Below are positions 1 through 64,000 of a stretch of 64,000 nucleotides of DNA, one piece after another. Numbering within the stretch: position 1 is the first letter of the stretch; each line of letters begins with the position of its first letter. A model generated the notes under the pieces. It ran no database searches, was not told the DNA's origin, and was given only the letters and a program-made list of their open reading frames with translations. The DNA comes from Raillietiella orientalis. Its lineage: Eukaryota. The stretch is from NCBI GenBank assembly GCA_036172245.1, contig JAYWIR010000028.1, positions 1,984,001-2,048,000 on the forward strand, given 5' to 3'. A program made the position numbers and the translations under genes.

Positions 1-1830
1 ATGTACCGTGAGAGGGGGAACTGCTGGTAGATCCACGTCCCCGAGGGATTACACTGAGGGATCGATCAGGGGTCTCTCCGCGGGAGGATATGGAAGAAGT
101 CAGGGACGAGCCCCGAGGGAGAAGAGGTGCCTGCTTCTGGGAAGGAATGGAATGCTCCGCTGTCTTGCCCGTGACCCTTCTGTCTCCTCCCCCCCGGAGA
201 AAAAACGGCTCGGGAAAGCAGGAAGTCAGCCGCCCATCGCCGCCTCCTGCTGCACCTACAGGATAAAAGAATGGGGATGAGGGCTGATCGGCGCAGCGTG
301 GGAGGCAAACTGCTAGGGGACTTCAACCCCATTCCACCACGGAGGACGCCTCGCACAGACTCACGCCCGAAAACTCTGCCTGGGGCTCTCAAAGGCGAGA
401 AGATTTCCCTGGAATGCTCCAAGAGGGAGGGGTTTGAAATTTCGGCCTTCTCAGTCGGTGCTGCCTCTATGGTTTCTCCGCGTTCCCTCACCGTCTTTCC
501 GGAGGTACCCTGGTGGTGAGTGACCTTCTCCCGAGGAACGAGGGTCGGGAACCACGTGGTTGCCGCGCTCCAGAGGCTGTACCAGGGCTGAAACGCGCGC
601 TCCAGCGACGCCCCGACTCCCCGATACCCCAAGGCACCTGCCCAGAGGAAGATCCTCACCCCCTCTTCCGGTTGTTCTTTCCTCCCCAAGTCTTGAAATC
701 CCCTGCCTCTAGCGGAAACCACGGCACCTTCCCGAGGTGAAAGAAGGGCATGGCTGCCATCCATGGGAGGTTTCCAGGATCCCCTCGAGAATCGTCGCAT
801 CCCTCTCGAGGGGAGCGGCGATTCCTACTCCTCGGCTCCAAGTCGGGAAGACGACACCGATTCGTTAGGGCGCCTCAGGGCAAGTAAGGATGGACTCCGC
901 CAGAAGTTCGGGGCGTCGCATCTGCTCCCTTCGCGTCCTCTCCAGAAGCGGCCCCCAAGGAAGTGGGGAAGCCACCCTCGTGGTTGTTGTTGTTGTCATC
1001 ACGGGGCCGACCACCCTGTTTGTTCGTCCATCGGCCCTCGTCTTCTCTCGTCGAGTCCCCAGCAGGGATACGGACCACGGAGGTTCATATCCGCTGAGGA
1101 TGTCCCTTCCGTCTCATGGATTTCATCTATGTAGTTTCGCTCCCACTCCCCACCCCCCAGGCTCTCCACGGTAGGGATGCGCCTCATCCCAGCCTCCTCT
1201 TCCTCCTCCTTCCTCATGTCGCGGTCGTGGAATCGCTTCTTGGAGAAGGTGGATCCGGGGCGAGACAGGGTGCCCTCTGCCTTCCGGCACGAGCACTCAC
1301 CTCACCCCCCCTTTTCTCCCGGGGATCCGCCGCGCGGTCTCCGAAGCGGCGGAAAGCCCAGATTCTCCGTCCTTTTCTCCCAGGGACGCTTCCAGGAGAC
1401 TTCCAGGCGATCCGCGCCGCTCGAAGCTCCCCGGGGAACGAGTGCGAGCACGTATCCCTTCCGTTCCCCCACCCCCTTCCTCGTTCCCGAGATCCTTGTT
1501 CCTTGTACTTCCTCGTTCCCGAGCGCGATCGAACTGACCCTCAGCTTCAGCAGTGGCTGTCCCGCACCAGTGCCTTCCAGATGAGCTTCGGTGAGGGTGG
1601 AGCTCCCTGGGAGCGCGGCCCGCGGGAGGCAGTCGGGTACGGTTCAGGGGCTGCCGCTTTGGAGCCGCCGATGCTCTCCTCGCGCGCACGCGCACGTGGA
1701 ATCGCTGCCATGGCGCCCAGAGAGAAGATCCTCTCCCGCTGGCATCTCCTCTCGGCAGATCGATTTCCCTCCCAACTGATCCCCGCCTTCTTATCTTGGA
1801 CCGCCGGGCCATTTATTTTAGGTGGATAAA
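1..1830 (+). mobile_element. Decayed LINE fragment (AP-endonuclease and post-RT relics)
   Basis: LLGDFN endonuclease motif at ~310-330, SD(H)-like VSDL at ~515, and ESLLGEGGSG (resembling the LINE ..EGGLG motif) at ~1230-1260. No intact frame. Confidence 0.4.
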
Positions 1831-4374
1831 TGAAATTCTCTCAGTATACGAGGGGCCGGTATGCGTTGGCCCCTTATCCACGGGGAAGGCCCTCGCTGGG
1901 GACTGGACTAAGAGAGGGAAGGACAATACGTAGGAAACGGGCTGCTTCGGTCCCGCAATACTCAGCACGATCCCCGAGGACCTGCGTCGGGCAGGAAAGG
2001 AAAACGGGGGGTGGGGTTCCCCACCCCCCCGTTTGCTCATTGGTGCCAGGAGCGTTTGCTTACGGTCGTCCAAAGGTGGCCCCATTACACCTTACATCCC
2101 GTATCCGACCGTTCCGTCACCCTTCGCATGCGGGCCATGGCGATCGCGAGGCTCTCCGAGATGGCGCCGGCCGCACCCTTCCTCCATTTGAGAGACCGCC
2201 GATGCTGCCGGCGAGGCGGTCAGTTGCCATCGATGAAGCGTTCGGTGAGCCCGGAAAGATACGATGGGGTCCTCCAGGAAGGCGAAGCGCCTCCACGATG
2301 CGCTCCCACCCGGATGCAGCCTCCTGAGCACTCTCGCAGCACATGCGGAATGGTCACCGCTGTCCCGCGCTCCTCGGGCACCCTCCCCGTGAGGTGCAGA
2401 GCCGTTTCTCGTTCAAGGCAGAGCCCGGCGCACCACCAGCGAGATAGCGGTGTGTTCGTAGCAGGAGGTCTCCAGCTTTCACGGAGAATTGGGCAGGGAA
2501 GCCAGAGGGAAGGAGTCGAGGTGCACCCTCGGATCCTTTGGTAGTCGAAGCAAGCAGCCATTTCTGTCGCTGGCACCTCTCGTGGCGGCCTCCCGCCACT
2601 AATTTTCGGGAGTGTGAGCCGTCCCGGACGCCCATCCGTGGTGAGAGCGCCCTCTTCCAGGAAGTGGAAGAGCAGTCCCGACGCTGCGGGAGCGGAAGAG
2701 GAGCAAAGAGGGACTCTGGCGTCATTGGAACACTGGTCTGTTGGCTCCACTCTTAGAGGGGCTCGCCATCGCGACCACCATTCCGACTATTCCTCCTTCC
2801 GCATCCTCCAATAGCTCCCTCCAGCGGGTAACCACCTCTCTGAAACCACCGCTGGCCGTTTCTCCCGCAGGCGTCTGCGGATTCAAATGCCGGTCGAGGG
2901 TCGCAACGGAAAAAAAAGCCCACTTACTTCTCTATTTCCCCTTCCATCCTACAGGACTCTGGCCGATCTCCGGTATACAGAACGCACCGCCATCAGCTGA
3001 GCATCAGCTGACCAGTGCAGGTGGAGGCTGGACGGACCGGAACTCACGGCATATGGTTCCCGGCAGCCTGCGACAGGCGGGCCAACGAGGAGAAGAAAGA
3101 AGAGGAGGAGAGGGAGGAGGAAGAGGGCCTGAGAGTCCTCGTCCCCCCGCAAGCGTCCTCAGCATCGCTCAGGTCCTAGCATCGCGCGCTCCAGTCCAGA
3201 GCGCTTCGCTGCACCTCGTGGAGGCAGTGACTGCGATCACCTCCCCGGGATGACGAGCAGCTGCGCGCCCCACTTCCTCACCCCTCCCTTCGGTCACCCC
3301 GGCCGCTCTCACGAGGGCGGGGAGACTCGAAGAGGTGAACGCTCCTCCCGGTCTGTCCTGACGGCAGCACCGTACGGTGGAGGTTTCCCCCATGGCGGCG
3401 CGAGCACGCGTAGCACGACCACCGCCGTTGCTCGGCAGGCGTCCCTTGGGGACCCGCCCCAAGGACAGATCGGGAAGGGAAATGACGTCGTTATCCCCGT
3501 GGCAGGTCCCGGTGCGCCGCCAGGGAGGCGGCGGCGCGCGCCGGTTGGAGCGAAATGAGAGGACGGAAGTGTCCTCCGGGAAGCACCGCGACCGCCCTCT
3601 TCTCTTCCCGCGGAGAATCCACGGGGCCTTTCGATTTGCTGATATCCACCAAAAAGGAGATACTGGGACGGTGAGGCACGGCAGCCTTTCCTATGCAGGA
3701 GGAAGAGGGATACGCTCCCTGGCGTCTCCACATAGCAGCAGCGCCACGTGGCCAACCGAAAGGAAGGGCAGCACGGACAAGCTCGCGGTCTCTCGGAGCT
3801 GGTAGGAGCCGAAGCATGGGGTGCCTCGAGGGTGCTGGCAGGACTCCGCAGTTACGAGAGAGGAGATATAGGAGATCCCGCACTCGCGTCTAGGTAGGCA
3901 AGGAGAGTGCGGAGAGACCCCTGGCGTCGAGCAAGCCCCTGCTCGAGGCCGACGTACTCTAATGGGTCGCGGGCAACGAGAGGGCTCCCACCTCTTTCCG
4001 CGAGGAGACAGGCTGAACAGCCGCCCGCAACGCCTTCGGCAAAAAAAGACAGAAGGTGAGATCCGGGAGATCAGAGGGGCTACCGGAGATGGGCGAAGAC
4101 CGGAGTGCAGTTCTTTTTGGCCTTCGAGCGCTGCTCGCGAGACCCGCCTACTCCTGACGCGTTAGAAAAGACCCTTTCGTCGGCCTCGGGCTTCTTCTCC
4201 TTTCCATAGGAAGGGAGAAGCCTTTTCCTCCTCTCTCACTAGGAGCGGTGATGTCACATTCGAGAGAACAGAGAGTGCGTGCTCCTTCCCGAAGCCATCA
4301 CTCGAGACCAAAGAAATCTCTGCGAAGAGTGCGAGAAGGCACGAGGGAAGGTCGGACTCGTTGGGCGATGGGCT

Positions 4375-4740
4375 GGGAGAGCGAGGAGGGAAAGAAGGAA
4401 AGGGGAGGGAAGGGAAGGGGAGGAGCCTCAGAGAACGTTCGAACCTGCGGGCATGAAATTTGGATGAAGCCGTTCCAGCTCCGTGGCAAGCCGGCGGGAA
4501 TCATTATACATCCTTCAGGACATTCAGAGTGCGTGCGACTTCGGCCCACAGGGATGTGCGAGGAAAGGGAAGGGAGGAAGGAAGAGGGGAGAAAAAGGAA
4601 GAGGGGAAGGAATGAAGAGAAGGAGGAAGGGAGGAGGAAGAAGAACAGGAGTAGAAGGTATGGAGGAGGGAAAAGGTGATTCAGCGCTGCCTGAGAATCA
4701 TTGGGAGGAAGAAACGAAGGAGCATCGAAGGAGGAAGGTC
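4375..4740 (+). repeat. GA-rich low-complexity tract
   Basis: Long imperfect (GGA/GAA)n runs, densest at ~4560-4680. Confidence 0.75.
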
Positions 4741-5814
4741 GGATTGCCCGTGAAGAAGAGGGGACGTCCCATCTACCTTCCTTCCGGATGTGAGGTCAGG
4801 ATTCGTCGTGTGCCTGCCTAACGTGTCCCTTCGGTCGAGGTCACCCTGGAGGCAGGGGACGTCCTTCTCGAGGTTGACTTCCACATCCCCGCCCTGGTGG
4901 AGGGGCTTCCTTCCACTCTTCGAAAAATTCTTCCAGAGACTTCGGGCATCCTTCGGTTCTCCATCCCATCGACTCAGGAATGGTCTTTCCGGATGGAACT
5001 TAGGACCTGCGCTCTTCCGCTTTCCTCCAGAAGCGGAGAAGGGGGTCTAAGGGCGAGTATCAGCGTTACGTCTAGACGGAAAGGGTCCGTAATCGGGGTG
5101 TCAGAGAACTCCTCGGGGAACGAAGAAGCGAGGGAAAGGCTCATGTGGGAGCTTGCAAGGAGGGGTCGTGGCTAGTGACCATCTCCCGCCCGCAACTCTA
5201 TCCTACTTGGTGCCGCGGGCTTCTGGGAGGCGCTACCGACCACTGGACATGGTCACCGCGGAGTCCTGTCCTCGCCCTGGCCGCGCAGATTCCTTGGGGG
5301 CGCTCGTTCGTCAGCTCCGGGCCGCGAATTGGGACTGAAGGGGATGAGGAGGGACATCTCTCCATCCGTCAACGGGCCTTCTGCTCCCTCTTGATTACCG
5401 TCTCAGCATCCAGGATCCTGGGAGTTTCCTTTCGGACGAGAACTGACAGAAGTCTACCGAGACAGGGAACCGTGGGCGAGATGGGACACGGAGGGAAGGG
5501 GAAGGAGATACTCTGGGGACAGCCACTCCCGGCTAGTTGCGTGAGGATCCTCCGAGAGACTGCGGGAGAGGAAGGGCGGTTTAGAGGAGGGAGAACAGAT
5601 GAAGGAGACGCACCCGGCGTTCCCTACTGAGGCCCCCTCGACTCGGGACGCTTCTTCGCTGCTTGGCATCCGCAGCCTCCCCCACTCCCGGCTGGAGCGC
5701 AGTGAGAGGATACCGGACGGGCTCTCCTGCACTCACGAGAAGCGCCTCCGTGAGGTTCGCAGCCGCTCGCTCTCCGCCTTGGGCGGACAGTACAAAACCC
5801 CCTTTCTGGTAACG

Positions 5815-5910
5815 AAAAGAAGAAAAAGAGGAAGAACGGAGGAGGAGGGGAGGAAAAGAGAAAGGGGAGAAGAGGAAGAGGGGGAAGAAGAAAGGGGAGA
5901 GAGAAGGAGA
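5815..5910 (+). repeat. Polypurine tract
   Basis: ~95 nt composed almost entirely of G and A. Confidence 0.8.
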
Positions 5911-7909
5911 GCTCAGCTGGACGCGCCTCCTTTGGGAAGAGAGCGGACTCTCCGAGCAGCGGCCTCCAGTTTCGCGGAACCCGCCGCGGTGAGAGAGCGC
6001 ACGCTGGATCCGCTGCGAGATCCAAATCCGGACGATCTCCCTCCGCCTATCTGATTGGGCAGCCGAGCTCTTTCCCTTGCGTGGACCCCTCGGGAACGAA
6101 CCCGTCGAAGAACAGCCGTAAACGCAGGTCGTAAAAGCAGGTACGAGTAGTCCCCATCTGTCGCTTATGGGGTCCAGTAATGGCGCAACGCGTTCCCTAA
6201 ATTCCTGGTGGGAGAATCGCGCGGTTCCTTTCCCGGATCGAAGCGCCGGCAGCGAAGAGAGAAAAATCCCCGCCTCTCCTCGGAAATCGAAGGGCACGTG
6301 TCCGAGGAACGGTGTGATCTCAGTGACGTCCCAGCGGAGATCTTAGGTCGGTTCTCTCCGTCCCTTCCGCGAGCCATTCCGCTCCGGCCCCCCTCCCTCG
6401 CTGCGGAGGGAAAGGAGGAAAGGAAGAAAATCGCTCCTGGTGAAACGAATCCCTCTATGGAACTGGGACACTCCCCTACCTCTTCTCCTAGATCTTCCAA
6501 AGAGTGAAATGGAGGAGGAAGAGGGGATAGTAAGGGGAAAGACAACCATATGGGCTATCTCTGGAGGGTCGCTGCATCCCGTGCCTGCGGGGGTCAGCAC
6601 TCCGGGTCACGATTTGAGCTCCTGTTTCTTCCTGCGTCTCTCAACTGATTCACGATCTGATAGGAACAGAATGCTGCGCACCTCGTGCAGATGCACGGTC
6701 ATATCAGTCACTGCATCCAGGTCATCTGTGAGCGGGCGGAGGGTGGACAACGGTGGCGAAGCGTTCTGAAGCAGGTGGGGTTGTCATATTCTGACCTTCC
6801 CTTCCGAGAAGGGACTTCCGCGTTCCTGGAGAGAGGTCGAAGGAGCAGCGATCTCTGCCAGCACGACGGGAACGGTCATCGATCGATCGATCATCCACCC
6901 GCCCATTTCTCCTCGTCCGGTCGCTCTTCCTCGTCCGCTTACCACAACACCTTCGATTCCTTCCTTCTCAGCCGCCTGACCGTGAATTGACCAGCAGATT
7001 GATAGAGCGCGCCGCACTCGCTCGCTCGTGGAGCGCAAAGGATGGAGGCCCTCTTTCGTCTCCGAGGTTCCATTTCCAGACGTCCGTCTGTCTCCTCTTG
7101 GTCGCATCTCCATTCTTTGCACTGGGATTTTTCTACTGCGGACCTCACATCCGCTGCGCGTTTCCATGGACTCGCTGCAATGGTCGTCTTGGCCTCTTCC
7201 TTGCCCTTCTTTTTTCTTTTTTTTAGCGATGCCTTCTATCTGGAGAGGCTCATCACACTCTTCGCGCACGCTGCCAGGACACTGCCGGGAGTGGAGATGG
7301 CGCTGTCCGGTCGGCATCTCACTTCTCGGTTCTCATCGCCTTGGAGTTGGCAGTGGTCTCTCCCGCCGTTGCTGGCCCCACAATCCAAACTAAAGACACA
7401 CCCACTTCTTTACCTTGACCCCTTTTGGGGCATTTTGTCTTTTGGGGCTGTCTGACTGCTCTGACTGATGGGTGGGCGCAGCGATGAGGTCTGGCTCCTC
7501 TTCCCCATACTGGCTCGCTCTGGTTGCCTAGTCGCTCTTACTGCTCTTCTGGGGCCAGTTCGTCCCACTGCTTCCAGGAAAAAGTTCGTGAGTCGTTGCC
7601 GTTCAGCCGAGGACTTCGGTTTTCGCCATTTGGAAGACAGAAAGGAAACCCGGAAAGGATCTGCTCCTTGTTTGCTCCTCTGAAGAGAACCCTGAAGGGA
7701 CGCTCCTCTCTCCCGAGGGAGCAGCGCCTTCTGACACTCTGGAGAGGCATCAACCAGCTCCATGGTACGCGATGGGGGTCCCCCCCAAAGGGTAAACGAT
7801 GACCCCATTTGCTCAACTGGAGGGGAATCCCAAAGGACTCCTTGATTTCTGGGGGATCCCGGAGGATTGGCTCTCAATCCCGACCAGTCATCAGGGTATT
7901 CGACTTCCA

Positions 7910-8070
7910 CCGGTGCCGCATCCGAAGCCTATAAGGACAACCAGCGTCATCTTTCAGGAGAAACTCGAAACCCACGACGCACCCCTTTCTCGGCATCGGT
8001 CCTTCCCCTGGTGAGATTCGAACCCGCGACGCTTGGTGCCACGCGCGTAGACCGTGACCAAGTGGCTTCC
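7910..8070 (-). repeat. tRNA-derived SINE-like repeat, family A, copy 1
   Basis: B-box GGGTTCGAATCTC on the minus strand. It aligns by eye with 32760-32900 (tggYcacggtctMcgcg...gcgggttcgaa...ccgagaaa...gtgggtttYgagt...gatgRcgctggttg). Confidence 0.6.
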
Positions 8071-9164
8071 CACGCAGGCTCAGCTGTGTCAGAGCATTGC
8101 TGACTGCAATCTGACAAGGGTCCCGCCGGCAGTTGTGAAGGATGAAGGCCTGCGCTCCTTGTTCGAACAGCATGGTCTTCACGAAACCCTCCCCATTTTG
8201 ATCCCAGCTTGGGAACGGAGTGGAGGGGGAGGAGGGGAGAAGGACAGCTGGACGGGTCGCGTTCTCACGTCGGTCCGGAAAGAGCTCAGATGGGAGAGGA
8301 CCGCGTGCTGCGTAGAAAGTTCCAGTAAAATGGGGGCTTTTTTCCAGACGGCAGCACCTGCCGGCAAGGCGGCTGCGAGTCGGCAGCGCCGTTTCTCTCT
8401 CCATCCCGGAAAGTTTCCTGCGTCCTTCGGCGGGACTCCGCGCACGAACTCACGGCTGCCTTCGCGGACTTCTCGTCCTCCCTGGAATCGAAATTTGGTG
8501 AAAGTTGGTGCAGTCGATGGAGCGAGGCACCTGGTGTCAGGTCAGGGAGGTGAAAAGCTCGCATCTCTGCCAAAGGATCGGCCGTCTCCCTCCGTAAGGA
8601 AACGCGCTCCTTCTGCGTAGAAGGAAAGAAGCGATCGGCTTCGCACCTGATGCAAAATGGCGATGCTCATCTTCGTTCGCAAGCCGTGCATTCTCGAAGA
8701 GGTCAAACGGAATAAGCAGGTTGTCGAGGAGGCCCATTTCGCGCAGCTGCCGTTGCACGGGGGCCACCGCTTCTGTGTCTTTTTATAGGCCAGTTTCCTG
8801 GGCATCAGGCCCACAGCCACCTGCTCTTCTAGGATGGTGATGGCCAGAGAGCACGCGTGTCGTGGAGCGATGGGAGAGAAGCCTTCGGGCAGTGCTACTC
8901 GAGAGAAGGTATCGTTTGCGAGATTCTTCATGACTTTTTCCAACCCGACTCGACCTTTCCCGAGATCTCCGTTCCCATGTGCTCTTGCTTCACCACTCTG
9001 TAGGTGCAGATCGCCGACCTCTTTTGGTGTCGTGTTGTTTCTCCTTTGATGATGCTCTTCTGAGCTCTGACTGCCTCCTTTACAGCGTTAAAGGATTCCG
9101 AATCACCTAATCATATAAGAGAATGGGATGCTACTCAGCCTCCGCAGCTTTCTTGACCTATGCG

Positions 9165-9300
9165 GTTTCGCAGCTTCTCCGTTATTGGCTGGTCCACGAC
9201 GGGCATTCAAGAGTAGAGGTGTTCCCTTGTTCGAGCTAGGTCTTTCGTTGAGCGGCGACCGCACTGGGATTCGAACCTGCAGCCTTCTTCTCGACACCGA
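9165..9300 (-). repeat. tRNA-derived SINE-like repeat, family B, copy 1
   Basis: B-box GGTTCGAATCCC on the minus strand. The body (ttggctgg...gcattc...ggtgYtcccttgtt.gag...gagcgg..accgc) is shared with 14495-14660. Confidence 0.55.
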
Positions 9301-10243
9301 GAGCATTGGGCCAATGCTCGATTTTTTTTTCTATGCGCGGGTTCCGGTAGTTTCACTACGTAGGTCACCAAATGATGGAAAATCTCAGGCCAATGGGAAA
9401 GGTCGTGCCATGAGTTGCACTGCCTAGAAGACGGGGTCACTTCCTCCCTTCCGGGGGGTACTTCAGGGGAGGACAGAGGAAAGGATTTGAAAAGAGGTTT
9501 CCTTGGGTGGACCCTCGTCTCCGTTTGAAGGATTTTTTCGAATGATGCGACAGTTCCATATGAACAGGCATGAAGACAGTGAAGACTGAAAATACTAGAA
9601 CTGTCGTATGGAACACATTCGTGGCTCCCCTCCTCCGACCCTTGCTTTTTGTTTGCCCCTGTCCCGGAGATGTAAAAAAGCGGGGGACCTTCTGTGAAAA
9701 GCCTTCTGGGGAACGCAGAGGTTCCGAGTCCGCCTGAAGGCCTTGTGCGCGCGCTGCGTCGGGACGCCGGACTCGGCTTCCTGACGCTGAAGTGGATGGA
9801 GCTTCAGCTCCAGTTTAGAAGATCAGCCCGAGTGATGAAGTGCTCGACCATCCATTGGCGCGTTCCTCGTGCATGGCCACCGAGAGTTGTCCTGATGCTG
9901 ATTCCAACTCCGGCAAATGGTCGTCTTGGTCCAGCAGAAGAGATGGATTTTCTGCCTTCCCGCTAACTGTAGTGTCTGGAAACAGGAAACGGTTCAGGCG
10001 TGGGTGGAAAGAACGGGCACGAGCCCGGAGTCATCGCGATGCCAGCGATTCTCGAACTACGCTCTCTGTCCGTTACAGGAAATCACGGACTGTCTAAGGA
10101 AGATCACCTAAGCACTCAACACTCCACTTGCAGCCGCTCTCAGCACAATCCAGCAAAGTGAAAATGGCGATGGGCTTGCACGATGGGAAGTATCCTGAGA
10201 GATCGCAGCTGGGATACTGGATGGCGCGTCAACTGGCTGACGC

Positions 10244-10700
10244 ATGTACCCCCGCTTCCCTCCCCAGAGGGTGCCCCTTGTATGGGCTGAACTCCTGAAC
10301 ATTCCCCTAGAAAAGGTAGAAATTCCCCCGGTGTTTGTGAACATCTCCACGCTTCCCTTGCGGTGGCAGGAACTGTGCACTGCAGTGCAGTCATTGCACT
10401 GGGTGATCCCATGCAACGCACGAGTCTTCCAGTGGACGAGGTGGGGTGCGGTCTCAGACTGTGCAAGGTGTAGGGAACAGGAAACCTTCCTGCATCTGCT
10501 CTTGGATTGTGTTGCCCTCCTGAGTGTCCGGGAGCGCTTTTCTGCAGCTCTCCCCCACCCAATGGGCAACCTCAAAGAGGTTTTGCGGTGTTTCTTCGCG
10601 CTCTACTTGATGTCGTCTGCAGCTTCCCTTGCAACCTTGTGCTGCCTTCGTAGGATCGTGGCAGGGAGAAGCAGCGCCGAAGGAGGCCGGGAGAATGATG
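10244..10700 (+). mobile_element. LINE ORF2 C-terminal zinc-finger (zf-RVT-like) fragment
   Basis: SLHWVIPCNARVFQW..SDCARCREQETFLHLLLDC fits the LH..LP...C..C...ET..HLL..C motif of L1/Tx1 ORF2. Confidence 0.75.
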
Positions 10701-11816
10701 AGGTCATCGCGATCGTCTGCTCCTTCATGAGTAAGGAGACAAGATCATCCTTGCCATCAAAATGTGGAAGTCGCCAACATCCTCCAGAGAATGCTGAGGA
10801 CGCCAGGGAGAAATCTATGATCCCTTCTTTTCCCTCTTCAACCGATTTTAAACTGAACTTTTGTGTTTCTTCCGTTTTTGTTACCCTTTTCTCTCCCAAT
10901 CCTCCTCTGCGGACCTCATCGGAGGAGCTGCTCACGAGAAGCAGTGCCTCCGAGGCATCTCCCTTCGTAGTGATGATGTGACGCCATCACGAAGGAAGAC
11001 ATTCTTCATTTGCATATGACTGCTTTTTTTGTTGCAAATATTCTTTAGAATAAACCTTCCGGCATGACCGTGTGAAAGTGATGACCATGACACCCTTATT
11101 CTATGCAATCTCTCCGCTTAGTCAATAAACAAAGCCGGTTTATGTGCGTTCTGGAAATTTCCAACTCTTTAAGCACATCGCTGTTTTTGGAGACTCAGGT
11201 TCCCCTCGTGCTGACTCCGAGTACTCAAACTGATGTCTGGGTTCACTGGAGCGAAAGAGCGAGCACTGGCTCCGAACTTTTCCATCCTTTCCTTGGCGCC
11301 GCCTAACGGGCAGCAGCACCACAGAATTCCCACTTCCGAGGACGAAGTTCGGGTCCTCTCCGGGACTTTTTGGCTGGCTGAAGGCCGGAATCTCCCATCG
11401 TACGCGCGCCCCACCGTCTTGTTGCAGGCGATTCAGGTGTGATGTCCCTCCTCACCTGGATCTGCAGACGCCATGTTCCGCGGGTGCGTGCGTGGCAGCG
11501 TCCCGTCCCACATCTTCCCACCCCGTCGCACTGGGGCTTTTGCTATTTAAAATGAACGTACAAAAGCGGTGCCTGGACACTCGGTCCTACCACGTTCATT
11601 AAAGACGGGAAAGCCGTGAAGCCGGCTCGCAGACCAGCGAGGGCCGCCTAGGCAGCAGAGGGGAGAAAGATAAACAAAAATAAAGTGCAGATAAAGAACC
11701 TCTGGATGAATCGGGAAGGAATCACTGTCCGCTCGAGAGCGTTCCATGCATCCTTTCCAGGAAGCCGACAGGTTTCCGCTGCATGTTCTCCAGATGAGAC
11801 TATCTCGCTGCGATCA

Positions 11817-12308
11817 TCAGGAAACGAGCTGGGAAGTAGATGGCGTTGCTGTTGTGGCTGCCTCTTTCGGCAGCGCTCCAGGCAGCCACGATCCCGCTAG
11901 GCAGCAAGGTGCTGCCAGGGACGCGGCTGGCGTGAGGGCATCACGCACGAAGAGGCGCTTCAGAACGTCTCTGAGGTCGCCGTCGGGGGACCACGGGGGA
12001 TGCGGCAAAGAAAGTTCCCACAGGGACCGGAGGACCACACGGTCCACGAGCAGGTGCGGAAGGGGCTCTCTTCCTCCACACCTGCTGCAGTTTGGGTGCA
12101 CCCTCCCGGGTCCTGCGATGTCGGCCGGCGTTGCACAGAAAATCCCAATGAGACAGCGGAATCGCCGACTGCTGCCACTCCAGAGGGAGGCTGCGAATGG
12201 TTTCTTAGCGTTGAGAGCCACTCGTAGTCTTCCCGGAGAATTCCCGGTAGCTTGTCCCGGCGCGAGAGTCCTTTCGGTGGGTTGTGAGCTGGCCCGTGGT
12301 GCAGCCAC
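11817..12308 (-). mobile_element. LINE ORF2 C-terminal zinc-finger fragment, same family as 10244-10700, inverted
   Basis: NCSRCGGREPLPHLLVD..LPHP..GDLRDVLKRLF..AASLAAPCCL parallels CARCREQETFLHLLLD..LPHP.GNLKEVLRCFF..AASLATLCCL. Confidence 0.7.
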
Positions 12309-12899
12309 CTCAAGTCTTCCCCCTGGAGTTCACCTCGCAGTAAACCTCCCACCTTGCCGGCAGGCAGCTCGCCCCATATCGGGAGCAGGCCCTATTCCCG
12401 ATCTTCTACTAAGCTGGAGCTACGATTGGCAGGAAGTTTAGCCGTGTCGCACGGATGGACTCGCAGTCTCCACAGGGCAGGCCACACCCTCGTCTGGAAA
12501 GGCTGGAAGGCCGCTGCATCGACCGCTCTTTTCTGCGCTTCCGGGGAGTGCCCGCTGGCCGCCTGACCTCCGCTCCCGAGAATTTTCTGCGCTGACTTTT
12601 CTGCAAATTACGCTGCGGCCAGCGGTCCTCTCCCCCATCGAGACCGCGCCTTCACGGGAGGTTCTGTAAGCGTCCAGAGCGGCCTTCGTCTGGCGGCTGG
12701 CTTTCTTGTTCCGCTTTGTTTAGGTCACTCTCCAGGCACTCCGAGGTCTCCTCGGCGCGCGCCTCAGCTGACCACTTGGCTGTTGCTCCTTGCGCAGCTT
12801 TCCTGAAATCCACGTGCAGCGCATCGCGCTTGCGGGCGAGATGCGCACGAAAGGGAATGCGCACGGGAGACGCAGGGCTCTCTGGAACGGTCACTTGAG

Positions 12900-14400
12900 G
12901 AAAACATTGGAGCATCGGTGGCAGCCGGAAGTCAGAAGAGCCACTCGAGGAAGAGGAAACGGGAAATCAATGGTCCGTTTCTGAGCGGCGAAGGAGAGGG
13001 ACTTGCAAGGTTGAAATCCACGCGTGGGAGGATGGTCCGGGGTGTGCAGAAATTCGGCAGCGAAGAAGATCGATATGTGAAGGGGGAGCACTCGGCATGG
13101 AAACGGGGGGCAAGGGGGCGAGGGAGGGAGGGGGGAGTGAAATTCTCACGTAGCTTCTGAAGGAATTTCCGGAAGCTCTTCAAGAAGCGCTTCCACGGGA
13201 AGGGCAGGAGGAAGCGGAGGAAGAGCAGGAAGAGCGTGGAATGCTCAAACCACTTCCTGTAGATCGATGGCTCCATGGGGGTTTCGGAGATCCAGAACCA
13301 GCTTCGAAATTTCCCGCGATGGCGTTTTGATTTCTCCAAAGGACGCGATCCCATCCGGGAACCCGAGAGCGGCGGCGCACGTGCTAATAGCTCAGGGGGG
13401 TTTTCCCTTCCGCGGCGGCCAATTCGACTATCGCGCAAGATCCCGGTTTCAGGCACGCACGTGAATCGGGAAGCGATGGGGAGAACGAATCTCTTCTCCC
13501 CTCCCTCCTGCCCCCGATGGCTTCGCTGCTCTGATTCTGCAAGGGCTGGACGAGTGTCCCGCTTTCCTGGATTTTCCCATTCTGCCCCCCTCGGAAAGCT
13601 TAGCGGGCGAAACAGCAGCGGAGAGTTTCCCGTTTCCGTTTCGTCGAGCTGCCTTTTCCGGAAACAGCGCGCAGCAGCTTCCGTGCAGATGAAGCCGCTA
13701 CCGAGCACCTCCCACCCGCTTCCTTCTCCAGGATCAGAACGTTTCCGCGGCGGTGTTCTCCGTCGGCGCGCATCATCATCATCATCACCCTTCCCCTCTC
13801 TTTTTCCTTCTCCTCCACCCCCTCAAGGAGGCTAATTTTACGACGGAGCCGAGAATGGCCGCGCGGGCGATTGGACGGAGGGGACCCGTTGGCGGCCGAC
13901 ATGCTGATTAAGCGGAGCCTGCATGTTGGCGCTCATTATCTCCCTTCGCAGCGGCATCATGCTGACCGTGCACGGGGCCGGATCAAGATCTCATCACCGG
14001 ATGGATCTCGTCACCAACATAGCACGCATGGCTCTTCCTTCCCCCTCGCCCTCCTTCTGCTCGCTCAGGAGCCATCCGACGGGGATCTATGCCGCTCCCT
14101 GCGCCCGCTTAAGAAGTGAAATGTCCCTCCGGACTCCCCCCGCAACCTCACTGCCTACGCGGCCAGGTGTCCTTCGCGGGGAGAGGGAAGGCGACCAGTG
14201 CGCAGGCGCGTCCAGCGGCAAGCAGGCGGCCTCCGGGAAGCAGCGAAAGATCCACTCAGTCGGCGCGTCGCTTTCCCGGCGCCGCTTGCGGGGATCGGCT
14301 GCTGCGTCTTCTCCTTGCTCCTTTCGACGGTCTCGCTCTCTCCTTTCCATCCTACTCCGAGAGGAAAGGAATCCCGGGCTAAGAGACTCGATCCCGTCCG
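12900..14400 (+). mobile_element. Decayed LINE fragment (end of endonuclease to RT)
   Basis: SNHF (SDH-like, ~13245), then RWRFDFS (WKLNxS-like, ~13320) and HGSSFPLALLLLAQEP (RT QGxPLSPLLFxLAxEP-like, ~14030-14075). Confidence 0.5.
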
Positions 14401-14494
14401 TCCTCCTCATTGAAAAGATTCGAGGCTGAATAAAGGAAGCAAAGGGTTCTCCCCCCCCACCCTCCCTTTCCCCGGCTTCCCTACTGCCTTCACC

Positions 14495-14660
14495 TGTTTG
14501 GCGCCGTCGTCCTTGGCTGGCGAGCAGCAGGCATTCGACAGTGGTGGTGCTCCCTTGTTAGAGTTTGGGCGTTTGTCGAGCGGAACCGCCCGCAATTCGA
14601 ACCCGCGCTTCAAATAACCCGCAACCTTCAGCATGGGGCCGAGGCAGCTTTCGCCGCTAG
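14495..14660 (-). repeat. tRNA-derived SINE-like repeat, family B, copy 2
   Basis: A-box-like TAGCGGCGAAAG and B-box-like GGTTCGAATT on the minus strand, with a body similar to 9165-9300. Confidence 0.55.
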
Positions 14661-17600
14661 ACCCAGATTATTTGCGCTCGAGGGTGGTGTCTCGCGAGGC
14701 TACAGTGCTATTTGGGACTCTTGTCTTCAGGATCCGAAGCGCGGCCCGTCCCTCGACTGGGAGATTGCTTTCCTCCAAGCTTGGTTCTTCCCTCAACGAT
14801 TCCAGGTGCAAAAAAATCACCCACTTTCCTCGATTTTCATCCGAGCTGCGTTCTCTAAATTCCCTGGATAAAGTTGGTCCAGAGCGATTGAAGTCGCTCT
14901 GGGCCAACTTCGGTCGAAGAACCCCTCCGAGCCTCCTGAGCTCCGTTGGGAAGTCCCGGCGTGGTCCAGAGCACGGAGCATGATCTCAACCGAAGCGCAC
15001 CGGGAGGAATCCTCGAAGCCGGCCAGGCGGTTCCCTTTCACCTGACCACCCGAAAGCGTACCCTGATTCCGATCTCGCTGCTTCGAGCCAGAATCCGGAT
15101 GCGAATGAGGAGCACTTCCTGAAGACAACCATGGAGCCAAGTGAGGATGGAGGTCCTGGCATCTCCTGCTAATACGGCTCGGACGTTCCGCTCGTTTGGC
15201 AGGAAAAAAAAAAAAAAGCTTTACCCTACGCGCAGCCACTTCACCAGCTGCAGCAGACCCACACCTCTGTATCAGCTGCTGTGGTTAACCTGCGTCTCCG
15301 CCAAGCGACGACTCCTCTCTGGACGATGGGCGGGTGCGCGGTTGCAACACAGGCGAACGCCATGCGGGAGGGTCGCCCGAGTCCCTGCGCGCTCCTCCAA
15401 GTACTCTCTCCCTTGCCACGGCTTGCCTGGACGACTGGGTGCTGCCGGGCTTTTGCGGCGCGGAGACCACATCGCCTCGCCTTCCCGGCCCGGCCGCCCT
15501 CGAGAGGCAAGGATCGACCCTTTGGTCGTAACGGAGGGGCGGACGCCGGCCGGGTTTCGGCGGGGAAACCAGCTCGGGCCTCACTGTTTTCTCCGGGAAG
15601 GTGCTGCTCCTCTGCAAAAGCCGTTCCCCGGGAGTCCGTCCGCGAACAGGTGTTTGGCGCGCGTGAACGCGCGTCACGGGAACACGACGACGACGGATCG
15701 CCCTGCACCGATGCGACTCCAAGCGTCGGCGGCAGTCTCGCCAGCACATTGCGGGGTTCTCGGCGCGAGCGAAGAAGAGCCCATCGATTTGCTGCGGATG
15801 CCGGTGCCAAGGCCACCTTTTGTAACAGCTCCCTGTCCTCTTCGGCAAACCTCAGTCGACGATCGGCGGTTGGCTCAGTGAAGCGGGATAAAACGCCGTT
15901 CTTGTTCGTTCCCGATTCCTTCCGGAAACGTTGCAAATTACAGCGCGCCGAACGCAAGCCTTCCTCCCCCTCCCCCTCGCCCCCTCCCGAAAGCCACGAA
16001 AAGGAAAAAAAAATTCGCCTCCTCTCTTGACGACTAGGAATCGCCCCCGCAGCAGTTCCGATCCGCGACTGGACCCCGAGAAATGTGGTGAGTTTTGCCA
16101 TCCGGTATCCGACCACCTTGTGCCTCCTGCTTATCCTCCTTCGAAGCAGTTTGTTCAGGGTAACGCATGCCAACTGCAATTCAGGAGTGGAGAGAGAATA
16201 TAAATGTTGCTTATCTATAGATACGCGCAACTTAAGAGCGAGAGCACTTGTGCGACTTTCGTCCTGGAATCCGGGAATGGTTGTGATGTGAGGAAAGCGA
16301 GTTTTCCTTCCCGAAAAGAAAAAAGGAAAAGCAGTGAATTTCGTCAGTTCCTGTTTTCGAATGTGAGAAGATGCTGGAGCCGTTCGCACCCCACGTAGTG
16401 ACGGAAACAGCTGATCTTGGATATGAGTGGATTTGTGTTAGCGCCGGCGGCAGCAGAGTTCACCTCGCCCACCAAGAGGAAACGCAGCCAGACCGCTGAT
16501 CCCCATGGAAAACACCGTCCCTCGGCCCATTTCCTGCCCAGGTAATCTGAGAAAAAGTTGTTCCCGACGAGGTGTTTCCGCGAAGCTGCCCATCATTTCC
16601 GGCTGCCCCCGTCCAATGAAAAAGTCACCTCGTTGAGCGACGGACGCCAGTGGGCTCGCATTCGTAAACACGTAGAGCACGAATGGCAAGAAAGAGAGAG
16701 CAAAGCCCCCACTTATTGAGTCGGCACGTGTCGAGAAGGGACATTCCACCACGCTTCCTTGTACGGATCGTGTATAGAGAGGGTGGACTCGTGTGATAAT
16801 CTCTGCGTGTGAGTAGGTGCGTGCTGTGGCGTGTTGATGCCGACCTCATCTCATCCCATCATACGACCTGCACCATCTAATGAGTGAATTTAGGCAGACC
16901 TTCTTTTTTTTTTTGAAAGTGCAGCATGCCTTTTTCAAATACAGAGCGTCCCCACGTAGAGCGTGTGTCGGTTCGAACGCTACCCAAAGAACCCTTAATG
17001 TGCGTCATGGTCACCTACAAGTCCGCCCGCGGGGCGCCACAAAGCAGCGTCAGCACCACACGAGAGCAGAAGCGCTTTTCGATTCCAGAGCACTCATTGC
17101 AGGGCAAACACGAGTGATAACGAAGGGTGTTCAAACACCAAAACCGTTGAGTAAAGGAACCGTTGGGTTCGGGAGACCACCAGACGCGGGATTTCTGCTC
17201 CTGGCACGCCTGCTGGAACGAGCGGATGTGGTCCAGAGTGCACAAGGAATTCTCCATACGAAGGGAGAAATTCCCCGCCGTGAAGGCTCTCGAAGGAAAA
17301 AAAAAACTGAGCAGGAAATTCCCGATTCCGGGTAAACGAGTGAGTCGTCCAATTTGCCAGTCGTTCGGGACCAAATTCGTAAAGCCGTCTGAAACTTTCT
17401 ACGTCCTCTTTGATACTTCCTTTTAAAGTTTTAGGCAGGTCGCAGTTCTGGAACCACAGATAACTTTCGACGGAGTCTGCGATGTGATAAACTCTCCTTC
17501 CTGCCGGAAAGGATCCTCGAAAAGTTCCTTCATCCCCGCATTCATATTGCGATCCCAAATTTCAGTGTGGTAGATCGATATTCCCCGAAAGCGTTTAATT

Positions 17601-19924
17601 TATGGCGCTAACTTCACCGATGCTTGTTTTCCCGATTCCCGGTGTTCCGTAGCTGGAATGCTGGAAGAGGTACTCCAGGTATGACGTTGGAATCCGACAT
17701 CTCGCGATGAAGGAAGCGGAAATTCGTGCGAAAAAAAAAAAAAAAAAAAAACACTGCCGCTGCTGAAGCAGATTGACAGTTTGTGGCTTACGCGGTCGCG
17801 GGGTCAAAAAAAAGAAACGCGGTGGAAAGTATGGAATAGAAGGAAAGAAAAAAAGGCACGAAGCCTCGTGCGAGCGAATGTGAAAGAAGGAAGCAGAAAT
17901 GACGCCTACAAGGACGATTAACCATCAATTAAAAACAGGAGGGAGCTTCTTTCTTGACTTGGTCCTGCCTGGCATCGCAGACCGGGGACTCCATCTGGCA
18001 CCGCACGTACACGGTTTTCTACAAATCTAAAACTGTTTTCGTTTCGAACTCGGGTCGCAAGTGTTCCCTTTTCGTCCGTGTTGTTGCGTTCCAGTCGGAC
18101 GCTTCGATGAGACCGTCAAGGCGAGCTTCGGCGTGCACGTGTTCACATCCGACGTCGAGCACCTGAATAAAAAATTCCGATTACGAAATGCTTAACCGCT
18201 TTCGAGCTTTGAGGTCACAACGAAGCTCGCGATTCTGACCCCGCAGCCTGCCTCGTCCCCTTCGGTTCAACACGTTGGAGGCCGTTGCCATAGGCGTGCG
18301 GTTTCAAATAAGGGCAGATGATCAGCAAAGGACCGAATCCCCGAACAGGCACACACGTTGTCAGTGAGCTGTAGGGTCGCGGACACCCATCGACTGAATG
18401 TGTCTGTACGGTCGCTGTTTTGTACGCAAGTGGTGTTTACGAAAGGAATTCATCCCACCGCTTGTTGGATCTGTGAGATGTTAGGCTGCACGCAAGAGCG
18501 ACCAATGCATTCGCTTACGTCACAGACTTCTTTGTTTTGGATTTTCCCTATGGAGAGGCATTGAGGAGATACTTCTTCTGTAGCTCAAGGAGAAATTTGG
18601 TTTCTGTGTGCATCTGTGGAACCTTGTCTCGTGCCCCAGTGTTCTTGTCAAGCGCACCTTAATATTTCTCTGCAGCTGCATGCTGGATACGGGAATATGC
18701 AATCCTGAAAGCAGCAGGAAGATTCGGCCTTACTTGAATCCGGGAGGCAGTGGCTTTCATGAGAAAATTTCGGATGAATCTCCACGGAGGATCGAGCCAC
18801 AGAAGGGACCGAAGTGTATGGGGGATGATGATGCTCTGAATTCCGTCGTAATGAGCTGTGAAGAGGAGTCCTTCCGGTTTCCTTCTTGGATCTCCTGGAC
18901 GGGCGCAAAAAGCATTATCTGCGGCTGTTTGATGTCTGCTAAAGTGTGTGCAGAAGCACTTCGTTCGAAAAGACACCGCACGAGCGAGCAGTGGCAACTC
19001 GAAGCGTACACAGCACACTCTCTGATTCAGCGGGGCACGGGAACGCGGAAGTTTTCGGAAACGCCCGGAAGCCTCCCGCCACCAGATTCGGGAAATTCAG
19101 GTTGGCGAACGGGCGAAATTTCCCCGAGACGTGGTTTCTTGGATCCCCCCCCCCCCCCGTTCGTCGCGGAGGAAAATTGTACTAATTGGATGACCACGCA
19201 GCAGTACAGTTGTCAAGGGTCAGTATCCCGAACGGGAAAACTGAAACTTCCAGCGGTGGACCCGGGGAGGGGGGAGGGGGCTAAGGTGAGAACCGAAAGA
19301 AGGAACTCTTCGAACTTCATCGTTTCCTATCATCTCATCTTTCACATGTCCGTACTTGACTTCATCCCGTTGCCTGACGCAAGAAGAACAAAACTTCGGG
19401 AAGCTTCCATTCACAATTTGGAGGTCGGTGCACTGTGATAAAGAGACACACAGAGGAGTGGAAGAAAAAAATGTAGGAATGGAGCAAAACAGCGAGGCGC
19501 AAAGAAGCGCTGTGGATTCTTGGCCTCGGTAGGAGAACCAGTTTGACCTGGACCTCGACATCTGACCCAGGCAAACGATAACCTAAGCGGTTGTTGGCTT
19601 TAACTCACAAACACAATTTCCAGAGCCACCTCAAGAAGGCAAAGTGATTTTTCTTTGTGGCGCTGTCTTCTTGTTGGTGCTGCCTACTATGGGGAAGCTT
19701 TCCGAGTGAATGACCTTTTCTTGATTTTCTCTCCATGTGTCTGTTTGCTTGCTTTCCTTTTCTCTTTGGGCACACCATAAATACATTGCATTCGAGCATT
19801 TCACTAATTGCAAAAACACAAGTGTGTTTATCATTTTGCAATTAGCAAAATGATAAACACTCTCGCTTTTTCTGTGGCGTTCACTCCCTCTTCACTGCCG
19901 TCTGATACCATGCAGAGTTGATTC

Positions 19925-20700
19925 TTGGTATCGAATTTTCAGCAGCCCAAATTTCCTCGACCGATGTCTCCTACATCTCTGGTTGACTGTCGCATCCCGC
20001 TTTGGGGATGCCTCGTCGCATGGAGGTGGCTCAGTGCTTGTTCGACCCGTGTCTTTGAGCTCAACCCGTGTCCGCAAGGAATTTCGCGTCTCTTGCCACT
20101 GCCGATTGCGGTTTCTGAATCGTATTGGGGATCCTTAACCCATCATTGGCCGACCCATCGGGAAGGAACGCGGCAAACGGCGGAGACAAAACAGAAGAGT
20201 TGCACCACTGCAGTGCATCATCTGCGTTGCACATGGAATAAACATTTGAATCGGTTTCCGTGGAAGCAGGCTGTGCGTGGGAACTGCGTGATGGCCAAAG
20301 GCCGTGAAGCTGTGGGGAAGCAAGGGGTGTGACACTGAGAGCAGCTTGATACACTGCGGATGTGACGATGAGATGCAACCACACGAATCTTCCCCTTCCC
20401 AGGCAAAGGTACGAGAACACGAAGATGCGTCCTGCGAGCGCATGGATATCAATCCCTAAACCTCTGGAATAACTGCATGCTCTAACCTCGTGATTGGTAT
20501 CGCATCTTCCCTTTCCGCAACCCACGCCAAACCTCTCGCATACCACCAACACAACAATCCCGTGGTCACCTTACGCAGGTTCACGCCGTGTGGACCGCGC
20601 ACTACTTTCTCGCTTTGCTGGACAGATGACCTCCCTACAACTCGAATGCATCACCCTCGGAGAAGCGTGCCGCAGGTAGTGCCACCCGATCCAGGAGCCC
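19925..20700 (+). mobile_element. Possible second DIRS-like RNase H/methyltransferase relic
   Basis: Weak echoes of DIRS motifs: LWGCL, RVFEL, AVHHLRCTWNK, DVTMRCNHTNLP. Very degenerate. Confidence 0.25.
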
Positions 20701-23700
20701 TCCGCATACCCTTGCTGCCTTCCTGTTTGTGCTAAGCTCTTCCTTGGCAGCGCACGCATCTGAGAAGGCTTTCACTCTCCTCTTTGGGGAGGCATCTTCC
20801 GCTCACGAGCTGACTCTCTTAGAACGCTGCGTTCGTGGGACTCGTGGAAGCTTCTCGAATGCAGAATCCTCAAACGGCGAGCCCAGCTCACCCTGTGAAC
20901 GCGCACCCGGTGAGCATGCTCGCAACATTTCCTGGAAGAAACTCGCATCCTGCTGGCTGCTCGCGTTCGTGAGTTCGTAGTGCTTTTTTCGGAGTCGGGT
21001 TTTTGCGATGGGTCACACCACTGGCATAGCTCCAGGGTGGATCAGGAAGCAGATTCGGTTCTAAAAGAGTGTCTTCTGGCGTCACCCTGAAGCTCATCGG
21101 TACGCTACAAGAGCACTGGCTGTGTCGCGGGTGTTAGCTATTTCTCGTTACGGTTCTGTCCCTATCAAACTGACCGCTGACCTGCACGCCAGCAAGCATC
21201 GCGAAGCCTGGAGCAAACACGAACAACCCCTCGCTCTAATTCGAGAGCGAGAATCTCTCACGCCACAGCTAAAATGCACGCAGAAGAACTGTCGAACGGG
21301 AAAGCCACCCTTCGGGTGTCGGGGGCTGACAGATCTCGAGACGAAACGTGCTGCGAGATCTAATCTCGTGGAAGGACTATCGTGAAAGTCACACATGCCC
21401 ATGTAATATAACCAACATCTGCCAAGTCCGGACTGCATAGTTGGAATGGACACACTTGTCTGGGATTGGATTCCGGGGCTGGTTCCCATTTCGAGCCAAA
21501 CCGGATGCGCGCGCGTTCCTCAGGAAAGGAGGAAGGCAGGCGTTTCTGGTTTGTCCCATTGGACCAGGGGAGAAGAAATTCCGTCCGTGCCCGGTCGCGA
21601 AAGGTTCTCCGGCCACGTCGACGCCAGTACCCATCCTCCCTCCTCTCTGTTGCCACGCACGATTGGGCATTTTGTATTACATCATCGGATTTCGTGGAGA
21701 TGAAAAGCGCTTCCATTTCCTTTTAAGAAAAGCTCACCGATCGGTTGAAAGGTATCGTTGTTGGAGGGTCACATCAGTCGCAGCGATTCGAAAAGATAGA
21801 TGAGGAAGAAAAAAAATTGGGTGTGCCTCCCTCCACCTTGCAAAATAATTTCTCTTTCCAAAATGAAGTCAGAGGTAAACACCGAATGTTTGACCAGCTG
21901 ATTCTGCAACGAGACTGATTAATTAGTTCTCCTTTCCATCACGTGACCATTCCCGCTTTATCCGAGGTGTGCTTTCCCGATGACTATGTGCCCTCCTCCC
22001 ATTTTCGAGTCAGGGTTTCTGATCGATTCTTCTCAGTGCGTACTCTGCCTATCGGGTTTCACTGTGGAAGCTACCCGAAGAAGTGGGTTGATGCGTGAAA
22101 CACCAGCATCAGGGGAGCGTTAGCGTACCTGGAAGAAGGGGGCGTTAGCGTTGGTATATGGGCACGGATGCTCTCGAATCCTCCGTGTGCATGCACGCAC
22201 CCGGAGGTCACGTGCCCCAGGGGAAGGAGGAGTCCAAAGGGGTGGGTGGGTGTTTCGGGTTTCAATACCCCCACCCTCCTCTCCTCTCCCCTCCCCCAAC
22301 CGTTGCCATAGAAACTCGCATCCGGAAGACGGACTTTCGAGAGCCTTGGCTTGGAGCTGCCTCCGTACTCCGGGGTCTCCATCCATCTGCTCATGATGTG
22401 CTCCGTACGCAAATTCGATCCCGACCAGGCAGTTTGAATCTCTCGGGAAATTCCAGTCAAATGCGTTTTTCTATTCTTTTCTTCTTCCTTTTCTTTCTTT
22501 TTTTTTTCTGTTATCGTGGAGTGTGGAATTGGTTGCATCGAAACCAAGTGATCCATTGCTCCAGTGACTGAACGAGGGCGCACGAGAAAGCGATCGCCTG
22601 CAATGACAACGGGTTGTTTCCTTATGGTAATTGATTACTGCGCGCAAAATCATGATGATGATGTTCTCTGAAATAACCCTGAATTCTGAAAATAACTCGC
22701 ATCATGTACCACATATAAGTTTCACTGGCTTACAATCAGTTGACTGCAGAAATCGACGTTTAATGAAACATCTGTAGCAATCTGCAAATGATTAAGTGCT
22801 TTAATTTATGAACACTGGAAATGTTTAGAATATTAATAAATGCATAATATTCTGTAATTTGGGGAGGGTAGATGAATCCTGCAAAAAAAAAAAAAAAAAA
22901 AATTGTAATTGGTTAAACTCGTCGAAAATGAAACGAAGGGGTTGAAGCGATTTCGTCTGCAGTTCTTAGCAGCGACGCGTTCCCAACCGGGATAAAAGTA
23001 GGGAGCATTCCGAGATGCCGGAAGCCTTCATCTTGTTCAGCTGCCTGGAAGAAAGTCCGAGCCGTCTTCCTGCCTTGCCAACGTGCAGTGCAAAACTTGC
23101 AAAACTTGACACACCCTGCGTGTCAAGTGTTGCAGATTTTATGTGGCGAGGGTTCTACAAGAACTCGAATGTTCATTCCGTTTCCCTTTCCTGATTAACG
23201 TAGATAAGCAAAACTGAAACGGTGCTGCTAGGAAACGCCTGAAGGCTTCCCCCGTCATCACCACTCCCTCCCTGCTTCCCCCGCTGTCTGCTATCGTTTC
23301 GTCACTCACCGTCTCAGTCACTTAACTGAATGGGGAGAATTCTGGATGGAGGCGCTGCGCTGTCCGGATGTGAGCGCACGGATGCGTTGCTTCGCGACCG
23401 ATTTGCCGTTTCTTTCGCAGTCCAGGTTAATCCGCAGGAGACCGTGCACAGGAGATCTCGCCGTGGGATGTGCTTCACTCCGCGGGGTGGGCGGTGCCTC
23501 TTCGTAGCGTCTGCGGGCGAAGACAGGGGGACTGCATGGTCGTTGCGGGTGTCCGTGCTGGACGAGGAATGCAGTCATCGCTGCAACCCTTTCGCAAGAA
23601 GCTGGTCGCGGAATCGGATCAGAGAGGGAGATCAGTCTTCCGTGCATCGAAGCTTTTATGCGGGTTAGCATATGCTCGGCAACGTCGAAATCCTCTCCGA

Positions 23701-25042
23701 AATCCGGGATGATTCATCTTGATCAAGTCGAAGGAGAGATATGGCTCGTCGTCCACTCAGTAATTGATGCCGACACGAGGATGAGCGGAACACGTTCGGA
23801 GGAGGAGGAGGAGATGAGGTTGGAAGAAAGTGTTGCGGCAGGAGGCGGAATACGGAGAGAAAGAAGTCCGTGCAGGGGGAGGTGGCGCCCCTGGCTCCGA
23901 AGAAAGAGCGCTCTTGTTCGCAGCCTGGCAACAGAATGGGAAAAAGACTTCTTTTTTTTTTGTTGTTGTTGTTGTTGAAAATGGAGCCGGGGTCGGCACG
24001 GATGATCTCAACACATGCTCAAAGAGAACGCGGCTGAAGAATTTGCTGCTCGAGAGCGGGCAAGGTCCCGCAAGGAACCCGAACTTTCGGTACATCCGGA
24101 AAAAAAACGAACCCGTGGTGGAGTTTGGGACTCACTCCAAGTCGAGCAGAACTTCTCAGGTGTTTCCCTTCTTTGGCGGAGCCTTGGATGAATCACTTCC
24201 GCAGTGCTGATCAGCAGTGCGAAGCGCGTGCGCGCGCCATGTTGGAATTTGCGGGTTGACCGTCCTAGGAAACACGGGAGAAAATCGAACAGGAAGCTGA
24301 GGAAAAGACCATCTCCTTAGCACCCAAGGTGATGGTTCGGGAAAGAAAAGGACACGGCGTTGGGGGGGGGAGGAAAAAAAAAAAAACAGGTTGGAGAGGG
24401 AAGCCGGATGGAGAGCGCAACATCCAAGCTGCTGAGAAAAATCTTCCGGGCGACGGATGCTCGCTCTGGAAAACGCTGCAGTTCCGGTACGTGCTCCCCC
24501 ATTAGGTCATCCTGCTCGCCTCGGTGGCGATGGACACTCGAGGAAGGGGCTGCGGAACACGGTCTGACCGTATTCCTCCAAGTGTGGGCAGTTTCCGCTT
24601 GGGGCGCTGTTCCCGCGTGCCGTGACAATTCGTTGCCGAAATGCGACGCACCTGAAGGTCTGCGCACGCGATGGCTGCTGCTCAGAGGGTGACTGCTGAC
24701 CGCCGTAGATGGCGGCCAGCCGGTGCCGCGTGACTGCGGGTTGCCTTCGACACCCATCCACTTCACGGCACCGTTACCAAGGCAACTTCCGCTCAGTCCC
24801 TACGCGGCGTGGAATTCGCTTTCCAGTGCTCTCAAGGGACTCGTCCGCTTCCCGTCCGCTGCATCGCTCGAATCATGAAACGTGGGAACTGCGCACGGTT
24901 TCTAAGGGGGGAGGTGGTCCTCCCGTCTCGTCCGTCCGTGCATCGTGCTCTGCAAAGTCGCTTCGTCTTCTCCTTCCGCAAGGGAAGAGGACGAAGAAAC
25001 GCAGGGTTGCCAAGGGAGCGGTCTGAAATGTCTGTTGCAGGT

Positions 25043-25358
25043 ATGTTCACGAGGACGCTGAGGGGGAAGCTGTCCGAACCAGGCCTCTTTGCTTACGGCG
25101 CACTGTGCGCCATGTCTTTGAGACACCTCTTCTGCAACGAGTGGGACCGCGAGTACTGCCTTCAGCACATCGAGTACTTCGTTCAGGACTTCGATCTACC
25201 ACCCCAGGTGAGCGGAAATCCCCCAGATTTTTCCTTCCTTTTCTCCTCGGAGGTCGGATCGCTCGTAGCGGAAATCTGCCCGAGGGGGCGACTTGGTGCG
25301 TTTCCTCCGGTCACGAAATATCTCATCGATGCGCACGCGCAGTAAACATAAGGCTGCA

Positions 25359-25394
<36 letters not shown>

Positions 25395-28300
25395 GAAGGA
25401 AAGAAAGAAGGAAAGAAAAGCGAAATCTATAATGGTGAGGGTGCCTCTTGCTCTTCAACCACCGCTCGCTGAGCAGTTTAAGCCCCGCAGAATGTAGAAG
25501 AGCGGAACGAAGTGCTAGAAATCATAGATGGGACGTTTTCCCCACCTGAGTCGTAACGGCAAAGGGGCAGGGAGGAGGCTCCATCGAGAAAGGGAGTTTA
25601 GGAGGAGGAAAACTTTCTAGAAGATTTCTCTCGCTCTGAGGAAAACTAAGCGAACGATGGGGAGGAAGAATTTCCTTCTACGGGACGAGCGGCAGGGTGG
25701 GCGCGAGACCGGGGCGTGGCGTTGCCGTCCCTCAAGGCCCCCTTCCACTTCGTCCGAACGCGATGCCGCCTTTGTCCTGAGGCGGTCGGCTGTGTGGCGG
25801 TACCCCGGTGACCTCCTGAACTTCTTCTGCAGGCGCTCGCTTGAGAAACGGCCGCGCGAAGACACGCACGAAACAAGTGCAAGGTCGTCCAAGGTCGCGC
25901 CGTGTCTCTTTCGCCGCCGCGCTCCCGTCTGCCATCCTTCCTCTTCCCCCGTATCCCGCTCCAGGGATCGGCGGGGAGGGGATCCAGTCAGCGAACCCGA
26001 CGGGCTCGAAGACACGACCCCGGAGTGTTCAGGTCGGGGCTGCCTCTTGAGACGTCGGTGGAACGGGCGCCGGTCTGCCTCTTCCCTCTCCGGAGGGCGT
26101 CCTGAGCTCTTCCTCCGGCTTCGTTGCGGTCCGTAAGGAGGAGGAGGAAGAGCGAGCGAGAGGAGTTGTGAGTCGGCCGGCCTCGAGCCCTGTCGCCACC
26201 CCTTTGCCGAACCGCGGGTTTCCACCGCCCGGAGGCACACCTCGTGCTGCGATGCGCGCAGTCTGTCTCCAGGGAAAGTCGGAGGGTGCTGGTGCATCGA
26301 CTCGACGTTTTATGTGGCTGGCACATCCCGGAAGTGGAGAGGGACTCTCCCTTCTCTCGATGTGACCTAGAGCAAGGGAAACGTCTCCAGAGGGGTGACT
26401 GACGAACGTCCCCACCAGGACTGCCAGGCTCTCGTGGATTCAAACCGCTGAGCGCGTCCCCTAGCCCTCTGGCACTCCCCATTTCCAGCGCTTCCCGCTT
26501 CCGGGTCCGGCGATGGGAGGTCCTCGAGGTCCCGGAGAAAAGGCGACCGCCTTTCTCGACTTGCCTCTTGACTTCCGCCCCGGTGCTGCTTCCTCTCAGA
26601 GCGGAGAAGGACAGCAAGAGCTTCCCGACGCGGAGGTCTCCTCGGGAGGAAGAAGAGGAGGAGGAGGCGGGGACGGGATGGAGCACCAGGAGGACTCGCG
26701 CGCCAGTGGCCACGGGGGTGCAACGGAACCAGAGGGGAGTCCGATCGTCTCCGCTCTTCAGGCGCTGATCTCCCGCTGCTTGACCTCCTTTCTGCACGCA
26801 TCGCACTCTCTCCAAGAACCAGTCGGCGATGGATGAGGCAAACAGGAAGGAGAGGGGGGAGTCGAAGCAAGGAAGGAGAGGAGTAGGCACTAAGAAAGAA
26901 CCTTCCGACACTCCCTCCCTACCCACCATTCTGGTTCCAGGATTCGTCGCTTCCTTGAAGACCAGAGAAGTTGCCAGTTTCCTTGTGGTACCGTGAGAGA
27001 GTAGGGGTGCCTTTTCCTCTTGCTCCTCCTCCTCATTATCATCATCATTCCTCCCTTTTTCCTTCCTTCCTACCTCCTTGTTTCTCCCCCTTTCCTTCCT
27101 TCCTTTCTTCCTCCCCCTCCCCCTCCTCTTCTTTTTTCTCCTCCTCTTCCTCATTCCTCCCTCCTCCTTCTCCTAGTACTATTTACTATCCTCATCGTCA
27201 TCGTCATCACGACACTGTGTTTGCTTCTCTGCGTCTCCCGCAAGGTCCCATGGCTTGACGGGCGCTTGGCGGCTCCTGGCCGCCAAGGTCGTTCAAGGAA
27301 CTTCCCCGCACCCCTCGTCGCCGCCGCGGAGCGAGCGCGTTCCCGGAGAGCGCCAATCGATCGCGTGCCCATTTTTCTCTCCTTTCCTTTCCCAGGAAAA
27401 TTCTTGCCTCGTCCCGGGATGGAAATCCGGTCCGGAGCCATTGCCTCGGGGAGGAGGGGGGTAAAGAGGACAAGGGGGGGGGGACTGTTGTAAAGAACGA
27501 CGGCACCGGACAACGTGGCAGAAGGGGGAGACCTGAAAGCGACTGTACTTCGCTTGAGTGGGACGGAGGGAGGGAGAAGGAAGTTTGCGGGAAGACCGGA
27601 CGGGGGGGAGGGGGAATTTGTGGGATCGGGATGACGGCGATACCTCCTCCTCCTCCGATCGAGGGCTCCGGGACGCCGGTCGCAAGAAGAGAAAGGTGGC
27701 GCGATGACTTCATGGAATCGGAGGAGGGCGAGCAAGCGATGCCGTGGGCATATCGAATCAACGAGAAAAGTGGGCGCCAGCAACTCTCGAGCCTTCCGGG
27801 CAGCATGCGCCTCCCGCGAAGCCACCTCCAACAGGTGAGACACGCATTCGCAGGACCACTTTTGGCCGGAAGGGTATTCCCAGGCTGTAGATCCAACCTC
27901 TTCTCCCCTCTCCCTTCCTTTTCTCGAAAGAAGGAGGGCGCGAAATAGAAGAGTGGCGGAGACTGACCATCGCATCTGGAGCCTCGTTGGCCTCTGAAGT
28001 CTCTGTCAAAGGACGAAGGGGATTTCGGTGGGACTCCCTACGGGTCAAGAAACAGAATGACTCTTCCCAGGCGCTGTGGCCTTTGTGACCTTCTGGAGCG
28101 TTTGTACCTATCGTACGTCCTCGACACACTCCTCACTTCAGTTTTGAGATACGCGTGACAAGCGGCAAAAAGGAAAGCGGGGGCCTCGGTCTCCCAGTTG
28201 CCCCAGCAACCCTCCTCCCCGTGGGATCACCCTGTGAGAGAGCGAAAAGCACGGTTGATCTCTGAGGCATTTCAGCGTTTGAGAGTTGCAAAACCAAGAG

Positions 28301-31300
28301 ACCTGGGGGTGAAGACCCTACTCCGTTTCGCGGAGTTCAAGATTTTTGGTCTACCTCGCTCCTCTCCCCCTCCAGCCACCTGCTGCATCTACTCCTCCGA
28401 GACCTTGGTGACACATCTTGGCTCGCCACCCGCGCATCTCCGTGTCCTCTTCATCTCTCGATCCGCTTCTGCCCGACGCATCCGCGGGGGGCGAGACGAG
28501 GGTTTGGAGAGGCGGCTGGAAAGGCGAGCCACGGAAGTCAGCAGGGCAAGTTGGAGCCCGAAGACTACGAGCACTGGTGCTCGCGCTACAGATGCCGATG
28601 CGGTTACCAAGCAACATCAGCAAGTTGCGACTGCTTGCTCTTCGTTCCTCGTCAAGTTCCTGCTTTCTTCGGAAGCCTTTGTGGGTCCTGGAGATCAGGT
28701 CGGAGAGATTCCAGGACACTTGGTCTGTCTTCAGCGCAAACTTTACCCACCGTTTCCAAGGGTGCAGAAAATTTTAATTTTTTTGCTTCTGCTCATCGAC
28801 AACCGTCATCTGTCAATATCGTTTCAAAAAGCTCGGGCGTCAGCGGTTGCCATGATGGAAGAGAAGTCTCGCTCTTCTCCGCGCATGCAGTTCCTTTATG
28901 GGCAACTCTTCTGTACAAAGTTCTCACGCAGTGGTACAGAGCTCGTTGCTCCATGCCTACCGGGACTCGTGGCGAAGGGGGCTTTCGAATTTTTCTGTCT
29001 CTTCAGGATGTCCCCCCCGTCCCCCCAACCCAAGCGATGCGAAGACAGACACGAAAGAAAGTGGATGCGACCGCCCGTGTTGGAAATTATCCTTTTCGAA
29101 GGAATGATCGTTTCTGATCCTTTCACAGATCGCACTGATTCGTTGCAGTCTTCGGGATGATTTTCACCCTGGAAGATGTGGTTTTTAAGGGTTTATTTAC
29201 CACTTGCTTTTTAGTCTTCCAGCAGTCTGCTGAATCATTAGCTTGCGTTTCCTTTTTGGGCGCTTGTTCGTAACTTTCTCGAGTCATTAAAGCTTTGAAA
29301 TTCGCTTGCATCTCGCTGAGTACCCACTGGGATGTCTTTTCCATGGCAATCTGAACACTTTGTAATCGCAGCGTTCATGCGCTCGGTGTAGAAAGGATGC
29401 GGAAACTCGTTGATCCACATGGCACATGTGGCAGTCGAACTGCGCTCGTGTGACGGCCTGGGGCAAGTTTCCTTGAGATAAGCACCCATAGATTCTTTTT
29501 CCTCCCACGACAGCTTCTATAGCAATAGCCGCCGCAGTATTTAATGAAGGGCATGTCTAGTGCTCAAAAAGATGGTAAAAGAGCAGTCCTCTATTCCTAC
29601 CCCGCCACTTTTTGAATCTCTTTCGTGATCATTATTTCGTAAAGGATGGATTGTGCAAAAATCATTGGGGGGTTGCATGTCGTTCTGAAGTCATGTTTCA
29701 AATCACTGTTCAGATTGGAATGAAATTCAACTTCAGGTGCTGCCTGGATTGATCCATATGTACGAACAAGGAGGCTGCCAGAATATATCCATTTTTGCTA
29801 ATGTTCTTTTTGACGAGGAGCATTTGAAGAATGGATGCTTCCCCATTGTAGAAGACTTAGTGTTGTTCTCTATTCAGAGAGGTAGGATTTTTTTCGAAAA
29901 AAAAAAAAAAAAAAAATGTTCCATTTGCTATTCAAACGGCATTTTCTCATCTTTGGTCGTTGATGCCGGGGTGTTAAAGATCGGACTCTGAGCGTTAAGA
30001 AACCACGATGGGCATCAATGTTTTTAGACCGAACGAGCAGCAGTGGAAAACGTCAGGCGGATGGAAATTTCGGGATCAGGATCGGTTGATGTTGTTGGTT
30101 GTTTCGTTGTTTTCTCAGCCGCCGAATTGACAAGCTGCTGCGCTCGCAAAAGCCACTGCCCGTTGCGGCTGAAATGATTCTCGAGAAAATCAGTTGATGA
30201 CGGAACTTTGCTCTTTAAGATAGAAGAGCAGCAGCGAAGAATTCGGACAAAGTCCCGTACGAAATGGGGGTCTTTGGGCAAACATCAAATGGCTTTCACA
30301 TCGATCGATGACTCTCAAAAGGATGTACACACTCTTCATTTCTTGGTCGCTCCTTTCTCCTGAGGATTCTGGAGTTTTTCTCCTTGCTGCTGTCGTTGCG
30401 TCTTACTTCTTCCTATCTCTCCATATCGAAGGATTCATCCATGATCGTAGTCAAGGAATAGTGTCGACGCCAACATCACTTGCGCGATTGTCCACAGCCT
30501 TCGCAAACGGTGATTCATCGAAATGACAGGATCGCAAGATACTGGTTGAAACTGAAAATGTTCTTGAAGGAATGTCACCGGAAGCAAGTGAAGATGAAAT
30601 TTCCGTAGATGTAGACGCAGTCCGATCATTCGTGTATGCATACGGTGTTCCGAAACACTGTGGGGAAACAACTTCGGAGTTTGCGTCCGGCGAGTCCATT
30701 AGAGAAAGCAAATTCGTTTCCAGTACACCCAGTCAGCCTTTAACAGCTCCTCGCCGTAAACCTTCCGAAGGCATCTTCTTGCCTTCCTTGCTTTTTAGGC
30801 ATGTCACGGCATCCCTGATCGCTTGTTGCTCAGCCTCTTGGGTTGTCCGAGCTGCAATCTGCTGCCGCTCGACGCGCTTCGGAATCGCCGGAGAAAACGA
30901 GCGTCATTCCGGGAAATCTCGAAAAGCAGCCCCACGGGATTCCGTGACGTCACACTCGGTGGTTTAGAGGGGGACCTCCCTGACATCACTCGAGGCTGCC
31001 GTCCGAAGCTCCTGAACGGCGGCCTATTTTGCAGGAACAAAGGAGCCTCCACGTCCAAGAGTCGCGAAAGGCTTCGAAAAGAAAAAAAAAAAAAACACAT
31101 CCTATTTCTTGCCGTAAACATGGCAAGAAATAGGATGGATCGTTTGGAACTGAGGAACTCTTCGAGCTGCCCCGAGTCGAGGCGGAACTCGTGTCAGAAA
31201 GTGCAGGTTCCACTTGACGAGAAGCCTTGCCGATGACCTATGGATCAAGCGATCACGAGTGACAAAGACAGGAGGGTTGAGAGCAAGAATCTTTGCCGCG

Positions 31301-34300
31301 AGTACCTCCGTTCGATCCCTACTTTTTAAGTAATCGCGTGTTAAAAAAAAAAGAAAAAAAAAAAGGCAATTCGTTTTCTTCCCCAGTTTTCAGCATCGAT
31401 TTTTCGGGATGGAGTTGATGTTTCTTTTAGTCGGGATCAGTAGCAGGATTGAGAGAGCAGATTGGTCGCAATTTTCCATGTCAGGGCACCCGAGATCCTG
31501 CGATTCATCTCTCTTGAAATTTCATATCAGTACTCCTTCAGACTTTCCCGTTGTCTTCGGTTCCAGCGAGGATAGCGAAGGAGGTTACATCCTCAAAAAA
31601 CGTCTAGCCTGAGGACCCAATTCAATTTAGAGCGCGCTTTTGTTTTCACAGTATGAGTCAAAGAGATCTTCAGGAAGACAGAACTCGAGTTGACTGCTGG
31701 AGTTAACGATTTGAACTCATAATTTCCAAGAATCTCCAAAGGAAGCTTGGTCGCTCCCCTCTCGTCATAATCCTCGTGCACCAGACAAAGCCATCCTTGG
31801 CAAGGAGAAAAATTGACCGTTGGAGAAGTCATCTCCTCGGGAAAACTCACTCCCCACCGTATTCCCGGAATGCTCATATGAGGGGAGTCGCTTCGGAAGG
31901 GGGGTCGAATGAGTAAAGGGAAGTTGGCATCCTTGCAGGCCTGCCTTAAAGAATGCACATCAGGGAGAAATGGGCCTGCGTTTCACCTTTTAGATCCGTT
32001 CAAAACGAAAAATCTTCCATTCGTTTCATCGTTTTCTCTCTCTTCTTCTTTTTTTTTTTTTTTGATACTTTTAGAACGGAATTACTTACGGAATTCTAAT
32101 TCATAAGGATTCCTTCTGTTCGCATTTTTTGCCCTTTCCTCTTTTTCGAACATTTGGCGAGAATCAAATTCGTGTGTCAAGCCGCGAGTGGTTGTTCTTT
32201 AGCTGGCAGGACTGTCCCAAACCCTGCTGTCCCAGAGCTGTCCCCTGAAGCTGCGTTCTTTGTTTTGCTTTGCTTTTTGCATCGCTAGATCTCAAGAGGT
32301 GTATCTCGAAGCGCAAACTCGCGCAGATGCCAAGTCGGGAAAAATCACACCGATTGCCGTGATTGATCACGAGGAGCTGCGTTTGACAAGCTTCCGAACA
32401 GCCCCATAGTGTGCCTGCACAAGGTGTTCAGGCAAGGAGAAAGAGCGTGCAAATGGCATCCGTGCCTTGCACCACTGTAGAAGAGCTTCCGTGTCTAATG
32501 CGGGACTACATCCAAGTACCTAAATAGGTGCACGTAAATGTACGTGCCTCAAAACGCCAGGAGTCATCACATCATCATGCTTCCACGGACACTTCGTCAT
32601 GCAGCAGAATCGGACGGTACTAGAAGGAATCCTGCTTGTTTCACCAACCCTCGAGCCCGACGTACTACGTGAAGCACCAGAGCCAGGGGGAGCGACGCTG
32701 CTGAACTAGCGGCGGTGAGGGCATCACGTAGAGTCCAGGAGACTTTCTGGACCTCGTCGGCGGCTGTGTGGCCACGGTCTCCGCGGGCAGTACCAGGCGT
32801 GGCGGGTTCGAACCCCCACGTAGAGCACCGGCTCCGAGAAATCGAGGTGGGTTTTGAGTCCCCTCGGCAGGATGGCGCTGGTTGAAGTTCAGGTGCAGCA
32901 CTGTTCGAAGCTGGAGCCCTTATTGACTGGCCGGGATTGGAATTTGACCTCTGGGGCCTTCCAGGAATCAGTGAGTCGATTGCCTCCGGGATTATTCCCT
33001 AGCATGAAGAGTATGCACCCTCGGCTGGCGTGCACAGAGTCAAAGAGCTCTGTGAGTCCCAAGGACAAGGAAGGACAAAGAAGCCAAGGAAGCTTTCTGA
33101 GGGACGGAAAGAGCGAGTCAGATGCCAACCGTGATATTTTCTTCTCGGCTGAAGTGGACCTTCCTCCTCATGAAAATTCCAGAAAATCAGATTTTTCGCC
33201 TCGAAAAAAAAAAAGCACTAAAATCTCCGGGAAGATTCCATCGATTTCCATAATCGAATATTGCAGTGCTGGCCGTCGCAGATAAGACATTCGGGACATT
33301 CGAGAGCGAACACTCGCCTTCCAAAGTCTGTGTGCAACCGGTCTTGGCTGAGGCACCTGGCTTCCCTTGTTACCTCTTCCCGTTCCGGATCTTTTTCCCA
33401 GGCGATTGCCGACGCACAGAACGTACGTTCCGAGACAGCAGTACCTGCGGTATCGCACACGGTATGGCTGTGTGTCAACGGGGGCCAAATGCAGGAGCCC
33501 GGAGGCTGACTTCTTTCCGTACCCGTTTCTCTGCGATGGCGAGCAACTGACCTTGAATACGAGTGGCGCTCAGGCTCCGAGACTGCGCCGAAAAGCAGGA
33601 GCGGAGCCGTTTCTGAGTCTCGTCGTCTCAGAACGGCAAGTACCCTCAGGAGGTGCCGGCGAGCAGAATGGGTTGCGCGCGGAAGAGTCTGAACGCGATC
33701 TTTCCTGGAGCCTCCGGCTCAGACCTTGGTGGTAGGAGCAACTAATCGAGTGATATGCTGGAGTTTTGACGTGGAGGAGGTTCCTTTCAACGGGAACAGC
33801 CTTTGAGCACGTTTCAGTCTACCCGAAGCTCCCGGAGGAATATGGTACGGAAGCATTGTACCGTGGGTCCATCACGGAGAAAAACAAGAGGGAAGCTCTT
33901 GTGAGGCTCTACATCTTTGGGGTGCGCGAAAGTGAGTTCTTGCAGCTTCCTGTTGGCAACATTTTTGAGCCCGTAGTGAGGGTACCGGACCAAACAGTAG
34001 GAAGCTGCGTTCTCGCCCAAAGGTGTTCTCGTTCTCCCCCTCTCCTGCACCCGGAAGCATAGTCTTTCATCCCTGGTGCACCTTTCTCCAGAAGACTCAT
34101 CAGAGCTGCTCTCGTGGGTTTGCCGGTTCTTGAAGGGACTTCTGTGTCTGCTTGAACTCTGCTTTTGGCGGAAGACTCCCGTTCCCAGGTCGCGACTCTG
34201 ACGCCACAGCTGAAAGGTGGCTGGTCACCCCGGCGCAGAAAAGGAGACGATTCGGATGTAAAGGCTGTCGTCTTCCGGTTCGCTCCGACGGTGTTGCCGC

Positions 34301-36881
34301 CGCTTCTGCTGCCACTGCTATCAAGCTCGTTTTCGGAGGCGAAAGCAACGAGAAACGCGAAGAATCTCAAACCGAGATTCTCGGCTGAGGTGTCCTTCTG
34401 CGAAAGAATTCCCGGTTCGGTTCATCCGGCAGAGAGGGCTCTCCAGTCGCTCTGTTCCTCCTCCTGCGCCGCCAGGGCGGTCGTCACCACTTCGTGGACG
34501 CCGATCGCACTTTCACTCACCACGAGCAGCCGCGGCAGCCAGCCAGAGAGGCTTCCGGTGACGGCGGTTCGAACCCACCGGCAGGATGGCGCAGCACGTG
34601 GAAGAAGCGGCATCGACCTTCCGGCGCTGCTGCTGACCTCGGTTCGCCCGTGGAGAAGAGACCGCTCGTGCCGCCGCTGCCGGCAGCTTCGCCCCCGATC
34701 GCCCGCTGCACCGAGGTACACGAAAGCGTGCTGGTGGCCGAGGACACCAGCAGCCGTCTTCCACTGCGTCCGGCAGGCGATCTCCGGTCTTCGCGAGCGC
34801 GCGAGGAGGAAAGGCGAGGAGGGGTGGAGGCCGAGGGCGGCGGGAGGGGCAAGAAGTGGGCTCTCTCTCTCGTCCGATCGCGCGATGGGCTGCGCTGGCG
34901 CCGGCGCCACCTCCGCTGCCCGCCTCCAGTCCGCTCGCCTTGCCCTCTTCGCGCGCGCGCGTGCATAAATCTCCCCCTCACGTGTTTTCTCTGTTGCACG
35001 CTGCACCCAGGATGGAGCACGGGTAAGAAGCCGCTCCGCGGGCAAGCGCATGTTCAGCACAGGCTGTTTAGGTGTCTACGACTCCCGCACTCGGGTGCTC
35101 ATGGCGTACGTAGCGATGCTGCTCAACATCAACGTGCGCAAGTTGATGTGGTTCGAGGAAAAGATCGCCCTCCTGATCCGGCAGCTGCTGCACCTACCCA
35201 ACAAGTGAGGGTCCTTGACAGATTTGGCTTGGCGCTCTGGCGATAGTTGGGGGGGGAGGGAGGCGGTCGCTTTGTGGGGAGAGCGCGCGCGCATTTCCGA
35301 AGAGACGTCCCATGGCGGCGAAAGGGGGAGAAAAGAAAAAAAAACTCCCTGTTCTCTTCCCTTTTCGTCAAGGGACGAATGCGGAGAGAAGAAGCAGCGC
35401 GAAAAATTCAAGAAGATCAAGCGCTTCGCCTTCATCGGCGCAGCCACGGTGAGCGCGGGCGCCATCGTGGGACTCACCGGCGGCATGGCCGCCCCGCTGA
35501 TAGCCAGCAGTCTGGTGGGCGTCCTGGGCATGTCGGGAGCCGCGGCCGTGAGCTCCTCGGCGGGCATCCTCATGATGGGGTCCGTGTTCGGGGCGGCGGG
35601 AGCAGGGCTCACAGGTCAGCGGCGGGAGGGAAGGTCGAGCAGGAGGCGCTGCAAGGTGAGCGGGAACCGCAGGCTACAAGATGGCCCGCCGGATCGGCAA
35701 GATGGAGGAGTTCCGCTTCGAGAGGCTGAGCAAGGGCATCCACTTCCACATAGCGATCGCGGTCACGGGATGGCTCGCGGATGAGGACGAGGACGGGTTC
35801 CTCAAGCCGTGGAAGAGCCTCTTTCTGTCCGACGAGCAGTACTCCCTGAGATACGAGTCCCGGTACCTCCTGGAGCTTGGAAAAGGGATTAGCTACCTGA
35901 AGGAGCTCATGTTCTCCCTGGCGGCGCAGGAGATCCTCCGAGTGACCTTCCTTTCCGGTAAGATCACCCCTCCTTCCCTGCGAGCGGAGAAAAGCCGAGA
36001 TTCTCTCCTTTTCCTCTTCTTCCTCCTTCTTCTCCAGGATTCATCGCCGCGATAACATGGCCCACGACCCTGCTGTCCTTGGCCTCCTACATCGACAACC
36101 CCTGGAGCGTGTGCTGCAAGCGCTCTGTCGAGGTCGGCCTCGAACTGGCGGACGTCCTTCTCCGCAGGTCACACGGAAGGAGACCCGTGTCGCTCATAGG
36201 ATACTCTCTCGGCGCTAGGGTCATATTCTACTGCCTGAAGGTCTGTGCTGCTCTGATCGCAGCGCCGGACGATGACCCGAACCGGCCTCCTTCAGGAAAT
36301 GTCGCGGAGGAAGGATTGCGAAGGGATCGTTCAAGACGTGGTGCTCCTCGGAGCTCCGGTGACTGGGAGCACGAAGGAATGGCGTTCCCTCGGGAGGGTG
36401 GTCAGCGGGCGTCTCATCAACGGGTACAGTAAGTAAGTGAGGGAACCTCCCTTGCCTCGAGGCGCAGTGACGCTGCTGCCGCCCGTCCACAGAAACGACT
36501 GGATCCTCAAATTCTTGTACCGGACCTCTTCCGCAGCCCTCAAGATCGCGGGGCTTCAGGAGATCTCGTGGGACGACCGGAGGATGATCAACATCGATCT
36601 CTCGAGCATTGTAGGCGGTGTGTGAGTCACGAAACGCGTCACTTCCGAAAGGACAGAGGTCTCTCCCCTCAGGCCACGTCGAGTACAGCGACAAGATGGA
36701 GAGCCTGCTGAAGTGGCTCGGCCTCAACTACTACAGCACTCTGCAGTCGCCGCTTACTCTGGGGAGCGTAGAGTACGCGTTTCCTAGGCGGAGGCGCCTC
36801 TCCAAATCCGAACCCGCGTTGTTCCGCGGTCGCGCGAGTGAACGGAAGCCGTCGAAGCGTCGCGCCTCCAGCTTCAGCTAG
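25043..36881 (+). CDS. TMCO4: Transmembrane and coiled-coil domain protein 4 (DUF726, alpha/beta-hydrolase-like), 9 coding exons, ~547 aa
   Basis: Exons 25043-25207, 29737-29881, 35072-35204, 35373-35614, 35673-35957, 36038-36240, 36296-36432, 36493-36617 and 36673-36881 join through GT-AG introns with consistent phases (1644 nt total). The translation is collinear with TMCO4: LSEPGLFAYGALCAMSL, GVYDSRTRVL, KIKRFAFIGAATVSAGAIVGLTGGMAAP, FGAAGAGLTGYKM, IDNPWSVC, RPVSLIGYSLGARVI (GxSxG), DVVLLGAP, GGHVEY. The start could instead be the in-frame ATG at 25028. Confidence 0.93.
27010..27210 (+). repeat. CT-rich low-complexity tract with (TCA)n in TMCO4 intron 1
   Basis: Imperfect (CCT/CTT)n and (ATC)n runs. 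Confidence 0.8.
32760..32900 (+). repeat. tRNA-derived SINE-like repeat, family A, copy 2 (in TMCO4 intron 2)
   Basis: B-box GGGTTCGAACCCC and collinear similarity to 7910-8070. A short related piece lies at ~34562-34592. Confidence 0.6.
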
Positions 36882-39800
36882 CCCGAGGGGCGTCCTGGCC
36901 CCTGGGAAGGCGGCAACTTCGAGGACCAGGAGGAGCGCTGGAGCCGAGCACACGGCGGAAGGAAGTACTGGACCTTGGAGGTTCCATGAGCGCCCGTGCC
37001 TTAACCGTGTCGCCAAAGACAGCATATCGAATCGTTGCCTTCTTTCGGTTTGTTTTTGTTTCCTCTTCTCTTCCTCTCAGTGAGATTATCCGAGAAACTC
37101 CTGCCCACTCCATACAGATGTATTTTTGCAATGATGAAATATACATTTACGAGCCGCGGTTGCCACCTTTCCTTTCGGAAGAACGGGAACTCCGAGAGGG
37201 ACTCCCTTCCAGGGCGGTTCCACGAAGAGGGAGGCAGCGGTATTCTCCATTCGAGTGGGTCGAGAGGGGTAGTCGAAGGGGATGCTATCGCGCGCAGGTA
37301 CGATGCGCACAGCCCAATCGAAAGAGGAGGAAGAGGAGAAAGTGTCCGGTACCAAAGATCAAGGGCCGCACCTGAGACTGGACAGCCTGCAGCAACCGAA
37401 CGCACCCCATCAGTTCACAGTTTGGCCGCAAGGAAGGATGGGAAAACAGAGGTGGGCTTCCGGCGTAGACTGACTGCGGAGGATTGGTAAAGAGGGCGAT
37501 TCCCGCAGTGTCACGGCTCTTTTGGATCCCCTCCCCCCCCTCTCCCTTCAGTACCCAGGAGCAATCGATGAATGGGGAACGTCCAACCTAGATTTCGAAA
37601 GGCTGCTGCTACGAAAGAGTCCGGAAAATCATGGCATCTTCGAAAACTAAGGATCCGATTTGCTGCTCTCTAATGAGACGGAAGCATCAAATGTGTTTGC
37701 AAATTGTGACCGAATGAGATTGACCCATCGACTGCAGCGTTTCGAATCGTTTTGCTCGCGATAGGTTTTTGCACTTTTATTTTTTGGCCTAATTTTCCGA
37801 TCAACGTTACCTTCCGTCCACATGGAATTTTTCGTTAATACGGGCGCAGAACAAAGAAGTTCAACGAATCAGTCGATCAGTGCAGATGCATGTGCACGTC
37901 ATGTAACTTTCGTGTGTGTGTTTTGAGTCACGCGGGCAGTTTCATTCATTTGAAAACGAACACTCTTTATGATACCATTGGCACTTACTCAAAACAACTG
38001 ATAAAGGAGCACATCCAGTCGAACGGTTCTGATTAATGGAGGATACGTGTGCAGACTCTGCTGGACCAGGCGTGCTTCGGTTTATTAAATACCGTGGGCT
38101 TTTCAATGGAGGAAGGTTAAGAGATTTATTCGGAAAGCCGTCGCCCGTGCCTTGTGCGCGTATCCCTCAAACTTCTCGAGCTCACTTGATGCAGAGACAG
38201 GGAAGCCCTTCCTTCCAGGTGCTTTCGTTGATTCCTCAACTTCTCGAGCCAGCAGTCACCTCACTGTTCCATTTCTTGAACGTTTCGGGAAAACGTCGAT
38301 GACAAGCCCTCCGGAACCCTCTGCGAAGAGACCCGAGATTCTGACTCGAATCCAAATGCTTGGGAGGCTGCTGCACTACTTTCGCTTCTCCAGCAAGAAG
38401 GATCCGAAACGAAATGGTAAGCGCTGACGACCGATATGGCAGCACCACGTCTGTTTTAAATTTGCCATTGCGGCTGAGGGAAAAAAAATTTTCGAGACGT
38501 TCTGCCTTCAGACAAACTGTTCAACTCCAGAAAACGGAAGCACTTTTTTCCCGAGGCAAAAACTCGAACCCGGCAGTCAATGAAAATTGGTACAGTGTGA
38601 TATAGAAACGCACTTTTCTCGCCCATTTATTCCTCAGACTTCAAGTTTTTGCATCTCAGAGGTGAAAAAAAAAAAAAAATTGAATCATTTCCCATCAAGT
38701 AAAGAATCTTCTCGTACTTTCGTTTCGGATCTCATTGCCACTCAGTCGCTTGGAATTTAGTTTTAAAAGTCAATCTTGAGAATTCCTTTTTTTCATAGAG
38801 TGCCGCCCTCATTCCAGATTCCGATTCGGCTTCTCCTTTTCCTCCCTTTCCTCTGTATTTACTGAAGAATTCTGCGATGTCTTCGGTGCTCAAAGGATAA
38901 TTTCCTTATGATCGCCACGGGACGGTGAAGTGAGAATTCTCAGCGGAATTTTGAGATGGCTCAACTGGAAACAAAAATTAAACAGTCTCGAAATTTCTCG
39001 AGAAGTTTGTCTTTCGGTGCACTGTGCGGCTCGACAGCGAGCAATATCGAAAGAACTGCATCTGGACCTCGAGGAAGAAGCAGCTTCCTTCCTCGAGTCA
39101 CGTTAATTAGCAGAAATAAAATTATCAGAAAATTAACATCAGAGATAATAAAAAAAAATTGTCAAAATTGCCCGAAAAACTTGGGGGGGGGGGGGGAGAG
39201 CTGCCATTTCGAATGTTATATCGACGACATAACAGCACTATGCAGAGGAAATGCAGAACCTGAAGACAATACTTTGCTATGGAGATGCATCAGTTCTTGG
39301 AGAGATTGTCACGCATCTCGCGGATCAGATCCACCATGCACAGCTTGCATTCTGTTTCCTCTCATGGCTTTAAATTCTCATTCCCTTCTGATGATTGCCA
39401 TAACTTCTTCGGAAAAAGCAGAGAGGAACCTTACGAGAGCAAAACTAAGAGGAAAGCAACGCTAAAAAATATGTGCTATTTTTAGCATCCGATTTAAAAA
39501 TCAGCAAGCAATCAGATTCATTTTCATCGGAGTGACGTGAATATTCCAGGAATTCACACCTTTTAAGAGTAGGCACAATCGCGCATGGACTGAGCCATCC
39601 GTGAGAAAACCCACTCAGGTCACGAATATTCACAATCAGTTCGCAAAGATTAAGACCGGTGGATTCTAAGAGTAAGGGAGCACGCTCTTGCGGTCTATAG
39701 GGGTCAGGGAGTCGTCGCGTGGATTGGTGGTACCAGCGTTTCCGTTTAATGGGGCATCCATTCAGTGACATTTGCATTTCGTGAGGTCACATCCAGACCC

Positions 39801-41099
39801 CGACCAATTCCCCATTTCGAATGCATGTGAACCCCGGATTAATTGCCTCTTGCATCCGAGGCGTCGCGATTGAGATCCGAGCAACCATTAGCGATCCACA
39901 GAATTTCTAGCGTGGGCGGGGTGATTGCGATCCCTCCAACGGGGTCGCTGCTGCCTACACTGCATCTCTTCTTCGCCTCGTTTCGTGCAAGGAGGACGGC
40001 AGAGATGTGACCCGACCGAAACGTGCAATACTTCTGCGCTTCCTGGCGAGCGCGCAGGCAGGGAGGGTCCCAGACATGGGGTCCTCGAAGAGGTCCAGGC
40101 ACTCTGCAGCGAGAGAAGGTGGCGCGCAGAGAGCTCTCGTAGGATGCGCTCGCGCGCTCGAGGGAGCCGGACTTTCTCGTGGCGGTGAAGGAGGGTGCAG
40201 TTTGCGTGCTGCGGGCGGAGCGCCACCCGCGAATGAGCGCCCATCTCTTTTCGTGTGGAGCATCGCACGTTTGCCGGGAGGCTACCCGGAAGCGATGACG
40301 CAAGCGTGTCGCGCTAGTCTTGCAGGCAAGGGCAAACGGGCGTCCCTAACGATGCTCTCCTGACGGCTTCTGTGAGAGAGGGACGGAAGGAGGCAGGACT
40401 ATGGCCGGGAAGCACGGTGGCGAGGCAAGCCGCCGTCGCTCTCTGTCTCAGGGAGCTCGGAGACGAGGTACATGACCCGAAGGTCCCTCGCTAATGTTCG
40501 TCATCTCTGGAGTCCTCGGGAAAGCTTCCAACGGCTCCAAGAAAAAGCGCCTCGAAGATTCCCTCTCTTCCTTCAGGACCGCAGCTCTCTCTGAAAACCC
40601 GCCCGAGGACGAGGCTGTGAGGGCGGGCCTGGAGACCCTAGCAAAAGATGGAAGGAAAGAACCTACTCTGCACTGTCATCCCCACCAGTATCATCGCAGT
40701 TGTCGTCGATGTCGTCCTCGGCTCCTCCTTATCCTTTGTCTGCTTGCTCATCCTGGTGGGGGGAGCCAGGAGTCCTCCCAGCGATGCTCACGGTTCCAGG
40801 ACCGGAGCTTCGCGGCCACTCACTCTTCTCCATCCTCCACGGCACGGCTACCTTTCCGCCTTTATCGAGTCGGATGCTCTCCCTTTCAGAAACAGAGGGA
40901 TCGCTCTTCCTGAAGGATGCCCTCGTGGCTGCCGGAGTCGCCGGGAGGAGCGAGTGGCCAGGGGAGAAAGATTTAGGGATTTCTGCGGGGGAAGGGGAAC
41001 AACTAGGCTGAGTCTTCTCTCTGATTCTCCCCCCCTCCCCTCCCCCTTCCTTTCCCTCCTTGCATTACTCTCTTCCATCCCCTCTCCCTCGCGCAGCAC

Positions 41100-43400
41100 G
41101 TGATTTCGGCATCGGCAGGCCCTGAGGCCACTCCCAACACGCCGCTTTGATTGCATTCCACGGGAAGCTGTGATCGATGCTCACTCAAGCGTCGTCTACT
41201 CAACATGCTCGTGGATGAGGCTGAAGGAGGAGCACGTATTCTCGGAACCACAAGTTGCCGCCTGTTGAGTGCCATCTCCGAGCAGAGCGAGGAAGCGTTC
41301 TTTTGGCAAGAGGATGAGGAAAGGGGGGTAAGGGAGGGAGGGCGAAGCTTCTTTTTTTTTTCTTTCGAGGCTTTTCCTTGGCAATGGGACCAGAGGGATG
41401 TGAACGAAGTTACCTGCTTTGCACTGCTTGGCTCCAGCTCCGATCCCAGACAACGAGGTTCGCCCGTGTCTCCCATCCCTCATCGACCACCCGCAGAAGG
41501 GGAGAAGCGTCCTCCCGACGGTGCCCTGTCCCACTTCAGAGAGTCCATAGGGACATTAAAGACCTTCTTCCTCGTGGGAGCTGCGGATGCACTCCCTCAG
41601 TTTCCCCTTCCCGATCGGGAGTCCGCGGGACGACTTGCGACGGCGAACCCCTACCCGACCCGTGAAACCTCGTCCCGCCAACTCGTTGGCATTCCTGCTC
41701 TTTCCCGGAATTCCCGCGCGAGGTGCTGCAATCACGGAGGAAGCAGGGCTGGAGCCTTCTCTCTGCCCTGATTGGGAAAGTGAACGTCGCCGAAGACTTC
41801 CCTCTTTCCCGGAAGCCGTCGGTATGCAGGACGATCCCTCGCCGCTTTCCTGCTTGTGGTGGCGGCCCCGGCCTCCTGACGCTGGAGAGGATGAAGATTC
41901 AGCTGCAAAAGAGGGCCACAGCCGCGAAGCACTGGAACACCCCCTGGAAGCGTTCCCGCATGCCTCCTCGCCAGCCGTGCACCCCGTACGGAAGGACTTT
42001 CCTCCTACCTTTTGTGCCCCGCCTGGAAGGTGAGAAGATCCAGTCTCCTCCTCGGATACGCATGGCCACCTTGGCGGAGGAGAACGCCTAGATGGCCTGT
42101 TTCCCCGCCAACTTTAGCGCCTGAAAAGAGAAAACAGTTGGCACGTGGGCGAAGATCAACAAGCCGAGAGCCGAGACGCGGAAATGCCTGCGACTCGGCG
42201 TCCACGCCCGCTGCTCGCTGCGGAAGATCCTGGATCCCGGCTGGCACCCCAGGGGACGTTTCACGGCTCCTCTTTTTGCGGGATGCCATGCAGCCAGCAG
42301 CAGCCCTTGCAGCACTTAGCTGCATCTGCGAGATAGTGGCGGCCTGGAGCGAAGCCGATGGAGAAAGAAACGAGAGGAACACCGTCCACTCGTAGTTCGC
42401 TTCTTGAGGATAGCTGCCAGATGGTCCTACCTGGGACCTACTCGGACGGATCTAGCCGGCATCCTGGAAAGGATGCAGACTCCCTCCAGCCAACCGTGAT
42501 CCCCTACCGGTCTTCCAGAGCGTTCTTATTTATTTCTATGTATTCTTCATTTTATTTTTCTTTCTATTTTCTCCCATCATTCTCTGCCGCCGAGTCCCAC
42601 CGGTCTGCAACCTGGCAGGTCCTTTGCAGAATTGACTGCGGTGGGGCTTCGTACTCCACCACAAAAACTTATTAAGTTTATTGTTTCCAATAAACGTCCC
42701 GGTCTGACCAAGTGGCACTTTCTTGCCTAACCAGCAGACGGAGCTGCTGCTTGCAGGGGGAACAACTCCATTCGGTTGCCCCGGAGGGCCTCTTCGCAAC
42801 GTGGCGGACAGACACTCCTCCAGCCGCTGGGCTGCCGTTGCTATGGTAGCGTCACGGCGGGAGCCCAACTGCTAGGTGGGAGGTTCCCTGTCTCACAGGA
42901 AGGTGGAGGGGGAGGGGAATACCGGATACGACACGGAACACGGACGCCGCGACGAGGATCTGCCGGACTCCCACGCGTGACACATTAGACGCGAGAGCTC
43001 CGAAGGTCCCTGCAGAGATGATTCCATGGATACTGCTCTGGTGGAGGCACGCTTCCCCTTGGATTAAGTGGCAGTTCCCACTACCCTCCAAGGGTGCTCG
43101 ATGATTCCCGCCAGGTGGCAGCACGGGACGACACGTTTCTTGCACTGGGGTTTACCGCACAACTGACGCCCGGAGCCACTGTCACCCGGTCACGCTGGAG
43201 CGTACAGGAGTGTTTCCGTTGTGCTCCCGTGGGTGACCTTGTTGATCGCTCGTGTTTCGTTCAGCGGAATCGGTCGGGGCTTTGAACTGACGTCAGACTG
43301 CAGGCACGCAGTTCCGTGGACTGCGGAGTATGTGGGAGTTTGATTGTTCACGTAACTGTGGATCAGTCGGATACAATACGGGAGAGGGTGAAGGTCCCTT
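41100..43400 (+). mobile_element. Decayed LINE 3' half (RT thumb to zf-RVT)
   Basis: GARILG (KILG-like, ~41235), a post-RT segment shared with 44470-44870(-), and LHWGLPHN...ECFRC (~43140-43230) resembling the 10390-10480 zinc-finger region. Confidence 0.5.
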
Positions 43401-44439
43401 CAGGAATGACCACTCTTCCTCGGCCATCCTTTGGCAGGGAGGTTCTGCAGGACTCGAGGAAGTTTCTGACTCTGGCCGCCATAACTCTCTTGTCTCGGTG
43501 CCGTCTGCCCCGAGGGAAAGCGATGACAGCTGTCTTCCTGCTTGGCGGGAGTTCTCCTGCGCCGCTGCGGGAGAGACCAAGCTCCTGGGCGGCCTGGACG
43601 ACGGGCAGGCTCCTCCTCGTCCCTAGGCGAAGGGACCGCTTTGGTGGTCTCTGGCGACGAACTCATGGCCTCTTCCTCATGTTCGAACACTTCCATTTCC
43701 CCCCTTTAACTGGAAAAGCAGGTCTACGCCTCGCTGCCCGGGGGAGCTGCGTTCCCGAACAGTGCCAGGCGCGGGTCCGTGGAATCGATCCCGCTGAGGC
43801 TGCTTTTCTCCTGCAGAGCCCTCCGCGAACACTGGAGGGGGAATGTGGCTCCGGCGCCCAGGTACACATCGACCGCGTCCTGCTGCGGAGATCCTTCGCG
43901 CGCGGCAGGCTCCCGTCAGGCGACGGTGATGGCGACGATGGATGGTTGCTGTCACACTCCGCCACGTCTGGAGAAGAAAGCAAAGCGGAGGGAGACCACC
44001 CATACACCAGCTGCCTACGCGGGGACGGCTGCTAGATGACTTACCTACAAGAGGAAGCCAAGGCGGATATCGGCAGCATTCAGCGCCGGTCCACGAGGAA
44101 GGAACCCCGAAACCGGTGACTCGTGTCCTCATAGTTCTTCCTTTATTCATTTAGTGAATTTCCTCTCCCTCTCGTTTCGGACTTTGCCCGGCTGCTGAGA
44201 AGGAACGGGAAAAGCGAAAGTAACTGCCGTATCATCATCTTTTTTTTTTATTCTCGTTCATCATCCCCTCCCATTTGTTGTGAACTCCTGGGGTGACTGA
44301 CCTCCGCGTCGATGCGCTCTCCCTTTAGACTCCCCTTCGTTATCCTTTGGGAACTTGGTGGTTCCCAACACGTTCGTTCCTTTTTGAATAAACGCCCCGG
44401 TGTGCTCGGGTTTTATATCTCATGGATGCTGCGTCTCGC

Positions 44440-44880
44440 CCGAGAGCGGGAGCTCAACAACTCCCAGGTGGCAGTCCGTCGATTGGGAAGAGGCAAGCGA
44501 GGGAAGGACTCAGGAGCTCCCGCGCTGAAGAAGGTCTTTGATGTCTCGACGGCCTTCTTGGCCTCTCTGAGGTGGGAAGAGGAACCATCGGGAGGACGCT
44601 TCTCCCCTTCTGCAGGTGGTCGATGAGGGATGGGAGACACGGGCGAACCTCGTTGTCTGGGATCGGAGCAGGAGTAAAGTGGTGCAGAGCATCCCTCTGG
44701 TCCCGTTGCCAGCACGATGGATCGCCATCGGGAAGCGAGACATGACCCTGAGCGACCAAGGGCTGCAGCCCGAAGCTGCGGTGTAAAGCAGGAGGCATCA
44801 CTAGACCGCGACATATGGAGTGTACTGAAGAGCCCCAGAGGCTAAACGTCCTTCCAGAGGATCTTAGCGTGCTAACCGTT
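44440..44880 (-). mobile_element. LINE post-RT fragment, inverted paralog of ~41400-41650
   Basis: 44584-44669 is the reverse complement of 41437-41522 at 84/86 nt. Weaker similarity continues on both sides. Confidence 0.7.
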
Positions 44881-44919
44881 CTGGAGTGTGAGGGGAGGGT
44901 CACCCAGTTTTTTCCTGGG

Positions 44920-47900
44920 CATTTATTATTAAAATAATAATAAAAGACATGTCAATAACAATAGAATGGTACAACACCTGGTTCTACCACATGCGTGGAA
45001 CTTGTCAAGACCGGTACGTGGACCGACCACGTCAGCTTCTGCGGCGACAGAAAAGGGAAAACCGAAAAAAAGAAGCGAACAAAGGCGTTTTCTGGGGATG
45101 GAGGGAAGGCGGGGAAGGGATCACATTTCTCTGGGAAACATCCGCTGCATCCTGTAAGGGATGCTGACAAGTTCCGTCCTTTGTTTGCCCAGGTAGGGTC
45201 ATCTCGAGGGAGCCTTCAAGAAGATTGCCTCCCAGCGAATGGCGTCCCTGCCATCCTGGTCCCTTCTTTCCGTGTTCCAGGATGCCACGACTCCGCGGAC
45301 ACAGCAGAGAACTGAGAGGAACGCGGCTGGCGGCAGATGCCGCGCATGCACGAAGAGGTGTCGAAAAATGTCCCTAGGACCGTCCACTGGGAATTTTAGG
45401 ATCGTCGAGAGACAATCCCAAAAGGGTCAGAGGATGGTACAGGCTGGAAAAAAATGCGGGAAGGTCTCCTCTTCACCCTCACCTGTCTCATTTGGCGTCC
45501 ACGCTCCTCCGTGTCCAGTGGTGGAGGCGCTCTTTGCATGGGATTCCGCAGTGCGATCCCAGCAACGCCCACTCCTGCGACTCGAGGAGAAAGGCGCCAC
45601 TGTTCCAGCACTCTGTGGATCACTTTATCTCCTCCAGAGGGATCGCGAGCAGCTCTCCCCAGCGTGAGAGTCCTTTCGGCGGGACACTCGGTGTCGTGGC
45701 GTCCGTGACCTCCCGAGTTGTCCACGCGCCCAGAAGTTTTTTCCTGCCTCGCATGAAACAGGACATCTACCTTGGCGGAAGGTAGGAGAGTACCTTGAGT
45801 CCTTTAGGGAGGGCAGTGATGGGGCAGGCGGGTGGACGAAGCCCAGAGCAGCTTGCGTGGGCTGCAAACAAACTCCCGCAGCGGCCGTCGAGCGTGTCTT
45901 CATCGTCGGAGGCAGGCGTACTCTGCCTCGTTCGACCGCGGATCTTCCCCCATGAGCACACTGACTCCTGGAGCCAGGCAATGCAGCTTGCGGGGAGGCA
46001 GGAGATCCAGGTGTTCTTCACCAAAGCAACCATCTGTCTCAGTGAGGTGGGGAGGAAAGACTGCAGAAATGTGGCACTGGTGCTCTGTTTCCTCGGTCCA
46101 CAATAAAATCCGGTGGAGGCGAGATTTATTCAGCCTGAGGTTCTTCCATGGTAGTCCATCTAGGGAGGATCACCTTGGACACACCCGAAGGGCAGGGAGG
46201 TAGCCGAACTGTTCCAGTCTTGCACTGTCCAAACGATCAGACTTGGAACGATTCCCGACTGATCTTTCAAGCTGTTTTCTGGGATATCTGGAGTGCAGAT
46301 CAAGGTGGTCAGCCACCCCATATGGTCCACGTGTCCGGAAGCGAAATCGTCGATGCGTGGTATGTCGTCAAACCCAAATTTTGTGGACCTTGAAAGTCTT
46401 CGGTACACCTGAAGAAGATCCGACGCACCAGCTGCGCACTGTCAAGCCGCGTGCTTGGCATGCGGGGAACAGCGACCACGTGAGACGCCACGAGAAGAGG
46501 CCAGTACGACAGGAGCTCTATCCACTGGGCAAAACTCTCTATGAGGATCGCCGCAAGATAGCTCCATCTGGGAAGTAAGAAAAACGAACTCACCAGCATC
46601 CTCCACAGGTTGAACAGGAAATCGAGGAACACACTGTGATCCCTTCCCGAGCACCCTTTTCATTCCATCCAAGCACCCTCAAAAAAAAAAGTTTTTGTAT
46701 TTATTTATTTGTATTATTTTGTTTTCTCTCGTTCCCTGTGTCTCTAAGACGGACCTTCTTCCGGTATTCTCTCTTGAACCTTTGAGTCCAAATGGACGTG
46801 GTAGTGTCCAAAATTGAATGTTCGTGATTTTAATAATGAACGACCCGACGCAACCAGGTGAAGAACTTGAGCAGTGTGAAAACCGGGATCTGTTGTGAGT
46901 GTGTTTGGGGAGAACGTCTCCCTGAAATGCTCCAGGTACGGGACGGTCGAATCGTCCCCTCACCTGAGGGGACGGAGTGTGATGCTCTCCGTTGCACTTG
47001 GAGACAACCCGTGGTGACAACGCTCCTGTATCCGGAGGACATCCTCCAAGCATCTCTGCATCGTTTCTCCGTGCTGGACTGATGCTTTGTCGTCTGCCGC
47101 TGTGATCGCGATTTCCGCGTTGTGACGTCACAGAACGAGTTGGTGTTCCGCGAGCACACGAAACATGCGGCCAGGCAGCCCAAGTCAATATCTAAAAAGA
47201 AAAAAAAAAAAAAATACATAACAGCATTTATAAAGAAAGAATGTGGTGGAAAATCGACAGCATTCATTAGATTTTTGATCAACCCCACGTTCAAAAGGGG
47301 ATGAAGTATTATAGGTGAAAGGTAAAGTGGATTTGATGATTATGATAAGCGGGTCGATTAAAAGGACAATCAAATGGGCGAGTAAAAAGAATAGAAACGT
47401 TTCATTCCTTTGAAAAATGAAGTAAAATAATAAAGAAACTGTTTGATGATCAGAAGTCCTCGGGTTTATCTCATTATCCGCATGAAGTCTCGAGGGAGAT
47501 AGTTCGAATCTCGATCACGCTGTAGATGATTCTCAGCGGCCAAATCTCAGACCCTTTTCTCTTCCCTCCCCTTCTCTTTTCTTTTGCCTATTCATTATGA
47601 CCTCCTTCCTTTTGCATCCATCTCTGTGTACAGCTGAACTGCGGGGGAAGGGGGATGGAGATTCTCCAGCGAATTTTTGTTACTGAGTAGAAACTCAGTC
47701 TGTTGTGGCAACCCTTTTTGTTTTTTTTGAGTTTACCAAACGCCTTGGCGTGACCTTCCCATCCCCGATTGCCGGGCCATTTACTTAAAATAAAGAAATG
47801 AAATTTTTGAAACCCACATCTGGCAGCCCGGAACCAAAGGAACAAACCTCGCTGGGGACAACGAGGAAGAAGAGGAAAGGCCAATAAATGCACAAATAAG

Positions 47901-48730
47901 GAGGTTAGGAGGATCGGCATCGCGGTAATGAGCACGATTCCTGAGATCCTGCGTCGGGCAGAGATGGGGAAGAGGGAGGAAGGGGGGGGGGGTCGCGCAA
48001 CTGGGAGAAAATGCACGTGCCAGTGTCAAGGCAGCAACCTGAAACACGCTCCCCAGCCCCATGCAGTGGTGAAAGTGCAGAGTGGTCCACCGTGGAAGAA
48101 TTCGCCGTGGAGAAATGCAGACGACCGTCCTACGAAGTGATGGCAGTGTGCCAGACGCAGTTCGTTACCATGGCAAGGAGGGCAAACACCGCCTGCGCCC
48201 TACTCGACGGCGGCGAAAGCTGGGGCTGCCACGGCACGAACCCACGACCGGAAAAGTGAAAAAGGAGTCATATTGAAACCCGAAGACGTAGACGTAGGCT
48301 CCATCCTCATTACGCAGAGAAAAGTACACCCCATTGAAATGGAACATCCCACACTTCGCTGACCCTATTGAAAACGGGGCAGTGAAGTGTGGGATTTTCA
48401 ACCCCACACTTCACTGCAACGAAGGGCAGTGTCAAAGCAACCGTGCCCTTTGCAGAACTGCCGTTTGCACCGATTGCGATCAACTGTTCGAGAAGGTCGT
48501 CGAGAAACGGAATGGCTTGAAATGGCAGGAAAGCCCGAGGGCATCAACGAGGAAGTCGCGACAAACCGGAACCCTTGCGGCTTGAGCTTCAACCCACCGA
48601 GAAATTGCACCTGGGGCCATTTTTTCCCAGTACAGTACGCTTTGATACATTTCAATGTAAGGAATACAGATTAAGAGATGAAAGGGCGGGCTTTCCACCA
48701 CCTCAACAGATCTTTTAAACTTCCTTCGCG
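44920..48730 (-). mobile_element. Decayed Tx1/L1-like non-LTR retrotransposon (ORF1, endonuclease, RT)
   Basis: Frameshifted motifs occur in the expected order: ORF1-like CRDFLVDALG / GHGCFDTALRCSEVW / YVYVFGF (~48600-48270), a broken CCHC knuckle (~48050-48000), endonuclease-like segments (~47200-46830), RT segment RWSYLAAILIESFAQWIELLSY...LVRR (~46580-46420) and a YADD-like relic (~46350). An AT-rich tail lies near 44920-44945. The 3' boundary is uncertain. Confidence 0.6.
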
Positions 48731-48736
48731 TAGATT

Positions 48737-48839
48737 TATCCGAACGCCTCACGATTCTGCGCGTCATTCTTGCTCAGGGGTCATGCTAACCTTCTCCGCA
48801 TCGTTCCAATTTTAGTATACGCACAGCTGAAGCGTGTAC
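48737..48839 (-). ncRNA. Variant or pseudogenic U6 snRNA fused to the U2 fragment
   Basis: The minus strand reads GTACACGCTTCAGCTGTGCGTATACTAAAATTGGAACGATGCGGAGAAGGTTAGCATGACCCCTGAGCAAGAATGACGCGCAGAATCGTGAGGCGTTCGGATA, collinear with canonical U6 over ~100 nt. The AGC triad is kept, ACAGAGA is changed to GCGGAGA and the 3' oligo-T is missing. Confidence 0.9.
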
Positions 48840-48871
48840 ACTTTGATCTTAGCCAAAAGGCGAGAAGCGAT
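48837..48871 (-). ncRNA. U2 snRNA 5' fragment (nt ~1-35), truncated inside the branch-point recognition sequence
   Basis: The minus strand reads ATCGCTTCTCGCCTTTTGGCTAAGATCAAAGTGTA. This matches the metazoan U2 5' end ATCGCTTCTCGGCCTTTTGGCTAAGATCAA(A)GTGTAGTA apart from one missing G. The rest of U2 is absent. Confidence 0.9.
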
Positions 48872-49339
48872 AATAAAAGTCAGAAAAGGTTTGAAAACTT
48901 GCTAGGCCAATCTTTGGTGTAGGGACGCCGGTGGAAATGCCGAAGTCCCCAGCTTTGTGGACATGGGTCAGGGGTAGCCAGCCGATCGTGCAAAGCACAC
49001 GCTGGCACCTTCCAGATTTCTGTCGAGTGTGCATAGCAACGTGACCCTCGGGCAGCCTCGTCCACGTACAGCAAAGGAAGAATCCGAAGGCATCTGACCT
49101 TCGTGTGTCCGAGAGCTGATACCTCTGCAGGGCAGCAGGCTGGTCAAAACTGCAGGAGCAATCCTGAAGAAAAGGGAGCAAAAATATACAGGTGCACATG
49201 CGGTCAGGAGGCAGAAAATGGAAGTGAGGGTACTCAAGAACTGAGGTCGGAAGAAACGGTCACAAAAAGGCAGGAGTGCAGATAGATCAGGCAACGGGGA
49301 TGATTTTTTTTTTTTTTTTTTCCGTAAATGTAAGATGAT

Positions 49340-50350
49340 GGAGGCAGTTATGGGCTTCGAAGGTTTAGTACTAAGCCAGGGTTGATTTTTAAAACATTGC
49401 AGAAATGGATGTAGTTAATGATGGATTTTGGGAAATGATGCTTTAATCGGTAAAGACAGAGTGTGCGAGGTGAGGATATGTTGAAGAATTCGACAAAAAT
49501 GCACTCGAAATGCTTTTTGAGGACACTTACGAGTGGCACAAAATAAGGTGTGCTCTCTGTATTGGCAAATGTTTGTGGTGTTTTGGCTGCTCTAAGGTAG
49601 CAAAACGATTGGATACTTAATTGGTACCGTGGATGAGAGATTGTATTGGGAGAAGCTGTCTCATTCGGTAGGTTTGAAATGAATGCCGTAGGGAAGAATC
49701 TGTGGTGGGTTTAGGGGACGAGAAGACCCTTCACTAGAACTAGGTGTCTTTCGAAGATTCCCGGCCGTTTAGGGGGAAAGAATAGAGGTGAGAACTGCTG
49801 GAATGGGGATGACGGTCGATGGTAATAGGGAAATGATGATGAATAGAGGGACCAGTTTTTGTCATGCTAGAAGGATGATGGTTGATAGCCATGCAGAGCT
49901 GTTCATAACGGGTAAAAATCAATAGTGGAATGGTAGTATTCCTAGTTTTATAATCATAATATGGAATGGATGGAAAGGAAAGGGAATCAACTAAAGAAGA
50001 TGCAATTGAATGGGAGGAGTGATGATGATGCTGTTTGAATAAGCAAATATTTTATTCCGGAATGGGAAGAGAAGAGGGAGGAAGGAGGGATAATGATAGA
50101 ACATGCGGAAAATAGGTTGATCTCTTGTCTGAGTCAGGTAATCAATCAGTTATTTGTAGATAATGTAATTAGTGCTCTAAGGGAGATCAGTGTTAAGGAG
50201 GGTAGTGTTGATGAAACTGCGTGATATGGAGATCAAATAGACGACTCATGAAAGGGATATGGACCCAACGGCTTTATTTGGCTTATCTTCCATTTGCGAG
50301 TTAGTAATGGTATTGAACACATCCTTATTGAAGAAACATTCAAGGAACAT
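49340..50350 (-). mobile_element. Possible Penelope-like element relic (RT end and GIY-YIG tail)
   Basis: Fragmentary peptides NHHPSSMTK, QYREH, LQHILTSH and INYIHFCNVLKINPGLVL occur in the order expected for a PLE C-terminus. Heavily decayed. Confidence 0.35.
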
Positions 50351-50363
50351 TACTGTTATGTGG

Positions 50364-50405
50364 CTGTCGGTGTACATCTGTCGGTGTATATCTGGGGGTG
50401 TATAC
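50364..50405 (+). repeat. Short tandem repeat, 3 x 14 nt
   Basis: ctgtcggtgtacat / ctgtcggtgtatat / ctgggggtgtatac. Confidence 0.75.
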
Positions 50406-51729
50406 TCAAAATTGAAATCGAGCTGATGCTTTTATTTTCAAAATAAATGTTTCACGTGAAGCTTGTCAACGGAACTTTTATGTAGTGGCAAAGAAAGGTC
50501 ATTTTCGGATATTTAATACATCATGATGTGCATCCAAGCTGCAGATCGGGTAGCGGGATCTACAAGGCAATTGGGAAGGTTGCTATTGGCGGAAATTCTA
50601 CGGTATTCAATCTTCGCGTTTTTACTCACAAAAAATATATATATTTTTATTTTCTGCAAAGTTATTGAATGTTACTGTGTGAACGCAATTTTTCGATAAG
50701 CGATTACGAATTAACAGAATATTCGCATCTGCCACCCGATGTGTAATAGTCATTATAATGACATTCTGAAAGTTTTTAGAGAAACCTGCTTTGAATAATA
50801 TAATACCCTAAACGTTTAGATTATTAGTTGATAAGTAATAGTCTATAATATAATTGGGATACTCGAATAAAGAGATAAAATGGGAATCTTTATAAAAAAA
50901 TAGAAAATTTTAGTTTATGGGCTTAAATGTACGTATTTATGGAAGGGGATGCGTCAAATGGATTTTATACTTGGAAATATTTTTGTACCAATATTACTGC
51001 AGTCTTGGGGTATTGCATAGAAATCCAGGAATTTTTTAATCAGAACAGTTTGCTGGCAACACAGGAGATGAATTCTGGAGAGATTTATAAATGAATTAAG
51101 CTGCCGATATGACGAATTTAGGATTTAATTATGCGTTGGCTGTTGCTAACCATTTTTACGTACGTTTTTTAATGTTAGTCTATGTAATGAGATACATACG
51201 AATTTCGAAAAGTACAGAAGGCTGGTATGTAATTGCAAAGGGGAATTCGAATTGGCAATCGCTGGAAATTTTGCCAATTACAGTGCCGGCAGCTGCGGCT
51301 AACCGTAAGAGTTCAATGAATTTGGATATCTCTTGATTGAATGGAAATTGTAGGTTGAATACGTATGTGTTATGGAGGTCTCAGTTATTATTTATAAAGT
51401 AGAACTGGGTGCTCTAGTGTGAATAATGGATAGCAATGAGTTGAGGAAGGGGACCTCTATGATTTAGAGGTGCTGAGAATTATTGGGGGAATCGGCTCCG
51501 TAATTGAGAATCTGCGAGGAACTTCGCTTTTTCGTGTCTGTGTGTTCTCACTTTCATTATTCAGGAGTGATTCGTTTCCGCAATAGAGAGCAGTCAAGAG
51601 CTCTGATCAAGATGCAGCATGAAAGGGGATAGCGATGAGCCGTGGTATGCTAAATTCGGAGATATGAATGTAATTTTGTATTGAAATGGCATTCAACTGC
51701 AAATCCGTCTGAGGAGGACAGGTTGGATG

Positions 51730-53370
51730 ATTCTTGCGCTCGCCTCCTCCCGAAGATGTAGCCGATCGCTCATACCGTGCTCTGCATTTCATTCTCGCAT
51801 CATCTCCAACGCTCAATAAAGAAGTAAAACTTACTCGAGGAGTGATGAACCATATTTTCGGGATTTTGATCCTTGGGGATTTCATCATTAGGGATTACGA
51901 CATGTTTCTTCCGACCATATGATCGGCGCCTCCCGTTTTGCTACTGCGGTTATTCTTTCGCGTGGAGGCCCTGAGCTCCCTACGGGAGAACGGCGGCAGC
52001 AGCCTTCCTGCCAGATGGAGGATTTGCCTGCACGCTTGCAGGGCGGGCGACGAGCACTTCAGTGGATGCTCGTCCAGTCTGTTAGCGAACACTCAGAATC
52101 CATGGGTAGAAGTGCAGAAAATGCCCCCGGAGGAATTGGTAGTCCCTCGCTCTGTTTCGACAGACTCCTCTAAATTGGCAGTACTTGGTCCTTCTCGTTC
52201 TGAACCGGGCATCCACTGGCACGGATGGCGGACTCATGTGTTGGGGAGGGGCTGGAAATGCGTCCCTGAATTGAGCGTGGATCATTTTGCTTCGTCAGAG
52301 ACGGAGGAGATTAATCAGTTTTGCTGTAAGCTTCCGGATGGACGACGGACCGGAAAGGCTTGATGAGACGTTTCTTCCCCGAGGATGGCTTCACGATGGC
52401 AGCAGCGCTGGACCTACTGACCTACATCCCCAGCATGGTGGCGATGCGCCTCGGAATGGCGAAGAACTACAGGAATTTGGAAGTCACGTCAACGGTCGCC
52501 TCTCTGCTAAGGTGGAAACTCGCAGACCTCCCATCTTCCCTAAGAGGCGAAATCTCGGACACTAAGCGCAGACGGCGACACGAGGCAATCGCCGATCCCT
52601 CGATTCCCCCCTCCCCCTTTCCCCGCGACGTTATGGCACTTTACTTGTTTATTTTTTTTGTTTAGGGTGGCACATGGTCCACAGTCCTCTCGCGTCTCGA
52701 GAGATCTATGGAGACTCCCTAGGAACTCCTAAGGCAAAAAAGGAGGTAGCAGAGGGGGAAGACGAGAAAGGATGTGCACGACCTGCAGCAAACTCTGTAC
52801 TGTTGTGCTGTATCTGCGGCAGCGCAGTAGCAGCAGGCTGCAGAAGGATCTATGCCAGCAGCAACGAAAGTCCTCTTTCGTGGGAAGAGCTGCCAGGAAG
52901 TGGCCGTATCCGGACCCGGAAGCATTCCTCATCGTGCAAGCCCTACGTGCAGGGAAATCTGAAGGCGCAGTGACTCTTCTTCCCTTTCCTGTCGCACGCT
53001 TCGTTCACTTAGCTCTATTATTTATTGTCCCCTTCTCCTAAATCCCTAATCAGCAGAACGGTTCTAGGGTATAGCACCCCTAGCTGAAGTGCGTCCAGAA
53101 CGAAACCCGTCCCCCTGTTTCGTCTGCCTGCGTATCCCGTGAAAACAAACTCTCTGAAGCGATCGGGTGACACACCCCCACCCCTGCGTAAGGTATTAAT
53201 TCGTCCTCAGCAGCGACGGGCCACTCTGCATGCCGTGCGCGCAATACTCTTTTCAACCAAGAGTATCCATTTCGAGGAAATCCTCGAACGAACCGCCAGG
53301 GCAGCAACTCAGCCTTCCAGAACCTTCTACGAAGGAAAACTTACGCAGTCGAAGCCGTTTGCTCCCTGAA
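51730..53370 (+). mobile_element. Possible DIRS-type tyrosine-recombinase retrotransposon relic
   Basis: STDSS..W.GW (RNase H TDAS-like), SVDHFASSETEEINQFC (DIRS methyltransferase-region VDLFAS..N..F-like) and LHAVRA..FEEILE..SRTFY (YR HxxR...Y) appear in DIRS1 order. Confidence 0.5.
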
Positions 53371-56300
53371 AAGGAGATGTGCCGTCTTGCTGCTACTTCC
53401 ACACCTCAGTTTACACATTTCTTTATGCCAGAACAAACTCACACAACAAGAGATGCCTTCTGTCTAAGACTGCCTAGATAGCAGCTTCCCGCACCTTCGT
53501 GGAGAACTGCAAATCGATTTCCACTTCTTGTCGCGGCAGTAATAGTGGGCGTTTGCACATACCCTAAAAAGCAAAGAGAAAAAATCATGGACTGATGAAA
53601 AACAGGATAAGTTCTGGAATCCTCAGCATTCTTTCCCAGCTTTCTGATGACCCACATAGGGACCAAGTATTCCCAACAATAGAGCCACCTAACGATGATG
53701 GACCCATCACTTGCAGGTAAAGCGTTGTAAATATCGTGGACTCTCAAGAGATACCATTTTTATGGGAAGAGTGTCCACTGCTCTTGAGTGGGAATCTGCG
53801 TTCAGAATCACGGATTCCTTGGTGGTAAATAAAGTCTGCATTGCCCTGGGGTTTCCTTCGTCCGAGGTTTCACTATGATTGAATTCTGGGTAACTCCCTT
53901 ACGACAGACATCGCCATCACGAATTGCTGCGTTTAAAATCGAAAAAAAGGAGGGAAAAGATGTAAGGGAAGCGGCGGGAGTAATCTTGGAAGCAGCAGAC
54001 GCCTTGTTTTATAAGCCATCGCATGGGCTCGAGATGGGGAATTTGATGTGAGCGCGCTCACCAGCTGCTTGGCAAAAGAAATTCCGCCATTCCAGATTAT
54101 GACCCATCGGCTGCACTTTTTTTGCTGTCACCGCAGTCTAACTCCGAAACAGTCTCACCTATCGAAAAACGTGCCAACCCGGGAACACCTACGGAATTGT
54201 GGGCACGGTGATGTTTCCCTCATACGAGCTTGCGGGGAACATCACGTCATTTTTCTTTGGGCGTTATTGGCGGTCTCCGTAGTGTGCTTGCTGTTTCTTT
54301 GCACTGAGGCTGGCTGCACTCTCATCGATTAAAAGACGAAGGATTTCAAAAAATAAATAAATCTCGAAGAGATCAAAAAGCACACGATGCAGGGAAGAAT
54401 GCTCTGAACGCGTAGTTCCCACACCTGTCAGGAAATATTTCCAGACGACTACATAAGTACTGATTACTTCAAAAAAACAAAAAATGACGACGGAAAGGGG
54501 CACAGACATTACTGTGGTTAGCAAAAAGTGTGCATCGAACGTTATTGTGGATTCCTTGCCAGCACATCTCACGTGGACTGCAGCTAATTCGAGTCACGCA
54601 ATAGTGTTGGTGCTGCAATCTTAAGGCAACACGAATTACTCTGAAGTTATAAAATAAGCAATTTGCTTAATGTCTTTTGAGTTAGTAGAAAAACATTCAA
54701 TTTAGCCATATGTAAGCACCTTGTATTTAGATTCTTGGGTTTGGCAAGTTCAGACTCGTAAAGCTCTTTATGCCAAATAAGGTATGGGCAGTTGTCTCGA
54801 AGAGAGGCTTCATTGAGTGAATGACCAAAGCTAGATTCCTTAAAGATATTGTTATATGGGCTCTTCTGATGTGAGATGGATGTAAGTTAATCAGAAGGAA
54901 ATTTATTCCCGGAGAGCACATTCCTTGAGGGATAAAAAAAAATCCGCCCTTGGCTAATTAATTCAGTTTTCATTTAACGAACCGGAATATTCAAACATGC
55001 AATCAGAATACAGAACAGAATCGAAGAGTAGAATAGTGGATAGAGAAGCTCTCATGTTCTGAGGATCGATAATAATTCAAACAATGTGTTTTTCCGTTTT
55101 AGAACATGAAGAACGGATAAGATGGAAGAATAGAAAGAAAGAAAAAAAGAGGCAAAATACTGTCATCCGTCAGCCGAAATTTCGCGCGCTATTCTCACGC
55201 TCGGGGCATAAGACAAGCACATAAAAAATTGCATTCTTTACTATTTTCTCATCTTCAGCACATTAATCCATTTAATTGAACAATAAAAAAAACTGCGTCG
55301 CTAAGCAGAGTTGGTGGCTCCTTTAAAAAAAATCGGTCATCTCGTCTTGCCTTCCCGATTTTGGTATCCAGGAACTTGGAAAATAATTTCCAGCAAATCC
55401 ATGTAAAAACAAAAAAATTCAGGAGTACGAGAACGAGACGGAAAGCAATGTAAATGTTTTCGAAGTGTACGAAAAAAAGAAAAAGAGTTGAAATCATCGT
55501 GAGATTACCTCCAAAGTGAAAGCGCAGTCTCTTGAAGATGTGTATGAGCCACCCTGCCTCGTGGTGGAAAGTTTAACAGAGTGAAAGAGTAAGATTATGA
55601 GAACTTCGGTTGCTATCAAAATGAATTTATCAGCTTCTTCACGAGGAACAGACCTAGAAGAATAATGAAAAAGGACGGACACACTGAACAGACTGTTCTC
55701 TTTTTCACCCCCCTCCCCCCGATTCCACGACTGGTACCTTCCCGCCCTCATGGCGCCCTTTTCACCGAGAATTGTGACAACACACAGTTTCTAAATATTG
55801 GCGTTTCTTGATGTTTTGAACGCTCCATAAGCGCGTTTCATTAAATGTACTTTTCCCCTATGGCGAGCAACTCCCAGGATTTATGTAATTCGTGGAAACA
55901 GATGAATCTGTCAGAACAAATCTGATATTTATGGAATTGCCGTACTGATTATTATCGTGGGAGGATGATCAAAATTTTTCTCGCTGTGACCCAAATGGAA
56001 TCCACAACAAAAGTCCTACGACGGAACCTGCACTAAAATCAATCCCACGGCAGGTTTGGGGGAGTATTTCTAAAACCGAAGGCAAAAAACTAGGCTACAA
56101 TTCTTTAGAGATGCTTTTAAGGCAAAACCGCAATTTTTCCAAAATCTCTTACAATCTGAATCCCAAAATCTTTGGAAAAAAAATTAAATGGTTTGGATAC
56201 CACAAAATGTTCACAGCTCCATCCATAAAAGCTAATTCACTAGTCCCGCACTCTAAGCAAGGCTAATTTCCTTACTGAAGTTTAACAACATCCTTGTCAT

Positions 56301-56580
56301 GGGTTCACATTAAAAAAAGTCCACCTCACTGAAAAATGTCATGATTCACCTGTTGGAATTTTGCAGCGATTTTGCATGTCTGGCATCTTTGAAACAAATA
56401 TTTAATCAGGAAACTCTATGTTAAGTGAATGAACACCTCATCAACATGTCAGTGTCCAAATATAACTCAAGCTACTGTCTTTTTCAATCAACTACTTGAA
56501 GACCGCAACTTTCATCATAACAAAGTCATGCCAGGCATGCTTAAACACTGGTATTCACAGGAGTTTAGATAGAAATAGCA

Positions 56581-58957
56581 TCAAATGCGACGGGAGCGCT
56601 TAGAGGAAGGCTGATAATCCCAGATGCTCTTCTCAGACTGATGATCTGGAGAATAATGGGTAGGTTTTTCAGGACCGTCACTAAACCAATCAGACATCTT
56701 GGTTTTACTATCATCGTAAGGTTGCAGATCACTTCCACCAATAAAGTGCAATGGGTGGGAACGTAAAGCTGGCATAACCTTCCAAAACCATAAGCTTAAG
56801 GGACATAAAACTTGATATTCACCTTATGGAACTTTTTGAAATTCCTACTAGAAATGCCATCTGAGAGGGAGAGGACAGGAATTTTCTTATTGAGTAGGTC
56901 CACCATGTCAACCAGCATATAATTCTCCAAGTTCTTTGCTTCATGAATCACTTCTTCCTGCTTTCCATAAGATTTGTATTCTCCATTTCCTGAAGAATAC
57001 TAACCAAACCTCTAGGTCTTTCAGCAATAGGACTTACTTTTTCCTGTGTGGAAAAAAGACTCTGCTCCTGTGGACATTTATCAGCAGTCAAACTGATATC
57101 CTGGTCCCTCTAGGGCACATACTGTCGATTTTTTTCTATCATTTATGAGTGAAGCTTACCTTCTTTTCAACAGTATGCTTGTCAACATGTTCTGGAGTCT
57201 GATGGGCAATTCTTGTTTTCGTTTCATTTTGAAACACCTGATGATTATACTGGCATGTATCTGAATCATTAAATGTTGGTGCAGTACAATCAGCCTGCTG
57301 TGCTTTTTTTCGTTTTTTCCTTAAAGATATTGTGTCCTCAAAGTCATAATTATTGTTTGCTTCTGAAATGAATTCTGTTAACTGAGAAGTCTTGTCAAGA
57401 GAATGTTTTATTGGTCGACTTGTTAAGAGAGATGAGTGGGAACTAAAGTTTTTATCATTATCAAAATGCAGTGTACTTGCTGATTCAAAATCAAGAATGT
57501 CAGGAGACTCAACCTCTTTAGAATTCATTTTCTCAACAGGTGTTTTAATGGAAGATGTATCTTTTACAAAGGATGTATCAAGTTTTTCTAACACATCAGT
57601 GACTTTGAAACCTTCATCAACATGGGGAGCATTATGCACAAGTTTCTCAGGGAGAACTGATTTACTATCTTTCTCTTGCCAATTTGAAGGAGAGAAGATA
57701 TCCATACTGAAATTGGTTGCAAGAGTATCTGTATCACCTGATGAAAATTTTGCACAATCTGCTGATGTTGAAGCAAACATCAAAGGACTAGATGGACTTG
57801 AAACTTTCTGAGTAATAGTGCCTATAATGGTACACTGACTTGGATTAGCCGTGAACGATGGATTGCAGTAGCATTTTCTGTTGTTATAAAGAATTGCCAA
57901 TCCAATTTCAGATTCAGTAATAAGTCTGTGACCCCTACTCTCCAGCAAATGTATTATCCAAGGAGCAGGATCAGAAGCATGTTCACCTACAATCACAACA
58001 TTTTCGTCCACACTACTAGGATGCTGTTCAAGAATCCCAGACCATCCATCTACAATGCCACCTGCAGCTTCTACAGCTGCTCTCAGTTTTTTCTCAAGTT
58101 TTTGGGAACAAAACATAAAGTGCACCTTACTAAAAAGGTGGCTCCTTGATTGAATGGGAGAATAGATAAAATGCTTCTTGGACAACATTTCTTCAGCAAC
58201 AACAGGCTGATAATTGAGTGGATCAGGAGCTACTGACTGTGTTTGAAGAGCTTCCCATAACTTTTCCAGGTATTCTATGGTTACCAACAACATTCCTGCT
58301 GCCAGACCACAAACAAGCTAAATGCTTTGTATTTCAGAACATTGGGAAGTTGGCAAATCACCTTCACTGTGAGAATAAGGCGATTCATCACTACCAAATG
58401 ACAGGAAGGAGACCAATCTTCATGGAGAGATCCTTGCAGAGCAGATACCAGAGACTGGAGTTGTTTTTTTTCCCTGCAGTTCAAAGAAGATTGAGTGACT
58501 TGTAGTGGTCTGAAACTCAACCTAAAAACATATAATTTCCTCACATTTTGTATACATACTTCCAAATACTATTTAGTCTACCAAAACGCAGCATATCATC
58601 ATCATGTAATATTACTTGACCACTGATGTTCTCATTTTTTTTAATACCATCATTCACAAAGGTTCCATATTTTGAATGTTCATCCCATAGCATTACGGTG
58701 CACGAAGACAACTGTAATTGAAGCAAATGACACAAATTCATGTACGTTCTTACTTGTGGAACCTCTGAAAATGACAGTTTCATGTGGGCATGAACACGAC
58801 TCACAGAAATGTCTCCCAAAATTTTGATATCTGCGGACTTCCGTCCTATGGTGACTTCTTTATGATAAGGAAGGAGAAAGCTGTCTCCTTAAACCACAAA
58901 TTATAGAAGCTTTCACTGACCCAACTTACCACTGAGAATATTTCTCAATGACCACAT
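56581..58957 (-). CDS. NBN: Nibrin / NBS1 (MRN complex subunit; FHA, BRCT, Mre11-binding and C-terminal motifs), 8 coding exons, ~692 aa
   Basis: Exons 58957-58930, 58887-58754, 58711-58560, 58521-58362, 58317-57160, 57109-57038, 56999-56823 and 56778-56581 (2079 nt, GT-AG, in phase). Motifs: FHA (MWSL..IGRK..DISVSRVHA..DEHSKYGTFVN..RFG), BRCT (WSPSCHLVVM..TVKLVCGL; ITESEIGLAIL..YCNP), Mre11-binding RNFKKFHK and C-terminal FIGGSDL. The boundaries of exons 6-7 are the least certain. Confidence 0.92.
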
Positions 58958-61099
58958 AAGTTCCTGATAAGCATGCAAACTTTTAACAGTTCATGTCTGA
59001 AGCTTCATTATACTTTAAATGTCGAAAAGGAACACACAAAAACTGCAACCTCAAACAGTGTGATGGTAGATATAGTAAAGTTGCATGGGTACATTGCAAC
59101 AAAAGATACTTCTTTATATAAATAACATCTTGCAAGTGTAATACACAGTTTCAACAGCAGGCAAATTTTTCGGCATATTATCAATATGGCACTAAACTTT
59201 GCAAGCAAGATGAATAACGAAGCAGCAACGCGTACAATGAATAGGTTTCACTGTGACGGCCCTCGGCGGATTCCACTTCGCTCTTACTCGTATCTAAAAA
59301 GGAAATTTGCGATGAAATCTTGTTCGCAGCATTATAAGTCATGTTCAAGTTTATGAAAAGTTCAACTTCTTAATCTTTACTGTCACTGTTAATGTCCCCG
59401 TTAATGCCCCTTCAACTCGCAGCTATCGAAACAAGTTAACGCCTCCATAGCCAGAGCTTGAAATTTGATTGTGTACATTACAAGTCTGTGATGTATTTAC
59501 TCAAATTTATGTGGAGGCAGCCCATGCGCTCAATTTTTCCGCTGAAACTTCCGAAATAAAAACAAAGAGCTAATTGGGCACGCATGGCAAGCAATTAACG
59601 TTACATTAATTTAAATGAAAATGGAGTCGATCAGAGATGCAGCAGCACGGTGGTGGACAATTCCTCAATTTCATCCTGGAAAATCCATCACCGATTTAAA
59701 CAGTTCGGGAACATCCACAAGTACCATCATCATTTGCATCGGAAGAAAGGAGACACGGCCTGGTTCCGTCAATTTAGATAATAGCAACTTCATTAATAGA
59801 GAGAATTTACTAAGGGAATAAGAGCAACTTCATTGCTAAATGTTAGCAGTAGATTTCAATTCAGCCAAATTAGCCAAAATATGCCAACAAAAAGTAGAAC
59901 GATGGAAGGAGATTCGTCAAACGATAATTGCTAAGCAATTGGTTGGAAAACATGAAAATTCAAATGTGTTCTCTTTTGCTGGCATACATTGCCGTTGAGA
60001 CTGAGGGAAATTTAGTGGACTGACGGCAATGCTTATCGAAGTATGAAGCTCTTTGTAGAGAACATTAATTGTAGCCTTTTTCCTTTTTGTGCTTCACGAC
60101 GACTCTAGGAACACTGGAACAATTTAGTAACATTCGATCTTGAAAAGGGTGTAGGAACAATTTCATAAGAAAAAAGTATGATGAATGCTTGTTCATAAAG
60201 CACAAAAACATATGCTAAAAGTTTACTAACGAATATCCACTTTCCACTGGCATAACCTTCCAAAAGGATGGTTCAAGGGTGATGACGAGGACAAAGAGTA
60301 CATTCAGGATCATTTTTATCAAAACTAAATTCTATACAATTGATGCAATTCTTACAATCGTTTTCAAATTAGAATTGCACAGAAATTAGTTTTTCACTTT
60401 AGCATGGAATACAATTATGACAACTGATCAACTGATGCAATCTTATAAACTGAAGATCATTTTTTGCAACATAGAGGACTTGAGTTCATGTGATAACTAG
60501 AAAAATAATCATATTCTTCTCAAATAGCTGGAAACATCCCATCCAGCATTTTAATATATGACTGAAATATTGGAAAATATTGGAAATGTTTTTCGAATAT
60601 ATGCATATCAAATTGTCTGAATTCATAGCAGGCAAAATCAGTAGAATCAAACCTTTAATATACATACTTGAAGAAAGACTTTCCTTTCAAGTTTTGTGTC
60701 GAAGCAAAATCAGATTCATACATACAATGCAAAATCACTCCTGTATCTACTTACGTTAGGTACAGAAGTGATGACAAGCTTTGTCCAATTCTTAATCATC
60801 AATTCTGGGAAACATATGCCCTTTACCCAATCAAGCAAGCAAAATAGTTTACAGGATACTGATATCACCCTCCCACAAGCAAGAGGAATTCATATTTATC
60901 ATTTGAAGGATGCAAAGGACGGACTGTTGGTGCGGCACGAGCTCTGCAAAGATTGCAAGCAAACGTCAAAGTTCCCTATCCCCACCTTGTTATTAAATGT
61001 GTTCAGCACTCTTATAGACGTTTGTCAGGATTTCAGAGCGTGCCTTTTTTTTGTTTTTTTTGCAACAATTTTGGATGACTTGACAGCGTTGTTACCCGC

Positions 61100-61300
61100 G
61101 CCCGAAACAGTTTCCTAAAATAATTCCCAGGCTTCCATTTGCTCGACGTACGTCTCACTAAGGGAACCCATTTGCTGAACAGTGGACAACGGAAGGACTT
61201 TTCCCAGATGTGTCAGGCTTTCGAAAGCGATGAATCTGAGCCTCATTGATTGGCATTCTCGACTGTTCATAACGAATGGCATTCCGATGTGCGCCTTTTG
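61100..61300 (-). mobile_element. Possible mariner transposase relic
   Basis: LTHLGKV followed, across frameshifts, by SKWVP..SE resembles the mariner LGK..K...WVPHELS linker. No terminal inverted repeats or DD34D domain recognised. Confidence 0.2.
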
Positions 61301-64000
61301 GTAAGCGTCATGTTACTGTGTATCACCAGAACACATCACGGTGAGCTACATATACTTTTATTAAGAAAATAAAACAAAAGGTAATGAAGGTATTTTTGAG
61401 AGAAAGCAAAACACCCGATGTAGAATTACTAACGCGAGATCAGTTTATCGTTATGTCTAAAATGCCTTTATAAAATAAGAAGAAAAATAGCTGCTTCCAA
61501 GGGGGACACTCTTCAAATCAATTTCAGGGTGCTAGAATTCATATTGGATGGCTTGCCAACTTGAGTTGTAATCAGAATTTAAATATCTTCCCATTTATTT
61601 TAGATTGTCAATTCCTTATTTTCTTACTTATTTCAATTTTGATATCTATTTTTGGTTAGTTTGTTCGTGATAACCATTCAAGATCGCTAAGTTTCTCAGT
61701 ATTGAGAACGGAGAATTAGAAACAAATTTCTTCTAGACTCTAGTTACGAATTTATTTTTGTTTAGAAGGATTAACTTTTTTTTTATTCATTAATATTTTA
61801 TTCACCCTCTTATGCATCTCCTAGCCTCAGTACTTATCGTGAGATCGGTGATTCATCCAAGGAGGCAACCAAACTTTTGAAAGAACACAGAGCAAGACCA
61901 GCGTACCGTCGACCTACTCTCTGTAACGTCCCAACCAATATAAGAATATGCTCGAAATAATACAATTAGTGTTTAAGATTACAGTAAAATAATCTTTTTG
62001 ATTTTTCAAAGACCAACAGCATTGAAGAATTGTAGAATAGTTTCAAAACTTCAGTGCCGGTTCTGCTGCATGTCTTGAGGAATAATTTCTAAGCACACTA
62101 TTAGACTTAAGTCGAGTAAAGTAATTTGAATAATGCCTATATTTCTACTTTTCATTTTGTTCAATTATTAGAATAGAACTAGGAGACATTTTTTGGCAAC
62201 GAACATCTGCATTTAGAAATGTCCTGCCGACCACAATTTTGAACCCAAAGAATGCTAGCTTCTTAAAATAAAAACTGTAATAGCGGATTCCTCTACTGAC
62301 CTTTTCCATAACATAGGTCATAATTGCCTCTTTATGTATATGAATGCCTCCTATTTCACTAGTCCCACTGTTAGGTGTTATTTTACTCCATGTGTTAGTC
62401 TTGTGGAGGGGGTTGATGGGAAAATGAATGAGATAGAAAAATAAGTTCATTTTGCCAAACAATATCGATATTCAGAAAACATAGGAGAAAAAACAGAGGG
62501 GAGGGAAAGAGATTGGAACTAGAAATAAAACCATGAGAATCAGTTAATCAGTTATTCCTCAATTGGATCAAATTGTCCAAAAATAAAGTACTCGGCTGAA
62601 AAAAGTACTTTTAAAAAAGCACTCGAGAGCCGCACCAAAAAACTCTGAAGGCTGCCATTTTTCTATGGCTGCACTAGAATATAACAATTACAAAATAAGG
62701 TTTCATGTTAAAAGTGAGAACTATAGTAAATGCACTGGAAGAAAAAAAAATCCTCTTCCCTTTCCTCCTCCAAAGGAGCGGATAATCTATTAAATCAAAT
62801 AGAAAAAGTTGCATCGAAACTTACAATAAACTCACAAATTCATCATAAATAAAAGTATTTAAACTGCTTTTATAGCTGCAAAATAAGGTAAATGGACAAT
62901 ATACCATGCGTAAACTACATTTACAAGCACATTGACCGGTTAGAAGCAATAAGGTATTTCTCACATCAGAACGCATCATCGGAACTTAGGATGTATTAAT
63001 TATGTATGGATTGTAAGTTTCCATATCGATTCCAATACTTTGAAATCTTTCACCTGTTACAGCTGAATTTTTATGAACGATAACGGCTCACAGGCTTTCT
63101 CGTGTAAAAGTGGTGATACTCTGAGAGCTTTTCAAGTTGAAAGCAAGGAATTTTTGCCCTTAATTCTATTTTTACTATAGGTAATGCTATAATATCGATT
63201 AAATAATGTGGTCATTGTGACATTAAAACAAATTGCATTTCTGTTTGCACGTGAAGTGGATCCGTTTGGAAAATTTGGCGAGTCGTTGTTATTTAGTCAA
63301 ACATTGAAGTATTCATTGGAAACAAATCCCAGACTACGAAGAGCCATGATGAGATCTTAACCATTGGGAAACAGTTGCCTGAAATAACCGTAGTTTATCG
63401 GGTTATTTTCAGCAGTAGAATTCTCTTTTGAAGGCAAATAGACCAAGCTATGTACGTTGTTTTCATGCCTTAATTGTTGAAGTCGCAAATTTTTCAAGGA
63501 AGAAATAAATCATTTGAAAGTTCAACATAGTAATAACTTATTTTGTAAACTTGGTAGTTGTTGGAACCAGAAGTATGTTATGGATTCTGAATGAGGCTGT
63601 AGGATAGTAATTTAAATATTGAAATATGTTAATCAGGTATAAATGTGCCTGTTTAGGGTCGAAAAGTATGTATTCTTTGATTCTCCGTGGTCTTTTACAA
63701 GTTTATTTACAATGAAGTAAAAATGTAATAAGATTTAAGGTTGGCAGGATGAAAATAATGGAATTATTAATAGCATTTTATCTTGAAATATCAGGGTTTG
63801 TCATTAAAAACTTGGGATCCTAAGCAGCACGTAAACAAGTGCATAGTTATCAAGAACTAAGACTGGACTCTACTAGGAACTTAATATTGCACATGGCAAG
63901 ATAATACTTAGATAAAAAATAATATAAAGGTTGTGTTGCATCACTATTCAGTTATCACCATGACCTGAAGAAAGCTATCTTTCGTCAGATATATTATAAA

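Follow-up and report, generated by a model that had tools for sequence, protein, structure and literature searches.

Chimeric retropseudogenes that combine U6 with LINE sequence were reportedly described by Buzdin in 2002. Fusions of U6 with the 3' part of a LINE and tripartite chimeras such as mouse B2-U6-L1 are attributed to single and double template switches in the sections available of Gogvadze et al. 2007 (PMC2104539) and Doucet et al. 2015 (PMC4476161); the tripartite chimeras carry target-site duplications (TSDs) of 15/16 bp (PMC2104539). In the SINEU family, U1 and U2 pieces were added at the 5' ends by template switch, according to the accessible text of Kojima 2015 (PMC4494074). The U2-targeting non-LTR retrotransposons Utopia and Keno (Tx1 clade) use a common site, whose 3' flank begins at nt 39 of U2, as given in the available part of Kojima & Jurka 2015 (PMC4640811).

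In this study, a locus that joins pieces of U2 and U6 snRNA was analyzed within the window, which is the whole stretch of 64 kb. The features at the junction were as follows:

48837..48871, minus strand: U2 snRNA nt 1-35 (RF00004 local alignment and a unique 19-mer)
48733..48839, minus strand: full-length U6 snRNA pseudogene (RF00026 covariance-model match)
47985..48732, minus strand: 748 nt directly 3' of U6 with no family match (repeat, Pfam, Rfam, and LINE-family comparisons)

The locus shares with the U6/LINE chimeras, as they appear in the sections available of PMC2104539 and PMC4476161, a full-length U6 as internal or 5' module, filler-free module joins, a non-functional pseudogene state, and a LINE-rich setting; with mouse B2-U6-L1 it also shares a fragment of another small RNA added 5' of U6. 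Unlike in those chimeras, the 5' module here was U2 nt 1-35, and the host seems to be neither a mammal nor Magnaporthe, its nibrin having no more than 33-34% identity to any database protein. A literature search by phrases did not find the combination of U2 nt 1-35 with U6 in print. In the same sections, the U6/LINE chimeras are defined by a 3' LINE module, a TSD, and an A-tail, whereas none of these was demonstrable at the U2::U6 locus. SINEU is similar in its U2-derived 5' end and in the template switch proposed for its added snRNA pieces. However, in the accessible text of PMC4494074 the SINEU heads are U1 or U2, not U6, and SINEU comprises many copies that have their bodies in common, while one copy of the U2::U6 composite was visible in the 64-kb window.

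The U2 piece started exactly at U2 nt 1 and stopped within the branch-point recognition sequence (GUGUA). The RF00004 local alignment reached 26.4 bits, where the gathering score is 46, and its posterior was high only for the 5' 35 nt; the piece differed from the Rfam consensus by one 1-nt deletion and one 1-nt insertion. Its 19-nt core, GCCTTTTGGCTAAGATCAA, occurred once in the window, where 0.01 matches would be expected even with 3 mismatches allowed. Only nt 1-35 aligned, and the Sm site and 3' stem-loops of a full-length U2 were missing. The piece is non-functional because it stops at nt 35. The 3' remainder of U2, which the sequence-only reading had reported missing from the window, was indeed absent: no second U2 match was found in the 64 kb at E ≤ 1 or in 40000-54000 at E ≤ 5. 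No further U2, U6, or tRNA was found elsewhere in the 64 kb.

The U6 copy matched RF00026 over model positions 1-105 with 71.6 bits (gathering score 44, E 3.9e-16). The 5' stem-loop and the AGC were kept, while the ACAGAGA box read GCGGAGA. Eight substitutions were counted by eye on the RF00026 alignment at strongly conserved (upper-case, near-invariant) consensus positions of the 60-nt core. The 3' end of the copy was ...GCGTTCGGATAAATC, terminating in GATAAATC followed by TACGCG, which confirmed the lack of an oligo-T terminator noted from the sequence earlier. The intact ACAGAGA box, the invariant core, and the oligo-T terminator of a functional U6 were thus all missing. Because of the eight near-invariant substitutions, including GCGGAGA for ACAGAGA, and the missing T-run, the copy is non-functional; it is a pseudogene.

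The U2 and U6 pieces were joined head to tail with three bases in common (GTA, 48839-48837) and no filler. U6 nt 1 stood directly after U2 nt 35 (or nt 32), and there was no A-tail after the U2 piece. With moderate confidence, the U2(1-35)::U6 locus is read as an old, decayed chimeric retropseudogene in which a template jump led from the 5' end of U6 to U2. The boundaries lie at the 5' ends of both RNAs, as run-off reverse transcription gives, and this favors a template jump over a DNA rearrangement, which would not be expected to hit both RNA 5' ends. The GTA shared by the abutting pieces also favors it, since such microhomology is typical of template jumps.

A reverse transcriptase, presumably that of a non-LTR retrotransposon, would have run along U6 snRNA right up to the 5' terminus. 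From there, the growing cDNA would have jumped onto U2 snRNA, its 3' end (the complement of GUA) annealing to G33-U34-A35 in the single-stranded branch-point recognition region. U2 would have been copied back to nt 1, and the product would have integrated as U2(1-35)::U6(1-105). We infer the jump, the enzyme, and the pairing of U2 with U6 in the spliceosome as the reason why U2 served as acceptor. If a LINE or another RNA was the first template 3' of U6, the product would be tripartite. A LINE>U6>U2 template switch had already been suggested by the sequence-only reading. It stands as the best explanation of the U2::U6 junction, with its complete RNA 5' ends and GTA overlap; a LINE partner is not proven, since the closest LINE-like pieces on the same strand begin 748 nt and 2.67 kb past the U6 3' end. 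The 5' end of U6 is capped. RtcB-mediated ligation of U6 and L1 RNA, in the form given in the available sections of Moldovan et al. 2019 (PMC6789731), could explain the U6 3' junction, with no T-run and unrelated sequence after it, but would leave the U2::U6 junction unexplained, since the capped U6 5' end is presumably involved there.

The U2::U6 junction was also searched for in two metagenome scans. The first gave no match and the second gave two (L001 and L002), which were taken as chance matches; neither held an snRNA at E ≤ 0.1, and sequence inspection covered L001 alone.

The 748 nt after U6 were not repeated elsewhere in the window and resembled no Pfam, Rfam, or LINE family; for a small-RNA origin, there was no Rfam match at E ≤ 5. 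Against the translations of the main local LINE-like family (family 1), the best tblastn alignment had E 0.022 and stood among hundreds of noise alignments, and the family-1 query P0001 had no match in the 748 nt at E ≤ 10. Alignment to family-1 DNA gave z-scores of -0.4 to -0.8, against 39.8 for the positive control. Since the sequence directly 3' of U6 matches no LINE, the classic U6-LINE architecture was not demonstrated. The stretch holds a triple hairpin (48342-48417) and a 15-nt inverted pair (48332-46 / 48643-57).

Relics of a Tx1-like ORF1, endonuclease, and reverse transcriptase (RT) had been proposed within about 150 nt of U6. This was not borne out. A LINE-type Pfam family at E ≤ 1 was found in 0 of 41 minus-strand ORFs (at least 40 aa, 44001-48758) and in 0 of 6 read-through frames of 43000-48740. 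No RT, APE, restriction-like endonuclease, or ORF1 profile matched in 43000-48740, and the YxDD-like motif [FYLMIV]xDD was absent from the three minus frames of 48733-44850. Among all ORFs scanned in the window, none matched an RT or endonuclease. The enzyme is therefore inferred from relics only, as no RT domain was detectable anywhere in the window. The window also contains a nibrin ORF, whose best database matches, fish nibrins and one EukProt entry, were 33-34% identical.

Old LINE-like 3' fragments are present in the window, and the neighborhood of the junction is rich in them. Those between U6 and the region's 3' limit were as follows:

47754..47984, minus strand: second-family repeat tail, 230 nt (blastn E about 2e-10)
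46420..46943, plus strand: family-1 copy D, 3' 520 nt (nhmmer E 4.7e-100 and alignment)
44851..46064, minus strand: family-1 LINE-like copy, 5'-truncated at about 46065 (nhmmer E 7e-305, by construction)

In the window, family 1 was present at least six times; the copies share their 3' end but differ in where they start, which argues for retrotransposing machinery having been active here. With an nhmmer profile built from five of the six copies, all six (E ≤ 6.8e-11) reached the AATAAA-hairpin end and began at profile positions 1, 7, 29, 275, 294, and 715; a shared 3' end with variable 5' truncation is typical of non-LTR elements. A weak zf-RVT signal was found in the family: the Pfam match had E 0.071 and, with 14.2 bits, did not reach the cutoff of 27.5; copy B holds the motif NCSRCGGREPLPHLLVD, which was counted with it; and zf-RVT made up 24 of the best 30 named Atlas clusters for family 1, to be taken as a lead only. 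Full-length relatives of LINE ORF2 were sought by phmmer with P0001 among 1.84 billion representatives. The one match, P0002, was rejected as a LINE protein; this tandem-repeat protein of 849 aa owes its score to 10 weak stretches added together. Against the PDB, P0001 gave nothing below E 1.4.

The same-strand family-1 copy (46064-44851) begins 2.67 kb downstream of U6 and retains, around 45690-45510, a degraded zf-RVT-like remnant of the ORF2 C-terminus. The 3' end of the copy was AATAATAAAT (44930-44921), followed by a hairpin to about 44895, so the 3' limit of 44920 set earlier for the region coincides with an AATAAA-type LINE-like end. The tail at 47984-47754 is the nearest same-strand LINE-like tail to U6. 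With 2016..1786 on the same strand it shared about 60% identity, and it ended ...AATTTCATTT..AAGTAAATGGCCCGGC, resembling the family-1 3' end, whose motif matched it weakly in nhmmer (E 0.13 and 0.92). Upstream of 47984/2016, no family-2 homology was found, the local score of 14 equaling shuffled scores. The local LINE-like families end in AATAAA and a hairpin, not in poly(A), and no poly(A) was present at the chimera.

TSDs were searched for around the chimera and none was found. The best candidate, 11 nt with one mismatch at 44949, sits within the repeat's own 3' UTR, and its score was reached by 24 of 100 shuffles. The 8-mer CTTTTATT, present 5' of U2 and at 44946, was dropped as a TSD, its second copy being homologous to the 3' UTR of family-1 copy A. 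No TSD is thus left to prove a single event. A 3'-truncated U2 retropseudogene and a U6 retropseudogene could have ended up next to each other, through nested insertion or because two cDNA or DNA fragments were end-joined at a break. Truncated snRNA retropseudogenes of this kind are common, according to the accessible text of PMC4494074, and triple chimeras are also possible from two successive insertions, according to that of PMC4476161. The exactness of the U2::U6 join, where the pieces overlap by 3 nt and neither filler nor an A-tail follows U2, speaks against such an origin, and an independent U6 insertion would have needed an exact hit on the 3' end of a 35-nt U2 fragment. Two adjacent events are considered unlikely, although at a single locus they are inseparable from one event.

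A multi-copy SINE-like or LINE-associated family, with a U2/U6 composite head and the 230-nt LINE-like 3' end 47984-47754 as its tail, is a rather improbable source. The same-strand order of snRNA head, 748-nt body, and LINE-type tail is SINE-like, and snRNA-headed SINEs exist (PMC4494074, sections available). However, the tail recurs just once in the window (2016-1786), and there both the body and the head are missing; the body has no second copy in the 64 kb, whereas family 1 has at least six. A U2/U6 head would also bring no promoter of its own, since U6 and U2 genes use external promoters, an established point restated in the accessible text of PMC4494074.

It is very unlikely that a genuine U2 gene was hit near nt 38/39 by a non-LTR element of the Keno or Utopia type that gained U6 during 5' joining and has since decayed past recognition. 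It had been pointed out from the sequence that the Keno and Utopia sites are close to where this U2 stops. The literature point is right, the breakpoint at nt 35 being close to but not identical with nt 39, at a distance of 3 nt from the common site. Like these elements, as the available part of PMC4640811 presents them, the locus has a U2 5' fragment ending near the branch-point recognition sequence, with LINE-like relics downstream on the same strand, and the 5' junctions of such elements are given there as variable; a U6 at the junction is not described in that part of the source. Unlike at a Keno or Utopia insertion, U2 from nt 39 did not follow the 3' end of the element, the window held no 3' part of U2, whether in the 48.7 kb downstream or in its remainder, and no RT with an APE (as in Keno) or a restriction-like endonuclease (as in Utopia) was detected. 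The body of the element does not directly adjoin the junction: the opposite-strand copy D intervenes and breaks any continuity between U6 and the same-strand family-1 copy, which is itself truncated while copies A and C reach further 5'. The other window copies of family 1 do not adjoin U2 sequence. A Keno-like LINE with a U6-derived 5' UTR, as the sequence-only reading had it, is disfavored by the missing LINE ORF1/ORF2 profile match downstream, the outcome named beforehand as speaking against it, and by the missing U2 nt 36/39+; the sequence gives no support to a U2-targeting LINE with a captured U6. It is very doubtful that U2(1-35)::U6 is a recurrent retroelement head, either of a U2-branch-point-targeting LINE with a 5' U6 or of an snRNA-headed SINE with the tail 47984-47754. 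A milder variant of this doubtful reading would have the junction record a reverse transcriptase jump between the strands of the base-paired U2/U6 spliceosomal duplex.

LINE reverse transcription yields chimeric snRNA retropseudogenes as by-products, and these have been documented in mammals and one fungus. Being a single decayed locus, the chimera described here is a curiosity rather than a new mechanism. The two RNAs joined in it pair with each other in the active spliceosome. Coming from an unrelated, poorly sampled eukaryote, a U2::U6 join would widen the range of template-jump chimeras.

The only snRNA above the Rfam threshold in the 64 kb was a complete U6 copy on the minus strand (48839..48733; RF00026, model positions 1–105, 71.6 bits against a gathering score of 44, E 3.9e-16). 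At relaxed Rfam thresholds, the 35 nt directly upstream (48871..48837) aligned with high posterior probability to U2 model positions 1–35 (26.4 bits), where the alignment stopped. The 19-nt core of the U2 piece occurred once in the window, with 0.01 occurrences expected in shuffles even with up to three mismatches. The minus strand read ...CTGACTTTTATT|ATCGCTTCTCGCCTTTTGGCTAAGATCAAAGTGTACACGCTTCAGCTGTGCG... across the locus. The U2 piece terminated in GUGUA, within the branch-point recognition sequence, and the U6 copy started with GUACACG. Since the GTA at 48839–48837 fits either RNA, U2 and U6 overlap by 3 nt at the join, and no filler separates them. Eight strongly conserved positions of the U6 core were substituted, counted on the Rfam alignment (five A>G, two G>A, and one C>A). 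The ACAGAGA box was GCGGAGA, and the 3′ terminus was GATAAATC, with no T-run. This U6 copy is non-functional. No further U2, U6, or tRNA sequence was found in the 64-kb window, so the U2 3′ remainder was absent from it.

When a reverse transcriptase copies one RNA to its end and then jumps, guided by microhomology, onto a second RNA, the product carries 5′-complete pieces with a short overlap. Because both RNAs were 5′-complete and overlapped by 3 nt, the U2::U6 junction, where U2 nt 1–35 meets U6, is best read as a template-switch product. Reverse transcription of U6 would have run to the U6 5′ end, switched onto G33-U34-A35 of U2, and then proceeded to U2 nt 1. An attractive idea is that pairing with U6 in the spliceosome may have made U2 the acceptor. 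U6 fused to L1 is documented in PMC2104539, as are tripartite chimeras, among them mouse B2-U6-L1 with 15/16-bp target-site duplications and Magnaporthe WEIRD/Mg-SINE/MGL. For triple chimeras, double switches and two events are both discussed in PMC4476161, and SINEU 5′ ends are described as gaining U1 and U2 pieces via template switch (PMC4494074). RNA ligation by RtcB is able to make a U6 3′ junction (PMC6789731); we consider its action at the capped U6 5′ end unlikely.

The U6 copy, U2 nt 1–35, and the missing U2 remainder of the sequence-only reading were borne out, with a single U2 piece in the window. The Tx1-like ORF1, endonuclease, and RT relics that it had placed within about 150 nt of U6 were not reproduced, with no LINE-type Pfam match in ORFs or read-through frames. 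At E ≤ 1, such a match was given by 0 of 41 minus-strand stop-to-stop ORFs of at least 40 aa in 44001–48758; eight had unrelated weak Pfam matches, the best at E 0.025 and all below curated cut-offs. None was found in six frames of 43000–48740 with stops read through as X, where one frame gave GST_N_2 at E 0.08. The [FYLMIV]xDD motif was absent from the three minus frames of 48733–44850, which is consistent but, with 0.47 expected by chance, uninformative alone. Elsewhere in the window, no RT or endonuclease families were found among 20 ORFs of at least 180 aa, three plus frames of 6000–10999, three minus frames of 11500–16499, and 373 further ORFs of at least 70 aa (374 outside regions already covered, minus one included among the 20).

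Self-comparison revealed old dispersed repeats in the window, including two LINE-like families. Five copies of family 1 were used to build a nucleotide profile, which matched six copies at E ≤ 6.8e-11; matches to the same-strand copy and to A, B, C, and D are by construction, while F and some weaker matches are not. The family-1 copies from the profile search and the family-2 repeat near U6 were as follows:

46064..44851, minus strand, family-1 copy on the U6 strand
9880..11098, plus strand, family-1 copy A
12355..11446, minus strand, family-1 copy B
42053..42788, plus strand, family-1 copy C, with an internal gap
46420..46943, plus strand, family-1 copy D
43523..44404, plus strand, family-1 copy F
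47984..47754, minus strand, family-2 repeat, about 60% identical to 2016..1786

Family-1 copies started at profile positions 1, 7, 29, 275, 294, and 715 and all reached one shared 3′ end, ...TTTTAATAATAAAYGnCCCGGnnnGACCnnGTG, which lacked poly(A). Variable 5′ starts with a common 3′ end are the pattern of 5′-truncated non-LTR retrotransposon copies. The copies were conserved at the amino-acid level. The best-preserved ORF, P0001 (10241–10978), matched zf-RVT below threshold, at E 0.071 and 14.2 bits where the cutoff is 27.5, and copy B read NCSRCGGREPLPHLLVD at the homologous place. Among the 30 nearest named Atlas clusters, 24 were zf-RVT, which is a lead only. Family 1 was not tied to any LINE clade, because phmmer against 1.84 billion representative proteins gave a tandem-repeat protein as the only match. 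This protein, P0002, was an 849-aa tandem-repeat translation; each unit weakly resembled the zf-RVT-like stretch, and 10 stretches summed to E 1.5e-23. P0002 could be a satellite that arose from the 3′ region of a LINE, or its score could be a sum of chance similarities. The two longest family-1 pairs lay tail to tail, A(+)/B(−) over 9880–12355 and F(+)/46064–44851(−) over 43523–46064, with about 350 and 450 nt between 3′ ends, respectively, and mutually unrelated spacers. This arrangement could be chance or insertion preference.

The same-strand family-1 copy started 2.67 kb downstream of U6, with copy D, on the opposite strand, in between. Copies A and C have in common about 100 nt of additional 5′ sequence that is missing from the same-strand copy, which is thus 5′-truncated. 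The 3′ end of this same-strand copy (AATAATAAAT, 44930–44921) coincided with the feature end proposed from sequence alone. The family-2 repeat ended in AAGTAAATGGCCCGGC, resembling the family-1 end, and no family-2 homology was found upstream of 47984. The 748 nt between U6 and the family-2 tail (48732–47985) occurred only once in the window, matched no Rfam family at E ≤ 5, and resembled family 1 neither in DNA nor in translation. They contained a triple hairpin at 48342–48417, formed by CAGTGAAGTGTGGG occurring three times with its orientation alternating; a weak Rfam mir-885 match (E 0.4) arose from this hairpin. A 15-nt inverted pair adjoined it (48332–46/48643–57, 296 nt between arms), and 48332–48657 may be a small foldback or MITE-like insertion. 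As a rough estimate, given that the 64 kb contain four LINE-like tails on the minus strand, the chance of a same-strand tail near a random point was about 5% within 750 nt and 20% within 2.7 kb; the closeness of these tails to U6 is suggestive at most.

GC content changed sharply, from 50–63% over the repeat-rich first 48 kb to 33–41% in most of the last 14 kb, where one 2-kb bin reached 51%. GC skew was strongly positive at 48–52 kb (0.16–0.24). The youngest repeat pair of the region (41379–41617/44480–44711, inverted, 77–81% identity over 212–248 nt) was outside family 1, with one arm between two tail-to-tail family-1 copies. Three further old dispersed pairs, with identities of 65–72% and unrelated to families 1 and 2, were found:

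7831–8083 and 32747–32982, old dispersed repeat pair
9180–9317 and 14508–14645, old dispersed repeat pair
41018–41088 and 4363–4434, old dispersed repeat pair

These pairs show the GC-rich part to be largely repeat-derived. A DUF726 (alpha/beta-hydrolase-like) gene lay in a 62% GC stretch (35209–36429, plus strand), spread over three reading frames (35209–35781, 35660–36052, and 35962–36429), which implies short introns or frameshifts. The AT-rich part contained a compact nibrin/NBS1-like gene (58888..56584, minus strand) with FHA (58544–58888), BRCT_II (57142–58317), and Nbs1_C (56584–56823) domains. Its identity to database proteins was at most 33–34%, the best being fish nibrins and one EukProt entry.

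Neither a target-site duplication nor an A-tail was found at the U2-U6 locus. As a candidate duplication, the best downstream match to the U2 5′ flank (at 44949, 11 nt, one of them mismatched) was rejected: its score was reached in 24 of 100 shuffles, and it lay within the family-1 repeat's own 3′ UTR. According to PMC4640811, Utopia and Keno share a site whose 3′ flank begins at U2 nt 39, and their 5′ junctions vary. The U2 breakpoint here (nt 35) is near that site, but their defining features are missing: U2 nt 39 onward is missing downstream, as are RT, endonuclease, and a contiguous element. Targeted insertion of this type into U2 is therefore very improbable, and of the two interpretations in the sequence-only reading, template switching for the U2::U6 junction is the more probable, so that the reading is supported in part. 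Metagenome scans for the junction gave chance matches only. A phrase search of the literature found no genomic U2-U6 chimeric pseudogene, only synthetic U6-U2 constructs. The U2-U6 combination may be unreported; the kind of object is already known.

Follow-up and report, generated by a model that had tools for sequence, protein, structure and literature searches.

The first 35 nucleotides of the U2 snRNA are fused head-to-tail to a full-length U6 snRNA on the minus strand at 48871-48733 of the window, the whole 64-kb stretch of Raillietiella orientalis DNA that was analysed. The fusion is real and far beyond chance, and its anatomy, its boundaries at RNA termini, the microhomology at the junction and the damage to functional elements of U6 can be directly observed. 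Mutations have struck the catalytic elements of the U6 part, so that the locus most probably represents a dead, reverse-transcribed chimera rather than a functioning spliceosome core in one chain. That it belongs to the decayed, RNA-derived chimeric pseudogenes as a class is regarded as quite probable, and the more specific explanation, a dead chimeric snRNA pseudogene that arose when a reverse transcriptase switched templates from U6 to U2 and that subsequently decayed, is given a little better than even chances.

Composition of the fusion and its boundaries

The initial annotation, made from the letters alone, had described U2 nt ~1-35 running directly into U6 on the minus strand, with a GTA at 48839-48837 shared by both, and this description holds: the Rfam alignments agree with it and the GTA is present as the overlap of the U2 and U6 alignments (Table 1). 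U6, with one match, is the sole Rfam family that reaches its gathering score in the entire 64-kb window. The initial annotation had also proposed a comparison with the Rfam models of both RNAs, in which U6 scored above its gathering cut-off of 44 bits (RF00026) and U2 remained below (26.4 versus 46 bits for the whole model RF00004), the latter because the remaining ~155 model positions are absent. A full-length U2 as represented by RF00004 would also include the complete branch-site region, the Sm site and the stem-loops of the 3' part, but only positions 1-35 were found. This piece comprises the 5' end, stem-loop I, the partners of helices I and II and the first GUA of the branch-site region. 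It is identical to the consensus at 25/25 upper-case, that is strongly conserved, positions as counted by hand from the Rfam alignment, and departs from the model by one 1-nt deletion and one 1-nt insertion.

Three of the boundaries are located at RNA ends, namely U2 position 1, U6 position 1 and the U6 3' end, approximately at the U-run, and the fourth, at U2 nt 33-35, falls into the single-stranded branch-site region, where a GUA is common to U2 and the U6 5' end. As every boundary thus lies either at an RNA end or in a single-stranded region of U2, an RNA-derived origin is indicated; an enzyme that reaches the end of its template is expected to leave junctions at RNA ends, which would be a coincidence for a breakpoint at the DNA level. 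The 35 nt immediately upstream of the U6 copy, where an snRNA-type promoter would be sought, are U2 sequence.

Table 1. Location of the fusion, its elements and other features in the window
Feature	Position	Strand	Basis or remark
U2 snRNA nt 1-35	48837..48871	-	Aligned to U2 model positions 1-35 (lenient Rfam search, 801 nt)
Full-length diverged U6 copy	48733..48839	-	RF00026, 71.6 bits, E 3.9e-16, model 1-105 of 105
GTA junction microhomology, end of U2 piece and start of U6	48837..48839	-	Overlap of both alignments
ACAGAGA-box position, reads GCGGAGA (2/7 changed)	48793..48799	-	U6 alignment
AGC triad, intact	48785..48787	-	U6 alignment and indexing
U6 ISL region, weakened; G-to-A beside bulged U at 48766	48762..48783	-	Alignment
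Degenerate remnant of the U6 T-run, ATAAATC	48733..48739	-	4/5 terminal U positions mismatched
ATCTGTT, same letters as U2 nt 38-44 given in PMC4640811	48705..48711	-	21 nt after U6 end
Multi-exon DUF726 (TMCO4-like) gene	35209-36429	+	Domain search, DUF726 confirmed in Atlas
Nibrin-like gene, FHA 58544-58888 and BRCT 57142-58317	57.1-58.9 kb	-	Domain search; inside the AT-rich part

The window is eukaryotic in character, with a GC content of 52% and a CpG observed/expected ratio of 0.91. In its last 14 kb (50000-64000) the GC content is down to 33-41%, compared with about 50-60% before. The nibrin-like open reading frame in this part shows a best identity of 33% among 25 proteins with E up to 0.001. 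The DUF726 gene is split over at least three open reading frames in overlapping frames, which implies short introns, and for its middle exon a word-index protein search with a limit of E 0.001 gave no relative. At 48342-48417, about 320 nt past the fusion on its downstream side, three alternating copies of CCCACACTTC(A/G)CTG are arranged as two overlapping near-perfect hairpins with arms of 18 nt and 24 nt that are complementary at 94% and 88%, respectively. These hairpins gave weak miRNA-precursor-like Rfam matches only (E 0.17-9), and no other copy of the set is present in the window. Purine-rich low-complexity tandem arrays of the GAAGG/GGAGG type and their complement occur in the GC-rich part, at 4394-5911 and 27075-27158.

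Decay of the U6 part and its predicted fold

The U6 part departs from the upper-case consensus at 13/63 positions as counted by hand from the Rfam alignment, with 9/58 mismatches in the near-invariant body and 4/5 in the terminal U-run. The positions of the AGC triad and of the bulged U of the ISL, which the initial annotation had reported as retained, were found by indexing to be correct; the same annotation had passed over the GCGGAGA box, a C-A apposition in the ISL and the ATAAATC end. The C-A apposition presumably derives from a C-G pair by the G-to-A change on the 3' strand of the ISL, according to our own assignment of the pair, so that a change at a paired position breaks its pair. With ATAAATC as the U6 3' end, no Pol III terminator is left. 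In addition, the helix Ia strand of U6 reads GGUU in place of GAUU, and the loop of the 5' hairpin UUCA in place of UUCG. The 5' stem-loop has kept 5/5 pairs although its letters depart from the consensus, and these differences probably represent the source species' own U6 and not decay.

Among the substitutions at conserved positions of the U6 body are five A-to-G, three G-to-A and one C-to-A; all eight transitions are located at purines on the RNA strand and none at pyrimidines (p about 0.014 given the composition). Changes are also unequally distributed between the two parts, with 0/25 conserved positions affected in U2 versus 13/63 in U6 (one-sided Fisher p 0.009, or 0.032 when the T-run is left aside). 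Had both parts arisen in one event and decayed equally, this asymmetry would not be predicted; it calls for chance, an already diverged U6 template or editing. Possible causes are accordingly chance, a diverged variant of U6 as the template, editing of the RNA or cDNA, or the diverged master of a multi-copy family, and purine-biased changes in U6 beside an unmutated U2 piece could hint at either editing or a diverged source copy.

The initial annotation had stated that the pairings between U2 and U6 remain possible. On paper this is the case, as 16/18 pairs are standard or wobble pairs, composed of 9/11 in helix II, 3/3 in helix Ib, which is indeed intact, and 4/4 in helix Ia, which can be drawn, but with two G-U wobbles and not the one that had been noted. 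These pairings are, however, not predicted to form. The minimum free energy structure of the 139-nt fusion RNA lacks helices Ia, Ib and II altogether, and in the free ensemble the pair probabilities are about 0 for helix I and about 0.09 for helix II. At -33.6 kcal/mol versus a shuffle mean of -35.6 kcal/mol (z-score +0.52), the RNA folds no better than its own composition provides for, with 139/200 shuffles folding as well or better. When helices Ia, Ib and II are forced, the structure reaches -22.7 kcal/mol, 10.9 kcal/mol worse than the minimum, on an energy scale that is uncalibrated against a working U2+U6 pair. The 30-nt ISL segment alone is predicted at -0.7 kcal/mol with an unpaired centroid, a value at least equalled by 193/200 shuffles; of the stable ISL with bulged U that characterizes functional genes of RF00026, the U is present and a stable fold is not predicted. 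Since A-to-G changes automatically convert A-U into G-U pairs, the two seemingly preserved pairings that the initial annotation had stressed are no sign of selection, and nothing in the fusion suggests selection for pairing.

Proposed template switching and rival origins

Within the class of RNA-derived chimeras, template switching from U6 to U2 is the likeliest route, with about even chances, its main competitor, at a distinctly low probability, being an insertion into a copy of U2. In a template switch, the reverse transcriptase of a retroelement would have copied U6 RNA from its 3' end to the very 5' end, where the end of the nascent cDNA, complementary to the GUA of U6, would have annealed to the GUA at U2 nt 33-35 in the single-stranded branch-site region. 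Copying would have gone on to U2 nt 1, and the resulting U2(1-35)::U6 cDNA would have been integrated and would later have decayed. The template switch, the enzyme responsible for it and the closeness of U2 and U6 at that time, for example in the spliceosome, are what we infer. Reverse transcriptase switching between base-paired U6 and U2 had been offered as the second reading in the initial annotation; the switching belongs to the best-supported class of explanations, while the base-paired state is more than one locus can demonstrate.

The fusion shares with chimeric retro-pseudogenes the direct join, the same orientation of both parts and boundaries at RNA termini. Such chimeras are delineated in PMC2104539 by a full-length cellular RNA as the 5' part and a 5'-truncated RNA, mostly a LINE, as the 3' part. 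This classical layout is absent, with U2 being 3'-truncated at nt 35 and U6 being full length. No target-site duplication was found between the upstream and downstream flanks (best local alignment 22, a score reached by 18/300 shuffles), no poly(A) tail follows directly after U6, the nearest A6 run being located about 130 nt downstream, and a reverse-transcriptase or endonuclease domain (Pfam) was encountered in none of the 196/196 open reading frames of at least 110 aa in the window. Decay could have erased flanking direct repeats and an A-rich tail. A loose likeness by eye of the type TGGCC..CAA..TTTC, shared by the flank 23 nt upstream of U2 and the stretch that follows a downstream A6 run, was rejected, as it does not abut the element and is absent from the alignment.

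As regards the joining step itself, the 5' end of U6 is capped and should therefore offer no 5'-OH, and the 3-nt overlap suits annealing better, for which reasons RtcB-type RNA ligation was set aside. The ends that this ligation brings together are a 2',3'-cyclic phosphate and a 5'-OH (PMC6789731).

Of the alternatives to a template switch, the one that survives best, still rather unlikely in itself, supposes target-primed reverse transcription as the means by which a U6 cDNA, which may have carried a very short tail of LINE sequence, entered a U2 gene or pseudogene. Microhomology at the 5' join is usual for target-primed insertion, and the GTA at the junction suits this mechanism as well. The site would be the hot spot at U2 nt 38/39 used by Utopia and Keno, and the rest of U2 would either have been lost later or never have been there, the target then being a truncated U2 copy. 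Utopia and Keno are described as two unrelated non-LTR lineages with the same insertion site in U2, after which the downstream U2 restarts at nt 39 (TCTGTTCTT), with nt 1-38 expected upstream and variable 5' boundaries (PMC4640811). The U2 piece stops at nt 35, 3-4 nt from this site, and U6 is followed by an A-rich stretch that ends in AAAAG and then by ATCTGTT, the look-alike of U2 nt 38-44. ATCTGTT, which was noticed post hoc, is possibly a remnant of the U2 target site and, located as it is 21 nt past U6, fits insertion into U2 and thereby speaks against a template switch. Post hoc arithmetic gives a chance of about 0.002 for this heptamer on the same strand within 30 nt; in the window as a whole it occurs 4 times versus 7.5 expected (both strands, 128,000 strand positions).

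On the other hand, no 3' part of U2 is present downstream beyond ATCTGTT in lenient Rfam searches of 801 nt, of 6 kb and of the 387 nt downstream with E up to 10, and as U2 sequence of the same age as the U6 copy ought to be recognizable to this day, its absence counts against insertion. The body of a retrotransposon is equally missing, as seen from the lack of any retroelement gene among the open reading frames, and Rfam shows no U2 array in the window. Moreover, had the U2 piece been there before U6 arrived, it should show no less decay than the U6 copy, and yet it is unchanged at all of its conserved positions. That U2 breaks off so near the Utopia/Keno target points to U2 nt 33-39 as a hot spot of retroelement activity in general.

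Less probable again would be membership of the locus in a multi-copy, so far undescribed family of SINE-like retroposons that have a short U2 head and a U6 body, in analogy to SINEU. SINEU families as described in PMC4494074 carry short 5' U2 pieces, and one of them is a composite of two snRNAs; an already diverged master copy would, in addition, account for the older appearance of the U6 body relative to the U2 head. There is, however, no second copy of the fusion within the 64 kb and neither a poly(A) nor a LINE-like tail. Repeats of the flanks of the fusion were not found elsewhere in the window, nor were other small-RNA pieces near the fusion in a lenient Rfam search of 6 kb. Beyond the window, a generic U2-U6 junction pattern retrieved 10 loci from metagenome contigs, all attributable to chance, with unrelated flanks and 0/10 Rfam matches at E up to 0.01, and 2 loci from viral contigs, both likewise due to chance with no ACAGAGA/TTAGC nearby, both collections containing few eukaryotes. 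An exact 26-mer of the variant U6 had 0 matches in prokaryotic genome contigs. As these collections are poor in eukaryotes, the blank scans are weak evidence.

A rearrangement at the DNA level, in which neighbouring U2 and U6 genes or pseudogenes were joined by microhomology-mediated deletion or end joining, is slightly more doubtful still. It would account for the lack of both a target-site duplication and poly(A), and a 3-nt overlap such as GTA is typical of microhomology-mediated joining also, but its breakpoint must have hit U6 position 1 exactly by chance, and Rfam reveals no other snRNA gene in the window. An assembly or library artefact, such as a chimeric read, is very improbable, in that a chimeric read of two intact genes would not combine a junction placed exactly at two RNA ends with the numerous substitutions of the U6 part.

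Hardly credible is, finally, the main reading of the initial annotation, a functional single-chain U2-U6 RNA that forms the pairings of the catalytic core in cis. The mutated ACAGAGA box and ISL, the latter with a broken C-G pair and next to no folding energy, the missing terminator, the energetic cost of a forced core, the vanishing probability of helix I and a global fold no more stable than that of shuffled sequences all contradict it, against the retention of the AGC triad and the bulged U, the drawable helices Ia, Ib and II and a U2 piece that is unmutated and exactly the part that pairs with U6. A like U2 head is found on unrelated retroposons (PMC4494074), and the piece matches the LINE target site described in PMC4640811, so that its extent needs no functional explanation. 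It is just as implausible that transcription of the locus yields, or until recently yielded, a single-chain U2(1-35)-U6 RNA that serves a biological role, be it as a decoy or regulator in competition for factors that bind U2/U6 or U4/U6, or as a degenerate cis-folded core; in such a case, selection on the U2 head would have kept it unmutated.

Known chimeric snRNAs and the meaning of the fusion

Chimeras of U6 with LINEs have been described, including internal template switching into snRNAs, which end up 3'-truncated (PMC4476161). In the U6/LINE-1 and other snRNA/LINE chimeras as described (PMC4476161, PMC11838501, PMC6789731), two cellular RNAs are joined directly in the same orientation, with a full-length U6 and as a non-functional copy, which is also the situation in the fusion. 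In those chimeras, however, U6 is the 5' partner with its 3' end on a 5'-truncated LINE, and they possess poly(A) and target-site duplications, whereas in the fusion U6 takes the 3' place, with its 5' end on an internal site of U2, and neither poly(A) nor a duplication is present. Double template jumps have given rise to tripartite chimeras such as B2-U6-L1 of mouse and WEIRD/MGL of Magnaporthe, in which a full-length U6 received another RNA on its 5' side by a second jump at the U6 5' end (PMC2104539). In contrast to these tripartite chimeras, the piece added here is a spliceosomal snRNA, and a LINE 3' part or direct repeats are not recognizable.

Short 5' heads of U2 are, on the other hand, a feature of the crocodilian SINEU elements, to which, according to PMC4494074, U1 and U2 pieces have been added repeatedly by template switching, including a 5'-terminal U2 piece of 32 bp in SINEU-3 and a U1-U2 composite in SINEU-2. 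Unlike the fusion, a single copy in the 64-kb window, SINEU elements are described there as multi-copy, with poly(A) and without U6. What is new is the combination of U2 and U6 as partners, and the kind of chimera itself is already known. In full-text searches of the literature, no description of a U2-U6 fusion occurring naturally in a genome was encountered.

Engineered or in vitro U2-U6 constructs and domain V of group II introns offer a further comparison. As in those, the helices can be drawn in one chain, but the ISL and the ACAGAGA box of the fusion are damaged and the fold is not predicted.

If a template switch from U6 to U2 is indeed the origin of the locus, the fusion would be another product of retroelement reverse transcriptases that stitch abundant small RNAs together, the novel pair being the two snRNAs that form the active site of the spliceosome, joined at the single-stranded branch-site region of U2. 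A single decayed copy says little about biology. Should RNAs that pair in vivo, however, prove to be joined beyond chance across eukaryotic genomes, such retrocopies would be a natural record of RNA proximity.
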